This document shows positions 1 through 64,000 of a stretch of DNA of 64,000 bases, in pieces. The stretch comes from Dictyostelium discoideum. Its lineage: Eukaryota. The stretch spans positions 1,984,001 to 2,048,000 of the forward strand of contig CM000150.2 in the NCBI GenBank assembly GCA_000004695.1, written 5' to 3'. The translations under genes were made by a program, and so were the position numbers. How positions within the stretch are numbered: the stretch's first letter is position 1; each line of letters begins with the position of its first letter. The notes beneath the pieces were generated by a model. That model saw only the letters and a program-made list of their open reading frames with translations. It ran no database searches and was not told where the DNA came from.

Positions 1-435
1 TATCATCAAATTTGGTTGGTGTTGGAATTGGTGATGTCATTTTATTATTAATATTACTTTTACTAGTTGAAAATGATCTATTAAAATATTTTAAATTTGA
101 TGTTTTGTTTAATGTTTTTAAAATTTTAATTGAATTCATTGCTTTTTTTTTTTTTCAGTTTAAGCAAAATTTAATTTATACAAAAAAAAAATAAAAATAA
201 AAATAAAAATTAAATTAAATTAAAAAAAAAAAAATTAAATTAAAAAAAAAAATTAGATGACACAATTATGACATTTTTTTTTTACGCTGATGAAAGTATG
301 AAAACATCTGATGGAGAAACCTTTTTAAAAATTCTAAAAAAAATAAAAAAAAAACTATTTTTTATTAAATTACTATTAATTAATTAATTAAAAAAAACTA
401 TTTTTAAATAACTATTAATTAATTAATTAGATAAT

Positions 436-471
<36 letters not shown>

Positions 472-567
472 AAAAAAAAAAAATTTAAAAAATTAATAAT
501 ATTACAAATTGTAAAAAATAAATAAAATCAAATTCAAACACATCACCCCACAAATAAAAAATAAAAA

Positions 568-649
568 TATAGCTGAATGCTGTGGGAAATTGTAATATTA
601 TTTATTTTTTATTTAAAATAAAAAATAGCTGAATGCTGTGGGAAATTGT
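568..649. repeat. Two direct copies of a 25-27 bp GC-richer motif (tagctgaatgctgtgggaaattgt) about 55 bp apart in an AT desert, ~300 bp upstream of the Stealth-family gene.
   Basis: Read directly from the sequence: the motif occurs at about 568-593 and again at 625-649. The surrounding DNA is almost pure A/T. Confidence 0.5.
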
Positions 650-941
650 TATATTTTAATTATTTTTTTTTTTTAAAATTATTTTTTTTTTTTAATATTA
701 AATATGTCGTAATTAAAAAAAATATAAAAAAAAAATCAATGAATAAAAAAAGTAAAAAGTATTTTTTTATTTTTTATATTTTTTATTTTTTTTTTTAAGT
801 ATCCAAAACTCTTACTATTAATCTTTATTAAAAAAATAAAAAAAAAAAAAAAAAAAAAAACAAAAATAATGTATATAAATTTATATAAACACAAAACAAA
901 GGTACTATGTTTTCTTTTACTATTAACTTTCTTTTTGATAA

Positions 942-972
942 ATGGATTTTATGTTTTTAAAGGTAAAATTAT

Positions 973-1003
<31 letters not shown>

Positions 1004-2587
1004 TCTATTAATAAAATATTAAATGATTACTAATTTAAATAATAATAATAATAATTAAAAGTAAATAATGAAAATGGATTTTATGTTGGAAATAAAAATG
1101 AAACCTTAAAAAGTGAAGGTGGACAATTTAATAAACCTGAAAGTAAAAAAAAAATTATTAGTCAAAACTTAACAATAAAAAATGAAACTTTTGAAATTAA
1201 TTATAACCACACAACCACCACCACTAAAAATCAAACTCTAAAAAAAAATGAAAAAATTAATAATCAAATTTCAAATGTAAACCAAACTGAACTTTTATTA
1301 AAAAATAATAATAATATCAATAGTATTAATAATAATAATAATAATAATAACAATAATAATATAAATAATAATAAAGATAAAGATAAACCAATTTTAAATA
1401 ATGAAAGTAAAAGTAAATCATTAATATTAAATAGATCATCACCAAATAAAGACAATGAAATTTATTTAAAAAAGAGTGAAATTCAGTCAAGTAAAAGTAA
1501 AAGTGAATTAAAAATAATAAAAACCAATTCAAAAAATGTTGTTGATGATGATGATGATGTTGATGATGATGAAGATGATTATTTTCCAATTAATGGTAAA
1601 ATTCAAAGTTTTGATAATAATGTATTTTTATTAAATGAATCAGTTAATACATTTAAACCAAAATGTAAATATATTGATATTGTTTATACATGGGTTGATG
1701 GAACAGATCCAGTTCAAATGAATAAATTAAAAAAATATAAAAAAATTGAAAATAAAAAAATAACATCAATTAAAGAAAATGTTGCAGAAGTATGGAACAT
1801 TAAAATATTCATTAAGAAGTGTTCGTAAAAATGCACCATGGGTTAGAAAAATTTTCATTATTACTGCAAATCAAATTCCATCTTGGTTTAATATTTCAAA
1901 TAATGATAATGTTGAATTTATATTTCATGATGAATTATATTTTAATAAGTAAGTACTATTTTTTTTTTTTTTTTATTTTTTTTTTTAAATTAATTACTAA
2001 TTTTTAATAATAATAATAATAGATCCCATTTACCAACATTTAGTTCAAATTCAATTGAATCAAATTTTTTTAATTTACCAAATCAAGTTTCAAATTGTTT
2101 TTTATATTTAAATGATGATGTTTTTTTTAGAAATCCAGTTTTAGCAAGTGACTTTTTTGATGAAAAATTTAATGCTCATGTTTATCAACATAGTAAAATC
2201 ATATCAAGTGAAACTATAATACCAAATGGTAAATTAATTAGAAATAGTGTTCAATTTACAAATTTAGTATTTAGTAATAGATATTTAGATAGAATTTGGT
2301 TTAAAACAAATAGGTATCGTTCAGATCATGGTGTTGGTGTTTTTAATAAACAAATATTGAAAATGGCATATAAAGAATTAAAAGAACAATTTGAATCAAC
2401 ATCATCAAATAGATTTAGATATCCAGAAGATTTAACAATACCATTTTTACATCTCCAATTTTTAAAAAGATATACAACATTTAAAGTGAAACCATCTATA
2501 AATGAATATTTTGCACTTAAAGAAGATAATGTAGCTGAATCTTTCAAAAAAATGCAATTAATTTTACTAAAAAATCAGTTTGTTTAA
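942..2587 (+). CDS. Stealth-family protein (capsule phosphotransferase / GlcNAc-1-phosphotransferase-like), multi-exon partial model. Last exon is 2023..2587; the intron is 1949..2022.
   Basis: Translation shows the Stealth conserved regions. CR1 is YIDIVYTWVDGTDP (about 1667-1708). CR2 is KYSLRSVRKNAPWVRKIFIITANQIPSWFN (about 1800-1890). CR3 is FIFHDELYFNK / SHLPTFSSNSIES...FLYLNDDVFFRNP and is split by a 74-nt GTAAGT..TAG intron with consistent phase. The reading frame changes between CR1 (frame 2) and CR2 (frame 0) somewhere in 1764-1826. The start codon is unresolved: the long Asn-rich frame is open from 1055 with no ATG, and a candidate 21-nt first exon (ATG 942, GTAAAA donor at 963) exists. 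Confidence 0.45.
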
Positions 2588-2770
2588 ATGATATTTTTAA
2601 TAAAATTAATGATACAACTTTATTAATTATAAATAACTTTTTTAATAAATATTATCCAATTAAATCACCATATGCCCAATAAAATAAAAAAGAAATGAAA
2701 TAAAATAAATAGATTAATTTTAGACAATTATTGTATATGTTATAGTTTATTTTATTTAATTTAATTTATT

Positions 2771-3084
2771 TTAATTATCTTCATCATCATCATCATCATC
2801 ACTATTTAATAAAAAGTCTTTAATTTCATTTTTAAGTTGTGATGTTGTTAATAATTGTTTTGAATTCTCTTTAATATATGGTGCTATATTTGGAGTTGAT
2901 TTGAAATCTCTATAAAGGATTTTACAACTATAACATAATGTTTCCTTATTTACTGTAATTGATGATGTTGATGTTGATGATGATGATGAACAACAACCAG
3001 TATTATTATTATTATTATTACTACTATTATCTTCAGTTTTATTACAACATGATGAATCTTCTGTTTTTGTTGTTGAACAACATC

Positions 3085-3124
<40 letters not shown>

Positions 3125-4565
3125 TTTATTTTCTTTATTGATATTATTATTATTATCCAATATAACCTTTTCTAAACTTTTAATTTCTGCACTTGTCAAT
3201 GGACTATATATATATATATATATATTTATATTATTTTAAAATTTTAAATTTTATATTTTATATTAAATTAGTAAATAAAGGTTAATTATTATTATTATTA
3301 TTATTTTTAGAATAAATAAATAAATAAATTACCTTGAACAAATTGAACAATTATAATTTGAATCAATTGAAGGAGAAATTAATTTATCAACAGATCTTAA
3401 TAAAGTATGAACGGTTTGATTTGAAATATCTTGAAGACAATGTAAAAAGTCTTCACAAAGAGTATTAATTGAATGTTTTGGTTTCAAATTTAATATTGAA
3501 AACATTACTGGTACTGGTAAAATATTTAAATGTCTATAATAAATGAAAATTTCTTTTAATAAGAAATCTCTCATTGGTTGATAAAATTTAATATCATCTG
3601 TATAAAAAAAAAAAAAAAAAATGTTAACATAAATAATAATAATTAAAAAATATTAATTAATTAATAATATTAATAATAAAAAACAACTTACTTGATGGTT
3701 GTTCAATTATAACAGAAGTCTCATTTGGTACAGAGAAACCTCTACCTTTTGAAGTTGATGCAACTAATTGTACAGCTAATCTATTTGAACTTGTACCTAA
3801 TATAACTTTTTTACAATTTAATTTATGAGCTACTTGAATTAATAATTGATTACGATAGTAGAGTAATAAATCCTCTTTTGAAGTTTCAGAAGATAATTGA
3901 GCAAATTGTAGTTTCAATTGGTTGGTTCTTTCACCCAATGGTGTTACAGTACCGAGGATATCTTCCAATGGGATGATTTCTAAATTTGGGAAACCAAGTT
4001 TAACATTATTAAATTCTTTTAAGAATTCAATTGTATCATTATGATTTTGGTATGGTGTAATTGAAGACTCATCAATGTGGACACACTTTATATCCAAAAA
4101 CATCTTTGCCTTACCACTACCCTCAGTACACTGTTTCAATAATTCCAACAACATTGATGAACATGTGCCACCTGATAAAGCAACTAATAATTTCTCTGCA
4201 TCTCTTTTACTCTCTCTAACTTTAACAATATTCAATTTAAACTTTTTCAAAATTAATTCTCTATAACATTCCCAACATAATTGTTCTGATCTAAAATTAA
4301 TAATTGGTTTACCAATTGGTTTTTGTTGTTGAGTAATTGGTTCTTCATTATTATTATTATTATTTTCTTCTTCTTTTAATTTTTGTTCTTTTTTTTCTTT
4401 TTTTGAAAGTTTTTTATCTTTTACATTATTTGCAACATTATATAAACATTTTACACATTGAGTATTACCATTTGGTATGATTTGAACTTTTCTTGTATTA
4501 ATTGGTATAGTATTATTAATATCATTATCATTAATACCACATGATGGTAATTCTTCTGATGACAT
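2771..4565 (-). CDS. ctu2: Cytoplasmic tRNA 2-thiolation protein 2 (Ctu2/Ncs2 homolog). CDS is join(4565..3692, 3597..3333, 3203..2771) on the minus strand, 524 codons.
   Basis: The N-terminal CVKC...CWECY zinc-ribbon motif is followed by AEKLLVALSGGTCSSMLLELL (PP-loop-like SGGxxS). This matches the CTU2 pattern CVKC...CRDCF...LLAWSGGPSSSSM. A C-terminal LCYSCK motif is in the last exon. Both introns have GTAAGT/GTAATT donors and AG acceptors, and the phases are consistent (874+265+433 nt = 1572). Confidence 0.6.
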
Positions 4566-4651
4566 TATTTTTTTTAATATATATATTTATATTTATTTTA
4601 AAAAAAAAAAATCAAAGCAAAACTTAAAGTGAGTCGTTTATTTTGAGAAAA

Positions 4652-4697
<46 letters not shown>

Positions 4698-4768
4698 AAA
4701 ATAAAAAAAAAAAATGGAAAAACGAATGAATTTATTTTTTTTAATTTTTTTTTTTTTTTTATTTTTAA

Positions 4769-5748
4769 TTAAATATCAACTAATTTTGAATCAGCAAATT
4801 CAACCCAAGTATCAACAGCATTAAATTCATAAAAGTTTTTAGGTGGTTGTAATTGTTGATTTTGTTGTTGTTGTTGCTGTTGTATTTGAGATTGTTGAGT
4901 TTGTTGTAAAACTTGACCTAATGTTGGTTTTGAAATTGGTTGTTGTTGTTGAGAAGAAGAAGTAGTAGGAGTTATACCAATTACTGGTGGATCTAATAAT
5001 TTTATAGCCAAACCAATAATTTGTTGCATACCAGGTTTTAATGGAAACATTTCAATTTCAACTTGAATTATTGAATTTGGTTGAATTGGATCTAATTTTG
5101 GTAAATGAGAATTAATTTTAATACCATCCATTTTATTTCTAACCAACATAAATTGTGGATATAAAATACGATTAGATTTATTTGATAATTTTGCAATGAC
5201 AGAGAATGGTTTCTCCAATTTAATTTTATCAGGTATATTAATTAATGAACATTCGATATCCTCTTGATTTAATTTCCTTTGAATCGCAGCAGTTTTTAGT
5301 CTACCAATTTCACCGAAATAACTTCTCCATGTTATATCTAATCTACCTAATGGTAATGAATTCTTACTTTCAACATTTTCAATATCTTTTGGTGTAATTT
5401 GAAATAAATATTGTCTACTACAACCTTGTTTTAAAAATACAATATTATCTGATGTTGTTAGTTTAATATTCTCTAATAATTCATCTGTATTTTCAATTAA
5501 TCCTTTTTCATTTAATTTAAATTCTAAATTATTTAAATTATTATCATTTTCTAAATTATTATTATTATTATCTAAATTATTATTATCATCTAAACTATTT
5601 TCAAAACTTATATCTTTTGAATTAAAATGTTCAATTGGTTCAAATAAAATTGATTCTATAAATAATGATCCTTGTGTAGCATTTTCTAAACATGCTTCTA
5701 AAAATACAACATTCTATATATTTATTTATTTATTATTAATATAATTGT

Positions 5749-5801
<53 letters not shown>

Positions 5802-6487
5802 CATATAAATAATACATACTGGTAAATTATGAATTCTAGTTTTTAAAACTAATGGATTTAAAACTTGAAATTTAAAATATTTTCTAAATTTTTTTTGTTC
5901 TCCTTCTGGTGTTGTATAATTTACAGCACATACTAAACTATTTATATTTAAAAATTTAAAAAAAAAAAAAACAATTTAATATTGGTGTTATGTGTGGTTT
6001 TATTAATATAATAAATAAAAAAAAATAAAAATATTTTAAAAACTTACATATTAACACCAGATTCTTTAACTTCACGTTGAACAACAAAATCAGAACTAAA
6101 ACCAGGATTAAAAGTTGGTACTGATTGTTGTTCAGAATCTAATAATGGTATTCTTGAACTTGTTGTTTGTAATTCAACCTTTAAGAAAACATTTCTAACT
6201 TGATATGGTGAATGATTATTTAAACTAATGTAACAACAAAACATTTCACCTAAATATATTACACCAGATTGTAATTGTAACATTGAAGTAACACCTAAAC
6301 CTTCCATATTGATTGGATTACCATTATTACCAATTAATTGATTATTATCATTACTACCACTACTATTAACTGATCCCATTGATAATGATGTACTATCAAT
6401 TGATGTTGACATTGTTTCATATGGTAAATCTTGTTTTTCACATAATATTGGATTTATTGTTGGTATATTTGGTTTACTTAACCTCAT
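4769..6487 (-). CDS. TRAPPC13 homolog (trafficking protein particle complex subunit 13). CDS is join(6487..6048, 5937..5820, 5713..4769), 501 codons. A conserved upstream extension (6529..6488) is interrupted by an in-frame TAA.
   Basis: Translation aligns along its length with human TRAPPC13 as recalled from memory. MRLSKPNIPTINPILCEKQDLP matches [40 protein letters not shown] matches NIFLGETFSSYISVHNDS. VCAVNYTTPEGEQKKFRKYFKFQVLNPL matches [53 protein letters not shown] matches [25 protein letters not shown]. The three exons have GTAAGT/GTATGT donors and the phases check out. Upstream of ATG 6487 the same frame reads M-E-N-T-TAA-ENHLLNLKV, matching human QEHLLALKV that precedes MRLTKP. Confidence 0.65.
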
Positions 6488-6722
6488 TACCTTTAAATTT
6501 AATAAATGATTTTCTTAAGTGTTTTCCATTTTTATGTTTTTTTATTTTAATTTATATTTTTTATAAAAAATATATATATAAAAAAAAAAAAAAGATATAT
6601 AAAATGAAAAATTAATTTAGATATTTATCATATGTGTGTATGTGTGTAAATTTTTTTTTTTAATTTGTTGTGTGTTTTTTGAAGAAATTGTAAAAAAAAA
6701 AACTTTCATTTTTTTTTTATTT

Positions 6723-6767
<45 letters not shown>

Positions 6768-6917
6768 CATATCAACTACCATTTTTTTTGAATGATTAAT
6801 TAAGAAAAAAAAAAAAATAAAAATTCGAAAGCAAAAATATCCCACCTGTACATTAAACACAAACAAACGCAATAAATTTAACGATAAACTTAAACATATA
6901 TATATATAAATAAAATA

Positions 6918-7418
6918 ATGTCTGAAGTTGAAAATTCAAATACAGTGGATTTACAATCACAATTATTACCATTAGAATTAATTGAAAAATGTATTGGTTC
7001 AAGAATTTGGATTGCAATGAAAAATGATAAAGAATTTGTTGGTACATTATTAGGTTTTGATGCTTACGTTAATATATTTTTAAAAGATGTTACTGAATAG
7101 TAAGTTTTTTTTTTAAAAAAAAAAAAAAAAATAATAAAAATAGATTCATTCACTCACTCACACACACAAATAATTAACTATTAACCTTTTTTTTTATACC
7201 ATAATTAATCATAGCGAATATACTCCAGAAGGTTTAAAAACAGTTAAATTAGATAATATTCTTTTAAATGGAAATCATGTTTGTTTGGTAAATATAATAA
7301 TAATAATTATTCTAATTAAAATAAATATCATAATTGAATAATAATATTAATTTTACTAATAATTTTATTATAAATTTAGCTTGTTCCAGGTGGTGAAGGT
7401 CCAAAAGTTAAAGCATAA
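6918..7418 (+). CDS. lsm5: U6 snRNA-associated Sm-like protein LSm5. CDS is join(6918..7099, 7215..7287, 7380..7418), 97 aa.
   Basis: The protein [97 protein letters not shown] closely matches LSm5 (LLPLELIDKCIGSRI...GTLLGFDDFVNMVLEDVTE...TPEGRR...LVPGGEGP). Introns are GTAAGT..AG and GTAAAT..AG with consistent phase. Confidence 0.75.
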
Positions 7419-7526
7419 AATTAAAAAAAAAAAAAAGAAAAAAGGAAAAAAAAAAAAAATTAAAAATAAAAAAAAAAAAAATTAAAAAAATATACTCTAT
7501 ATTATTATATTTTATTTTATTTTATT

Positions 7527-9860
7527 TTAATTAATAATTTTTGAAATATAAATACAATATCTTTTAACTCTTTGACCATTATTCCAAAGTTTATTAAAAT
7601 AAGAATAACCATAATCTTCAGATAATTGAATTAAGTAAGTTTCTTTAACTGGTTTATAAATTTTTAGTAATTTTTTTGATTTTGTAAGGATATCTATAAT
7701 TTGATCACTATAATCTTTATCATCAGTTACAATTGTGAGTGTACCATCTTTTTTTAAACATCTATTAATTTCAATGAGGAATAACTCATTGATAAGACGT
7801 TCAGCACCAGACCAAACTGGTGGATTTGGATAATTGATATAAACTTCATTCAAGATATTATCTGGTATGATCTCTTTTAGCGAACCATGAGCATCACCAC
7901 CCACTATATAAAGGTTATCAATTGCTTCAAGTATCATTTTACTCCAAATTTGAAAGATACGATCGTAACGAATTTCCAAAGAGATCCAATCTGCATCTAA
8001 ATCTTGACCGGCTCTTTCAGTCACCCAATGACCGTGACCTGAACAAATCTCCATTTTAAGTGATCTATTACTATTGAAATTGCTACCACCCTTTTTATAA
8101 GAATTGAATAAACCATTGAATGACGATAATGTAGAGTCTGGTGAGGTTGCAACTGTGACAGGTTTACATTGTTGATCGATACTACGATTGACATTATTCT
8201 TAAAAGTATTCTTTGAGAAATAAATACGATTAAAACTTTCCATATTATGATACTTAATTTTTGAACGTGATTCTGTCATTTTTGAAAGATAATTTCTAAC
8301 ACGATCAGATTCTTCATTGATCTCCTGTTTGTTAATTCTTTCAAACAATGAAGAGGAGATCTTATTCTTTTCTGAAAGTTTACCTTTATTTTTATGAGTG
8401 GTTTGAGTTGATCTTGGTGCTTTCGATAGAATGTCATCAGTGATACCCAATGCTTTAACCGAGGATTTAATATCACCAGCTAATAACGATGCCAATGATA
8501 GACGTGAGAAACAAATGGGTGATATTTGACCTTGCATTCTTTCATAAACTTTACCTAGTAAATCCCAAATCTCTTGTACCATTAAATGATGAGAATAGAT
8601 TTTTATCAAATATTCAATGGTGGTTGAATCGGGATAGATCTCATTGGCTTTCATTAATTGTATTAATGATTTAGTGATTTCAATATCACCAGATCTAATA
8701 CAACCACGAAATATGGAATTAAAAGTACGAATATTTGGTTTGGTTTCAATCATACCCTTAATTGTAGCAAATGATTCATCCATATCAATTTCACAAAGTG
8801 CTTTCACATAGATTGTATAAACCACTTCATTGGCATTACCATCTTTAACTGCATCTTGAAAAACTTCTTTCACTTTTTTATACTCTTGACATCTTACACA
8901 TGCATTCAACATAACACCATAGGTAATATGATCTGGTTTTGCTCCAATCTTTTTTAAATAATTATATGCTTTAACCAATTGAACATAATCTTTTGCTTCT
9001 GCACATGATGACATTTGTGATGTAATTTTATTAATAACTGCTCTATTATTTCTAACAATTGATTCTTTTTTTGGTTCTTCTTCTTTTTTTACTTCTTTTT
9101 CTTTTTCTTTTTCTTCTTTTTTATCATTTAATTTTTTATTTTTCTTTTGATTTACTTTTTTTTCTTCATTAATTTCAGTTGTTTTTTCTGTTTCTGTTGT
9201 TTCTGTTGTTGTTGTTGTTGCTGTAGCTGTAGCTATTGTTGGTTCATTTGGCGTTGTTGTGGTTGGTGGTGGTGTTGTTTTTGGTTTCTTTTCTTTTGGT
9301 TTCTTTTCTTTTGGTTTTTCATTTGTTAATTTAATTTTTTTATTTGATTCTTCTTGTGTTTTAGTTGGTGGTGTTGGTGTTGGTATTGGTGTTGGTGTTG
9401 GAATTACTTTTTTAAAATCATAAAAATCAACAATAACTTTTTTATCACCAATGGTTTTACCATTAACTAAATTTTTAATCTATATAAATAAATAAAAATA
9501 AAATAAAATTTGACATTAAATTAGAAATCTTTTTTTTTATTTATATTTTTTTTTACATATGTGCCAACTTACTATTGATAATTGTGATAAATTTTGAGAT
9601 GATAAAAATGAAATAGTTGTATCAGCATCAACTTTACCAATTAAATCTGGTGGTAAAGTAATTGGAATTGTAATATTTATAGAAGGATTTTGAATAATTT
9701 TCTTTAAATTTTCAATAATTTCATTTTTGCTAATTGATTTTGGAATATTTTTAACAATTAATTTTGTAATTGAAACTCCTCCACCGCCTCCTCCTAAAAT
9801 ACCAATTGATGTTGGTGCTGTTGATCCTAATGAATTACCAAATTTTCTTTTTAAATCCAT
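7527..9860 (-). CDS. Pentatricopeptide-repeat protein with a C-terminal TrmB/METTL1-like tRNA (guanine-N7)-methyltransferase domain and a Lys/Glu/Thr/Pro-rich N-terminal region. CDS is join(9860..9573, 9479..7527), about 746 aa.
   Basis: Exon 1 (MDLKRKFG...SQLSI) ends at a GTAAGT donor. An AG acceptor at 9480 continues in frame (IKNLVNGKTIGDKK...) through the 495-aa track ORF. PPR-like repeats (ITYGVMLNACVRCQEYKKVKEVF, TIYVKALCEIDMDESFATIKGM and others) precede a methyltransferase region. That region has EICSGHGHW, LEIRYDR and INYPNPPVWSGAERLINELFLIEINRCLKKDGTLTIVTD, matching METTL1/TrmB motifs (EIGCGxG, LEIR, FPDPHFK...RII...L...GG..YTITD). Confidence 0.6.
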
Positions 9861-10225
9861 ATTTTGAAAATAAAAATAAAAAACGATGGTTATTGTTTTT
9901 GATTAATCGTTTTTAAATGAATTTAAAAATAAAAAAAAAAAAAAAAATGAAAAAACGAAAAATTGGATTTTTATTTTTTTTTTATTTTTTTTATTTTTAA
10001 TTTTTTTATTTTAATTTTACATTTTTCATAATCATTTGTAAGTAATAGTTATTATACTTTTTGATTTTTTACCCCCTTAATGATGACTAATTAATTTTAT
10101 TTAATTTTATTTTTATTTTAAATTTGTATTTACATTTTTTTTTTTTTTTTAATTTAATTTTTAATTTTTTAATTTTTTTTTTTTTTTTAATTTTTTTTTT
10201 AATTTTTGGATTCTTTTTTTCCGCA

Positions 10226-10284
<59 letters not shown>

Positions 10285-10315
10285 CTTTATTCGATTACAT
10301 AGAAATTGATTAACA

Positions 10316-10923
10316 ATGCCACCAAAACCTACATACGTTAGTGGGGGTAGTGTTACTCAAACAGGTAGAAGTAAATGGAGATTATCATATATTCCTGAAT
10401 TTATTTGGGGTATTTTAAATCAAATAACTTTTTTGTAAGTATTTATATATTTATATATATTTTCATTGTTATTATTCTTTTATTAACATATACATATATT
10501 TTTAGCTTCTCAACTTTAATAGGTGTAGGTTAAATTTATTTAGGTTTTTTTTTTTTTTTTTTTTTTTTCTTTCAAAATTAAGAGATTATATATATTAATT
10601 ATAATTAAATTAAATATATTTAGGGTACAGTTGAACCTAGAAGACGTCCAAATAACCAAGGTGGAGGTAGAAGATTAGCAGGATTTGATGGTAATGGTAA
10701 TGTAACAGGTGGAAGTGGTGTAGGTGGTAGTGGTCCAAGTAAAGGTCCAGATAATGGTTCAAATAATAGAAGAGGTGACATGAAAAATATTTGTATGTAT
10801 TTCCTTTTTTTTTTTTTTTTTTTTTTCTATTATTTTTTTTTTATTGGGTATTAATTGATCATTGTTTTAAATTTAATTTTAGTGGCATGTAATTCAGCTT
10901 CAGGATCTTGAGGTCCGAAATAG
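10316..10923 (+). CDS. selK: Selenoprotein K (SelK). CDS is join(10316..10434, 10506..10524, 10624..10792, 10883..10923), 115 aa. The in-frame TGA at 10909..10911 is read as selenocysteine.
   Basis: N-terminal SKWRLSYIPEFIWGILNQITFFFSTLIG matches the SelK motif SPWRLSLITDFFWGIAEFVVLFF. A Gly-rich region follows. The C-terminal ...NSASGS-U-GPK, then a TAG stop, matches the SelK GG-U-GR ending. Four exons with GTAAGT/GTAGGT/GTATGT donors are phase-consistent, including a 19-nt micro-exon. A good SECIS lies in the 3'UTR (see next feature). Confidence 0.7.
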
Positions 10924-11164
10924 GTTAAACTAAATTATTTTTATAGTTTTTTTTTTTTTTTTTTTTTTTAATTTTTTATTTTCCTTTTTTCTTTTTTAGA
11001 ATAATATTAAACATTTTATTTTACTTTCAAGTATTTTGGAAAAAAAAGAAAAAAAAGAAAAAAAAGAAAAGGAGAAAAAAAGAAAAAAAAAAGAAAAAAA
11101 ACATATTTATAATTTGGTTATTTAACCATTTAGAGGAATATTGTGAAGAATCAATGATTAGTTT

Positions 11165-11235
11165 TTAAAACTGTAATGATTTGTTAAATTAAAACCATTT
11201 TATTGGCAATTTAACATTGAATAGATCATTTTCAT
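11165..11235 (+). promoter_or_regulatory. Candidate SECIS element (form 1) in the selK 3'UTR.
   Basis: A 5' AUGAU quartet lies at 11176-11180. Helix 2 is UUGUUAAAUU (11181-11190) paired with AAUUUAACA (11208-11216). The apical loop begins with AAAA (11191-11194), 12 nt after the quartet A. The 3' quartet UGAA is at 11218-11221, giving tandem sheared G.A/A.G pairs and a U.U pair. The lower helix is weaker. Confidence 0.5.
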
Positions 11236-11559
11236 CAGTAACCAATATTCTTTAAAAAAAAAAAAAAAAACAAGATCAAAATAAAAACAAAATTGTATAT
11301 AGTAATATCATAATAATAATAATAAATTTTTAAATTCCTACTTTGCATCATAATTTTCTTTATTTTTATTTTAAATATTAACTTAAATATTGGATTTTTT
11401 TTAGTTATAATCGTTTTAAAAATGGGTAATTATTCAATATCCTTCCAATTTAATAAATTGCCCAATTCAATAGAATCGATAAAGACAATTATTGATTTCT
11501 ATTTTAAATTTTTTTCATAATTTTAGTTTTTTTCAATTTAAAAATTCATTTTCAAAAAT

Positions 11560-11631
11560 GGCTCCTTAGCATAGTGGTATTGCGCTTCCCTAGTAAGGAA
11601 GAGGTCATGAGTTCGATCCTCATAGGAGCCT
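11560..11631 (+). tRNA. tRNA-Thr (anticodon AGU), copy 1.
   Basis: Cloverleaf read by hand. The acceptor GGCTCCT/AGGAGCC is perfect. The anticodon stem CTTCC/GGAAG has loop CTAGTAA (U33, anticodon AGT, A37). The T arm is ATGAG-TTCGATC-CTCAT. A T7 run (pol III terminator) follows. Identical to the copy at 13247. Confidence 0.85.
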
Positions 11632-11639
11632 TTTTTTGA

Positions 11640-11727
11640 ATAATCTTACAAAACCTAGGGATTTATTTTATTAATTACCTAATCTAAACATACCATCAAT
11701 ACATGGATAATCAATCTTGTTAATCCA

Positions 11728-11797
<70 letters not shown>

Positions 11798-12460
11798 AAA
11801 TTGAGGAAATCAATAACATGACCAGATGGTTCTTATTCTCCTCAGTTAAGAATACATATACAGAAGAGAGAAAATACAAAACTATGATGAAAATAGACAG
11901 AGCATATGCAGATTGGAAAGAAGGAGGCATAAAATTATGGGATATAGAACTAAGACATATAGCATTCAAAATCTGGTACATGAACAGGCTACTCCATAAC
12001 AACTACAACAACAACAACAATACCTTACAAGAATGGTACATGGAGCAATTAAGTAGAAAAAAAGCCCACACTTCAACCCTCAACGATATGTGCAGACACT
12101 GGGGTGTATTCAGAGTCAAATTTTACCAAAACCATCCAAAGATAAATGAACTTCCAGACTGTATAAGAAACGACAATGACGAACCACTAAAACTGAAAGA
12201 AATTTACGAACTCATGATCAAAGACAGACACCCAACACCAAGAAGAACACTGATGAAAGCAAATCAGAGCCAAAGTTCGAACAAAAGGTCATAGAAACAG
12301 AATTACTAAATCTCATCGAAACTGAAAAATTCATCACACTAAAGAAAATCAAACACGACGAAGCAATACTAAAAAACACCAATCAAGATCTTCACAAATA
12401 CAAATTCAACAAAGCCTGGCAAACCCCAGCAGCTCCGAACCCCCTTCCAATTTAAGTAGT

Positions 12461-12546
<86 letters not shown>

Positions 12547-12660
12547 GTTTAAAAAATTTAATACAAATTGAATAATAAAAATAAAACCGTTTAACAAACA
12601 CCGCCGAAAAGACACAAGGACATTCCTTGAAGGTCTGATCACAGGTAAAAAAAAAAAAAA
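11640..12660 (+). mobile_element. Stack of 5'-truncated non-LTR retroelement fragments downstream of tRNA-Thr copy 1 (TRE3-type context). A 3'-terminal module (11665-11736) is followed by a 57-nt A tract, then a segment with a 158-aa ORF (11818..12294) and a 73-nt A tract, then a further fragment (12540-12660) with an A20 tract.
   Basis: The motif attaattacctaatctaaa(c/a)ataccat occurs at 11665, 12667 and at the 3' end of the large element (17395). Long oligo(A) tracts lie at 11737-11793 and 12465-12537. In Dictyostelium, TRE3 elements insert 3' of tRNA genes (established knowledge). Confidence 0.5.
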
Positions 12661-13246
12661 AAAAAACCTAATCTAAAATAACAAATCAAAATCAGTACTA
12701 CCAAATATTATTTCATTCGATCAATTCATCTAATCAATAATATATTATACCTTTGATTTATATATTGAATATATAAATCTCAAATAAATATCTACTCTTC
12801 ATTTCAAAAAAAAATCAATTAAAAATTCATAAATAAACCTATTATTTCTGTTTATTTCCTATAACCAAAAAACAGTGATTGATCATTATAAAAAAAAAAA
12901 AAATAAAAAAAAAATTTATATGTTCAATAATTAATAAAAAATTAATTATTTCCAAAAATAGTATATTATTTTAAATATTCTCCATTTCATATAGAAAAAA
13001 ATAATTATTAAATTAAATTAAATTATTAAATTATTGAAGATTTATAAATTTAATATAGTTATTCAATAAATATGACATATTTGAAATGTTTTTTTTTATT
13101 TGAGTTTTGTCTACAATTTCTCATGGAGCCAACAAGAAATGAAAAATGAAATAATCAAAAAAAGAGATTGTTGTTTGTTGTTTTTTTTGATTTGAAAAAA
13201 ATATATTTAGTTTTTTTTCTATTATTGATTTTTTTTTTTCAAAAAT

Positions 13247-13318
13247 GGCTCCTTAGCATAGTGGTATTGCGCTTCCCTAGTAAGGAAGAGGTCATGAGTT
13301 CGATCCTCATAGGAGCCT
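13247..13318 (+). tRNA. tRNA-Thr (anticodon AGU), copy 2, identical to copy 1.
   Basis: The 72-nt sequence is the same as at 11560-11631, including 10 bp of 5' flank (ttttcaaaaatg). A T7 terminator follows. Confidence 0.85.
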
Positions 13319-13329
13319 TTTTTTGGTTT

Positions 13330-16300
13330 TGGAGAACCATACAAAACCAAATTCAAAAATGAAACAAAAAAAACCTTAACAAAACAAAGAAATAAACGAG
13401 AATTTATACATATAATAAATAAATCACTGTTATATCTTCACCGCCACATTCATTCCTCTTAATTTTACCCTATTTTTGCTCAATAAAGCAAGGGCTATCG
13501 TCCTATATACTTTTCAACAATGGCTGATGATCACTCAACTGAATTACAGTTAAATCATACAGATAACAACACAACCAATACAAATAATACCTCCACAACC
13601 TCAACAACAAAAAACAAAAGTGCAAAAATCGACACACCTAAAAAACAAACCCCAACAAACCAATTCTCACTTAACAAAGGACTTGATAAAGTGTTACTTT
13701 AATCAACCATACATCCGTGAAGAATTAACCTCTAAAGATGACACAAGAATTCAACAAATTCACAAAAACATTCACAAACTCTTCGAAGATATACTGTCGC
13801 CATCAGCATTAAAAATAATTGGTGCAACTGCCTTCGTAAATTGCAACGTTGATAAATTAACTTCAATAATCAACCTTCAAAACCAACTTGAACTAAATAT
13901 CGACAAACTCAACTATAGATTCGAAATATCATCAAATGATTATGCAATCATTAAAACATTCATTCAAACGTACTCACCCAAACATGAAAACGATGCAATT
14001 ATAAACAACCTCACCAAATTCACCAGTTGTACATCAATTGAATCATTTACTGTCACATACTCATATGCTGTTGCGTTTAAAAGCTACATTATAACATCAT
14101 CTAATTGATCACACACAACATTGTTGATCAAAAGATCCAACAACCATCTGGTATCACAAGATATATCAAAGCTGCAACACGTAGTGTCACTTAACACAAA
14201 ATTCAACATGCAAAAAATGCAGATATGGCAACAACTATAAAAAATGCTCTCACAACCCAAATATTAACAAAAACAATCAACCACCAAAAAACAACATTAA
14301 CACCCCACCAATCAACGAAATTGCAAATTCCAATCGCAATAATAACCCACTTCAAAATAGTGGTTCAAAAGCTACACTAAATGAACCACTTGAAACCAAC
14401 AATCAATCCCAAAACAATAATGAAATTTCACACAAAAGTGATTCTTCAAATAATAATAACGGGAAAAACTCATTATCAATGAGCAATCCAACCGATCCAA
14501 CAATTGTACCACAAAAACCTCTACAATCCCAACCAAACAAACCAAGTGCACCAACTCCAAATACAATAAATACAAGAAGAAGCAGCAATGCCTTGACTAC
14601 ACAACCAGTCAATACTGGTGCAGCCAAACCTAAACACACTCAACAATTGATGGTAGAGCTATTTTAGCAGACATTATATTTCCAAATCAATTACCAATTG
14701 GTATTCTTGGAATTTACGCACCAGCATCAAATAATACCATCAAAAAGAATTCATATGCAACTTCACTACAAACACTTCTCCACAACCACTCAACAAACCC
14801 AATACCAAACCAATCCCAACATGTATCTATTATCGCAGGAGATTTCAACTGTATCCACAACGACAATTCACTATTAGATGATATTATCCAATCCTACACA
14901 TACCAACACCATCTAATTGATCAAGGTGAATTTAAAAACCTCATACACATGGCAACAGATTAGATAGAATATATACTCAATACAATAGAATAGACCCTGT
15001 ATTCAGCGATGCATTGTTCTTCAAGATGTTTGAATTTTGCTGCTTTTTCTAATAGTATTTGTTTTGCAAGTTGAGTTTGTTTGTCTTTGTTATATTGATA
15101 GTTTTTTAGAGTTTTAATAATTTTTGATTTTACTTTTGACCAATTTGTAAATTGATTGATTGATGTGTTATTGTGATTATTTATTAAATGATTGATAATA
15201 TTGATCGCTTCATGGTCATTTGCAGTACCAGGTGATAATATCCATCTTTTCTTATGTTTATTTATTTGAAAAGGTGAAGAAATTGTTGTTGATATTGGAT
15301 TATGATCTGATAATGAAGATGGAATTTGATGGACTTGTGTATATATGTAACAAAAACAAATTACATCAAAACCACACAAACATATTAAAAAAACATATAA
15401 ATGGAGAAATACCTAGCAAGTATCTATCAGCAATACTAAACAAAAGATCAAAAGATGCAAAAATTGAATCAGTCCAATATGATAACATCATTACATCCGA
15501 TCCCGACCAAATTGAAAATGCGTTTGTTGAATTCTACACAAATCTATATAGCTTACAAATATGTTGTCCAATTACTCACCAGCTCATGCTAAACACATGG
15601 CCCATCATAAAAAAGAATATTGGATGGTTTAGACTCACCATTTATACAAGATGAAGTTGAAGCTGCAATTAAAGACCAAGTTAAACCCATTCTCACTACA
15701 TTATTCAACGATATACTAGAAAATCCTCACCACATCACAACAGAATTCACCGAAGGTCTTATACACACAATATACTAGAAAGGCAACCCCTTACTCATAT
15801 CAAATCGTCGTCCCATTACACTTCTAAACACTGATTACAAAATCCTCTCAAAAGTAATCAATGCACGTCTTCTGAGAATACTTCCTTTCATCATCAACAA
15901 CAACCAAACTGGTTTCGTACCCCACTGACTCATCATAGACAACATCATCAACATCAATGAATTAATCAACTACCTCTAATCTAAAAACCTCCCTGGTATC
16001 ATCACACTATTTGACTTCTTTAAAGCATTTGATTCTATCTCTCACGATAGTATTAAAAGAACATTAATTCATATTGGTATACCAATAAAATTAATAAATT
16101 TAATCCACAAGCTATTATCTGACTCATTAGCAAAAATTTCAATTAATGGTAAAACGACCAGAAAATTCGATATTATAAGAGGTGTAAAACAAGGTGACCC
16201 AATCTCAGCCACTTTATTTGTAATTGTAATTGAAATATTAGCAAGAACAATAAATGCAGACAATACAATAATTGGATTACCAATTTCACCCAATCCACAA

Positions 16301-17611
16301 ATTAAAATCAAATTTACCCAATTTGCAGACGACTCTACAACATACAACATCAACTACGAACAACAACAATCAATCAAACATTTCGATAATTTCTTCAACA
16401 TCATCATTAAATTTTGACAAAAGTGCAATAATAGAAATCGACCCCCACAAAATCACTGATAAACACATAATAAACAACATTCCATAATCAAAAAGAATAC
16501 CAATAACCAAAAAAGATCAATCAGAAAGAGTCCTTGGCTATTTCTTTAATCATAATGGTTTACATAGGAAATTACCAGAAACAATGAAAACACTGATCAA
16601 ATCATTAGTACTATGGTAAAACTAGTGGCACAACATTAAAAACAAAAACAACCATCATAAACACCTACTCACTATCACCAATAACATATTTATCATACCT
16701 TGAAGAATTTACAAAAGATGAAGAAATTCAAATTAATAAATTAATCTCATGGTTTATGAATTCTCCCGCAAATTCTGAATCACCAACTCTCAATACCAAT
16801 TCCATTGAAAACAACACATCAACCACGACAAATTAAAATATTTTATATATAAAAATTGCAATGGAAACAAAAACTGGTCACTAACAAAAAACCAAACAAC
16901 AAAATTAAACACACTCATTTATAAACCACAAACAAACAACAAAGCATTTAAACCAGATCCAACAATCAATATTAATTTTAATTTGCAGAAAACGCACAAT
17001 ATAAAATATACAGGTTCAACTGGAATTATATAAAAACAAATCTTGATCTAGTCAGAACACATGCATATTGGAACATAATCTCATTAGTTATTCACCAAAT
17101 ATGGATATGGTTATGCAAATCATTATTTGACATCAATATAACTCAATCAATTGACAATTGGAACAACCAAATAAACAACACAACACTAGATTATGATATA
17201 TTAAAATCAAAATGGCACAAGCTAATAAGATTGGAATATTCAAGAACATTATCAAACTTTAACCAATACTCAATTAAAAACAACCTCACAAAAACTCAAA
17301 AAGAAACCCAATGGTCCGAAACCATCAAAAAATTTAAAAAAGAATAGAGCATAAACACAAATGAACCAATTCCAACAATTACACCACCAATTAATTATTA
17401 ATTACCTAATCTAAAATAACATACCATATTAAATTCACAAAAACTAAAAAACCTAAAATAAATAAATAAAAATAACATACTAATTGTATACTACAATAGT
17501 TTATTTATATCAAAAAAAAAAAAAAAAAAAAAAAATTCAAAAAAGTAAAAAAAAACCGAAACAAAGAAATAGTTTATTTTATATCAAAAAAAAAAAAAAA
17601 AAAAAACAATC
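13330..17611 (+). mobile_element. TRE3-like non-LTR (LINE-type) retrotransposon, near full length but with frameshifts and stops. ORF1 is about 13520..14105. ORF2 with APE endonuclease and reverse transcriptase is about 14480..17345. It ends in oligo(A) tracts (17511-17535, 17590-17611).
   Basis: An endonuclease motif HVSIIAGDFNCIHN is present. RT motifs are present: NRRPITLLNTDYKILSKVINARL, ALFDFFKAFDSISHDSI, GVKQGDPISATLFVIVIE and the FADD variant of YXDD. The element starts within about 100 bp 3' of tRNA-Thr copy 2, in the same orientation. Its 3' end carries the attaattacctaatctaaa module followed by oligo(A). Confidence 0.7.
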
Positions 17612-17719
17612 AAAACCCAAGGGTTCGACTCCCAATAATTAATTTATTTTTTAAAATATTATAATTTTTAAAATATTTTAAAAATAAATTAATTATTGGG
17701 AGTCGAACCCTTGGGTTTT
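17612..17719. repeat. Perfect 40-bp inverted repeat (aaaacccaagggttcgactcccaataattaatttattttt) with a 28-bp AT spacer. Immediately after the retroelement oligo(A) tail.
   Basis: Read directly from the sequence: arms 17612-17651 and 17680-17719 are exact reverse complements. A second 15-bp-stem hairpin (tttttcccttcaaaa/ttttgaagggaaaaa) follows at 17722-17766. Confidence 0.8.
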
Positions 17720-17847
17720 AAGTTTTTCCCTTCAAAATTCACAAAACTTTATTTTTTGAAGGGAAAAACTCAATTTTTAGTTGCCCCTTCTTGAGATGAA
17801 TCTGATTTAATTAAATAGGTTACAGGTGCCTTTTAAGGTGGTATGGT

Positions 17848-17949
17848 TTTTTTTGAATTGGATAACGCAATTATTAGTTGCTTCTCCTTGAGATGCTAGA
17901 TCTCATTTTATTGTAATATTTTTTACCAGTTCTCCAAAAGAGGGGTTAG

Positions 17950-18001
<52 letters not shown>

Positions 18002-18300
18002 TTTGGAATTTTGAATTGTATTATTACTTTTGATTAAAACATCTTTTTTGTCCAAACTTTTTTCTAAATCTTTTTTTAATTTATCGTCGGCTTCGTGATT
18101 GATGTTGATGACACATTTGAATTGTTTTTTTTTATTTGTGTTTTACCAGGGTCATTTTCGAAGATAATTTCATCAGAAATACCGATTGATGGACTACTTT
18201 CGTCCATTTTATAGTCGTCTATTTTCTTTTGGGTATTACAGTTTTGTTCTATTTCAACCAAATGTTTTTTATTTGTTCCAGAAGCTTGAGACAATGAATT
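17848..18300 (-). mobile_element. 3'-terminal fragment of a minus-strand TRE5-like retroelement: repeat R followed by an oligo(A) tail (seen as T8 on the plus strand).
   Basis: About 270 bp (17856-18125) are ~90% identical to 37490-37680. Both copies are preceded on the plus strand by a T run, i.e. a minus-strand A tail. Both contain the end of an ORF (...INHE(A/P)DDK(L/I)KKDLEKSLDKKDVLIK). Confidence 0.45.
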
Positions 18301-18379
18301 GGCTATCTCACAATGAAGACCAAGTGCGGATAGAATAGTTGAAAAGATATTTTAATGATTCTTATATTTTTTATTAAAA

Positions 18380-18830
18380 TTATTTATTTGTTTTATTTAA
18401 AATAGTTGGTGGTTCAATTTGTTTTTTTCTTGTCCAATTTCATCATTTTCTTTTATCACATCACATAATCTAACAATTTTTCCATTTATATACTGAAGAT
18501 TTGTTAATAATTCGGTTCTTCCATTAAAAAATTTTTTTTGATAAAGTTGGTATATTCACTGAGGCTCATACCCTCCATTCCTTGACCAGAAACCATTTTG
18601 CAATCTTTAAAGTAACCTCTTGAGAATTTATAATGATTAAAAAGGATAATGTCAATTATTTTTACCATTTTTTCTTTACAATCGGCTGTGCACACATTAG
18701 GTTAAAACATTGGAAATTCATTTGGATCGGTTAATAACCATAGGTATTTATTCTTATCTTCCTCAGCTTCTTCAACGGAAAGATGTGGGCACTTATTATT
18801 AGCTCTATCTTTCATTATTTAAGTTGTGAC
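18380..18830 (-). pseudogene. Family A pseudogene (A4), frameshifted.
   Basis: Minus-strand segments YLWLLTDPNEFPMF and MCTADCKEKMVKIIDIILFNHYKF... (in another frame) and ...INGKIVRLCDVIKEND are collinear with the intact family A protein at 25231-25689 (LLDQDEFPKI...CTEECKEKMKEIY...DGKPVRLCELPPGV). Confidence 0.45.
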
Positions 18831-19299
18831 TATAAATATGTTTGTGTGATAATGTTTTATTTAATGCTAGTAAAAAATGTTAAAAAAAAATAATAATGAT
18901 AATTTAATTATTATTTAAAATTAAAAAAAAAAAAAAATAGAAAAAAACTTTTTTTTATGATGTTTTTTTTTGAAAATCAAAAATAAAAAAAACCAACACA
19001 AAAAACAACACCAACAGTTTTTTTCTATTTTTTTTTTACAAAAATAGAGACACAGGGAGTTTTTTTTCTTTTCTGCCATTACTTATTTTTTTAGTTTTTT
19101 TTTTAGAAATGCTAGGGTTACCTTCAAACAATAAAAATATTTATTTAATGTATATTTTTATTTATTTTTTTATTTATTTTTATTTTTTTTTTTGAATATA
19201 TAAATACATTTCTTTTTTTTTCATCAAAATAACAAAAAAAAAAAAAATGAAAAAACTATATAGATTATTATTATTCTAATAATTTTTTTATTATAAACA

Positions 19300-20454
19300 A
19301 AGGGGAGGCATAAATGAGAAGATTGACATCTGCTTTCTATGATCCTCCAGCTTACCCCCATCCTCATACTGGATATCCCATGGGTTTGTTTGCCGGCAAG
19401 AGATAAAGATCAAATTTGTCAAGCACCCGGTATTTATATTTATTTCTCAAATACTCCACGACCTTATCCACCACGATTGGTTTCTCACCCAGTTACACAA
19501 CCTGTTTATTCGATTGGAAAATCAATTAATGATATTAGAAGTAGGGTTAAGGTCCATAGTGAAGATGATTTCCCCCATTTGATTAACACCCTAATGGTTT
19601 GCTAATGAGGTTCCCATGTAATAATGAACGTTCTGATAGTAGACCAAGTTTTTCTGAAGTAGCGTTATTAACAATGTTTGCAACCATTAAAAACTACATT
19701 TTAGGTGTCAAAGATAGTGATATTATAGTTTTTGATGACAATGGAGAACCATTTGATATTTTAAGAACGTTTTATGGAGTTAATAATAATAATCCATTTC
19801 GTACTTCTATTCCTCTCATCCAAGCTAATGGAACTGCTAAATTTGGATTCGATCATATGGTTGATTCCACACTTTAACCATTAGCTCCTCCTTCCATAGA
19901 TGTTATCAATGACACTAAATCAATTTTCCCAATAGGTATTCTATATGAATGTGGAAAACTACTTGATGGAGATTATAGTAATTTTGGTCAAGAAGAATCT
20001 GCCAATGGGGTATGTAACCCATGCAATAGAAAAAAAGAAAGTGAAGAGAAAAAATCAAATCCAATCAAATTCAAAAATCCACCATTATCTTACCGTTTAG
20101 AAATTAGCAATAAGTTTAGTAATTTGGAATATCAAAATGCCAAAGAAAATGGTCTTCTAGGAAAAAGTCTAGTTGAAACAGAAAAGCCATCAAAGCCATC
20201 AAAAGTTGGTCTTTTCACTAGGTTTGGCCGTTGGTAAAGGTCTTTTTGTTCCAGAGAAAAAAAGTAATTCGCTTCCTGGCAAATTCAAAGATAGTAATAT
20301 TGAAATGGTAGAGGTAAATCCTGGAGAGGAACAAATAAGTGAAGCGGCGGGCGTTGAGCATAGTCAAATTAGATATAGAGGCACAAATTACTTTTTTGAA
20401 CTTGGAGAAGCTGCTGAAGAGGCTGCTATGATTATCATATCATATCTTTTTTAA
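19300..20454 (+). pseudogene. Family B locus (B1): several adjacent ORFs in different frames (19339-19605, 19599-19877, 20173-20454).
   Basis: The segment GYP(M/W)...GIYIYFSNTP is shared with the fragment at 31222-31446 (GYPWVC...KHPGIYLIFVNSP). The frame changes around 19380. GC content is locally above the window average. Confidence 0.3.
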
Positions 20455-21130
20455 TTTCTTGCACCTCTTTTACGTGCAAAGTTACCAGGTTTGGGTATAT
20501 ATCATTGAGTTTCTTGTGCAGTTGCATAAGTTCTAATTGGCTCTTGTCTTTCTCTGTTTCTTTGCAATCGTCTTCTTTCACTTTCTTCTTGCATCAACCT
20601 TCTTCTTTCTTCTTGTCCGGCCAATCTTTGTTGTGTTTTTTTAATTTTTTTTAATTTTACCTTTTCAAGATCTGCTTCAATTTCTTTTTTTTGACGGGCA
20701 CCCATCGTTTTTTTTTAAAAAATAAACCTAATGATTTATACTTGGTTATATTTAATAGTTGAGAATTTTTATTTTATGACATTGGTTTTGAATTATTTTT
20801 AAAAAAATCATTTTAAATTTTCTTTGATTCATTACATTTTTATTTCTATCTAATGATTTTATATTAATGATCAATAGAAAATCCAATAGCCACATAGGAA
20901 TTCTATAGAAAATCACTGGGAAATTTTGGTTTGATTACCTTTATAATGGTTATTTTCTAAAGATTTTCTATAGAAAACCATTGGGTAAACAGTTGTTTCT
21001 ATAGGAAATCTTTAGAAAACAATCATTGGAAATCGTTGAATTTTTCCTTTTCTCAATTTTTTAATAGTTTTCTAATGGGTCACATCTATACCGTTATCTA
21101 TTGAAAACCATTCCAACAAAAAAATCTAAT
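20447..21130. repeat. Left arm of a large inverted duplication. The right arm is 24430-25053; arms are ~90% identical and each is about 650 bp.
   Basis: The reverse complement of 24430-25053 matches 20447-21130. This includes the small basic-protein gene and 4-5 internal copies of the motif tctatagaaaa(c/t)ca(t/c)tgg. Confidence 0.75.
20502..20705 (-). CDS. Small basic Arg/Glu-rich protein, arm copy 1 (67 aa), truncated by a premature stop relative to copy 2.
   Basis: MGARQKKEIEADLEKVKLKKIKKTQQRLAGQEERRRLMQEESERRRLQRNRERQEPIRTYATAQETQ then TGA. The paralog at 24794 continues ...AQRYIPKPGNFARKRGARN. The homologous codon here is TGA where the other copy has AGA. Confidence 0.5.
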   Translation of the reverse strand: MGARQKKEIEADLEKVKLKKIKKTQQRLAGQEERRRLMQEESERRRLQRNRERQEPIRTYATAQETQ

Positions 21131-22918
21131 GGATTTCGATAAAGCAATATTAAATTATAAAAAATAAAAAAAAAAAAACAATTCAAATAGATGGTTTCAT
21201 TAAAAGAATATTTTAAAAAAGATTAAGGTTTTTATTTTAAAGAATTTTTATATTGATTTCGTAAAGGAAATCATTAAATGTTTTTAAAAAATGGTTTTGA
21301 ATTAAATGATAGCTAAATATTTCTTTACCAAGCTTCTTCAGCTCAATCTTTAATGAGTTCATAACCTTCTTCTGCAGTGATTCTAATTCCATCACCTACT
21401 TCACGTGTAGTATTGCCGATACCATCACCTACATCATGTGCAGTATCACCCCATGCTCATATCTAGATGCATTATCGGAACTTGGAAAAAAAAAGGATTA
21501 TGAACATGGTTTTGATTTCTCTGTTGAATTAAATGAAGATGGTAGCCTTCCAGATTTTCCAAATACTTTAGATCATTAAAACTGATAAAAAAAAAAAAAA
21601 AAATTAAAAAAAAAAAATAAAGATCATTACATAAACAAAACCAATTAAGGTTTTATTTTTTTTATTTTTATTGTTATCATTTTTTTTTTTAATTTATTGG
21701 AATCAATTTGGTATTCGATTTCAGCAGCAGCAATATATTCTTTTTTGGTATTCATTATTTCATTTTAAAAAAAAAAAATTAATAAAACATTATTAATATT
21801 TTTTTTTTAAAAATAGTTTTTTTTTTTTTTTTGAAATAGAATTAAAAAAAAAATTTAAGGAACTGGGATATTATTAACCATTATTCTTTTAGTACATATT
21901 TTTTTAATGGTGATTTTTTTTCCTCTCAAAAAGGTGCTAGTTAAAAAAAAAAAAAAAATAAAAAAAAAAAAAAGAAAAGCATTGATTAAAAATTTCATTG
22001 CCATAAAAATTAAATTGTCTTAGTTGGCACCTGAGATATTTTTTTTTTTTAAAAAAAAAAATTTTTTGATTGATTGGAAGATATTTTTTTTTTTTCCTTT
22101 TTTTTTTTTGGTAATTATTAGACAACCACAAACTCAAAGAGAGATTTACACAATAATTTATGATATTGCTTGTCCACATATACCAGGTACGGAGAATCCA
22201 AAATCATCTTTTAAATTTATGGACAGGTCCCATCTTCTTTAGGTTTTAATGATGCATAAAGCATTGCAGTACTCTTGTATTTGTCAAAAGATTCTACCAA
22301 ATCGGAGATATATTCGGCCGTGCTGCCATCAGGAATCTCTAAATCAAAAAGTGGTTCATATGTTCTCCAATCATTTAAATCATCTGAGAAATTCATATTC
22401 CGTTGCTTTTTTATGTGAGTTTTACTTGTTTTTTTTTTTCAAATTTTCATTTTATTTTTTTTTTTTATTTTTTTTTTTTCCAAATAAAAAAAATGTTTTT
22501 CGAATTTTTATTTTATTTTATTTTTATTTTTTTTATTTTTTTATTCTTTTATTTTTGTAATGTTGATGAATGATTGAATTAAAAATATAATTTACAAAAT
22601 TTTAATAAACTTATTTTTTTCAAGTTTTATTTTTATTCTTATTTTTATTTTTTATTTTTTAATTTTTTTTTATTTTATTTTTTTTATTTTTATTTTTATT
22701 TTTTTTTTTATTTTTTTATTTATTTTTTTTATTTTATTTTTTTATTTTTTGTAATATTAATGAATAATTGAATTAAAAATAATATACAAAATATAAACTT
22801 ATTTTTTCAAGTTTTTATTTTTATTTTTTTCTTTTTTTCTTTTATTTTTTTTATTTTTTTTTTTTTATTTTTATTATCTTTTTTTATTATTTTATTTTTT
22901 ATTTTTTTTTCCATTTTT

Positions 22919-23847
22919 ATGTATTTTCCTATTTTCTATTTTAAATTTGATATTATGAAATTTTTCCACATTTCTAAATTAATATTATTTTTTTTGTTTA
23001 TTTTTATAAATTTTTGTAAATGTCAACGTTTTGTTGGTACTCTTCCTCCTCAAAGAATAAGTGAAATTGTTAATTTTCAATGGAATAATGATATTATGTT
23101 TATAAACAGAGGTAGAAACAGATGGCCGGATATAGAACCCTTTGATGGAAACGGAGTTTATTTCGTATTTAGGCGAATGTTCAAATCATAATGTTTCTTA
23201 GAAATTTTGAACCTCCTAAGGCTGTTCATATGGAAACTTGGTTTCTTTCTGTTTTTGGATGTCCTTATAATAGCATAATTGAAGGAGGTTTAGGTGTAGC
23301 AGCATCAGGATATGGTGCAGGTGGATGGGTTAACTTCTTTAACACTGCTGATAGACAAGATGTTGTTGACTATATTCTCACCGAGACCCTTACAAGACCT
23401 GCTGACTTTTTAGATCACCCAAATTATCCTCGTGCTCCATCAATCATCAGAAAAATAGATGAATGCGAGCAAAACCTCACAAACTTACAAAACCAAATGG
23501 TGAGCCAGCAAACTAATATTGCGGATCTTCAAACACAAAATACAAACCTACAAACTCAAGTGACTAATCTCCAGAATCAAGTAACAGATCTTCAAAATCA
23601 ACTCCAAACTCATCAAAGTGGAAATAACTTTATGGCTGAGACACTCATTTTGGCACTTCTCAAATACAATGGACCGAGTCTAATTGTTTCAAATCCACTT
23701 CTTCGTGGTTGGTATGAAGCAAGAAAAAATGGTGGTGGTGGTGGTGGCAAGTGTGGTATCGGTGGTGTTGGTGATGGTAAGAATGGTGACGGCAAAAACG
23801 GTGACGGTAAAAACGGTGCGGATGGTGCAGATGGTGCAGATGGTTAG
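22919..23847 (+). CDS. Secreted coiled-coil / Gly-rich protein in the centre of the inverted duplication: two ORFs overlapping by 1 nt (22919..23191 and 23191..23847), a frameshift or pseudogene.
   Basis: A signal peptide MKFFHISKLILFFLFIFINFCKC is present. Heptad-like repeats (TNLQNQ/TDLQNQ) are present. The C-terminus reads GGGGGGKCGIGGVGDGKNGDGKNGDGKNGADGADGADG. The reading frame breaks at 23191. Confidence 0.3.
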
Positions 23848-23913
23848 TTAAAATCTGGCTGTACTTGTCCAGAAACCCCTCCCTGTCCAGTAGTAATTCC
23901 ATGCCCAGAGCCA

Positions 23914-24261
23914 GTGGTTTGTAATATAGCAAAAATTCAAATTCAATTGAATTCAACCATAAAAAGTTTGGATGAATGCAAAAAACAAAAGGACCAAACC
24001 AATGATGACCTCAACGTCTGCAAGTCCCATAAAGATGAGATACAAGATTGGCTCACCGACTGTCAAAAAGAATATGTTAAACAAACAAGTCATTCATCCA
24101 AAGATGATACTCTAATTTCTCTCAGAAACTGCCAAGCCGAATACAGAAAAGAAACATTCAAAAAAGATAAGCTCTGCCGTGGTTTGTCCAAACATATCAT
24201 TGGTTATTTAGATTTCTGTGAAGATAAGGTAGAAAAGCTGAGACTCGCTAATTGTGAATAG
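23914..24261 (+). CDS. Small Cys-containing ORF (115 aa), possibly continuous with the upstream gene.
   Basis: ORF from the track. It has regularly spaced Cys residues, and the frame is open upstream from a GTG (LKSGCTCPETPPCPVVIPCPEPV). Confidence 0.25.
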   Translation: MVCNIAKIQIQLNSTIKSLDECKKQKDQTNDDLNVCKSHKDEIQDWLTDCQKEYVKQTSHSSKDDTLISLRNCQAEYRKETFKKDKLCRGLSKHIIGYLDFCEDKVEKLRLANCE

Positions 24262-24793
24262 TTTTCTCATTTTTTTAAAAAAAAAAAAACAAAAAAAAAA
24301 AAAATCATACAATGATTTCCCTTTATGAAATCAATAAAAAATTCTTTAAATAAAATTTTTAATCTTATTTTAAAAAAATTCTTTTAATGAAATCCATTAT
24401 TTTCATTTTTTATAATTTTATTGAACTTTATTGAAAATAATTAGATATTGTTATTTCCAATGGTTTTAGATTGATAACGGTATAGATGTGACCATTACAT
24501 AGAAAACTATTAAAAATTGAGCCAAAGAAAAATCAACGATTTTTAATGGTTGTTCAAAGATTTCCTATAGAAACCATTATTTACCCTATGATTCTCTATA
24601 GAATTCCTAGCTAATGGATTTTCCAATGACCATTAATATAAAATCATTAGAAAGAAACAAAAATGTAACGAATCAAAGAAAATTTAAAATGATTTTTTTA
24701 AAAATAATTCAAAACCAATGTCATAAAATAAAAATTCTCAATTATTAAATATAAACATGTATAAATCATTAGGTTTATTTTTAAAAAAAAACG

Positions 24794-25048
24794 ATGGGTC
24801 CCCGACAAAAAAAAGAAATTGAAGCAGATCCTGAAACGGTCAAATTAATTAAAATTAAAAAAGCACAACAAAGAATGGCTGAACAAGAAGAAAGAAGAAG
24901 GTTGATGCAAGAAGAAAGTGAAAGAAGACGATTGCAAAGAAACAGAGAAAGACAAGAGCCAATTAGAACTTATGCAACTGCACAAGAAGCTCAAAGATAT
25001 ATACCCAAACCTGGTAACTTTGCACGTAAAAGAGGTGCAAGAAATTAA
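24794..25048 (+). CDS. Small basic Arg/Glu-rich protein, arm copy 2 (84 aa, apparently intact).
   Basis: MGPRQKKEIEADPETVKLIKIKKAQQRMAEQEERRRLMQEESERRRLQRNRERQEPIRTYATAQEAQRYIPKPGNFARKRGARN. Inverted paralog of 20502-20705. Confidence 0.5.
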   Translation: MGPRQKKEIEADPETVKLIKIKKAQQRMAEQEERRRLMQEESERRRLQRNRERQEPIRTYATAQEAQRYIPKPGNFARKRGARN

Positions 25049-25230
25049 AAAAAGAAAAAAATAAAAATAATTAAAAGAAATAAAAAAAAAAAAAAAAATT
25101 AAAAATTAAAAATTTAAAAAAAAAAAAATAAACTAGATCTCTTATATAAGAGTTATAAAAAAAAAAATAAAAGTAAAATAAAATAAAAAAATTTAAAACA
25201 GTTCTTTTTATTTAATTAACACTTTTTTTT

Positions 25231-25689
25231 CTATTCATCTTCTTCAGAATCAGGTAGGTTTTTTGCATCAAAATCACATTGTACACCAGGTGGCAATTCA
25301 CATAATCTAACAGGCTTTCCATCTTTAATACCAACTTTCATTGCTTTTATGACCATTCTAGCATATTCATCTTGGGGAGAGATAGGGGGTGGAGTACTGA
25401 AAAATTCTCGATACATCCAAATATCACATCCTCGAGGATTTTTTCCCAAGTTATATTCAAAAATTCTGCTGTCACTGTAATATTTGTTTATAGTCTCAAT
25501 ATAACGTTCGAATGTTATTCTATAAATCTCCTTCATTTTTTCTTTACATTCCTCTGTGCAGTAACCAGGCTGAATCTTTGGAAACTCATCTTGATCTAGT
25601 AATTCATCAAGGTAAAGAGTGAAATCTTCACTTTTTTTAAGCTTTCTTAAAGAAAATTCATCATGTTGGCAACAATATTTACTTGTCAT
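25231..25689 (-). CDS. Family A protein, intact copy (A1, 152 aa).
   Basis: MTSKYCCQHDEFSLRKLKK...DEFPKIQPGYCTEECKEKMKEIYRITFERYIETINKYY...DGKPVRLCELPPGVQCDFDAKNLPDSEEDE. Paralogs or fragments lie at 18380-18830, 25983-26195 + 30800-31056 and 35079-35411. No recognisable upstream exon. Confidence 0.55.
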   Translation of the reverse strand: MTSKYCCQHDEFSLRKLKKSEDFTLYLDELLDQDEFPKIQPGYCTEECKEKMKEIYRITFERYIETINKYYSDSRIFEYNLGKNPRGCDIWMYREFFSTPPPISPQDEYARMVIKAMKVGIKDGKPVRLCELPPGVQCDFDAKNLPDSEEDE

Positions 25690-25982
25690 TTTTATTTAAA
25701 ATTATACGTTATTAAATAAATAAAAAATAAATTAAAAAAAAAAATGGGTTAAAAATTGAAGTAAAAAAAAAAAAAATGAAAAAAAAATGAAAATAAAAAT
25801 TATTGACTTTTTTCCCACAGAAATGAGAAAAATAAATGAAATAAATAAAGACAAAAATAGAAAAAAAAAAACAAATTTTTTTAAAATGGGTGTAATTTTT
25901 ATATAATTTTTTATTTTTATTAATGGCTAATGGTGCGACAAGGGTAAGGGCTACAGTATGCAGTAATGGTGGCTATTCATCA

Positions 25983-26195
25983 TCACTCTTCTTCTTTTGA
26001 TTCACTTTCTCCTTCTGAATCGGTTAGACCAGTTGTTTCAATTTCTACATCTACACCCCTTGGCACGTCACATAATCTAACTAGTTTACCATTAAGTATT
26101 CCCGCTTTCATAGTTTTTAAAATACTATCACGGTACTCCGGATCAATCTTCTCCTCTTCTAAACAATCATTGTATGTCTGACAGCCAACTGTCAT
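25983..26195 (-). pseudogene. C-terminal half of a family A gene (A2), separated from its N-terminal half by the E1 insertion.
   Basis: MTVGCQTYNDCLEEEKIDPEYRDSILKTMKAGILNGKLVRLCDVPRGVDVEIETTGLTDSEGESESKEEE starts exactly at the element boundary (ATGAC on the minus strand, equal to the GTCAT direct repeat). It aligns to the C-terminal half of A1. Confidence 0.6.
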
Positions 26196-26398
26196 TGTTG
26201 TAGGGAATTTTCCATAAAATTTCACTACAGTAGCGTAGTGAATTTTATTATTTAATTTCACTACAGTAGCGTAGTGAAAAAAAAAAATCACTGACCTTAA
26301 ATTTTTTTTTTTTTCAAAAAACAAATAAAGTTTATTAAATTGAAATTTTATTTTTTGTTTTAATTATTATTTTATTTATTTTTATTATAATTATTGTT

Positions 26399-26438
<40 letters not shown>

Positions 26439-26706
26439 CAATTTTTTTTTTTTAAATTTTTTTCAATTTTTATTTGTTTATTAAATTGTAATTTTATTTT
26501 TTGTTTTAATTATTATTTTATTTATTATTATTGTTAATTTTTTTTTTTTTTCAATTTTTTTTTTTTTAATTTATTTTTATTAATTTATTTTTATTAACTC
26601 CCTGAGTTGTTCAATTGCTTGATTTACCATATCACTGTAAACACTGCACACAATTGAATTTTTTCTAGCTTTGTTACCTCTGGTGCATTTGATGTTTTTG
26701 CATTTT

Positions 26707-27465
26707 CACAGCGAAGAAAAAACCACCTTTAAATTCGCTTTAAATTAAATTTAAATTTGCTTTAAAGTCCTGAATTAAAGCAATTTTAAAGGTAATTTTA
26801 AAGGTAATTTATAAGGTTACTTTAAAATCACCTTAAAAATTACCTTTAAAATTACCTTTAAAATTACCTTTTTAATGGCTTTAAAAGCGAGGTCCTGAGT
26901 TCGAAGCCGTTATTTAACGGATAAATTTTTTAAAATTTTTTTTTTAATTTTTCAAAAATTACCAAAAGGGATTCGATCCCCCGACCCTCTATCAAAGGGT
27001 AGTCTCATCAACCATTACACCATTTGATTGCTTTGATGAAAAATTTAAAAATGATAGAATATTTTATCCCCATTTTTTTTTTCTAAAATTAGATCTTTTT
27101 TATTAAAAACCTTAAATTTATGTTTAAAGGAAATTTAAATTCACTTTAAATCTACTTTAAATATACTTTAAATCCTATTTAAAATTAATTTAAAATAAAT
27201 TTTAAAGGTATTTTTAAATATCTTAAAAATTATCTTAAAAATTACCTTAAAAATTACCTTTAAAATCACCTTTAAAATCACCTTTAAAATTGCTTAAAAA
27301 TTTATTTTAAAGCAAATTTTAAAGGCATTTTTAAATATCTTAAAAATTACCTTAAAAATTACCTTAAAAATGAATTTTTTAAACGCGGCTTTAAATTCAA
27401 TTTAAATCCAATTTAAATCAACTTTTCTTTAAATTTGCTTTAAAGGTGCATTTTTCTTTGCTGTG
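26707..27465. mobile_element. Nested 759-bp MITE-like element. It has ~27-bp terminal inverted repeats (cacagcgaagaaaaaaccacctttaaa / tttaaaggtgcatttttctttgctgtg), subterminal 12-bp periodic repeats (ttaaaggtaatt / taaaaattacct) and a tRNA-like core.
   Basis: Termini and repeats were read from the sequence. The internal segments ggtcctgagttcgaagcc (about 26893) and 26968-27031 (minus strand) have tRNA-like D and T arm sequences (TGGTGTAATGGT, GGGGGATCGAATCCC) but do not fold into a complete cloverleaf by hand. Confidence 0.45.
26968..27031 (-). other. tRNA-like fragment (Ile-GAU-like anticodon arm ACCCT-TTGATAG-AGGGT). No valid acceptor stem could be found.
   Basis: Hand folding only: the anticodon stem-loop and a T-arm-like GGGGG-ATCGAAT-CCCTT segment are present. 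No matching acceptor stem was found. Confidence 0.25.
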
Positions 27466-27974
27466 TTCCTTTGTATACAAAAAAGTCCAAATATAATTCG
27501 TTTTCTATTACAGTTTTTACACAATGTTGGTGAAATTGTTTTGATTTTAATTCTAATGCTTCTAACATCATATTTGGATTTTTAACGATTAAAGCATCAC
27601 CACTATTTACATATAGTACTTTGGCTGCTTTTTCGAGGAATTTAGTCAAATTTTCCTCTGAATCTAACTATTCTTCATTGCCATATTCAATGGCTAAATT
27701 TCTTAAGAGTTTTATCGAATCTATTAATTCTTCGATCATTCTTTTTTTTTGAAATTTTTTTTTATTTTGTTTTTTCAATTTTTTTTTTTTATTTTGTTTT
27801 TTCAATTTTTTTTAAGTTTTATTTTTTTTTATTTTTTTTTATTTTTTTTAACAAATGTAATTTTTTTTTATTTTTTTCAATTTTTTTTTTTTTTAATTTT
27901 TAATTTTTTTTTTTTTTTTTAATTTTTTGTGTTGATTTGTGTTTTTTTTGTTTTTTTGATTTGGCCACTTGTTT

Positions 27975-28961
27975 TTATTTTCTAATTTCCCCATACCCCC
28001 TTCTATTAATTGCAACCAAATCAAGTTCTAATTTTTGTGTCCTTGTTAACTTTGTTTTTGCAACTTTTTTTGAAGGTATCACATTAACGATTTTTCCTAT
28101 TGATGGTGATTTGGAAGGTGATTTAAATGGTGATTTAAAAGGTGAATTGGAAGGTGATTTAAATGGTGAATTGGAAGGTGAAATGGATGGTGATTTGGAA
28201 GGTGATTTAAATGGTGATTTGGAAGGTGATTTAAATGGTGATTTAAATGGTGAATTGGAAGGTGAAATGGATGGTGATTTGAGAGGTGATTTGGATGGTT
28301 TAGAATGTGATTTTAAAGGAGGTTTATTAACAATTGGTATCTTATGAGGACGGCCTCTGAGACGTTTAACAGTTGTTACTATACCACTACCAGATTGTGG
28401 TATAGTATACGATGGTATTATTTGCACTTGAGGTATTGGTGGTACTATTTCTTTTAAATTCATATCCTTTCTCAAACAATTCATTAAATTTGGCGCTGTT
28501 GGATTATTATTTAAAAATGGGAGTATTTCTTCTTGTTCCATTTCATTATTGAGTTTGTGTTGAAATGGATTATCGTTAATGATAGGTGGAATATTTGATG
28601 GATTGTTAAGAGCATCTTCCAAAACCCTAAATGGATCATTTTGTGTTACCAATTGATGCAAGTTGAAATTGGATAAATCCTTACCAAGATTTTTAATAAA
28701 CTGAACCAGAAATTCAATAACTTTCCCATCATTATTTAAATAAAGACCAGAAGTAAAAGAATCAATATCTTTTTGTATGTTTGGCGATGTTCTAAAAATA
28801 TCAACTGTTGATTGTTTATAAAGAACCAACTTGTTACCTCCTACAAAACCAGAGTATAAACCTTTTTTTTGAAGGCTATTGATTCCATCTTCCAAAAATT
28901 CAAGTTTATAAAGTTGTTTAGTGTCTTCCTGTATTACCTTATGAATTTTACACAAAATCAA
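27975..28961 (-). CDS. AT-hook / SPKK-repeat DNA-binding-like protein (328 aa), inside E1.
   Basis: An RGRP AT-hook (KRLRGRPHKIP) is followed by about 20 repeats of (K/S)SP(S/F)K. These are encoded by a 12-nt periodic DNA repeat (ggtgatttaaat/ggtgaattggaa on the plus strand, 28090-28320). The N-terminal 200 aa are non-repetitive. Confidence 0.4.
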   Translation of the reverse strand: MILCKIHKVIQEDTKQLYKLEFLEDGINSLQKKGLYSGFVGGNKLVLYKQSTVDIFRTSPNIQKDIDSFTSGLYLNNDGKVIEFLVQFIKNLGKDLSNFNLHQLVTQNDPFRVLEDALNNPSNIPPIINDNPFQHKLNNEMEQEEILPFLNNNPTAPNLMNCLRKDMNLKEIVPPIPQVQIIPSYTIPQSGSGIVTTVKRLRGRPHKIPIVNKPPLKSHSKPSKSPLKSPSISPSNSPFKSPFKSPSKSPFKSPSKSPSISPSNSPFKSPSNSPFKSPFKSPSKSPSIGKIVNVIPSKKVAKTKLTRTQKLELDLVAINRRGYGEIRK

Positions 28962-29031
28962 TATTTTCTATTAGAATTAAATATAAAATTTGTTAATTAT
29001 TACTGTTTCATATATTATTAATCTTTATGTT

Positions 29032-30268
29032 TTAATTACTTACATTATTTTTTTTAATTTCTAGAAAGAGTACAGTATCACCAACTTTCAATCCCTTTGG
29101 TGGTTTTGAATTCCATTGATTTTGGTAACTTGTGAGATTTTCAAGAATAATAGCTGTTCTTTCTTCTTTTGAAACATCTGAAACACCAATTGATTGAGAG
29201 TCTTGTTCTGATTGAACATTAATAAACAAAGGAACAATACCAACAGCTTGAGATGGTGTCATTTTAATTGTTCTTGTTTTTGTATTATTGTAATCATACA
29301 AAGCTTGTTTTAATAGTTCAGAAAGAGACCTAGAAGTACCATCAAGAAAACTAAAATTTATTTATAAATGATTAATTAATAAACATATCGATAATTTATA
29401 TTGTTCACAATATCATACTCTTGTTGTTTTAATTTTGAGATCCTCTCCTTGATAGTTCGATTCAATCTTTCTACCATACCTTGAGTTGTTGGTGTACGAG
29501 GAGCTCCATGTGCTGACTTGGAGCCTGGAAAAAGTTTTAGGAATTCTTTTTGGACTTTGTTTTTAAATTCACGTCCATTATCGCAGTGCCATACTTTCAC
29601 AGGTTTGCCAAAGTACGTGAGAGCCAAAAAATTGTATATGGGAACTGTTCTCTTTGTTGTCAAACATCTAAAAAATAAATGATAATTAAAATAAAAAAAG
29701 AAAACTAATAAATTAATAAATAAAAAATAAATACCTTCCAGTAGCAAATTTTGTAAAAGAATCTATGCATAGAATAATGTAAACAACATCGGTGTCGTAC
29801 GGTTGTACAGAGTCATATTGGATAAGATCATCTAGTTTAGTTAGTATCTTTTCATTATCATCATCGTATGTAACTTTTTCTTTATGTTCACCTTTAATTG
29901 ATGTTAAATCATAAACCAATCTTGAGTATTCCTCGGTATCTACAATTGGAGCAAAATCCTTTGTTATACCTATTAATTTATTTAAATTATTAAAAGAGTT
30001 TTAATATAAAAGTTACAAAACATCATATAAAAATGATTGATACCAAACCTTTTATTCTATTTCGTTGGCAAATGTCACACGTATCTACTGCATCAGATAC
30101 AAAAGAATACAATCCCATATTATAATATTTAGTCTTGTAGTTCCCATAGGTTGCATCTCTTCCTATATGACCTTTATGCATTTCTTCCCAGAGTGATACC
30201 ATTCTATAATCATTAATTACTTCTAAACACACTTCTTTTGATATATTTCTATCTCCGCCACAATTCAT
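29032..30268 (-). mobile_element. Degenerate Ty3/gypsy-type LTR-retrotransposon integrase remnant (Skipper/DGLT-like), fragmented across three or four ORFs.
   Basis: An HHCC zinc-binding motif is present (HKGHIGRDATYGNYK...CDICQRNRIKG). An integrase core is present (KVWHCDNGREFKN...SAHGAPRTPTTQGMVERLNRTIKERI). A C-terminal SH3-like KVGDTVLFLEIKK is present. Stops and frameshifts lie between the pieces. Confidence 0.6.
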
Positions 30269-30487
30269 GACTTTTTTTTCAATTCTAAATAATTTTTCTT
30301 TTCTGTTTCTGTTTTTTATTGGTCAGAATTTAAAAAATGATTGTGTTATTGTAAGGAAAAATATTTACTCATCATGTAAAAATTTATAATTTTTATGTTT
30401 AGTATTTTCAAAATTATTATCTTCAATAAATTTTAAATAATTTATAATTTCATTTATTTTATCTTGTTTCATTTTGGGAAAATGAAA

Positions 30488-30522
<35 letters not shown>

Positions 30523-30799
30523 TGTTGGGGAAAAAAAAAAAAAGTTTTGGCGCAAAAAAAAAAAAAAAAATAAAATAAAAAAAAAAAAAAATAAAATAAA
30601 AAAAAAAAAAAATAAAAAAACTTATATAGAACTAATAATCAAATAAAAGATAATAATTTAATAAACTTTATTTGTTTTTTGAAAAAAAAAAAATTTAGGG
30701 TCAGTGATTTTTTTTTTTCACTACGCTACTGTAGTGAAATTAAATAATAAAATTCACTACGCTACTGTAGTGAAATTTTATTGAAAATTCCCTACAACA

Positions 30800-31056
30800 G
30801 TCATTATTGGTGGGTCTGGGAAACTTTTGAATATTTTACAATCATCATAGTAATTATTAACTGCCTTGAGATATCCTTCGAAAGTTATCCTATAAATTTC
30901 TTTCATTTTTTTTTTACATTCTTTTGTACAGAGTCTATTTATCTCAGGGAATCTATCCTGGTCAAATAATTTATCATCGTATAAAAAGGGGCCAAGTTTT
31001 TTAAGGTTTTCTATTGAAAAGCGGTCATGTCCGCATCCACCTACTTTTCTCAACAT
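30800..31056 (-). pseudogene. N-terminal half of family A gene A2. The reading frame runs into the E1 terminal repeat (...PDPPIM then TVVGNFQ, stop).
   Basis: MLRKVGGCGHDRFSIENLKKLGPFLYDDKLFDQDRFPEINRLCTKECKKKMKEIYRITFEGYLKAVNNYYDDCKIFKSFPDPPIM aligns to the A1 N-terminus. It ends at the GTCAT/ATGAC direct repeat. Confidence 0.6.
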
Positions 31057-31221
31057 AATTTGTTGTGTGAAAATAAAAAAAAAAATTAAAAAAATAAATT
31101 AAAAAATAAATTAAAAAAAAATTAAAAAAAATAAATTAAAAAAATAAAAAATAAAATTTAAGTTTTTATTCATCTATAAAAACACAAAAAATTTTGATAA
31201 TATTAATAATTATAATTAAAA

Positions 31222-31446
31222 ATGTTTAACAGACTGTTATATCTATATTTTTTATTAGCTTTATATTTTAACCATATCCATTGCCTGGAAAAATATGCGT
31301 CGAAATTTTACAGACCACCAACAGCAGTACACAGACAAACTGGTTACCCATGGGTTTGTACAAGATATTTGGATGATACTAAAGAAGTGGTACAAAAAGA
31401 ATGCAAACACCCGGGTATATATTTAATTTTTGTAAATTCACCATAG
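31222..31446 (+). pseudogene. Family B fragment (B2, 74 aa ORF).
   Basis: KFYRPPTAVHRQTGYPWVCTRYLDDTKEVVQKECKHPGIYLIFVNSP is similar to the B1 segment at 19339-19450. DNA similarity continues up to the E2 boundary. Confidence 0.35.
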
Positions 31447-31480
31447 TCTACCTCTTTGGTTAATTTGTTCCATACACCTA

Positions 31481-31696
31481 TGTTGTAGGGAATTTTTTTT
31501 GAAATTTCGCTTTCTAAACGGCAGTGAATTTTTACACTAAAATACACTGTTTATGCATGGTGTAAAAATTCACTAAATTTTTTTTTTTTTATAATTAAAT
31601 TAAAAAACAATTTATTTAATCAGAAAAATAAAAAACCAATTTTATTCAGTTATTTGCTTGTTATTTATTTTTTTATAACAAAAAAATTTAGTTTGC

Positions 31697-31754
<58 letters not shown>

Positions 31755-31837
31755 CAATTATTTTTTTCAATTTTTTTTTTTATCGATTGTTTCATTTTTG
31801 GGGAATAAAATAAAATTGTTCGATAAAAAAAAAATTG

Positions 31838-31900
<63 letters not shown>

Positions 31901-32102
31901 GGTTTATATTTTAATTATGGTATTCATTATTGTTTATATAATTATTTTTAGTATTTATATTATTTATAATTATAAACTCGAGTTAATAGAATTATTATTA
32001 TTATTATTATTATTTAAATGTGGGTCAACTATAATTAGTGTCTTAGTTCACTTATTTAATATTAACTTATTTTTGTGTCTTCGTTACATAAAAAAAAAAA
32101 TG

Positions 32103-32134
<32 letters not shown>

Positions 32135-33156
32135 AAAAAAAAAATAAAAAAAAAAAGAAAAATAAAAAAAAAAAGAAAAATAAAAAATAAAAAAAAAAAT
32201 AAAAAAAATAAAAAAAAAATAAAAAAAAAAGAGGGTACCCCCCCCTAAAAAAAATAATAATTTTAATAATAATAATAATAATAATAAAAATGAAAATTAA
32301 TATTTAAATAAAAAAAAGAGGGTACCCCCCTAAAAAATGTTGGAATTTAATTAAATTTATTTTTTATTTTTTTTATTTTTTAATTTTATTTTTTTTATTT
32401 TTTAATTTAAAAAATGTTGATATAAAACAAAAAAATTTTTTCAAAAAAAACATTTCAAATTATTTTTAACAAATTATATTATTATACTTTAATGTATGTG
32501 TACAATTTTAAAAATTTAAAATTTGTTCTATTTTTATCAATCATATCATGTATATTTATTAATTAAATCTCATATATTCTTATTCCCAGCAAATGACATC
32601 AGGTGGAATCGTACAACCAGGCCAAAATCTCTCACAACGTCCAATAAACGGCCAATATGGCTGGGGACCAGCAGCAGGAAGTGCCGCAAATCCACGTGGC
32701 GATCTCCGTGGTTACACTTACAATATTAGATAGTTTCGCTGTCTATTTCTGAATATTCAGAAATCTTTGTTTAATGCCAAAAATAGTAGATATCTATTAT
32801 ATTTTCTCATTTTATAAATCTGATAAGATCTGTCTTAAATAAAAAAAATCAAATTTTTTTATAAATTAAAAAAAATCATTTCCGCAAATCCGCAAAAAAT
32901 AGCGGGAATTAAATTATTTATTGTTTTTTAAATTGTTTTTTTTGCGTGATATGAAATGAACAGCAAATGAACAACGTGTGAGTTGTATTAGCTGATGGTA
33001 ATATTTATTTATTTTTGTTTAATTAAAAAATTTTTTATAAAATAAAAAAAAAAAAAAATTTTAGTGAATTTTTACACTACGCATAAACAGTGTATTTTAG
33101 TGTAAAAATTCACTGCCGTTTAGAAAGCGAAATTTCAAAAAAAATTCCCTACAACA
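31481..33156. mobile_element. E2: 1.7-kb element with ~97-bp terminal inverted repeats sharing the terminal 16 bp (tgttgtagggaatttt) with E1. Flanked by a 6-bp direct repeat CACCTA. The interior is non-coding.
   Basis: 31481-31577 is the reverse complement of 33061-33156 with one 3-nt difference. Each arm contains a 15-bp-stem hairpin (agtgaatttttacac...gtgtaaaaattcact). CACCTA lies at 31475-31480 and 33157-33162. The interior has poly(A/T) tracts and two GAGGGTACCCCCC boxes (32231, 32318). Confidence 0.55.
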
Positions 33157-33584
33157 CACCTATCTATGGGTGGTATGACTTTTAATATGGTTACTTCAGC
33201 ATTTTCGAAATTAATATTTGAAATCATTTGATAGTAAAACGTTAGACAATTTGAATAGGTTTGATTGTTTATGATTTTCAAAACCGATGTATCAAAGTAA
33301 ACAATATCATACTCTGACGATGACAAAGCATTACATAAATCATTAGCTTCCACAGCCAATAGGTATTTTTGTAAAGTTTCAAACTGATCATTAGCAAATG
33401 GAAACTTTGAGTACATATCCTTTAGGAGAGCATTAGCTACAGTGGAATCAGTAGGTTCACCGAAAAATCCAACCTTTTGACCAATAAGGATTTCTTTTCT
33501 TTCATATGACTCTTTAATTCTATTTAAAATTGTTGTTTTTCCAGAACCAATTGGACCTGTAGTAATTTTAATCTTAGGAGGCAT
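33135..33584 (-). CDS. P-loop NTPase, deoxynucleoside/nucleotide kinase-like ORF (149 aa). Its 3' end runs into the E2 terminal repeat, so it is likely interrupted.
   Basis: A Walker A motif ITTGPIGSGKTTILNRIKE is followed by GFFGEPTDS, resembling the dNK EGNIGSGKTT...EP pattern. The last 6 codons (VVGNFF) are encoded by the E2 TIR. Confidence 0.35.
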   Translation of the reverse strand: MPPKIKITTGPIGSGKTTILNRIKESYERKEILIGQKVGFFGEPTDSTVANALLKDMYSKFPFANDQFETLQKYLLAVEANDLCNALSSSEYDIVYFDTSVLKIINNQTYSNCLTFYYQMISNINFENAEVTILKVIPPIDRCVVGNFF

Positions 33585-33891
33585 TTTTTTTTTTCTTTTT
33601 TATTTATTTTTAGATATTATCTTGTTTTATTTTTTTTAAAAAAAAATAATAATTTATATCCATTTTTAAAAAAAACAAAAAAGCTTCCATGGTGTTCTTT
33701 TTTTTAAAAAAAGAATTCTATTAAAGAATAGTTATAAAAATAAAAAAAAAAAAAAAATAAGGGAAGAAAAAAAAAAAATCTTGGTTTTGATTTTCAAAAA
33801 AAAAAAAAAAAAAAAAAAAAAATTAAAAATTATAAAAAAAAAAAAAAAAAATATCTTCTTTTTTTTTAAAAAAAAAAAATAAAGAATAAAA

Positions 33892-34811
33892 ATGAACATT
33901 CATGTAAAATCAGTTTGTATTGATAATGGCATCATAATTTTTAAAAAACAAGATCAGGCATTTAATTATATGAATAGTGTCAGCTCTATTGAAAAATATT
34001 TTATATTTTCATATGAATTTGGCGATAAAGGTCAACGTGCTTTTTTAGTATCTCCAAGTATTGAAAAACTCTTCAAATGTATAATGAATACACCATTGAA
34101 TCTTCGTCATTATTATGAATTGATTCCACAATTTGAAAATTGTAATTTGTATTTAGATATTGATTTTAAGTTATCACCCGAGAAAGCAGAAGAAAATAAA
34201 AGAAACAAACAACTTTATAAAAACAATCTTATCGATAGAATTATAATCGACGAAGTAAAACCCATCCAAAGAAAACACATCCACAGGTCTCTGATGAAAT
34301 CGATAGCATTGAACCATTATTGCTCTTCTCCTATCAATACGATAAATATTCTTTACATTTACATTGGCCATTGAAAACCTTCCATTGGAAAGACAATGAA
34401 CATCTTGGAGAATGGGTAAAACAATTTGTTATTGAAAGATCCATCTATATACCAGAGCTCAACTATATCGATACGTCAGTTTATTCAAAATTCAGAAATT
34501 TTCGTCTAATGGGAAATAAAAAATTCAGTAAGAGTATTGAAACAATACTTAGAACAACATCTAAAGATAAAACCCTTGAAACCTTTGAAAAAACTATAAT
34601 AACATCATCGAATTTTCAAAAACAAAACGATACTGGTATCGATGAGAAAATCCTTTCATCTAATGGTTTCGAATCTTTAAAGAATACTGGTAGATCAACA
34701 GTTGATGTTAAGAGGAATCAACACCAACGAATTTCTTGTAATGATTTGATTTCATTGGAAGGTATGGGTCTCTCATTGGACGAATGTAATGATATTATAT
34801 TTTGTTTTTAA
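33892..34811 (+). pseudogene. Archaeo-eukaryotic primase (AEP) superfamily primase-like gene with one frameshift (ORFs 33892..34374 and 34320..34811 overlap).
   Basis: Motif I is hhhDhD (CNLYLDIDFK), preceded by FIFSYEFGDKGQRAFLV. Motif II is sxH (YSLHLHWP). Motif III is DTSVYSKFRNFRLMGNKKFSK. The order and spacing match p48/viral-type DxD AEP primases. The frame shifts between motifs I and II. Confidence 0.5.
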
Positions 34812-35078
34812 TTTTTATAGAAGATTTTTTCAATTAAAATTCTATAAAAATAAAAAACAAAATAAAAAAAATAAATTTTATAAAAAAAAAAAAATGTTTG
34901 AAAATATAAAATCATTAATCTTCTCAGCAGTTTCTTTATTATTCTCTTTTTTGTATTATCATAGTGATTCAATTATATCTTTATTCACTCAAAATCTTGG
35001 TGAGGCAGTTTTGGAAACAATAGACGAAGTAATTCATAAACCCCAAACCTCATTACAACAAGAATCATTAAAATTACA

Positions 35079-35411
35079 ATGTACATGCAAACCATTATAA
35101 AACAATCGAAAAGTATCGATGAAGATTTGGTACAAGGAACTAAAAAATGGGAAGAAGTAAGAGAGAAGTATTCTTTTACTGGAAGTAGATTAGCTGCTGC
35201 CATTGGAATTGATCCATACACTTCACAACATGATTTATTTCATTTTTTATATACAATTGTTGGAATGTGCATTCATGATAAATATAATTTTGAAGATTTG
35301 TTCCAAAGAGTAGGCAGTGGCACATCATTTGCTGTTATCGAAGAATTCATGAGGGGTGATCTTTTTCCTGATATCAAAAATGGATGTAGTGAAGAATGTA
35401 AAAAAAAATGA
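35079..35411 (+). CDS. Family A-related ORF (A3, 110 aa) with an N-terminal YqaJ-like exonuclease motif, C-terminally truncated.
   Basis: QGTKKWEEVREKYSFTGSRLAAAIGIDPYTSQHDLFHFL fits the N-terminal motif of YqaJ/lambda-exonuclease-like nucleases (W..R...TAS..aai.G..P..s...L). It is followed by CIHDKYNFEDL...DLFPDIKNGCSEECKKK, which aligns with the family A N-terminus (CCQHDEFSL...DEFPKIQPGYCTEECKEK). Confidence 0.35.
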   Translation: MYMQTIIKQSKSIDEDLVQGTKKWEEVREKYSFTGSRLAAAIGIDPYTSQHDLFHFLYTIVGMCIHDKYNFEDLFQRVGSGTSFAVIEEFMRGDLFPDIKNGCSEECKKK

Positions 35412-37469
35412 TACAATATACACAGGCCGTGTTTAAAAACTATATGAACTCTGTATGTTGGTACATAATGATGTTAATATACCAAAAAAGTTTGATGATA
35501 ATGGGCCCTCGTGCTTTTCAAATTATATCCATTCTTTGGTAGGTGGTTTCAAGGAAGAAAACTCTTGTTATTTCAACTATACGCCACGTCTCGAAAATAA
35601 TAGTAGTAAATTTCCAGATTATCCAAAAGAAAATTCTCAATAAAAATAAAAAGTTTATAATTTTTTTATTTATTTTGTTAATTTTTGTTTTTATTTTAAA
35701 TAAATAAATAATTTTAATAAATAATAATTAAAAAAAAAAAAATCATTGAAATCTAGTTGTAATTTTTATTTTATTTTATTTTTTTCTTTAAATTATTTTT
35801 CTTTAATCATTTTTATTTTGAATAATGATCTGAGACTACACGGGAAAAAAACCTAGTAAAATGTTAAAATATAATTAATTAAATTAAATTTTAATAAAAG
35901 TTTGTAATGCTATTTATAAATTAATAAAAATTATTAAAAAATAAGATTGATAGTTGCAAAAAAATAAAAAAAATAAAATTTATAAAAAAAAGAAACTTAT
36001 TATAAAAAAAAAATAGCATTTTTTATTAAAATTTAATTAATACTATAAAATAAGAAAATATATTAGAATTTTTAAATTTTATTAATTCGGGGTTATTTTT
36101 TTTTTTTAAAAATAATTATAATAATTATTAGAAAATAGGATATTTTATAAAAAAATAAGATTATTTATAAAAAATGTAACCTTTATTATTTTTTAATAAA
36201 ATATATTTAAAAAATAAGATAAATAATAATAAAAAAAAAATAATAAAATATATTAAAAATTGAAACATTATATAATTTTTAACATATTTTATTAAAATGT
36301 AATAAATACTAAAAAAATGAGATATTATATAAGAAGGTTATAAATTTTATTAATTATGGTTTTAATAATAAGATGTTTAAAAAATAATAATATAAATTAT
36401 AAATTGGAAAATTTTATAATATTCAACATATTTTATTAAATATAAGTAAAAAATAAGATAAAAAATAAATTTTATAAAAAAAAAAAATATATATATATTA
36501 AATGAAACTTTTTATTATTTTAAAAAATATAGGAATTGAATTAATAAAAATAAGATATTATAAGAATAAATATGCGAAAACAAGAAAAATTTTATTAATT
36601 TTGAATTTGGTTTTTTTTTTATTTTTTTATTTTTTTTTTTTTTTTATCCATTTTCAAACTAAATCTGAATCGATTGTTTTTTTTTTTTTTTTTTTTTTTT
36701 TATCTGGATAAAAGTTGTTTGTATTTATTTAAAAAATTATTTGATTTTACTTTTTTTTTTTTTTTTTCATATTTTTTTTTTTTCATCATTTTTTTTTCAT
36801 TTTTTTTTCACCTTTTTTTTTACCAAAGTAAGTAAATTTTCATTATTTGTTTGAATAAAATCAGTAAACTAATTATTAAATTAGAATAAATAAAATTGAT
36901 GAAACAACTTATAAAAAAAAAAATAAAAATAATAAAAAAAAAAAAATAAAAAAAATTTAGAAAAATTAAAAAATATGTTTATTTTAAATATTCTTTATAT
37001 AGTATAATGTTTTAATTAATATCTTTTGGTATTATATGTCAACACATTTCATAGTATAAAATGAAAAAGAAAATTTATTTTCAGTTTTATTATCTTATTA
37101 CTCACAAATATAAATATGTTATAAATTAAATAAATATATAAATATATATTAATTAAAAGAAATAGATATTTAATTAAATTATATATAATTAAATAGAAAT
37201 AAAAATTAAATTGGTTATTCAAAAAATAAATAAAAAAAAATAGAATATAATAAAAAATAATTCTTTTAAGTCCTTCTATAGTATACCACTTCCTTTGCAT
37301 ATTTAAAACAAATAACCTCTTTAAAATTAAAATTCATATATTGAAATTCTTAAATTGTAATTTTAAATATTTGTTTAATGGATAACCGTAATAAATCTAT
37401 TTTCTATTAATTTTTAATTATTCTTTCAAAAAATAAAAAATTATAATTTTTTTATATTTTTTTTTTCAA

Positions 37470-37804
37470 TTGGAAATTTTTTTTTTTTTGAATTGGATAA
37501 CGCAATTATTATTTGCTTCTCCTTGAGATGCTAGATCTCATTTTATTTTTTTTTTTTTTTTACAGGGTCTTTTTGATTAAAACATCTTTTTTGTCCAAAC
37601 TTTTTTCTAAATCTTTTTTTATTTTATCGTCTGGTTCGTGATTGATGTTTATGACGTATTTGAATTGTTTTTTTTTTTTTAATTGAGTTTTATCCACAAT
37701 TTCGCTTATTTTTTGTAGGCATTTGTGTTGCTTAATATTTGTGGTGTTGTTTGTGATTTTCATTTTATTTTCTTTCTATCTTTTTTATTTTACTGATTAA
37801 CTTG

Positions 37805-37862
<58 letters not shown>

Positions 37863-39300
37863 TTATAGAAAGTACTGAGTGAATTTATTGTATTTTCTGA
37901 GATGTTTAGGAAGTTCTATTGCGGGTGTTGATGATGATTTGTGACACCCCTTGTCCTGTTTTATCAATTGGTGCGTGGTGTGTTATTTTGTTTTTATATT
38001 GTTGATTTATTGAGTAAATTTTATTTGTTTTTATATTTGTTTCAGTTAGAAGTGCTGCGTCCAGCTTGTTGTTGTCTAAAACGGTGTTTATTATGCTGGC
38101 AGATTGGATGGTGTTGGATCCTTGGACGTTCCAAACACCTATTCTTATTGTGTTTTTCTTTATAGTTTTATTTGGGGTAGATTTTTATCTACCTTTTGAA
38201 GTTTCTGGTTTATTTTGTCTTCTAACTGATCTTTACTTTGTTCGTTGTGTTGTTGGTCTTGTGTGTTTGTGGGGTTTTTTGATTTATTGATTTGTTTTAG
38301 AATTTCCTTGTTGAAGTTGTCTATATCTTCATCCATTTTTGTTTTTATGCTTTTTTGTCCATATTCACCCAATTTTGGTTTGACTGGTGTTTTGTTGGTC
38401 TTGTTTGTTTTGTCTTGTTGTTTCTTTTTTGGTGTGTTTAACAATTTACTTGGTGAATCGATAATTTTCGATGGTGTACCATAGGTTGGGCTGAAACTCA
38501 TGATATGTTTTATTGGAGAGGAGAAGAACCATTGATTTGAAGGGATTGAAAGTGGGAATTCTATTTTTCTTATTGCATCAGTGTTTGGGCTGGTGAAGTC
38601 GAAGATATCATTTGCCTCTCTAAGTTTTTCTTCCGTTGTTAGTCCCTTTGTTTCGCCGTGTTGTTTTATTGGTGTATTGTATGGAGATGGTGGTTCGATA
38701 GGTTTTTCTGATTTTGTTTTAATTTCTTGATTGTTTATCGATTGTGTATTGATCTCATTCTCTATTCTTGTTAGTTCATCTACGTTTTCTAGTGATGCTT
38801 CTATTACCTTTTGAGCTGTATCATCTAGGGCCATAAATGTTTTATCATTAGATGAGGATGTGATTGGTGGGATAATGATTGTTCTTTTTCCTTGTTTTGG
38901 TATTTGTTCTGATGTAGATTGTGGTTGTTGTTCATCTGATTGTTTTTTATTTTTGTTTTCTTCTTGATTTTCTGGTAATGAGGTTTGATCTCTCCATCCT
39001 TTGTTGGAGTGTCCAATTAATGTTAGATTGTCTAGTTCAATGATAGTGTCAAATTCTTCTACGACTCTTTTCACTGTTTTGATAATTAGAGTTTCGCCTT
39101 TAATTTCTGATTTAATTAGTTTACATCCTTCATTTTCTATTACCCATTCTATTTCTGTGAGTGATTTATACCAATCAAAATCTGTATACATATTTTTTGG
39201 TCTTATAGTGGTTATAAATTGTCCTTTTAATTCTGCATCAAACATATTTACAAAATAGATTACTGTTTTCAATTGGAAATTTTTTTGCATATAATATTTT
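37470..39300 (-). mobile_element. TRE5-like non-LTR retroelement (5'-truncated or internally deleted; no RT ORF). It has a 376-aa ORF (38160..39290), a 3' module R (37490-37680) and an A13 tail. It abuts the 5' side of tRNA-Arg.
   Basis: The ORF start is 22 bp upstream of the tRNA on the opposite strand (head-to-head). The 3' end repeat is shared with 17856-18125. The plus-strand T13 at 37470-37482 is the minus-strand oligo(A). In Dictyostelium, TRE5 elements insert 5' of tRNA genes (established knowledge). The ORF has no motif I recognise. Confidence 0.4.
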
Positions 39301-39311
39301 ATATCATCAAA

Positions 39312-39385
39312 GGGACTATAGTTTAGTTGGATATAACGACCGGCTACGAACCGGTAGGTCTCAGGTTCGACCCCTGATGGTCTCG
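39312..39385 (+). tRNA. tRNA-Arg (anticodon ACG).
   Basis: The acceptor GGGACTA/TGGTCTC has two G-U pairs. The anticodon stem ACCGG/CCGGT has loop CTACGAA (U33, anticodon ACG, A37). The variable loop is AGGTC. The T arm is TCAGG-TTCGACC-CCTGA. The discriminator is G. Confidence 0.75.
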
Positions 39386-39543
39386 TATACTTTTAATATA
39401 ATCAAGATTAAGTCAATGGTTCGAATCTCGTTTAATTCAAATCAGATTAAAATAAAATTTGATTTTGTAATAAAAAAGAAATTTTGAAAAAATAATTTTA
39501 AAGAAATAAAATTTAAAAAAATGAATTACTTTTATTATTTTTT

Positions 39544-40644
39544 TTAGTTTTCGAATCTAACCTTTTCACATTTATATGATTTATTACATAATTGATCGAA
39601 ACCACAATTAAAACTATGAGTACATTTACCATATTCACAACGGTCAGTTGTACAATCCAAATTATCGGAACAGTCTTTATTTGAATAACATGAGGAAAGA
39701 CCATCACAAGTTGGATCAGGTTTATAATGACAGCCATATTCATTATCACAAAAGTCCTGAGTACATGGATTACCATCATCACAACTAACATTGTTATGTA
39801 TACAACCCAAATCATTATCACATACATCAGCGGTACATAAATTTCCATCTGAACAATCTTTATAACTTTGGATACATTTTAGGGTTTGTTTATCACAAAC
39901 TGCATTTGTACATTTATTGGTGTTACAACCTTTTAGACATTTCTGATATTCAGTAGTGTTTTCACAATTCATCCATTCATTAACAATATTAATACAAATT
40001 CCATAATAGGGTGAATAAAAATCAGTGGTACAAGGATTATTATCGGAACAATTGACACAAAATCCACGTTCGTCACAAATCTCCTCTGGTTTACATTTGG
40101 GTGTAATTTTACATTCACCAGTCTCTTCATTGCATGATGCAATACTACAACGATCACCACTAATACATGTTGGTGTATAAATACATTGACCAGTGTTTAC
40201 ATCACACAATGCTTGTTCACATAAAGTTCTTGCATGACATCTTGGTGTAACCGTACAATTTCCACCCTGTCTTCTATTACATGTTACAGTTTCACATAAA
40301 TCTTTTGCTTGACATTTTTGTAAATGTTCACATCTTAATATTTTAAATCTATCAATTGTACATGGATCACCATCATCACATAATCCTTCTATTTCACCTA
40401 AATAATAATAAATATATATATATTTTTTTTTTATTTTTAAAAAAAATTAATTAATATTTTTTTAAAATTACAAAAATCATTTTATAAAATTATAAATAAT
40501 AAAATAATAAAATAATAAAAAAAAAAAAAAAAAAAAAATGTTGATTTTTATTATTATTTTTTTTTAATATATTGGAAATAAATATTTACAATTAACAAAT
40601 ACTAAAAATATTGTAATAAATAAAAGTAAATATTTTATTTTCAT
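39544..40644 (-). CDS. Secreted cysteine-rich repeat protein (Dictyostelium CTDC-type Cys repeats), 302 aa. CDS is join(40644..40590, 40397..39544).
   Basis: Exon 1 is MKIKYLLLFITIFLVFVN (signal peptide) plus a GTAAAT donor. Exon 2 has about 12 repeats of C..D.NPCT.D.C.....C (e.g. CSDGNLCTADVCDNDLGC, CDDGNPCTQDFCDNEYGC). Phases are consistent (55+854 nt). Confidence 0.55.
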
Positions 40645-40707
40645 TTTTGTTTTTTTTTTACTTTATTTTTTTATTATTTTTTAATAAAAAAAAAAAATAT
40701 TGATTGT

Positions 40708-40740
<33 letters not shown>

Positions 40741-42039
40741 TAATAAATTAAAAATAATATATATATAAAAAATATAAATATATTTAAATATTATAAATTT
40801 TTTTATAAAATCCAATAATAATTTTAATATTATTATCAAAATTTATATATTTTAATTGTTTTTTTGATATTAGTTTTTTTTTTTTTTTTTTTTAAATTTT
40901 TTTTATTATTTTTTTTTTTTTTTATATTTATTAAATTATTATTTTATTTTAAAAAAAAAATTATTTGTTGCTTAAGTGAGTGTGTGGTTTTCCTTTTTTT
41001 ATTTATTTATTTTATATCTGCGTTATTTTCCAGTTGTGTGTATGTATGTGTGTGAATTTTTTTTAAATTTTTTGTCTGATGATAATTTTTGATTTTTTTG
41101 ATAATATCACAATATTTAAAATTTTTGTTTATTTAAATTTATTATTGGATCAAATAATAAATTAATATAATATACATAATTTTTTTGTTTTTTTTTTTTC
41201 CAAACAAATTATCAAAAAAAAAAAAAAAAAAAAAATAATATTAAAAAAAAAAAAAAAATGTTAAATACCAATAATACACTACAATAATAGAGTTTCTCTT
41301 ATATATTATTATTATTTAAAAAAATTATCATTAGTACCCGTCAAAAATGATATTAAATAAAATGCATTTTATTGACAGAGTTGGTAAAAAATTGACGATT
41401 TATCTTTGTACAATACTGTGTTAGTTTTATTTTATTTTATTTTATTTTTATTTATTTTGTTTTTTTTTTTTTTTTTTTTTTGTATAAATTTTTTTTTTTA
41501 ATATATATACTTGTGTTTAAGCTAAATAGGGGTGTTTAATATATAATGTTAAAATAACAATAATATAATCAAAAAAAAAAAAAAAAAAAAATTAGATAAT
41601 TTAATAAAAAAAAACAAAACAATTGAATGTTATTAATATTAATATTTTGTTTTTAATATGTAAATTGTTTTATCTTTCATGATGTAACAATTAAGTATAA
41701 AAATTGTTTTTGTTTTTATTTTAATTTTTTTTTCTTTTTTTTTCTTTCTTTTATTATTATAACCAATCTTTATCTACAATCAAATAATTTTTGATAAAAA
41801 ATATTTATAATTGTAATTTATTTTTTATTTATTTTTTTATTTATTTTTTAATAAAAAATAAATCCTATTTTCGATAAAAATCAACTTATCGATGAGTTAA
41901 AGAATTTAGTTAAAAATGATCTATTAGTGTAAAGTTTTTAACAAATTTGACATGATTTAATTTTAAAGATGATCATATATTTTCCATTGAATCTATTCAT
42001 TTCAAAATTATTTTATTTGTTCCCTGTTAATTGTTTTTG

Positions 42040-42083
<44 letters not shown>

Positions 42084-42276
42084 TTATTTTTTAAATTTTT
42101 ATTATTTTTAATTAATATCAATACTGGCTTATTAAAAATAATAACAACTTGAATAAAATTTTATTATTTTAGTTTAATAAATCTATTATATTTATTTTTA
42201 CAATCAAATTTTTTTTTTTTTTTTTTTTTATTATTATTATTATGTTATTATATAATTATTTTTTAAAAAATTAATA

Positions 42277-43584
42277 TTAAATTTTATTATATTTAAATAA
42301 ATATTTAACAATATCAGAATAAATTTTAATATATGCATCTGTACCCCAAGTAAAATCAATATGATTAAAGTTTATAATGTTTTTAGAAAATATTAAATTT
42401 TGTTTTAATTGAGCTATTAACCAATTATTATCTTCTTTAGTTGATAGTATCATTACCACCAGTGAAAAGAAATGTTGGTATTGTTTTTGAAAAGTTTGTA
42501 ATATTATATTTTGGTGGTGTTGATTGAGAATAATGAATGAAATTTTCATGTGATGAACCATAATCAAATTTTTGAAAACCTTTCTTAAAATTTTGAGACC
42601 AATGAATCATATTTTTTGTTGATGTTCCACCTGGTGATTGTGATAAAATTATTGGTAATCTAGTTTGATTTAAATTTGAACTGAAATCACCATCATCACC
42701 ATCATCACTGCCGAAAAGTAATCTTAATGAAGTTGTACATGCAAATGGTGTAATACTACAAACCGATGGTAATAGCAATACCCTTAGTGGTTGTATGTCC
42801 ATTGGAAATGATTTTATACCAACTAAATTAACAATTTCACCAATACTTAATTGGGAAATTAAATTTAATAATACACTTTTACAATGTGTTACTCTTGTTA
42901 CTGGTGCCAATGCAAAAAATGTGTTTATCTTTTTCGTTAATTCACTACCTTCTTTAAATCCAATGAATCCCATTGTTGTACCTTGACTATGACCAATATA
43001 ATTCACTTTATCATTTCCAGTTACATTAATAACATAATCAACTACACAAGGTAAATCGAATTCACTCATTTCATCAAATGTAAAATTCCAATATTCTACA
43101 TCATTAACATTATATTTCAAATGTTTATTACTATATCTAGTACCTCTAACATTACTAATCCAAACATCATATCCTTCATCTGCTAGAATAAATCCTAAAC
43201 TTTGATAATCATTCTCTTGAATTACCCAAGTTGTACCAATATCTTCTAAACCATGTTGTAATATAACTGATGCTTTTAACTTTTTATTATTATTTATTAT
43301 TTTTTTACCATTTGGTATACGCTGAAGTGATATCTTTATAATTTTAAAAAGTTATTATTAGTATGAATACAAAATTTAAAAAATAAATTATTAAAAATTC
43401 TTACAATATAACCATCTTTTGTAGTGGCAAAATGATTTTCTACAGGATAACCATGTTTTTGAATAAATTGTGAAATATTTAAATTAAAATCTGGATCAAA
43501 TAGTGTATTTATTTCTGATTGAACAAAATTAAATAAAGTTGATAATATTAAAAAAAAAAATAAAATTAATATTTTTTTTTTCAT
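42277..43584 (-). pseudogene. Acid lipase family paralog L1 (gastric/lysosomal acid lipase-like alpha/beta hydrolase) with a 2-nt deletion near the C-terminus. Gene is join(43584..43405, 43333..42277).
   Basis: It has a signal peptide, an Abhydro_lipase N-terminal motif (GYPVENHFATTKDGYI) and a GHSQG nucleophile elbow. It is 75-80% identical to L2 at the protein level. Near 42440-42480, gatactatcaactaaagaag replaces the L2 sequence gatttaatttcaacaaaagaag. Two overlapping track ORFs (42437..43120 and 42277..42567) confirm the frame change. Confidence 0.55.
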
Positions 43585-43895
43585 TTTTAAATTATATATA
43601 TATATATTATAATATATATATAGTTTTAAAAAAATATAAAAAAAATTATAATACAATTGTCTTATAATTTTATAAAAAAAAAAAAAAGAAAAAAAAAAAA
43701 AAAGATTACCTTTAATGTAAAAAATTATCAACTTGTAAAAATATAAATTTATAATCTATTTATTTTTTTAAAATCTATTAATAATTAATCTAATCACATT
43801 TTACTAATTATAAACATTGAATTAATCTAAAAATATTATGATATTTATAAAAATCTTTTACCCTTTTTTGAAAAAAAAAAATAAAAATAAAATTG

Positions 43896-43929
<34 letters not shown>

Positions 43930-44101
43930 TAAAAAAAAAAATAATAAAATTAAAAAAAGAATAAAAAAAACTTTTGTTTAACTTAAATCATTCTTTGAAA
44001 AAAAAAAAAAAAAAAACATTTTACAATTTGTTTAAAGACTTTATGAGATAAATCTTTAAATAAATTATTATTTAATTTTTTTTTTATTTTATTTTAAAAA
44101 A

Positions 44102-45414
44102 TTAATTATATTTTAATAAATATTTTAAAATATCAGAATAAACTTGTTTATAAGCATCATTACCCCAAACGAAATCAAGATGACTATATGAATCAATATG
44201 TTTATAATAAATTAAATTTTTTAATTGTGGAAGTAACCAATTGTAATCTTCTTTTGTTGAAATTAAATCTTTACCACCAGTGAAAATTATTGTTGGTATT
44301 TTTTTTGAAAAATTTGTAATATTATATTTGGGTGGTGTTGATTGAGAATAATGAATGAAATTTTCATATGATGAACCATAATCAAATTTTTGAAATTCAT
44401 TATTTAAATTTTGACTCCAATGGATAATATTTTTTGTTGATGTTCCACCTGGTGATTGTGATAAAATTACTGGTAATCTAGTTTCATTTAAATTTGAATT
44501 TTCACCCCACCCAGTAATGAAACCTAAGGATGTTGTACATGCAATTGGTGTAATACTACATAATGTTGGTGCTAAAAATCCTCTTAAAATCGGTGAATCC
44601 ATTAAAAATGATTTTACTCCAAAAAATTTTAAAATCAATCCAAATCTTAAATTACCTAAAAAATTAAATAATGGACTTTGACAATGTGTAACTCTTGCAA
44701 CTGGTGCCAATGCAAAAAATGTGTTTATCTTTTTCGTTAATTCACTACCATCTTTAAATCCAATGAATCCCATTGTTGTGCCTTGGCTATGACCAATATA
44801 ATTCACTTTACTATTACCAGTTACATTTATAATATAATCAACCATTGAAGGTAAATCGAATTCACCCATTTCATTAAATGTAAAATCCCAATATTCATCA
44901 TCATTTACTGTATATTCCAAATGTTTATTACTATATATAGTACCTCTAACATTACCAATCCAAACGTCATATCCTTCATCTGCTAAAATAAATCCTAAAC
45001 TTTGATACCTATTCTCTTGGAAAACCCAAGTTGTACCAATATCTTCTAAACCATGTTGTAATAAAACTGTTGGTTTTATCTTTGTATTATTATTATTATT
45101 ATTATTATTAAATATTCCTTTATTTTTATTTATACCATTTGGTATACGTTGAAGTGATATCTAATAAATATTAAAATATTAATTAATTTATAAATAAAAT
45201 AGAATTTCTATTATTAACCTCTTACAATATAACCATCTTTTGTAGTTACGAAATGATTTTCAACAGGATATCCTTGTTTTGCAATCAATTGTGAAATGTT
45301 TAATTTAAAATCTGGGTCAAATAATATATCCTCTATTGATTGAGTAACATTACAACTTATTAAAATTGTTACTAATATTATTATTATATATTCTATGGTT
45401 AATATATTTTTCAT
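44102..45414 (-). CDS. Acid lipase family protein L2 (415 aa). CDS is join(45414..45226, 45160..44102).
   Basis: MKNILTIEYIIIILVTILISC signal peptide. ...GYPVENHFVTTKDGYI ends exon 1 at a GTAAGA donor. Exon 2 has HGLEDIGTTWV, GHSQGTTMGFIGF and SHLDFVWG. Phases check (189+1059 nt). Confidence 0.65.
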
Positions 45415-45914
45415 TTTATCTAAAAAAAAAAAAAAAAAAAAAAAATTTATTATAAACCAATTTTTTGGTAAAAAAAATGCTTTTAAAAAAAGAAAATCAG
45501 AGATTCATATAAAAAAAATTTATTATTATTATTAAAAATTATATTTTAAAAAAAAAAGTTTAAAACTATTCCATTTGATAGTTTTTTTAAAAAAGTTTAT
45601 AAGAGTTTTTAACCAAAATTTTATAAAATATTAAAAATTAATTAATTTTTTAACTATTAATTATTATATTTCTAAATTAATAACACAATTATTTATATAT
45701 AATCTGAAATTTTTTCCAAACAAAATTGTTAGGGTGTGGTTGGTGTATTGCTTTTTAAAAAAAAAAAAAAATTATTATCATTGCAAGGTTCGGAATGTTG
45801 TAAAATTAAAAAATTATTTAATTTGTTTAATTTTTTGAATTAACATAAAACGAGCAGTTTTATTTTATTAAAAATAAAATAAAAATAAAACATATAAATT
45901 TATTCAATAAAATT

Positions 45915-45964
<50 letters not shown>

Positions 45965-46027
45965 GCGCTGTTATACCCTATACCCCACACCCTTTATTTT
46001 TATTATTATTATTATTTATTATTAGTT

Positions 46028-46639
46028 TTATTTTGATCTTTTAAAAAGTTTTTTTAATAAAAATAAAAGAATTTCAGATTTTGGTAATGAAATTATTGAT
46101 AATTTTTGAATCTCTTTTAATATTGAATTATATTGTTCATTTTCAAAATTTTCATAATGTTTAGGTATATTAATTTCTTTAAAAATTGATTTAACAATTG
46201 AGACATCATTTTCATTATCATTTCCATAATTTTTTTTTAATTGATTTAATTGATCATTATTACAAATTGTATTTGCTTTACAAATTAACCAAGAACATTT
46301 ATTCTCTTGTATATCAGTACCAGTTTTACCAATTACTTTAGGATCACCAAAACAATCAAAATAATCATCTTGTGCTTGACCATAAATTCCTAAATTAAAA
46401 CAAATATTTTTAATTAATTCTTCTTCTTGTTCTTTTTCTTTATCTTTTTCTTCTTTACAGGTTGTATCATCTTTTTGTTTCTCATTATTATCCATAATAT
46501 CTGTCAATAAAATTGCAATTTTAATTTGTAAATAAAAAACATGGTGTGAAGATTTATTAATACAAATTTGTGAATAACTATTAAATAAATAAAAAAAAAA
46601 CACAATTGTTAATAATAAATAATTATTTAAAATACAATA

Positions 46640-46707
<68 letters not shown>

Positions 46708-47078
46708 CATACTTTTCAAATGTAAAATTTGTAAAATCACCTCTTTTTAAATGAAATGATGATGAATCTAATAATTGACCAGTTGCAGTATAAAAAATTG
46801 ATTCATGAAATAGTTCAAACAAATCAACATAATAAGATTTATTTTTAAAATATTTTTTTAAAATAAAAAATAAAAATGATTCTATTAATACTGAATCATT
46901 AATTGCAAGCATACCAACTTTATGTTCGGTTGGATTAAATGGACTTGGATGACGATACCAACATAATTCACCTCTTCTTGTTAAACCATTATCCATTATA
47001 TCATCTGTTATTAAAAAAAATGATAAAAATTCAAGACACCATCCGATTATTCTTGCTTCATGTTGGCTTGTTTCTGAA

Positions 47079-47109
<31 letters not shown>

Positions 47110-47344
47110 CAAAATTATTTTTTGCTATTAATAAAGTATTTAAAGAATAAAGAAATCCTAATCCTCTATACATTTTACCACCTGTAATTGTTGGTGAATT
47201 TAATAATTCTTTTATATAATCAATTGCATTACTTGCTAATTTCATTTTTGGAAGTTCATCGAATACATCATTTTTTAAAATTGAGTAAACTTTAATAAAT
47301 TCTTCCCTTTCATTTTCTAAATCAATTTTATAATGGGATCCCAT
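46028..47344 (-). CDS. fps: Farnesyl diphosphate synthase (polyprenyl synthetase). CDS is join(47344..46713, 46583..46028), about 395 aa. The intron contains a (TA)n microsatellite.
   Basis: A first Asp-rich motif [15 protein letters not shown] (FARM) and GGKMYRG are present. A second motif [30 protein letters not shown] (SARM) is present. The track ORF reads through the intron as YIYIYI..., so the splice (GTATGT donor, AG acceptor) was placed by homology and phase. Confidence 0.6.
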
Positions 47345-47643
47345 TTAGATATATTGAAAAAATTGATAAAAAAAAAAAAAAAAAATGAAAAAAAAAAAAA
47401 TAAAAAAAACTAAAGCATCGTGTGTTTGATAAAAAAAAAAAAAAAATGAAAAAAAAAAAATGAAAAAAAAAATAATAAAAAAAAAAAAATTAATGGAGTT
47501 TAATAATAATAAAACATAAATCTGGTTTTTTTTAGATAACTGAAATTGTATTAGGTTTATAATATAATGTCGATTGTATCAATAAATAAATATATTAATG
47601 CATTTAAACCAAATACACAGATGTGTATTAAATTATTATGTAG

Positions 47644-48762
<1,119 letters not shown>

Positions 48763-48767
48763 ACAAT

Positions 48768-48801
<34 letters not shown>

Positions 48802-48964
48802 TGTTGTAAAATATCTCTAATAAAATCTAAAAATAAAACATTAGTTTTTATTTAATTGGTTCATTAAAAAAAAGAAAATAATTAAGATTTTGTTATTTTT
48901 TCCAAGTTTTATTTTATGGAAATAAAATTAAAAAAAAAAATAAAAAAAAAATTAAGAATATTAT

Positions 48965-50502
<1,538 letters not shown>

Positions 50503-50539
50503 TCTTTTTTTTTTTTTTTTAAAAAAAACAGAGAAAAAG

Positions 50540-50590
<51 letters not shown>

Positions 50591-50947
50591 TTGTTTATTT
50601 TTTTATTTTTTTAATTTCAATTTTATTTTTTAAAATAAAAAAAAAATAAAAACAATTTTCTGTTTATTATTAAACGTAATATTCCGTAAATGGAATTTTT
50701 TATATTTTTTTATTTTTAAAATAAATTTCCATTCTAACTAAATAATGGTATTAGATTTTTCATTAATGATAAACATATATCCATTAAAAATAAAAAATCA
50801 AGCAAACAAAAAAAAAAAAAAATAAAAAAATAAAAAAAAATAATAATAATAATATCCAGATAACCATCAAGTAAAGTTTAAATCAATGTCGATAATTTTT
50901 TATTTTTATTTTTTTAATTTCTTTTTTTAATTTCTATTTTAATTTCT

Positions 50948-50979
<32 letters not shown>

Positions 50980-51069
50980 TTTAAATCTTAATAATAATAA
51001 ATAAATAAACTAAATTTTCGAACAAGATTTATAGTTTAAATAATAAATTTTTTTTTTTTTTTTTTTTTT

Positions 51070-51795
51070 TTAAGCTTTTATAAAATAAGTTTTTTCTCTA
51101 TAATTTGCAAATTCAATAACAATTTCATTTAAAACATCTAATAAAAATGGACAATAAATTGAATCAATACTTTTTTTCCAAATATTATTATTATCTAATT
51201 TTACTATATTTTTAACTTTTTCTTTTGTATTTTCTAATACAGTGAAATTAATGCAATTGACAATTGATTTTATACCTTTTGCAATACCCTTTTGTAAATA
51301 AGATACTGAAGAACCTGATAATTTAATACCTTGACATTTTAAAAGATGATCTCTCATTAATTTAATTTGAACAGATTCAGTACTTGGATTTTGAAAAATT
51401 GAAAATAATAATAGCTTTAAACGATTCAAATGATCCCTATAGCCAATTGTGAATGGAGAAGTATTTAAAAAACTAATATTTGAATTTATCAATGAAAAAT
51501 ACCATCCATTCTTATCTGGACTATCATAACATAAAATATTTGAAAAGAATGTTGAACTATTCCAATTCAATGGTGGTGATGGTAATTTACAAAAATTATT
51601 ACAAAATATATCGAATGCTATAATTTTACCTAATTGTTTAAATTTTTTACCACCTTTACTACCTGAAAAATATTCTTTATGATTTAATTCATTAAATCTT
51701 TTACCATTATTTCTATATTCTAAAACTATTTTTTGTAAATAAAAAATAGAAAAATTAATTAATTAAATTATTATTATTTTTTTTTGAAAATTTTG

Positions 51796-51835
<40 letters not shown>

Positions 51836-52491
51836 CTTAAAAAAAAAGATTTTTCCAATTCAGATTTTATAAAATCATTTAATGATTGATCATCTTTTGA
51901 ATGAATTAATAAATTATAGGACATTTCAGTGTATTCTAAATTTGAAAAATCTAATAATCTCATCTCTGGAATTGGATACTTTAAAATACCTTCTAAAACA
52001 TATGCGTATACATCATGTGCAATGGTCGATGATGATTTTAATAATATTTGACTTTCATTATAATTATTAATAATACTTGGATTCTCGTCGTTGGTATTGT
52101 TATTATTATTTATACAATTATTATTACAAATATTATTATTATTATTATTTACACAATTACAATTTAAATTATTTATATTATTTATATTATTATTATTATT
52201 AAATGTTATTAATAAAAATATATTTGAATTTCCAAAATCTATTTTTTCAACTGAAGAAATTGATTTCCAATCAATATTTTGAATATTTGAAAATGTGGGA
52301 ATATTATAATCTATATTTGTCGATGATGATGGTGATGATGATGCACTACTTCCATTAAAATTTCCACTTGATCTTTTATTAGTGGTTCCACTACTATTTG
52401 AACTACTACCACCAATATTTGATGAGGAACTACCTGAATCAATATTTTTATCAAATGAAATTTTATTTCTTAATTCTCTTAATGTTTTCAT
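51070..52491 (-). CDS. Hypothetical Ser/Asn-rich protein, about 436 aa. CDS is join(52491..51837, 51725..51070).
   Basis: Two track ORFs were joined by a 111-nt intron (GTTTGT donor, AG acceptor, phase 1). The C-terminal half is non-repetitive (...LGKIIAFDIFCNNFCKLP...IGYRDHLNRLK...). I recognise no family. Confidence 0.35.
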
Positions 52492-52839
52492 TTTTTATTA
52501 TTTTTAATGATTTTTTATTCTATTGAGGTTATAATTTATTTATTTTTATATATTTATTTTATTAAAATTTGGTTCGTACCAAAAAATAATTTTTATTAAC
52601 TAAAGGTATTTTTTTAAAAAATTCTAAATAATGACTAACTTTTTTTTATATAAAAAAAAATTATTTTTACCAAAAAAAAAAAAAAAAAAAGAAAATAATA
52701 ACTTATAAATTTTATTTTTAAATTAATTTTTAAAATATTAGCTATTAATTATTAATTATTAATTATTATTATTATTATTTCTATTGCTATTATTTAATTT
52801 AATTGATAGGAAAAAAAAAATACTAATGGCAACGAATTT

Positions 52840-52882
<43 letters not shown>

Positions 52883-53024
52883 AGGAATTGAATTTAGTTA
52901 GAAATAAATTTAACTAAAAAAACACATGTATAATATTATTTAGTCGTCCAAATTATAACAATGGTAAATTAATTATTATTATTATTATTGTTATTATTTT
53001 AAAAAATTATTAATATTAAATATG

Positions 53025-53084
<60 letters not shown>

Positions 53085-53399
53085 ATAATGTTTAAAAAAA
53101 AAAAAAAAAAATAGATTTAAATAAATATTGGAGGTAAATAGATTTTTTTATTGTTAAAAATAAATAAAAATGAATATATAACAACACGAGTAATAATAAC
53201 AAAAAAAAAAAATAAAAAAAAAAAAAAAAAAAAAATAATTAAAAAAAAAAAAAAAAAAAAAAAAAATTAAAAAAAAATAAATAAAATTTAAAATAAACAT
53301 AAATAACTATCATTATAATGTAAATAGTGTTGTTTTATTCATACTTTTATCTCACTTACTAACTCTTTAAAAAAAAAAAAAAATTATTATTATTTACAC

Positions 53400-53885
53400 A
53401 CAAAAAAAAAAACACAACACACCCACATTACTCCCAAAAAAACAAACATACTCACTATTAAGAATATACGATATAATTGTTATATGTTATCTCTATTAAT
53501 TTATTTTTATATATTAAATACAAATAAACATATTCTCAACATTAATTCAAAACAAAGAATTGTATAATATGATATTTCTTAAAAATTAAAAAAAATAAAA
53601 AAAATAATTGTGATATTCCTCTTCACTAAAATTGTTTACTATATTGATGTAAAAAGTGTGAGTGTGGGTGTGGTAGTGGTGGGGTAGTGGTGGGGTATTA
53701 TAAATTAAAAAGGAAAAATTGAATTATTATGATATTTTCCCAAATACTCTGCTTAAATCTATATAGTAATTTCAAATATATATTTAGAAATGTTATTTGA
53801 TTTTTTTAATATTACAAAATACATACTCACACCACCACATATTATCACATATTACCACATATTACCACACACACCCAAACGCTCA
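53400..53885. promoter_or_regulatory. Cluster of CA-rich and GT-rich islands of alternating polarity in a gene-poor AT desert. Includes an inverted pair, gtgtgagtgtgggtgtggtagtggtggggtagtggtgggg (53645-53695) and ccacacacacccaaacgctcacacc (53855-53880).
   Basis: Read directly from the sequence. G-box/CA-element-like runs of this kind are the binding sites described for the Dictyostelium G-box binding factor (established knowledge). Assigning that function here is inference. Confidence 0.3.
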
Positions 53886-55495
53886 CACCATGAATTTAAT
53901 GTTAAAATATTATTAATAATAATAATAAAATAATAATAATATTAATGACAATTTAAACAAAAAAGTTTAACAAATATAAATCTATAACTTTTATTGATTG
54001 TGGGTTATTGTTGCTATTTTTAATATCTTTTTTTTTTCTAAAAATAGAAAAAAAAAATTTTAAAATTAAGATACAACAAGGAAAACCACTTAAAATATCG
54101 AATTTCGAAAATAATTGTATATAGATAAATTGAAAATTTATTACTTATTACTATAAAACATATTAAAAAGTATTTTTTTTTTTTTTTTTTTCAAAAATTC
54201 ATTTAAACCTGTAATACAAAAAATATTTTAATTCTTAAAAATGTGCCAACATTTAAGAAATTATCAAAAAAATTGAAACTTTAATGTTATCAATTTTTAA
54301 AATATTAAAATAAAAAAAAAAAAAAAAATTTTTTACTTAAATATGTTTAGAAAAAAAAAAAAAAAAAATTTTAATAAAAAATGATTCAGATCAGATTTTA
54401 AAAACGTTATCATTTTTTTAATTAAAAAAAAAAAAAAAAAAATAATAATACTTATCAATTTTTTCTATTTAAAAGTTTTGTAATTGGAATACTGAAATGA
54501 TGTTTTACAAAAATCGAAAATGGTAATATCTTTATTTTTTTTTTTGGTTTTAAATCTTTTATCAAAAGAATAAAAAAACAAATTCCAATCTACTATAAAA
54601 ATACATACAACCCCACTACTATTTTTATATTTATTTTTTTTAAACCAAAAAAAAAAAAAAAAAATAAAGAAAAAAAATAAATTAAAAAAAGAAAAAAAAA
54701 TATGATGTAATAAAAAAAAAAAAAAATTGTTTTTACTCTTTTTGATCATTAAAATTAAAAACTAGATAAAAAAAAAGTAAAAATTAAAAAAAATAAATTA
54801 ACTTCATTGAACAACCTATATAATAATTTTACCATTTCAAGTTCATACTTTTACTTGTGGTAAACAAATAATAAAATATTGTTAAATAAATCACAATTTT
54901 ATGTAATTTTTACTTTTTTTTTTTTTTTATTTTTTAATTGACAATTTATTCAAATAATTCTTTTTTTTTTTTTTATTTTAATTTTCAACCTAAATATTCT
55001 TTTTAAAATCTATTTTATTTGTGCACCAATAGTAATATTCAAAAATACTTTGTTTTTTTTTTTTTTTTTTTTTTACTAAAATAGTATTTGTTTTAAATAC
55101 AAAAAAAAAAAAAAAAAATTTGGTTTTATTTAGTGAGTAAATGAATTTTTAAACGAGAAATGTGTTTTAACACATAATATTCGTATACGAATATGTGGTA
55201 TTGTGAGTGTGTGAATTAAAAAGTTTTTTTTTTTTTTTTTTTAGTTTTATTCAATTATTTAAATTATTATTTTTCATATTATTTTTATTATTTTTAATTA
55301 TATATATATATAATTGTTTTTTTTAAATAAATAACCGATAAAATGGGGTGGGGTGTGACCAAATTTTAAATATTATAGGAAATCTAAATTTATTTAAATG
55401 GTTGTTTTTTAAACATTAATGAAAATAATCAATACATGCGCTCATTCCACAACACTTTCCTTTTTATAAAAATAAGGGTTTGTTTAATTTTTGTG

Positions 55496-55542
<47 letters not shown>

Positions 55543-55883
55543 GTGGGAATGTATGAGTAGTAATTATTGTGGGTAACCCAATAATACTTTCTTTCATTCA
55601 AATTGTAAAATATGTTTGAAAAGAAAGAAAAAAAGTAAATAGAAATAACCATCAAATTGCATATCACACCTACCAAATTATTTTTAAAAATTGGTGGTAA
55701 ACTACATTTTTGGAAAAAGCTTAATTATTGCTTATTCTCTCATTTGGAAAAAAAAAAATTACAAAATTATTGAAATTCACATAATATATTTACTATTTTT
55801 TATGAGTTTATAATATTGAATAAAGTTGATTTGAAATTCCTTATAAATTAAAAAATTATTTTAAATTTTTTATTTTCAATAAT

Positions 55884-55923
<40 letters not shown>

Positions 55924-55945
55924 CATATTATTTCATTCCATTATA

Positions 55946-56220
55946 ATGACAATTTCAGGTAAGTTTATTTTAAATTTTATTTAAAATTATAATAATAATA
56001 ATAATTAAAAAACTAATTTTGATTAAAAAAAAAAAAAAAAAAAATTAATTATAGGTTTATTAAAGAATTTAAGTTTTAAAAATATTTCGAATAATAAAAT
56101 TCTTTTAAACAATGAATATATCTCAAATAATAGTAATAAATATGGTAAACAAGAATTAACAGAAAGATTTTTTGGTGGTGGTGGTTTTTCATATAGCCCT
56201 AAAGGATTAACCCCACATTA
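55946..56220 (+). CDS. Small two-exon gene P1 (59 aa). CDS is join(55946..55958, 56054..56220).
   Basis: A 13-nt first exon ATGACAATTTCAG is followed by a GTAAGT donor and a TAG acceptor. The protein is MTISGLLKNLSFKNISNNKILLNNEYISNNSNKYGKQELTERFFGGGGFSYSPKGLTPH. It is the mirror paralog of P2. Confidence 0.4.
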
Positions 56221-56366
56221 AATATTAAATTAAATTTATTTAATTATCTATTTATTTATTTATTTATTTATTTTAAGATTAAAAAAATCTGTTGTAATTT
56301 TATTTAAATAAAGAAAAAAAAAAAATTTTAAAAAAATATTTATAGTTTTTTTTTTTTTTTTTGTTT

Positions 56367-56401
<35 letters not shown>

Positions 56402-56406
<5 letters not shown>

Positions 56407-56671
56407 GTGGAACTATACCCTTAACATCATAATAACAAGATTGTTGAAACTCATAAATATTATTGATTGAACATTTTTGTACATGTACTTGATCATTTTT
56501 TTGAACAGTTAAATTTAAAATATTTACAAAGTTATTTAATTTATTTAATTTTAAAATATTAAAACTATCTATTATTTAAAAATAGTTAAAAAAATAAATT
56601 TTTAGTTGTTAATAACCAATTTAATCTTTAATTTATGATTAAAATAAAAATAACTTACTAAATATAGTCAT
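56402..56671 (-). CDS. Small two-exon gene P2 (59 aa), convergent paralog of P1. CDS is join(56671..56659, 56568..56402).
   Basis: A 13-nt first exon ATGACTATATTTA is followed by a GTAAGT donor and an AG acceptor. The protein is MTIFNSFNILKLNKLNNFVNILNLTVQKNDQVHVQKCSINNIYEFQQSCYYDVKGIVPH. The exon lengths (13+167) are the same as P1, and both share the MTI start and the KG(L/I)(T/V)PH end. Confidence 0.4.
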
Positions 56672-56962
56672 TTTTTTTTTTAAGATAAATCTAATTAATT
56701 ATTTTTTTCTTTTTTGACTAAAGAAGTGATTGGAATTTTAATTATTTTATTTTTGTTTTAAAAGTTTTTATTTTTTTTATAAAATTAAAAAAGTAATTGT
56801 ATTTTTTTTTTTTTTTTTATTTATTATTTTTTTTTTCTGTTTTTTTTTTTTTTTTTGTTTAGTATAGTATTTTTTCTTGATTTGGAATCTATTGGGTAGT
56901 TTCATTAAAATGATTTCAAAATTTTTATTTTTTTTTTTTTTCTGTTCTGGTTTTCTATTTAT

Positions 56963-56993
<31 letters not shown>

Positions 56994-57386
56994 TTTTTTT
57001 TTTTTTCGATTTTTCAATTTAAGTCTCTTCATTATCATTTTATAGTGTTTAACCTAAATTTTATTGTTTGTGCATGTCACAATTCAAGTTGTCAGCATAT
57101 TAATTAAAACATCACTATTAAACTCAGTGGTTGTGGTATTAATTTAGACAGTTAATATAAAAAACATAACTATAAAAAAGTTAGGTTGTTTTTTTTTATT
57201 ATTAAATAAAATTAAGCTAAAAATAAAATTTTTTAAAATAATAATAATAAAAACTGTCGTTTAAAATAACCCACACACTCGCACACACCACAATTTTCGA
57301 TTTTTTAACAATAACTTTTTTTGTACAGTTTCATATAAAATATATTTTAAATTTATGACACAATAATAAAACAATTATTATTATTT

Positions 57387-57419
<33 letters not shown>

Positions 57420-58125
57420 GAAATTTATTTAATCATTTAAAAAAAAAAAAATACTAAGAAAAAAAAAAAAGGAAAAAAAAAAAAAAACAAATAATTAATT
57501 TTGGTTAAAAAAATTTGATGGTTTTTTAAAAAAAAAAAAAAGTAAATTGAAATTAAAGATATTTTAAATCCTGAAAAAAAAAAAAAAAAAAAAAATAAGA
57601 TATTTTTTCATTTTTTTCATTTTTTAAACCTGGTTTCGATATTTTTCAAATAAAAGTGAAAATATCTAATTTTTTTGTGCATTTTCAGTTTTATTTATTT
57701 TGATGATGTCAACTAAAATTCAATTCCACTTATAGTACGTCATAATTATTTTCTTTTTTTTTTTTTTTTTTCATTTTAAGTATCACAATTCCATTTATTT
57801 TCTATTTTTATTTTTACGAAAAGACAATTGTTTTTCCCATTTTTATAAAACATTTTTTTTTGAATTTTTTATTCAAAAAAATCTTTTTTTTTTTTATTTT
57901 GATTTTTATGATTAAAAAAAAAAAAAAAATTAAAAAAATATTTAACCCCTTTTTTTTTTTTTTTTTTCAATTCAATTCAATTCAATTCAAAAAAAAAAAA
58001 AACTTAAAAAAAAAAACAGTAATAATAATATTAGTATCACTAATAATATATATATATATAATTAATATATATATAATTTTAAAATATTATTATTAAAAGA
58101 AAAAAAAAAAAATAATAAAAATAAA

Positions 58126-59871
58126 ATGAAATCGACATATTCTTTATTTTTAATATTATCAACAATACTTTTGTATTTTACAATCTCTACTAAATCAATT
58201 GATGTAGATATTTCAACATTCCTTGAAAATGATTTTGATGATGCATCATCCGATTTAACACGTAACATTACAGAATTAATTCAAGCAAGAGGTTACCCAG
58301 TTGAAGATCATACTGCAATTACTGCCGATGGTTATATTGTAAGTTTATTATTATTATTATTATTTTTTTTTTTTTATTTTTTTTTTTTTTATTATTATTA
58401 ACATTTTTTAAAAAAAAAAAAAAAAAAAATATATATATATAGCTTTCAATTCAACGTATTCCAGCAGGTAGATATGCATCAAATCCAAATCCAAATGGAA
58501 AGAATGGTAAACCAGCAGTTATATTACAACATGGTGTTGAAGATATTGGTACATCATGGGTAAATCAATTAAATGTTTATCAAAGTTTAGGTTTCATTTT
58601 AGCTGATGCTGGTTTTGATGTTTGGATCAATAATGTTAGAGGTACTAGATATAGTAATTCAAGTATTGATTTAGACCCATCTGAAAGACCTGTAAATATT
58701 AAAATTAATATTATTTTATATGTATTTATGTATGTATGTATGTGTGTATGCATGTACTAATTATTAATTTATTTTATTTAACTTAATTAGTTTTGGCAAT
58801 TTTCATATGATCAAATGGCAGAATTTGATTTACCATGTGTAATTGACTATGTTTTAGAAGTTACAGGTAATAGTAAAGTTGGATATGTTGGACATAGTCA
58901 AGGTACAACAATGGGATTCATCGGATTCGTTAATCAAACTGTTGCTGAAAAGATTAACCTTTTCGTTGCATTAGCACCAGTTGTTAGAGTCACTCATTGT
59001 CAAAGTCAACTTTTAAATATTTTAGCAGAATTCAATATCGATATTTTATTCGAAGTTTTAGGTGATAAAGCATTTTTAGCTGATACTCCTTTCCTTCAAA
59101 AATATTTACCAATAATTTGTAAAAATGTAAATATTTTAATTAATAATATTTTTAAAAATATAAAATACTAATAATTTTATTTTTTTTTATAATAATAATA
59201 ATAATAATAATAATAGGAACCATCAGTTTGTGAAAATTCATTAGCATTAATTATGGGATGGGATACAGCAAATATTAATGAAACTCGTTTACCAGTTTAT
59301 ATGGCAAATGAACCAGGTGGTACAAGTGTTCAAAATGTTGTTCATTGGGCACAAGCTACTAAATATGGTTATCAAAAGTTTGATTATGGTTTAATTGGTA
59401 ATCTTCAACACTATGGCCAATCAACCCCACCAAAATATGATATAACTCAATTCAATACACCTGTTATTGCATTCTCTGGTGGTCAAGATTTTTTAGCTGA
59501 TCCTGATGATGTAGCATGTAAATATTATTAATATTATTATTATTTTTTTTTAAAAAATTAAAATAGAAAATATTAATATTAATATTACTTTCTTTTTATT
59601 TTTTAGGGTTAATTCCACAATTAAAATCTTTAGTTTATTATAAAAATTTACCAACTTATTCTCATCTTGATTTTGTTTGGGGTATGTATTTTTTTTTTTT
59701 AAAAAAAAACCTATAATATATTTTAAATATTTATATAATTAATTTTTTGACTAACAAAAAAAAAATAATAAAAATAATAAAAATAATAATAATAATTTAG
59801 GTGAAACTGCATATATCGATGTATATGCTGATGTTGTTACTTATTTAACAAAATACTCTACTGTAAATTAA
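58126..59871 (+). CDS. Acid lipase family protein L3 (414 aa), six exons. CDS is join(58126..58338, 58443..58691, 58791..59126, 59217..59517, 59607..59681, 59801..59871).
   Basis: It has a signal peptide, an ARGYPVEDHTAITADGYI motif and HGVEDIGTSWV. It has a GHSQGTTMGFIGF nucleophile elbow and SHLDFVWG. All donors are GTAAGT/GTAAAT/GTATGT. Phases and the three track ORFs are consistent. Confidence 0.7.
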
Positions 59872-60234
59872 ATAAAACCAATTTATTTTAAATTAAATTA
59901 AATAAAATCAATTTATTGTAATTTTTCTTTTTTTTTTTTTTTATTTTTATATTTATTTTTAAAATACAATGGTTCTTGTAATATTTTTTATTTGAATAGG
60001 AATTTATTTTTTTTTTTATTTTTATTTAAGAAAAAAGAAATAAAAAATGGTCAAAAAAATTAGATATAGGGATACAACTTATTTTTTTTATCTATTTTTT
60101 TATTTATTTTTTTAAATAATTTATAAAACAATGTCTATTGTGGTGATTGTTATTTAAATGAAGAAATTGTAAAATATAAAGTTTAATCAGCAATGGGGTT
60201 AAAAAAACACCATTTTTGATGCAGTGGCAGTCTG

Positions 60235-60266
<32 letters not shown>

Positions 60267-60868
60267 ATACAATTAAAAAACATACAAAAAATTTAAAATA
60301 TATTAAATGGGATTAAAAAAAAAAAAAAAAAAACTCAAACTGTGTTCACCTATTAATTATGCATATATTTTTTTTTTTTTCCCCCATTCAATTATATTTT
60401 ATGTGTGGTTATATTGGGTGGTAGTGTGTTATTTGATTATTATTTTTATAAATTTTATATTTTTTTTAATTTGAAAAAAAAAAAAAATTAATAAAATAAT
60501 AAAAAAATAAAATAAACATCCACCAACTTTTTTTATTTTTATTCAATTATTTATTTAATAATTTTTTTTTTTTTTTTTTTCATTTCTATCTATATTTTGG
60601 AATCATATAAAAATAATTTATAATATTATTATTTATAATAATTATTAATATTAATGTTATTTTAATTTCTATCTATATATTGACATCATATAAAATAAAT
60701 TCCATTTCATTTCAATTTTTTTTATATATATCATTTAATACTCCATATATTTTATTTTTACTTTTGTTTTATTTTTATTTTTATTATTTTTTTTTTTTCA
60801 TTCTTTCTTTTTTTTTTTTAAATAAGAAATATAATAATAAAAATAGTAATAATAATAATAATAATAAA

Positions 60869-61262
60869 ATGGCATTAAAAAATAAATTTATTGTTGCAAT
60901 GTTTGCATCAATTTTTATTATTTCTTCATTAACCTTTTTATTATTTGATGGTGGTATAAATAAAAACTTTAATCAATCATTACCACCAAAGTGGAAAATA
61001 AATATTGGAAAAGATGGAAATGTGGAATATTTAAATGATAAAAAAAATGTTAATGAAAATAATGAAAATAATAATAATCATCATAACTATAATAATGCTA
61101 ATAATCACAATGCTAATAGTGATCATAATAATGCAAATAATAATAATAATCATAATAATCATAATAATAATCATAATAATCATAATAATAATCATAATAA
61201 TCATAATAATAATCATAATAATCATAATAATAATAATCATAATAATAATAATAATAATAAGA

Positions 61263-61305
<43 letters not shown>

Positions 61306-62922
61306 TCAACAACGTATTCAAAACACAGAAAATCATAATCAACAAAGTTTTAAAAAGAAAGAAAGTAGTAATATTAAAGATAATCGTCATAAATTACCAA
61401 GATTTAAAGATGAAAGTCATAATCCATTCAATAGAATTGATAAAGTTTATAAAGAAAATGAAAAACAAAATATTGAAAGATCAAGTAAAGTTAGAGAAGC
61501 AATGAAATTTAGTTGGGATAAATATAAAGAAAATGCATGGGGTCATGATGAGTTACATCCAGTTTCAAATACATGGAATGATTGGTTTGGCATGGGTTTA
61601 ACAATTGTTGATTCATTAGATACCTTATATTTAATGGGTTTAAAAAATGAATATAATGAAGGTAGAGAATGGCTTGAAAAGGAATTAAAACAAAAGAAAC
61701 CAACTGTAATTGAAATATAATTTAATATAATATATATAATTTATTAATAATTTATTAATAATTTATTTTATTTATTTATTTTAAAAAAAAGGGTTTAATG
61801 ATATCAGTTTTTGAAACTATTATTAGATTTTTAGGTCAATATTGTACAATGTATGATTTAACAGGTGATGAAATTTATAGAGAGAAAGGAAGAGAATTGG
61901 GTGATTTACTATTACATGCATTTCCAGAGGGTAAACCATTTCCACATACTTCAATTAATTTGGCCGATCATAGATCTACAACACAATCTTGGATGGGAGA
62001 ATGTGTAGTTCTTTCAGAGGTTGGTACTATCTTTTTAGAGTTTAATCATTTGTCAAAGATAACTGGTGATCCAAAGTATAAGGAATACTCTGATGGTGTA
62101 GTTGACGCATTGGCCGCTATGAAACCAACCATTAAAGGTTTGCTACCAATTTATGTCTCTATGGATGCCCAAAGATTCTGCAATAGTCGTGTCTCGGTTG
62201 GTGCAATGGGTGACTCCTACTATGAGTATCTCTTGAAAATGTGGATCTATCACGACGGTCGTGAAGAGAGATACAGTACCCTATTCCAAGAATCTGCAGA
62301 TGCAATCATTGAACATCTTTACAAAGTGTCGCCAAAGGGTGATGGGTATATCACAATTATGGACTACGACGTGCCAACCAACACACAAGAGCATCTAACT
62401 TGCTTTGCCGGCGGTATGTATGCATTGGCTGCTGTCTCAAATATTACTGGTGGTGATGTTGAAAAGGATAAACTCTATATGAAAGTTGGTGAAGAGGTAA
62501 CTAAAACTTGTACAAAGCTTTACTTAACCTCGGCCACCGGTCTAGGCCCAGAGACCGCTTACTTCAACCAAAATGGTGAAATTGAATTCTCTGGCCATTC
62601 AGCTGCCCCCCACTACATCCTTCGTCCTGAAACTGTTGAAAGTTTATTTATTCTCTATCGTCTAACTGGTGATACCATCTATCAAGACTGGGCTTGGCAA
62701 ATCTTTGAATCTATAAACTCTGTCTGTAGAACTAACAATGGCTTTGCTGGTGTTAAAGATGTCTCCAATATTCATACACAATTCGATGATAATCAACAAA
62801 GTTTCTTTATGGCTGAAACCTTAAAATATCTTTACCTAATCTTCCAACCTTCTTCAGTGATTCCTCTTAATAAATATGTTTTTAATACTGAAGCCCATCC
62901 TGTAAAAATTCAATATCAATAA
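60869..62922 (+). CDS. Glycoside hydrolase family 47 mannosyl-oligosaccharide alpha-1,2-mannosidase, a type II membrane protein. CDS is join(60869..61705, 61792..62922), 655 aa.
   Basis: A signal-anchor MALKNKFIVAMFASIFIISSLTFLLF and an Asn/His-rich linker are present. GH47 motifs are present (REAMKFSWDKYKENAWGHDELHPVSNTW...TIVDSLDTLYLMGL). After a GTAATT..AG intron come ISVFETIIRFLG, AMGDSYYEYLLK, HLTCFAGGM, LRPETVESLF and FFMAETLKYLYLIF. The upstream TTG-initiated extension in the track is AT-rich junk. Confidence 0.7.
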
Positions 62923-63097
62923 TATTAATAATATTAAAAATATTAATAATAACAATAATAACAAAAATAAAATAAAATTAAAATAAAATATCTGGAACCC
63001 GTTTTCACATTTTTGTGTGAGTTGCCAAAAAAAAAAAAAAAAAAAATTAAATTAAAAAAAAATAAAAATAAATTAAAAAAAAAAAAATATAAAATAA

Positions 63098-63134
<37 letters not shown>

Positions 63135-63240
63135 TTTATTTAAATTTCTCTTTGTATATATATAAATTATCACGTACCACAAGTTTTTTTTCTCTTTTTT
63201 TTTTTTTTTTGTAAATAAAATATAAATAATAAAATAATAA

Positions 63241-63809
63241 ATGGATCCATATGGAAACTATTATAATTATCCACCACCAGGAACATGTACGTAAATTATT
63301 TATAATAAAATTAAAAATAATAAATTATAAAATTTACTAATACTTTTTTTTTTAAAAAAAAATGATAATTATTAATAATAATAATAATAAAGATGTTGTA
63401 CCACCACCACCAACAACATTCATAGCACCACCACCACCAACAGTTTATACAACTATGCAACCACCAGCATATGGAATTTACCCACCACAACCACAATATA
63501 TACAACCAATTCAACCAGTTTACGGATATGGTGGCGCTCCTCCACCAAATCCAAATGCTTATTCTTATCCTGTACAAGCCCCAATCCCTGGTGCAAATGG
63601 ATATAGTAATAGAAGTATAAGTGGTGTAAGTATTCCCTTTTTTTTTTTTTATTATCTATAAAAAAAAAATAAAAAAAAGAGCCTACTATTAATAATTAAC
63701 AAATACTAATATTTTTTTTATTTTTTTTTTATTTATTTCTTTCAATCATCTTTAGCATAAATTCCAAAGTGGTTTTAGAGTTAAACGTGAACATTATCAC
63801 CAATTTTAA
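63241..63809 (+). CDS. Small Pro/Tyr-rich protein, three exons (approximately 63241..63286, 63393..63625, 63756..63809).
   Basis: Exon 1 is MDPYGNYYNYPPPGT followed by a GTACGT donor. Exon 2 is YVVPPPPTTFIAPPPP...GANGYSNRSISG, ending at a GTAAGT donor at 63626. Exon 3 is HKFQSGFRVKREHYHQF then a stop. Exon 1 coordinates may be off by one base. Confidence 0.35.
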
Positions 63810-64000
63810 TATACTTTTATAAGAATAGTATAAATTTGAAACAAATATGTATAAAAAAAAAAAAAAAAAAAAAATTTTGTATTTAATAAAACATACACCA
63901 AAAACATTAATCTATTTATAATTAAAAAAAAAAAAAAAAAAAAAATCGTTTTTAATTTATTTCTATCGTTTTCTCCATACAAATAATGTATTTAAAATAT

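Follow-up and report, generated by a model that had tools for sequence, protein, structure and literature searches.

A dead replication-module fragment in the Dictyostelium discoideum genome and its probable source, an endogenous dsDNA virus related to Mriyaviricetes

Remnants of replication genes and their surroundings

The window (the whole 64,000-nucleotide stretch of D. discoideum DNA analysed here) contains at positions 33135-35643 the remnants of three genes, i.e. a deoxynucleoside kinase (dNK) on the minus strand followed on the plus strand by a PrimPol-type AEP primase and the start of a YqaJ exonuclease, exactly where the original prediction had placed a decayed primase/kinase/YqaJ cluster. 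All three lie in the same order as intact dictyostelid genes to which they are 95-99% identical at the DNA level, and in comparisons with three intact loci (L001, L002 and L004) the match is confined to L002 ~9205-11597 (blastn, 95-99% identity). Base-by-base mapping against the intact loci identified as lesions a transposon insertion, a 36-bp deletion, a frameshift, a ~270-bp deletion and a breakpoint fusing YqaJ to a gene of family A; no complete protein is possible from any module gene of this copy.

The dNK pseudogene (33157..33584, minus strand; 95-97% DNA identity to L001, L002 and L004) lies within a 149-aa ORF (33135-33584, minus strand) with the Walker A motif GPIGSGKTT, and retains the N-terminal ~142 codons, interrupted at 33280 by an in-frame deletion of 36 bp, but has lost the ~110 codons of the C-terminus. 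Alone, this ORF gives a borderline Pfam score that misses the dNK cut-off (E=0.0056), and the intact 263-aa kinase is recognised with E=2.5e-11 (44 bits, cut-off 27). The proposal of a Walker-A, dNK-like ORF is accordingly correct as to kinase identity, but the final seven codons of the ORF are transposon sequence. A detached 34-bp piece of the kinase gene (31447..31480, minus strand, matching L002 about 9205-9238) is separated from the remainder by a 1.68-kb non-autonomous TIR transposon (31481..33156), whose 153-nt inverted arms (31481-31633 and 33004-33156) are 87% complementary and have in common an exact 37-mer (0 expected), and which is bounded on both sides by the 6-bp target duplication CACCTA. 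This transposon is absent from the intact loci and is not a component of the virus. The A/T-rich region between the divergent kinase and primase genes (33585..33891, collinear with L002 9697-10000) is presumed to be their shared promoter region.

The primase pseudogene (33892..34797, plus strand) had been predicted as a frameshifted ORF with three ordered AEP motifs, and both elements of this description hold: ORFs 33892-34374 and 34320-34811 (plus strand) are a single gene broken by a 1-bp deletion at window 34257 (GAAGT-AAAACC, against GAAGTGAAAACC in the intact gene), and catalytic motifs I-III (LYLDIDF, SLHLH and IDTSVYSKFRNFRLMGNKKF) are all kept, in order. When rejoined, the product is 96% identical to an intact 398-aa protein (P0001, representing 14 member sequences). 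The window copy also lacks ~270 bp (L002 10908-11179) encoding the UL52-type C-terminal zinc finger and the stop codon, in place of which alignment to the intact element reveals a 22-bp filler (34798..34819).

The intact primase has no Pfam hit of its own, and its suggested AEP assignment stands instead on PDB sequence and fold matches. By sequence P0001 matches human PrimPol with E=1.5e-12, and the primase profile including distant homologues gave 3e-81, with a Herpes_UL52 match in 27 of 36 aligned sequences. An AF2 model (pLDDT 78.8) matches the human PrimPol fold (E=4e-15, target-normalised TM-score 0.70-0.74), followed by poxvirus D5/E5, HSV UL52 and ASFV PrimPol; in a viral library pithovirus and ASFV primases ranked first. 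The zinc finger of the intact protein reads C-x6-H-x19-C-x4-C, with conserved columns. Sequence and modelled fold together indicate that the element primase is an AEP of the PrimPol/UL52 clade, and not a fragment of the host PriS, which had been raised as a possible origin.

Between primase and exonuclease, upstream of YqaJ and overlapping it, lies a 68-aa membrane-protein ORF (34895..35100, plus strand), conserved in the intact elements and in a divergent contig (L008, below); it is an addition to the gene list of the original prediction. The exonuclease stub (35079..35237, plus strand) comprises the first ~53-55 codons, matches the 5' end of the intact gene with 98-99% DNA identity and ends at window 35237 (L002 11597). 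Its ORF (35079-35411, plus strand) passes the Pfam YqaJ cut-off (E=7.9e-5, 23.4 bits against 22, profile positions 1-33); the intact protein does so with E=4.4e-37, and matches the bacterial exonuclease 3SYY (E=8.7e-13) and mimivirus R354 (4e-5). On intact copies, therefore, profile searches back both the dNK and the YqaJ assignments. The anticipated fusion of a YqaJ-like N-terminus to family A is also present, at 35234-35237; this is a deletion or recombination junction, joining the stub in frame to a family A copy (35234..35686, plus strand; 97.6% identity to L006 4460-4914) that has its own ATG at about 35265 and two 1-bp deletions (in an A-run at about 35401-35410, and at about 35452). Descent of family A from the nuclease gene, as had been proposed, is rejected: an intact 126-aa family A gene occupies L006 4460-4914, and the family is a multi-copy viral gene in its own right, with a start codon of its own.

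Further upstream, 18146..26324 is a patchwork derived from the element's multigene-family region (blastn against L001, L005, L006 and L007, 80-93% identity). It includes a family A gene (25231-25689, minus strand) and a family A C-terminal piece (25983-26324, minus strand), both recognised by blastn and paralogue sequences, and fragments of a secreted-protein gene (23191-24261, plus strand; blastn against element loci); a 152-aa product from this patchwork is recorded in assembly GCA_054883475.1. Another family A copy (ORF 30778-31056) with upstream DNA occupies 30778..31156 (minus strand; 92% identity to L006 151-514), and a 74-aa N-terminal stub of a secreted-protein paralogue (31222..31446, plus strand), likened by eye to a 436-aa protein of L005, terminates at the kinase gene junction. 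Window ~18.1-35.8 kb as a whole is a mosaic in which pieces of the same virus are interspersed with transposons.

Intact elements and divergent relatives

Intact, multi-copy units of ~40 kb each are present in Dictyostelium cf. discoideum and D. dimigraforme. Gene order is identical in L001-L004, and over 15 kb L001 and L002 share 99.7% identity. On one contig the distance between the like-oriented kinase genes of L002 and L004 is 39.66 kb, and the overlap chain from L004 through L006 (reversed) to L001 gives a closed circle of ~40.4 kb; overlapping 21-kb loci, rather than one continuous sequence, thereby point to the ~40-kb size and head-to-tail arrangement. The replication module consists, in order, of dNK (divergent strand), PrimPol with UL52-type zinc finger, membrane protein and YqaJ/lambda-type exonuclease. 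Other genes encode a packaging ATPase of A32 type (Pox_A32 E=3.3e-7, 30.5 bits, cut-off 22.8), a VLTF3-like protein (Pox_VLTF3 E=1.7e-5, 25.0 bits, right at the cut-off of 25), a D5-like SF3 helicase (DUF5906/VapE E=3.2e-15), a RuvC-like resolvase, a GRF zinc-ribbon protein and a major capsid protein, the last falling 0.1 bit under its cut-off (Capsid_N E=3.5e-5, 23.9 bits against 24), with a typical C-terminal motif that aligns with PBCV-1 MCPv3 but no usable structure model (pLDDT 30 in a single-sequence AF2 run). A block of small multigene families, family A included, also belongs to the unit. The proposed integrated viral relic is thus substantiated by intact same-order copies in units with capsid protein, packaging ATPase and VLTF3, whilst its description as old is doubtful because the fragment is 95-99% identical to these copies.

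An Acytostelium scaffold and an unrelated assembled contig have the same succession of kinase, primase and exonuclease, with protein identities of 22-42%. The latter (L008, Logan run ERR13950607; intron-free, 35% GC) has kinase (minus), PrimPol (plus), a small ORF, YqaJ (plus) and GRF, and further carries VLTF3 and homologues of three other element proteins. The 25.8-kb Acytostelium subglobosum scaffold DF837621.1 has kinase (minus) and PrimPol-YqaJ (plus) within the same compact gene set as the element, including an ATPase (53% identity), a capsid protein (37% identity along its entire length, E=5e-88), a RuvC-like gene and eight other element homologues. The trio had been put forward as a large-DNA-virus set, and its synteny in these two divergent relatives agrees with that. 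An ordinary, non-viral cluster of decayed host PrimPol, nucleoside kinase and nuclease might be considered, since PrimPol is a cellular eukaryotic family and the distant homologues of the primase include Anaeramoeba and Guillardia PrimPols; however, homologues outside the element are at best ~30% identical, the window primase is 96% identical to element copies adjoining capsid and packaging genes, and the gene order is found both in the intron-free 35%-GC contig and, beside a capsid gene, in Acytostelium. This explanation is already contradicted and has next to no probability.

Pfam searches of the unit's gene models, many of them unannotated, detected neither a DNA nor an RNA polymerase, nor a capping enzyme or any other core gene of large viruses. 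In the intact virus PrimPol would prime DNA synthesis on a template unwound by the SF3 helicase; because no viral polymerase was found, a host polymerase would copy the genome. The kinase may supply dNTP salvage, exonuclease and resolvase may act on recombination intermediates or concatemers, and the ATPase would package DNA into icosahedral capsids.

YqaJ nucleases and deoxynucleoside kinases are frequent in NCLDVs. Together with the NCLDV-type hallmark genes, and a PrimPol fold whose nearest viral counterparts are the pithovirus, ASFV and mimivirus primases, this would suit a host-inserted piece of a large NCLDV genome, comparable to the giant endogenous viral elements found in algae and Acanthamoeba. 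Such an origin is very unlikely, given that the repeat forms a closed unit of ~40 kb in head-to-tail copies, that the large-virus core genes above are missing from it, and that the Acytostelium relative has the same compact set of genes on a scaffold of 25.8 kb.

Affinity to Mriyaviricetes

Alignment of YqaJ identified 62 metagenome loci, 29 of which also contain an ATPase 37-39% identical to that of the element (tblastn ~1e-42, phmmer 2e-50). The VLTF3 (1e-8 to 1e-10), RuvC (3e-6; hhalign 93%), 443-aa (hhalign 93%) and 260-aa (hhalign 92%) proteins also match. In total seven element proteins have homologues in marine contigs, several of these being catalogued gamadviruses: of six contig names tested, five appear as such in the supplement of PMC11253617. 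The capsid protein matches the gamadvirus family weakly (hhalign 40%, E=3e-4), and the gamadvirus loci contain no equivalent of PrimPol or kinase. These sequence comparisons suggest kinship of the dictyostelid lineage with Mriyaviricetes, i.e. with small, gamadvirus-like relatives of giant viruses. We consider it highly probable that window 33135-35643 is a dead, rearranged, ~2.4-2.5-kb replication-module piece of an endogenous dictyostelid dsDNA virus of this affinity. We found no description of a virus lineage with capsid-bearing intact copies for Dictyostelium model organisms; the dead fragment leads to such copies, known here from sequence alone.

Comparison with known systems

Like Polintons/Mavericks and Polinton-like viruses, which integrate in transposon-like fashion and carry capsid genes, the element is integrated, multi-copy in a protist genome, within the 15-40 kb size range, and encodes a double-jelly-roll-type capsid protein and an A32-type ATPase. 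Polinton-like elements are known from other dictyostelids (PMC3671162), and the weak placement of the capsid protein (AF2 pLDDT 30; gamadvirus hhalign 40%) leaves room for a relic of this kind, as originally proposed. However, Pfam searches of gene models (many unannotated) across the whole unit detected no protein-primed PolB, rve integrase or adenain protease, no unit-level terminal inverted repeats were seen, VLTF3, diagnostic for Nucleocytoviricota according to PMC11253617, is present, and catalogued gamadvirus contigs contain matches to ATPase, VLTF3, RuvC and three other proteins. A Polinton-like origin is therefore improbable.

With eukaryotic PrimPol and the NCLDV-herpesvirus primase clade of AEPs, among them human PrimPol (5L2X), HSV UL52, poxvirus D5 and ASFV C962R/F1055L, the element primase has in common motifs I-III, the fold and, when intact, the zinc finger C-x6-H-x19-C-x4-C. 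Motif I is DxD, against DxE in human PrimPol; unlike eukaryotic PrimPol the enzyme is virus-encoded, and relative to the clade it is only 398 aa long, with no fused helicase, the window copy being in addition frameshifted and stripped of its zinc finger.

The nearest relatives found are the "Gamadviridae" (Pleurochrysis endemic viruses and marine metagenomic relatives; Yutin et al. 2024, PMC11253617). Mriyaviruses lack a polymerase, have genomes of 35-45 kb and are defined by a HUH endonuclease. With Mriyaviricetes/"Gamadviridae" the element has in common a size of ~40 kb, an NCLDV-type capsid protein, A32 ATPase, VLTF3, RuvC-like resolvase, PD-(D/E)XK (YqaJ-like) nuclease and SF3 helicase, with no DNA or RNA polymerase found. 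In contrast to mriyaviruses, VLTF2 was not identified in the element, and its HUH endonuclease is a candidate by eye only: a conserved 177-187-aa protein has HUH-like motifs, for which a single-sequence PDB search returned nothing, a profile only chance-level hits to unrelated proteins, and Pfam and gamadvirus families no match. The element has a stand-alone PrimPol with UL52-type zinc finger and a dNK, neither of which was detected in the gamadvirus loci; its capsid protein is too divergent from that of "Gamadviridae" for a confident match, and its hosts are dictyostelid amoebae, which carry it in their chromosomes as multiple integrated copies, apparently arranged head to tail. Mriyaviricetes-related endogenous regions have been reported in glaucophyte and pavlovophyte genomes, in a study whose main text mentions no such case in dictyostelids or other Amoebozoa (bioRxiv 10.1101/2025.04.19.649669); as described there, such endogenous DNA is integrated and of host-like composition, as is the dictyostelid element.

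Lesions of the viral copy in the window

The window has a G+C content of approximately 22% and contains extended runs of A/T, tRNA genes and an ORF resembling actin, in keeping with a Dictyostelium chromosome. In DNA comparisons its match to the replication module of the viral element is confined to the part corresponding to positions ~9205-11597 of L002, the element copy used as collinearity reference. This match comprises a kinase ORF (33135-33584, minus strand, beginning MPPKIKITTGPIGSGKTT), for which every Pfam match fell below threshold (dNK, E=0.0056); a primase split between two reading frames (plus-strand ORFs 33892-34374 and 34320-34811), with LYLDIDF in the first and SLHLH and IDTSVYSKFRNFRLMGNKKF in the second; and an exonuclease ORF (35079-35411, plus strand) that passed the Pfam YqaJ threshold (E=7.9e-5) over the first 33 profile positions only, and hence has no catalytic core. 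Taken alone these three matches are marginal, and the question is settled by the existence of intact versions. The original prediction of three replication-type genes at this place is confirmed, the intact versions having the same arrangement; its reading of the cluster as a viral relic is likewise supported, as intact copies are accompanied by a capsid candidate, a packaging ATPase and VLTF3.

Comparison with the intact copy identifies a 36-bp in-frame deletion in the kinase gene (33280), a 1-bp deletion in the primase gene (34257), a 22-bp sequence (34798-34819) that replaces approximately 270 bp containing the stop codon of the primase together with its zinc finger, and a switch from the end of YqaJ homology to a family A gene, a member of a small multi-copy family of the element, at 35237. 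A 1.68-kb transposon, which has terminal inverted repeats of 153 nt and is flanked by the duplicated target CACCTA, also interrupts the kinase gene (31481-33156); beyond it lies a cut-off 34-bp piece of that gene (31447-31480), followed by a junction with the stub of a secreted-protein gene. The family A copy at the junction shares 97.6% identity with an intact gene (126 aa) located ~25 kb away in the unit, and contains two further 1-bp deletions. An origin of family A in the nuclease gene of the element had been suggested as possible; however, in the unit family A and YqaJ are separate genes ~25 kb apart, and the fusion seen in the window is a junction (35234-35237) at which family A retains its own 5' leader and ATG, so that this derivation is rejected. 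DNA comparison further identifies window positions ~18.1-26.3 kb and 30.8-31.4 kb as derived from the multigene block of the element. A family A ORF of the window is also present in the Dictyostelium-project assembly GCA_054883475.1 (contig JBTAPE010000039.1, near 2.97 Mb). On sequence grounds, the whole viral stretch of the window is a scrambled, dead copy with no predicted function.

Several other features of the window were recorded. The transposon at 31481-33156 is non-autonomous, with arms that are 87% complementary and a hairpin within each arm, and is missing from the seven viral loci compared. A minus-strand ORF between the viral fragments (29376-29747) contains, as judged by eye, an integrase-like stretch (HGAPRTPTTQGMVERLNRTIKE) and is probably the remnant of an LTR retrotransposon. 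The tRNA genes recorded comprise a pair for tRNA-Thr(AGT) and a single one for tRNA-Arg(ACG) (11560-11631, 13247-13318 and 39312-39385); ORFs at ~11.8-15.6 kb, adjoining the tRNA-Thr pair, have the appearance of a retrotransposon that targets tRNA genes. A GHSQGTT motif is found in three paralogous lipase-like ORFs (42437-44920 and 58815-59171), which look by eye like a host gene family duplicated in tandem.

Intact replication genes

The three catalytic motifs of the primase, I (DxD/E), II (SxH) and III (hD...RNFR), occur in order in the window as LYLDIDF, SLHLH and IDTSVYSKFRNFRL, and the motif columns are invariant or nearly so in an alignment of 36 homologues, 27 of which match Pfam Herpes_UL52. 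After frame repair the window primase is 96% identical to P0001, an intact 398-aa primase from Dictyostelium cf. discoideum that represents 14 member sequences and has relatives in D. dimigraforme and D. discoideum. Searches for distant homologues of P0001 returned 356 sequences at E<=0.001, with PrimPol signature as the consensus, and P0001 alone matched human PrimPol in a sequence search at E=1.5e-12. An AF2 model of P0001 (pLDDT 78.8) contains the AEP catalytic fold, with human PrimPol as the top match (E=4e-15, target-normalised TM-score 0.70-0.74), followed by poxvirus D5/E5, HSV UL52 and ASFV PrimPol; in a viral structure library the pithovirus, ASFV and mimivirus primases rank first. 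The possibility that the window ORFs are simply a fragment of the host small primase subunit (PriS), or of a host PrimPol, is rejected: P0001 is assigned to the PrimPol/UL52 clade, its nearest non-element relatives are only ~30% identical, and the element copies to which the window primase is 96% identical adjoin capsid and packaging genes. The intact primase ends in a UL52-type CHC2 zinc finger, C-x6-H-x19-C-x4-C (C336, H343, C363, C368), which comparison with the intact copy shows to be deleted from the window primase; the latter is consequently a pseudogene of this clade and not a working member of it.

The intact 263-aa kinase has a P-loop and matches Pfam dNK (PF01712) at E=2.5e-11; its score of 44.2 bits clears the cut-off of 27, which the window fragment alone, at 16.9 bits, fails to reach. 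Sequence searches of the PDB gave no match for the kinase. The intact YqaJ protein matches PF09588 over profile positions 1-150 (E=4.4e-37) and PDB 3SYY at E=8.7e-13.

Organisation and relatives of the element

At two places on a single 2.98-Mb contig, P0001 lies between the opposite-strand gene for the 263-aa kinase and the YqaJ gene, beyond which are found a GRF zinc-ribbon gene and a gene for an 848-aa D5-like SF3 helicase (DUF5906, E=3.2e-15); the two places are 99.7% identical across 15 kb. The remainder of the element was reached by walking outwards from helicase and capsid homologues. It encodes an A32-type packaging ATPase (Pox_A32, 30.5 bits where the cut-off is 22.8), a VLTF3 homologue (Pox_VLTF3, E=1.7e-5, each of the two members tested scoring 25.0 bits, level with the cut-off of 25) and a 400-414-aa capsid candidate, for which the Capsid_N match (E=3.5e-5, 23.9 bits) lies 0.1 bit under the cut-off of 24, the C-terminal capsid motif aligns weakly with PBCV-1 MCPv3 (E=0.08-0.5) and a single-sequence AF2 model made without an alignment was unusable (pLDDT 30). 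A RuvC-like protein without a Pfam match has the Ydc2 resolvase (1KCF) as its best PDB match, at E=0.12 across the catalytic N-terminus. A 177-187-aa protein common to Dictyostelium and Acytostelium, with motifs FxLTxNT, HSH and YIxK, is a putative HUH protein that found no match in Pfam or among gamadvirus families and, in the PDB, none by single sequence and only chance-level matches to unrelated proteins by profile. The element further encodes a 164-aa Cys/His-rich protein and, within a 7-kb block, a set of small paralogous genes, family A and secreted-protein paralogues among them; for 20 further proteins Pfam gave nothing useful.

Pfam scanning of the gene models detected neither a DNA nor an RNA polymerase, and no integrase or protease. 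The "Polinton-like" label originally offered is not supported: in the unit Pfam detected no rve integrase, no adenain-like protease and no family B polymerase of the protein-primed type. Polinton-related elements have been reported from D. fasciculatum and Polysphondylium (PMC3671162).

On one contig the spacing between two kinase genes of like orientation is 39.66 kb, and chaining of overlapping loci closes a circle at ~40.4 kb, indicating a unit of approximately 40 kb. The arrangement of this ~39.7-40.4 kb unit looks to be head to tail or circularly permuted, as assembled from overlaps and not from one read sequence. A tandem-repeat array inside the unit (L005 14132-14581; L006 15340-16414) varies in length between copies, which accounts for part of the gap between the two estimates. 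The multigene block also encodes paralogous proteins of 400-490 aa, whose N-termini resemble signal peptides and which carry a GVY...YIG-like motif recalling GIY-YIG nucleases (window 23191-24261 and 31222-31446; L001 2638-4101; L005 331-1661 and 3475-4674; L006 2661-4033), of which two members tested gave no Pfam match. Host transposons interrupt or adjoin some copies (L003 4847-7023; L005 16861-19235; L007 17438-21116): a transposase gene of the DDE_Tnp_1/4 type, a retrotransposon of the LTR class (RVT/RNase H/integrase) and a DIRS-like element that has RVT and a tyrosine recombinase. The element arrays appear to be located in transposon-rich chromosome regions.

The closest distant homologue of P0001 is on L008, a 12.6-kb, 35%-GC, intron-free Logan contig from run ERR13950607 with the gene order of the element, kinase(-), PrimPol(+), small ORF, YqaJ(+) and GRF, together with VLTF3 (43% identity) and three other genes common to the element. 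The next closest is on L071, a compact 25.8-kb, 44%-GC scaffold (DF837621.1) of the Acytostelium subglobosum LB1 assembly GCA_000787575.2, which carries at least 14 homologues of element proteins: kinase(-), PrimPol-YqaJ(+), the ATPase (53%), a full-length capsid (37%), a RuvC-like protein and eight more. This scaffold may hold the almost complete genome of a related virus that has gone unnoticed in a public assembly of 2015. Recurrence of the kinase-primase-exonuclease order on both contigs indicates a conserved module of a dictyostelid-associated virus lineage.

In AX4 the annotated hypothetical protein DDB_G0277467 is a chimera, its first ~170 residues being the C-terminal half of the capsid protein (85% identity), which implies that AX4 too carries debris of this virus; fragments alone were seen in that strain. 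In genome annotation the element accounts for several families of orphan genes (family A and the secreted-protein paralogues), and for AX4 orphans of this kind, as viral debris.

Significance and comparison with Mriyaviricetes

We know of no natural virus isolated from Dictyostelium, and a literature search likewise found no report of one, nor any of this element in Dictyostelium. What is known of mriyavirus-like viruses comes so far mostly from metagenomes; a resemblance to the giant-virus ancestor has been proposed for them. The window copy is of value because it points to a lineage of social-amoeba viruses that is apparently undescribed and possibly still active. Our tentative proposal, which we hold to be somewhat less probable than its negation, is that dictyostelids carry undescribed, small, capsid-encoding relatives of giant viruses close to Mriyaviricetes, recently or currently active, that reside in the chromosomes as arrays in which multiple near-identical ~40-kb genomes follow one another head to tail, and that replicate by their own PrimPol, SF3 helicase, YqaJ and nucleoside kinase module without a viral polymerase. 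If this is correct, Dictyostelium as a model would gain its first natural virus system; the intact copies in wild Dictyostelium genomes, 99.7% identical and with capsid and packaging genes, together with the Acytostelium relatives, could give mriyavirus-like viruses a genetically tractable host. The predicted module, unusual in combining a stand-alone PrimPol with a helicase and an exonuclease and no viral polymerase, would also bear on the recruitment of host polymerases.

IMG/VR yielded no relatives when scanned with the capsid protein or with an alignment of VLTF3, and neither did a metagenome scan with VLTF3. When metagenomes were scanned with a YqaJ alignment, 62 loci were recovered, of which 29 carry an ATPase 37-39% identical to that of the element; matches to its 443-, 260- and 126-aa proteins are also present on loci of this set. 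Five of six contig names tested are listed as "gamadviruses", a group within Mriyaviricetes, in the supplement of PMC11253617. ATPases on contigs so listed match the element ATPase (phmmer 2e-50), gamadvirus ORFs match its VLTF3 (phmmer 1e-8 to 1e-10), and its RuvC matches a gamadvirus family (phmmer 2.7e-6; hhalign 93%). When the capsid candidate, putative HUH protein, helicase, 230-aa protein, PrimPol and kinase were compared with 48 gamadvirus ORF families by hhalign, none reached 40%; in a separate run the capsid matched the gamadvirus capsid family weakly, at 39.6%.

Mriyaviricetes have genomes of 35-45 kb without polymerases and encode capsid, ATPase, VLTF2, VLTF3, RuvC, a PD-(D/E)XK nuclease, helicases and an HUH endonuclease, the last stated to be present in all mriyaviruses (PMC11253617); endogenous mriyavirus-related regions have been reported in two algal lineages (bioRxiv 10.1101/2025.04.19.649669). 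The gaps in the fit of the element are that its PrimPol and kinase are absent from the gamadvirus loci, its capsid match is weak, an HUH protein is suggested by motifs only, in the 177-187-aa protein, and no VLTF2 candidate was identified. Because of these gaps we describe it as mriyavirus-like, and not as a member of Mriyaviricetes. The predicted features of the dictyostelid element fit most of the Mriyaviricetes description: in a genome of ~40 kb, in which Pfam found no polymerase, it combines an A32-type ATPase, VLTF3 and a RuvC-like resolvase.

Follow-up and report, generated by a model that had tools for sequence, protein, structure and literature searches.

A 13-nt first exon is a hallmark of the roughly 100 genes of the hssA/2C/7E (sigN) type (PMC6198379; PMC2257962). 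In 89 of 96 sigN-like genes, this exon contributes 13 nt to the ORF, the protein starts with MT[IL]x, and a single phase-1 intron is present (PMC2257962). The family, also called 'HssA/B-like' and represented in Pfam by PF05710 ('Coiled'), comprises developmentally regulated, dictyostelid-restricted genes with a short intron beginning with GTAAG, a single second exon and products of less than 120 aa, which often form local pairs or clusters of opposite orientation. A separate group, described as 'small proteins (57-59 aa), prestalk specific', was set apart in a study of Mef2A and is not significantly similar to hssA (PMC3640940).

Here we analyze two convergent genes, P1 and P2, on chromosome 1 of Dictyostelium discoideum AX4, located in a 64-kb stretch of DNA that we refer to as the window. 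The two genes resemble those of the hssA/2C/7E family in the features listed above. Unlike them, they have a second exon without detectable similarity to the family, lack a Ser/Gly/Cys-rich body, encode 59 aa instead of 76-93 aa, and carry a C-terminal KG[LI][TV]PH of their own. With the 57-59-aa prestalk group they have in common the size class, the lack of similarity to hssA and the status of developmentally induced D. discoideum genes. However, in a comparison made by description, neither gene is on that list (PMC3640940), and P1 rises at 18-22 h, whereas the prestalk group belongs to a 14-h rapid-induction list. P1 likewise differs from sigN groups 1 and 2, for which 10-12 h is reported (PMC2257962), in peaking at 20-24 h. 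We consider it likely that P1 and P2 form a mini-family of two genes, restricted to one lineage, whose small products belong to late development and whose architecture is of the hssA type. That both genes are annotated as hypothetical proteins is already known, as is the gene plan, which has been described for the hssA/sigN family; what is new, and minor, is that they constitute a distinct mini-family of two genes in two species, having only the 5' module in common with hssA/sigN genes.

The pair had been picked out in a sequence-only reading, and splicing and translation reproduced its coordinates, 13-nt first exons, GTAAGT donors, phase-1 introns and 167-nt second exons (Table 1), along with the MTI starts, the KG[LI][TV]PH ends and a gap of exactly 180 bp between the two stop codons (56222-56401). 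The spliced ORFs encode 59 aa each, MTISGLLKNLSFKNISNNKILLNNEYISNNSNKYGKQELTERFFGGGGFSYSPKGLTPH for P1 and MTIFNSFNILKLNKLNNFVNILNLTVQKNDQVHVQKCSINNIYEFQQSCYYDVKGIVPH for P2, and use of any other AG acceptor in P2 leaves an ORF of at most 32 aa. P1 is 100% identical over its full length to DDB_G0268750 (XP_646927, Q55EU3), and P2 to DDB_G0268752 (XP_646928, Q55EU2), both from D. discoideum AX4 and both named only 'hypothetical protein'. P1 and P2 are thus genuine two-exon small-protein gene models that match the AX4 annotation exactly, and two existing gene models had been rediscovered from raw sequence. Two details of composition needed amendment. P1 had been called Gly-rich; it does have one GGGG run, but with 7 Gly among 59 residues it hardly deserves the term. 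The cysteine pair of P2 had been given a spacing of ten residues, and is in fact C37 and C49, with 11 residues between them. The two proteins contain 0-2 Cys and 3-7 Ser, and their C-terminus is PH.

Table 1. Positions of the features of the P1/P2 locus in the window and of the orthologous genes in D. firmibasis
Feature	Position	Strand	Description
Conserved block upstream of P1	55636..55790	+	between ~160 and 310 nt ahead of the P1 start codon; probably cis-regulatory
P1 TATA-containing element	55827..55853	+	TGATTTGAAATTCCTTATAAATTAAAA; 26/27 positions identical in D. firmibasis; putative promoter element
P1 exon 1	55946-55958	+	13 nt, ATGACAATTTCAG; M-T-I-S plus 1 base of codon 5 (phase 1)
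P1 intron	55959-56054	+	96 nt, GTAAGT...TATAG, 5% GC
P1 exon 2	56055-56221	+	167 nt including TAA stop
Conserved block between the stops	56260..56321	.	exact 26-nt and 39-nt matches to D. firmibasis
P2 exon 2	56568-56402	-	167 nt including TAA stop; stop adjoins T35 run (+ strand)
P2 intron	56569-56658	-	90 nt, GTAAGT...AATAG
P2 exon 1	56671-56659	-	13 nt, ATGACTATATTTA; M-T-I-F plus 1 base of codon 5 (phase 1)
D. firmibasis P1 orthologue	L001 (chromosome CM069769.1) 10001-10366	+	57 aa
D. firmibasis P2 orthologue	L001 (chromosome CM069769.1) 10521-10797	-	called gene, 62 aa, MTLLNSLNILNLNNKNIILTIFDKSGQKNYQSNVQKSSTCYDFQKCYEGGYHFNDVKGIVPH

Homologs of both peptides exist in Dictyostelium firmibasis, which carries orthologues of P1 and P2. 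When a HMMER profile built from the two proteins was run against 1.84 billion representative proteins, the only further real match was D. firmibasis RB653_007370 (57 aa, E = 3.7e-9), and within D. discoideum nothing further, the prestalk group included, reached E <= 1e-3; word-indexed protein searches with P1 and P2 returned nothing beyond the proteins themselves. The D. firmibasis locus (L001) is collinear with positions 46-63 kb of the window, and the neighboring genes, which in both species include those for a UBX protein, an AFK-type kinase, a lipase and a GH47 mannosidase, are 75-96% identical at the amino acid level. There, too, the orthologues of P1 and P2 are convergent, lying 154 bp apart. 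Since the same convergent pair is found among the same neighbors, it predates the split between D. discoideum and D. firmibasis, and any duplication that gave rise to P1 and P2 is older than that split.

The details of the gene structure are preserved to different degrees. In D. firmibasis, a first exon of 13 nt again precedes a phase-1 intron that begins with GTAAGT, both in the P1 orthologue (ATGACAATTTCAA) and in the P2 orthologue (ATGACCTTATTGA, encoding MTLL). The second exons, however, are 161 nt (P1 orthologue) and 176 nt (P2 orthologue) long, which turns their equal length in D. discoideum, previously read as a conserved trait, into a coincidence of that species. The P1 intron is 192 nt long in D. 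firmibasis as opposed to 96 nt in D. discoideum, and the cysteines of the P2 orthologue are C40 and C46, so the spacing seen in P2 is not conserved either. What all four genes share, and what defines the mini-family, is a 13-nt MT[IL]x exon 1, separated by a phase-1 intron from an exon 2 of 161-176 nt, and KG[LI][TV]PH followed directly by the stop codon. No further copy was found in the window or by the profile search of the representative proteins. All four proteins lack an internal Met, and the start codon of each ORF therefore depends on the spliced 13-nt exon. The D. discoideum proteome served as MAKER protein evidence for the D. firmibasis gene models, which may thus have been seeded by homology and offer no independent evidence of expression.

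Do these ORFs encode proteins at all? One or both might be non-functional, that is, over-predicted or decaying and in near-neutral drift, with the D. firmibasis ORFs intact merely because the species are close (dS ~0.3), and several findings speak for such drift. Amino acid identity between the orthologues is 71% for P1 and 57% for P2, far below that of the neighboring genes. The dN/dS ratios of 0.74 (P1) and 0.73 (P2), based on ~55 codons each, are indistinguishable from neutrality, and the exons (77-78% nucleotide identity to D. firmibasis) show no advantage in conservation over the introns and flanks (74-83%). The possible homology seeding of the D. firmibasis models points in the same direction. 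Against drift stands the retention of the ORFs themselves. In a neutral-mutation simulation at ~22% per-site divergence, the ORF stayed open in just 3-5% of the trials per gene, and both would stay open together in roughly 0.1-0.2%, a figure that leaves indels, ATG and splice sites out of the count. ATG, GT and AG are kept in 4/4 genes, covering two species and two paralogues, and wherever orthologous second exons differ in length, the net difference is a multiple of three. The C-terminal motif, moreover, is conserved at the level of the protein. Its codons are AAA GGA TTA ACC CCA CAT in D. discoideum P1 and AAG GGT ATA GTT CCA CAT in D. discoideum P2, and AAA GGA ATA ACC CCA CAT and AAG GGA ATT GTT CCC CAT in D. 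firmibasis, so that KG[LI][TV]PH has been kept between paralogues as well as orthologues while the codons for K, G, I and P changed synonymously. The evidence against coding is substantial, but the evidence for it carries more weight, and our conclusion is that a constraint on the encoded proteins, weak but real, acts on the ORFs and is focused on both ends, namely the first ~20 residues and KG[LI][TV]PH.

Expression separates the two genes. The values available for DDB_G0268750 (P1) and DDB_G0268752 (P2) are gene-level counts from published supplementary tables; in the full-text literature searched, neither identifier is mentioned, two supplementary tables name both, and PMC9117722 and PMC3188802 have no entry for either. 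During development on filters, raw reads for DDB_G0268750 are ~0 through 16 h and then amount, in two replicates, to 5/29 at 18 h, 28/124 at 20 h, 178/288 at 22 h and 95/200 at 24 h (Rosengarten 2015, PMC4403905). The gene is among those up-regulated in filter development (PMC4403905) and shows no induction in suspension development (Rosengarten 2015, PMC4403905). For DDB_G0268752 the count stays at or below 8 reads throughout, those few at 20-24 h (PMC4403905), and P2 is nearly silent under all conditions sampled. The sequence-only reading had made its gene models hinge on transcripts of the spliced forms, and the outcome is divided: gene-level reads support P1 late in development, and P2 has almost none. 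The cell-type RNA-seq of Kin et al. 2018 puts P1 and P2 alike at ~0 TPM in each of its samples, namely cup, stalk, spore and vegetative cells. Genes of the hssA type are induced in cells of the prestalk, stalk or cup lineage; for P1, a rise at 18-24 h on filters stands beside ~0 TPM in the purified cell types, cup, stalk and spore. The two data sets are in tension, and a possible reason is that expression at culmination is transient.

The best-conserved DNA at the locus is non-coding. The block upstream of P1 contains exact matches to D. firmibasis of 53 nt (55703-55755) and 26 nt (55759-55784) and is more conserved than the coding exons. It is followed by the TATA-containing element, with TATAAAT at 55842, and by an A34 run (55888-55921) on the 3' side of that element. 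The block was also considered as a small RNA gene, a candidate that found no support: Rfam gave no match at E <= 1, folding z values were 0.13 and 0.69, and there is only one compensatory pair between the two species. Between the stop codons lies a palindrome, TTTATTTAAATAAA (56299-56312), that has no second copy in the window, recurs in L001 and places AATAAA on both strands. It is probably the poly(A) signal of P1, and possibly one common to P1 and P2; the only inverted repeats in the 180-bp gap are low-complexity A-runs against T-runs. The region upstream of P2, on the other hand, is poorly conserved (69% identity to D. firmibasis), which fits the near silence of that gene. The conserved blocks around P1 support P1 as a regulated transcription unit, and they count, together with its clear induction at 18-24 h, against the view that the ORFs are non-functional, just as the few P2 reads, the poorly conserved region upstream of P2 and the values of ~0 TPM for both genes in four cell types count in its favor. 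Taken over the pair, we regard non-functional ORFs as rather improbable; they are most plausible for P2.

If the ORFs are coding, P1 and P2 could be true but extremely diverged members of the hssA/2C/7E family (PF05710), with exon 2 as well as the 5' module derived from an hssA-type ancestor. The 5' end invites the comparison. The plan of a 13-nt exon followed by GTAAGT, with an MT[IL]x start and a phase-1 intron, is found in P1, P2 and both D. firmibasis orthologues as it is in the great majority of sigN-like genes (PMC2257962), and two tandem hssA-like genes of D. firmibasis (L002) display it, their openings ATGACAATTTTAT and ATGACAATCTTAA running into GTAAGT and GTAAGA, respectively. Small product size, the late expression of P1 and a C-terminal His, as in the many members that end in CGCH, are further points of agreement. 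The hssA N-terminus reads MT[IL][LF]S-x-[IL]-T-S-[IL]-S, of which P1 and P2 share only MT[IL], and P2 in addition the hydrophobic residue 4 (F; L in D. firmibasis).

Beyond these residues, all profile comparisons fail. Against PF05710 (gathering score 21.4 bits), approximate hssA-like control sequences score 64-68 bits, whereas neither P1 nor P2 nor the P1 orthologue of D. firmibasis yields a match at E <= 10, and Pfam scans detected no domain in any of the three. When aligned by hhalign against six real hssA members, only residues 1-7 could be matched, at a probability of 1%. With an HMM built from these six members, run on 1729 sequences, the E values of the four proteins were 83-340, and one restricted to the N-terminal 24 hssA columns ranked them no higher than random ORFs. 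The LSMGSNSVAC..C core and the CxC[HN] end, invariant in the six members, are absent from P1 and P2, as is the richness in Ser, Gly and Cys, and at NCBI the name 'hssA/2C/7E family protein' is given to real members, while P1 and P2 are entered as 'hypothetical protein'. In the list of 96 sigN-like genes, exon-2 sizes of 167 and 170 are without a counterpart, although the paper is inconsistent in how it counts exon lengths (PMC2257962). Full membership in the family is improbable in our judgment. We similarly doubt that the functional products are the transcripts, acting in the manner of hssA transcripts or regulating each other through 3' ends that overlap at the palindromic AATAAA: the literature summary in PMC6198379 has it that hssA suppresses its target phenotype even when frame-shifted, the most conserved sequences of the locus, including the palindrome in the gap, are non-coding, and dN/dS is near neutral, but ORF, start codon and splice sites have been retained beyond neutral expectation, the C-terminal motif is conserved as protein, neither a match to Rfam nor RNA folding in excess of controls is found around the locus, and P2 is so little transcribed that it offers little substrate for antisense interplay.

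We therefore return to P1 and P2 as a mini-family of their own, and to how its two members are related. An old inverted duplication had been proposed on the grounds of identical architecture combined with a strongly diverged interior. The first of these arguments is sound as regards age, the pair being old and syntenic in D. firmibasis, but the plan itself is typical of ~100 hssA/sigN-type genes; being so common in the genome, a 13-nt exon with a phase-1 intron is weaker evidence for pairwise duplication than was assumed. The second argument is correct about the divergence, the adjacency and the shared ends, but the similarity of the interior is not statistically detectable, and what significance there is belongs to the motif at the end. 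Aligned without gaps, P1 and P2 are 24% identical, with M1, T2 and I3 and K54, G55, P58 and H59 invariant. Shuffle P values for local alignments of the two range from 0.009 to 0.2, and hhalign between the two orthologue pairs aligns just the last 9 residues (P = 0.013). In reciprocal HMM searches among 1725 ORFs, the exon-2 profiles of P1 and P2 had no match to each other, and DNA alignment of the two loci revealed AT-rich noise and no residual nucleotide similarity. The end motifs ATGACNATNNNNNGTAAGT and AARGGNNTNNNNCCNCAYTAA each occur only at P1 and P2 in 64 kb, against 0.00 expected, but the patterns were derived from P1 and P2 themselves, and the counts show merely that the window holds no third copy. 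A little support for paralogy comes from a GG-aromatic stretch preceding the motif, which is kept in the D. firmibasis P2 orthologue (GGYHFNDVKGIVPH against GGFSYSPKGITPH) and has been lost from D. discoideum P2. Considering the six-residue motif placed exactly before the stop, the shared start, the gene plan and the adjacency in two species, duplication is the simplest and a probable, if not a proven, origin of the pair. On the whole, the original interpretation is partly supported.

The mini-family shares several properties with orphan, fast-evolving small ORF genes, namely its occurrence in only two close species, high dN/dS, narrow or low expression and absence of domain matches. Unlike orphan genes generally, P1 and P2 have a 5' gene module that matches a large pre-existing family, which suggests that an existing plan was inherited or captured, as opposed to birth from scratch. 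One could go further and regard the 13-nt MT[IL]x exon and the phase-1 intron behind it as a reusable 5' cassette, in which case a cassette copied from an hssA/sigN-type gene would have been joined to an unrelated or formerly non-coding AT-rich stretch, which became a new second exon, and the resulting gene then duplicated in inverted orientation. We put this forward tentatively, as a possibility on the unlikely side. If true, it would represent a documented birth of small-protein genes by capture of the 5' module of an existing family, and a gene born from such a cassette that has been kept for at least the time since D. discoideum and D. firmibasis diverged.

The account that we favor can be summarized as follows. 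An inverted local duplication before the D. discoideum/D. firmibasis split most likely gave rise to P1 and P2. In both genes, the hssA-type plan, which may reflect a link to the hssA superfamily, is combined with a second exon that encodes an unrelated, fast-evolving polypeptide. Its N-terminal stretch is rich in N and K and has a weak helix prediction, its middle is variable, and its KG[LI][TV]PH end is conserved. P1 appears to be transcribed from the conserved TATA-containing promoter late only, at 18-24 h, during culmination, and both mRNAs would presumably be translated into a stable peptide. As a working guess, by analogy with what has been proposed for sigN/hssA-like genes, the products may be small developmental peptides that are intracellular or unconventionally released at culmination.

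The stakes are modest, and current understanding is not overturned. Nevertheless, the hssA/sigN gene plan reaches beyond the family that profiles recognize, and the profile-based count of ~100 genes may therefore understate the class of small developmental genes. P1 and P2 also provide a clean syntenic two-species example for studying retention or loss of tiny, fast-evolving genes, with a contrast built into the pair, since P1 is induced at culmination while P2 is almost silent. The non-coding blocks around P1 are a candidate late-culmination promoter.

Some minor observations concern the composition of the locus and the predicted peptides. The window has a G+C content of ~22%, its A and T runs can be very long, and its introns, of the form GTAAGT...TAG, are short; the pattern ATG-N10-GTAAGT has 3 matches in its 64 kb, against 0.22 expected, and P1 and P2 account for two of the three. 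The N-terminus of both proteins is polar and, by eye, free of a hydrophobic stretch resembling a signal peptide. An amphipathic N-terminal helix in common with hssA was considered and rejected, the hydrophobic moments being no higher than those of shuffled controls. Two single-sequence AlphaFold2 models are of low confidence (pLDDT 63 and 52), with an N-terminal helix predicted at low to moderate confidence. The products of P1 and P2 would be peptides of ~6.5 kDa.

At the locus of the convergent 59-aa genes DDB_G0268750 (P1) and DDB_G0268752 (P2), comparison with Dictyostelium firmibasis revealed a non-coding block that is more conserved than every coding part of the locus and contains stretches of 53 and 26 nt that are exactly identical in the two species. 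An Rfam search of this block returned no match and its RNA folding showed no excess; it is therefore probably a regulatory element, presumably one of late culmination. A second conserved block carries the perfect palindrome TTTATTTAAATAAA, which presents an AATAAA signal on both strands, and this block may serve as a bidirectional 3'-end signal common to the two genes. The homopolymer runs flanking P1 and P2 are not of equal length in D. discoideum and D. firmibasis, and most indels in the alignments are length changes of these runs.

Features of the window and of the D. firmibasis locus L002
Feature	Position	Remark
A run, ~42 nt	55500-55541	flanks the P1/P2 genes
Conserved non-coding block, ~150 nt	55636-55790	upstream of P1
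A34 run	55888-55921	just 5' of the P1 ATG
Conserved block	56260-56321	inside the 180-bp gap separating the P1 and P2 stop codons
Palindrome	56299-56312	within the preceding block
T35 run	56369-56403	adjoins the P2 stop codon
ATG-N10-GTAAGT	7087-7105 (+)	
hssA-like genes, tandem	L002 1696-2069 and 3001-3346	D. firmibasis

P1, the kinase gene DDB_G0268748 and DDB_G0268756 are late-induced, all three appearing in one up-regulated list. For P1 itself (55946-56221), two RNA-seq studies are in conflict: raw read counts reached 288 after 22 h of development on filters (PMC4403905), against ~0 TPM in a cell-type set. The disagreement could stem from transient expression, from a cell type left unsampled, or from difficulties in quantifying genes this short. 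No gene is called in the ~3.4 kb (52500-55900) that separate P1 from the AFK-type kinase gene (DDB_G0268748), a stretch that seemed long for so gene-dense a genome (reported gene density in D. firmibasis, 70.6%); the likewise gene-free counterpart in D. firmibasis spans ~4 kb (5935-10000 of the syntenic locus L001).

The 13-nt first exon recurs in both tandem hssA-like genes of L002. The upstream one encodes 91 aa ending in SCGCH, and its precomputed Pfam record lists no match, even though the family core SLSMGSNSVACGGCGGG is clearly present. Beyond P1 and P2, the window contains a single ATG-N10-GTAAGT site, ATGTTACTGAATA followed by GTAAGT, which could mark a further first exon of 13 nt or have arisen by chance.
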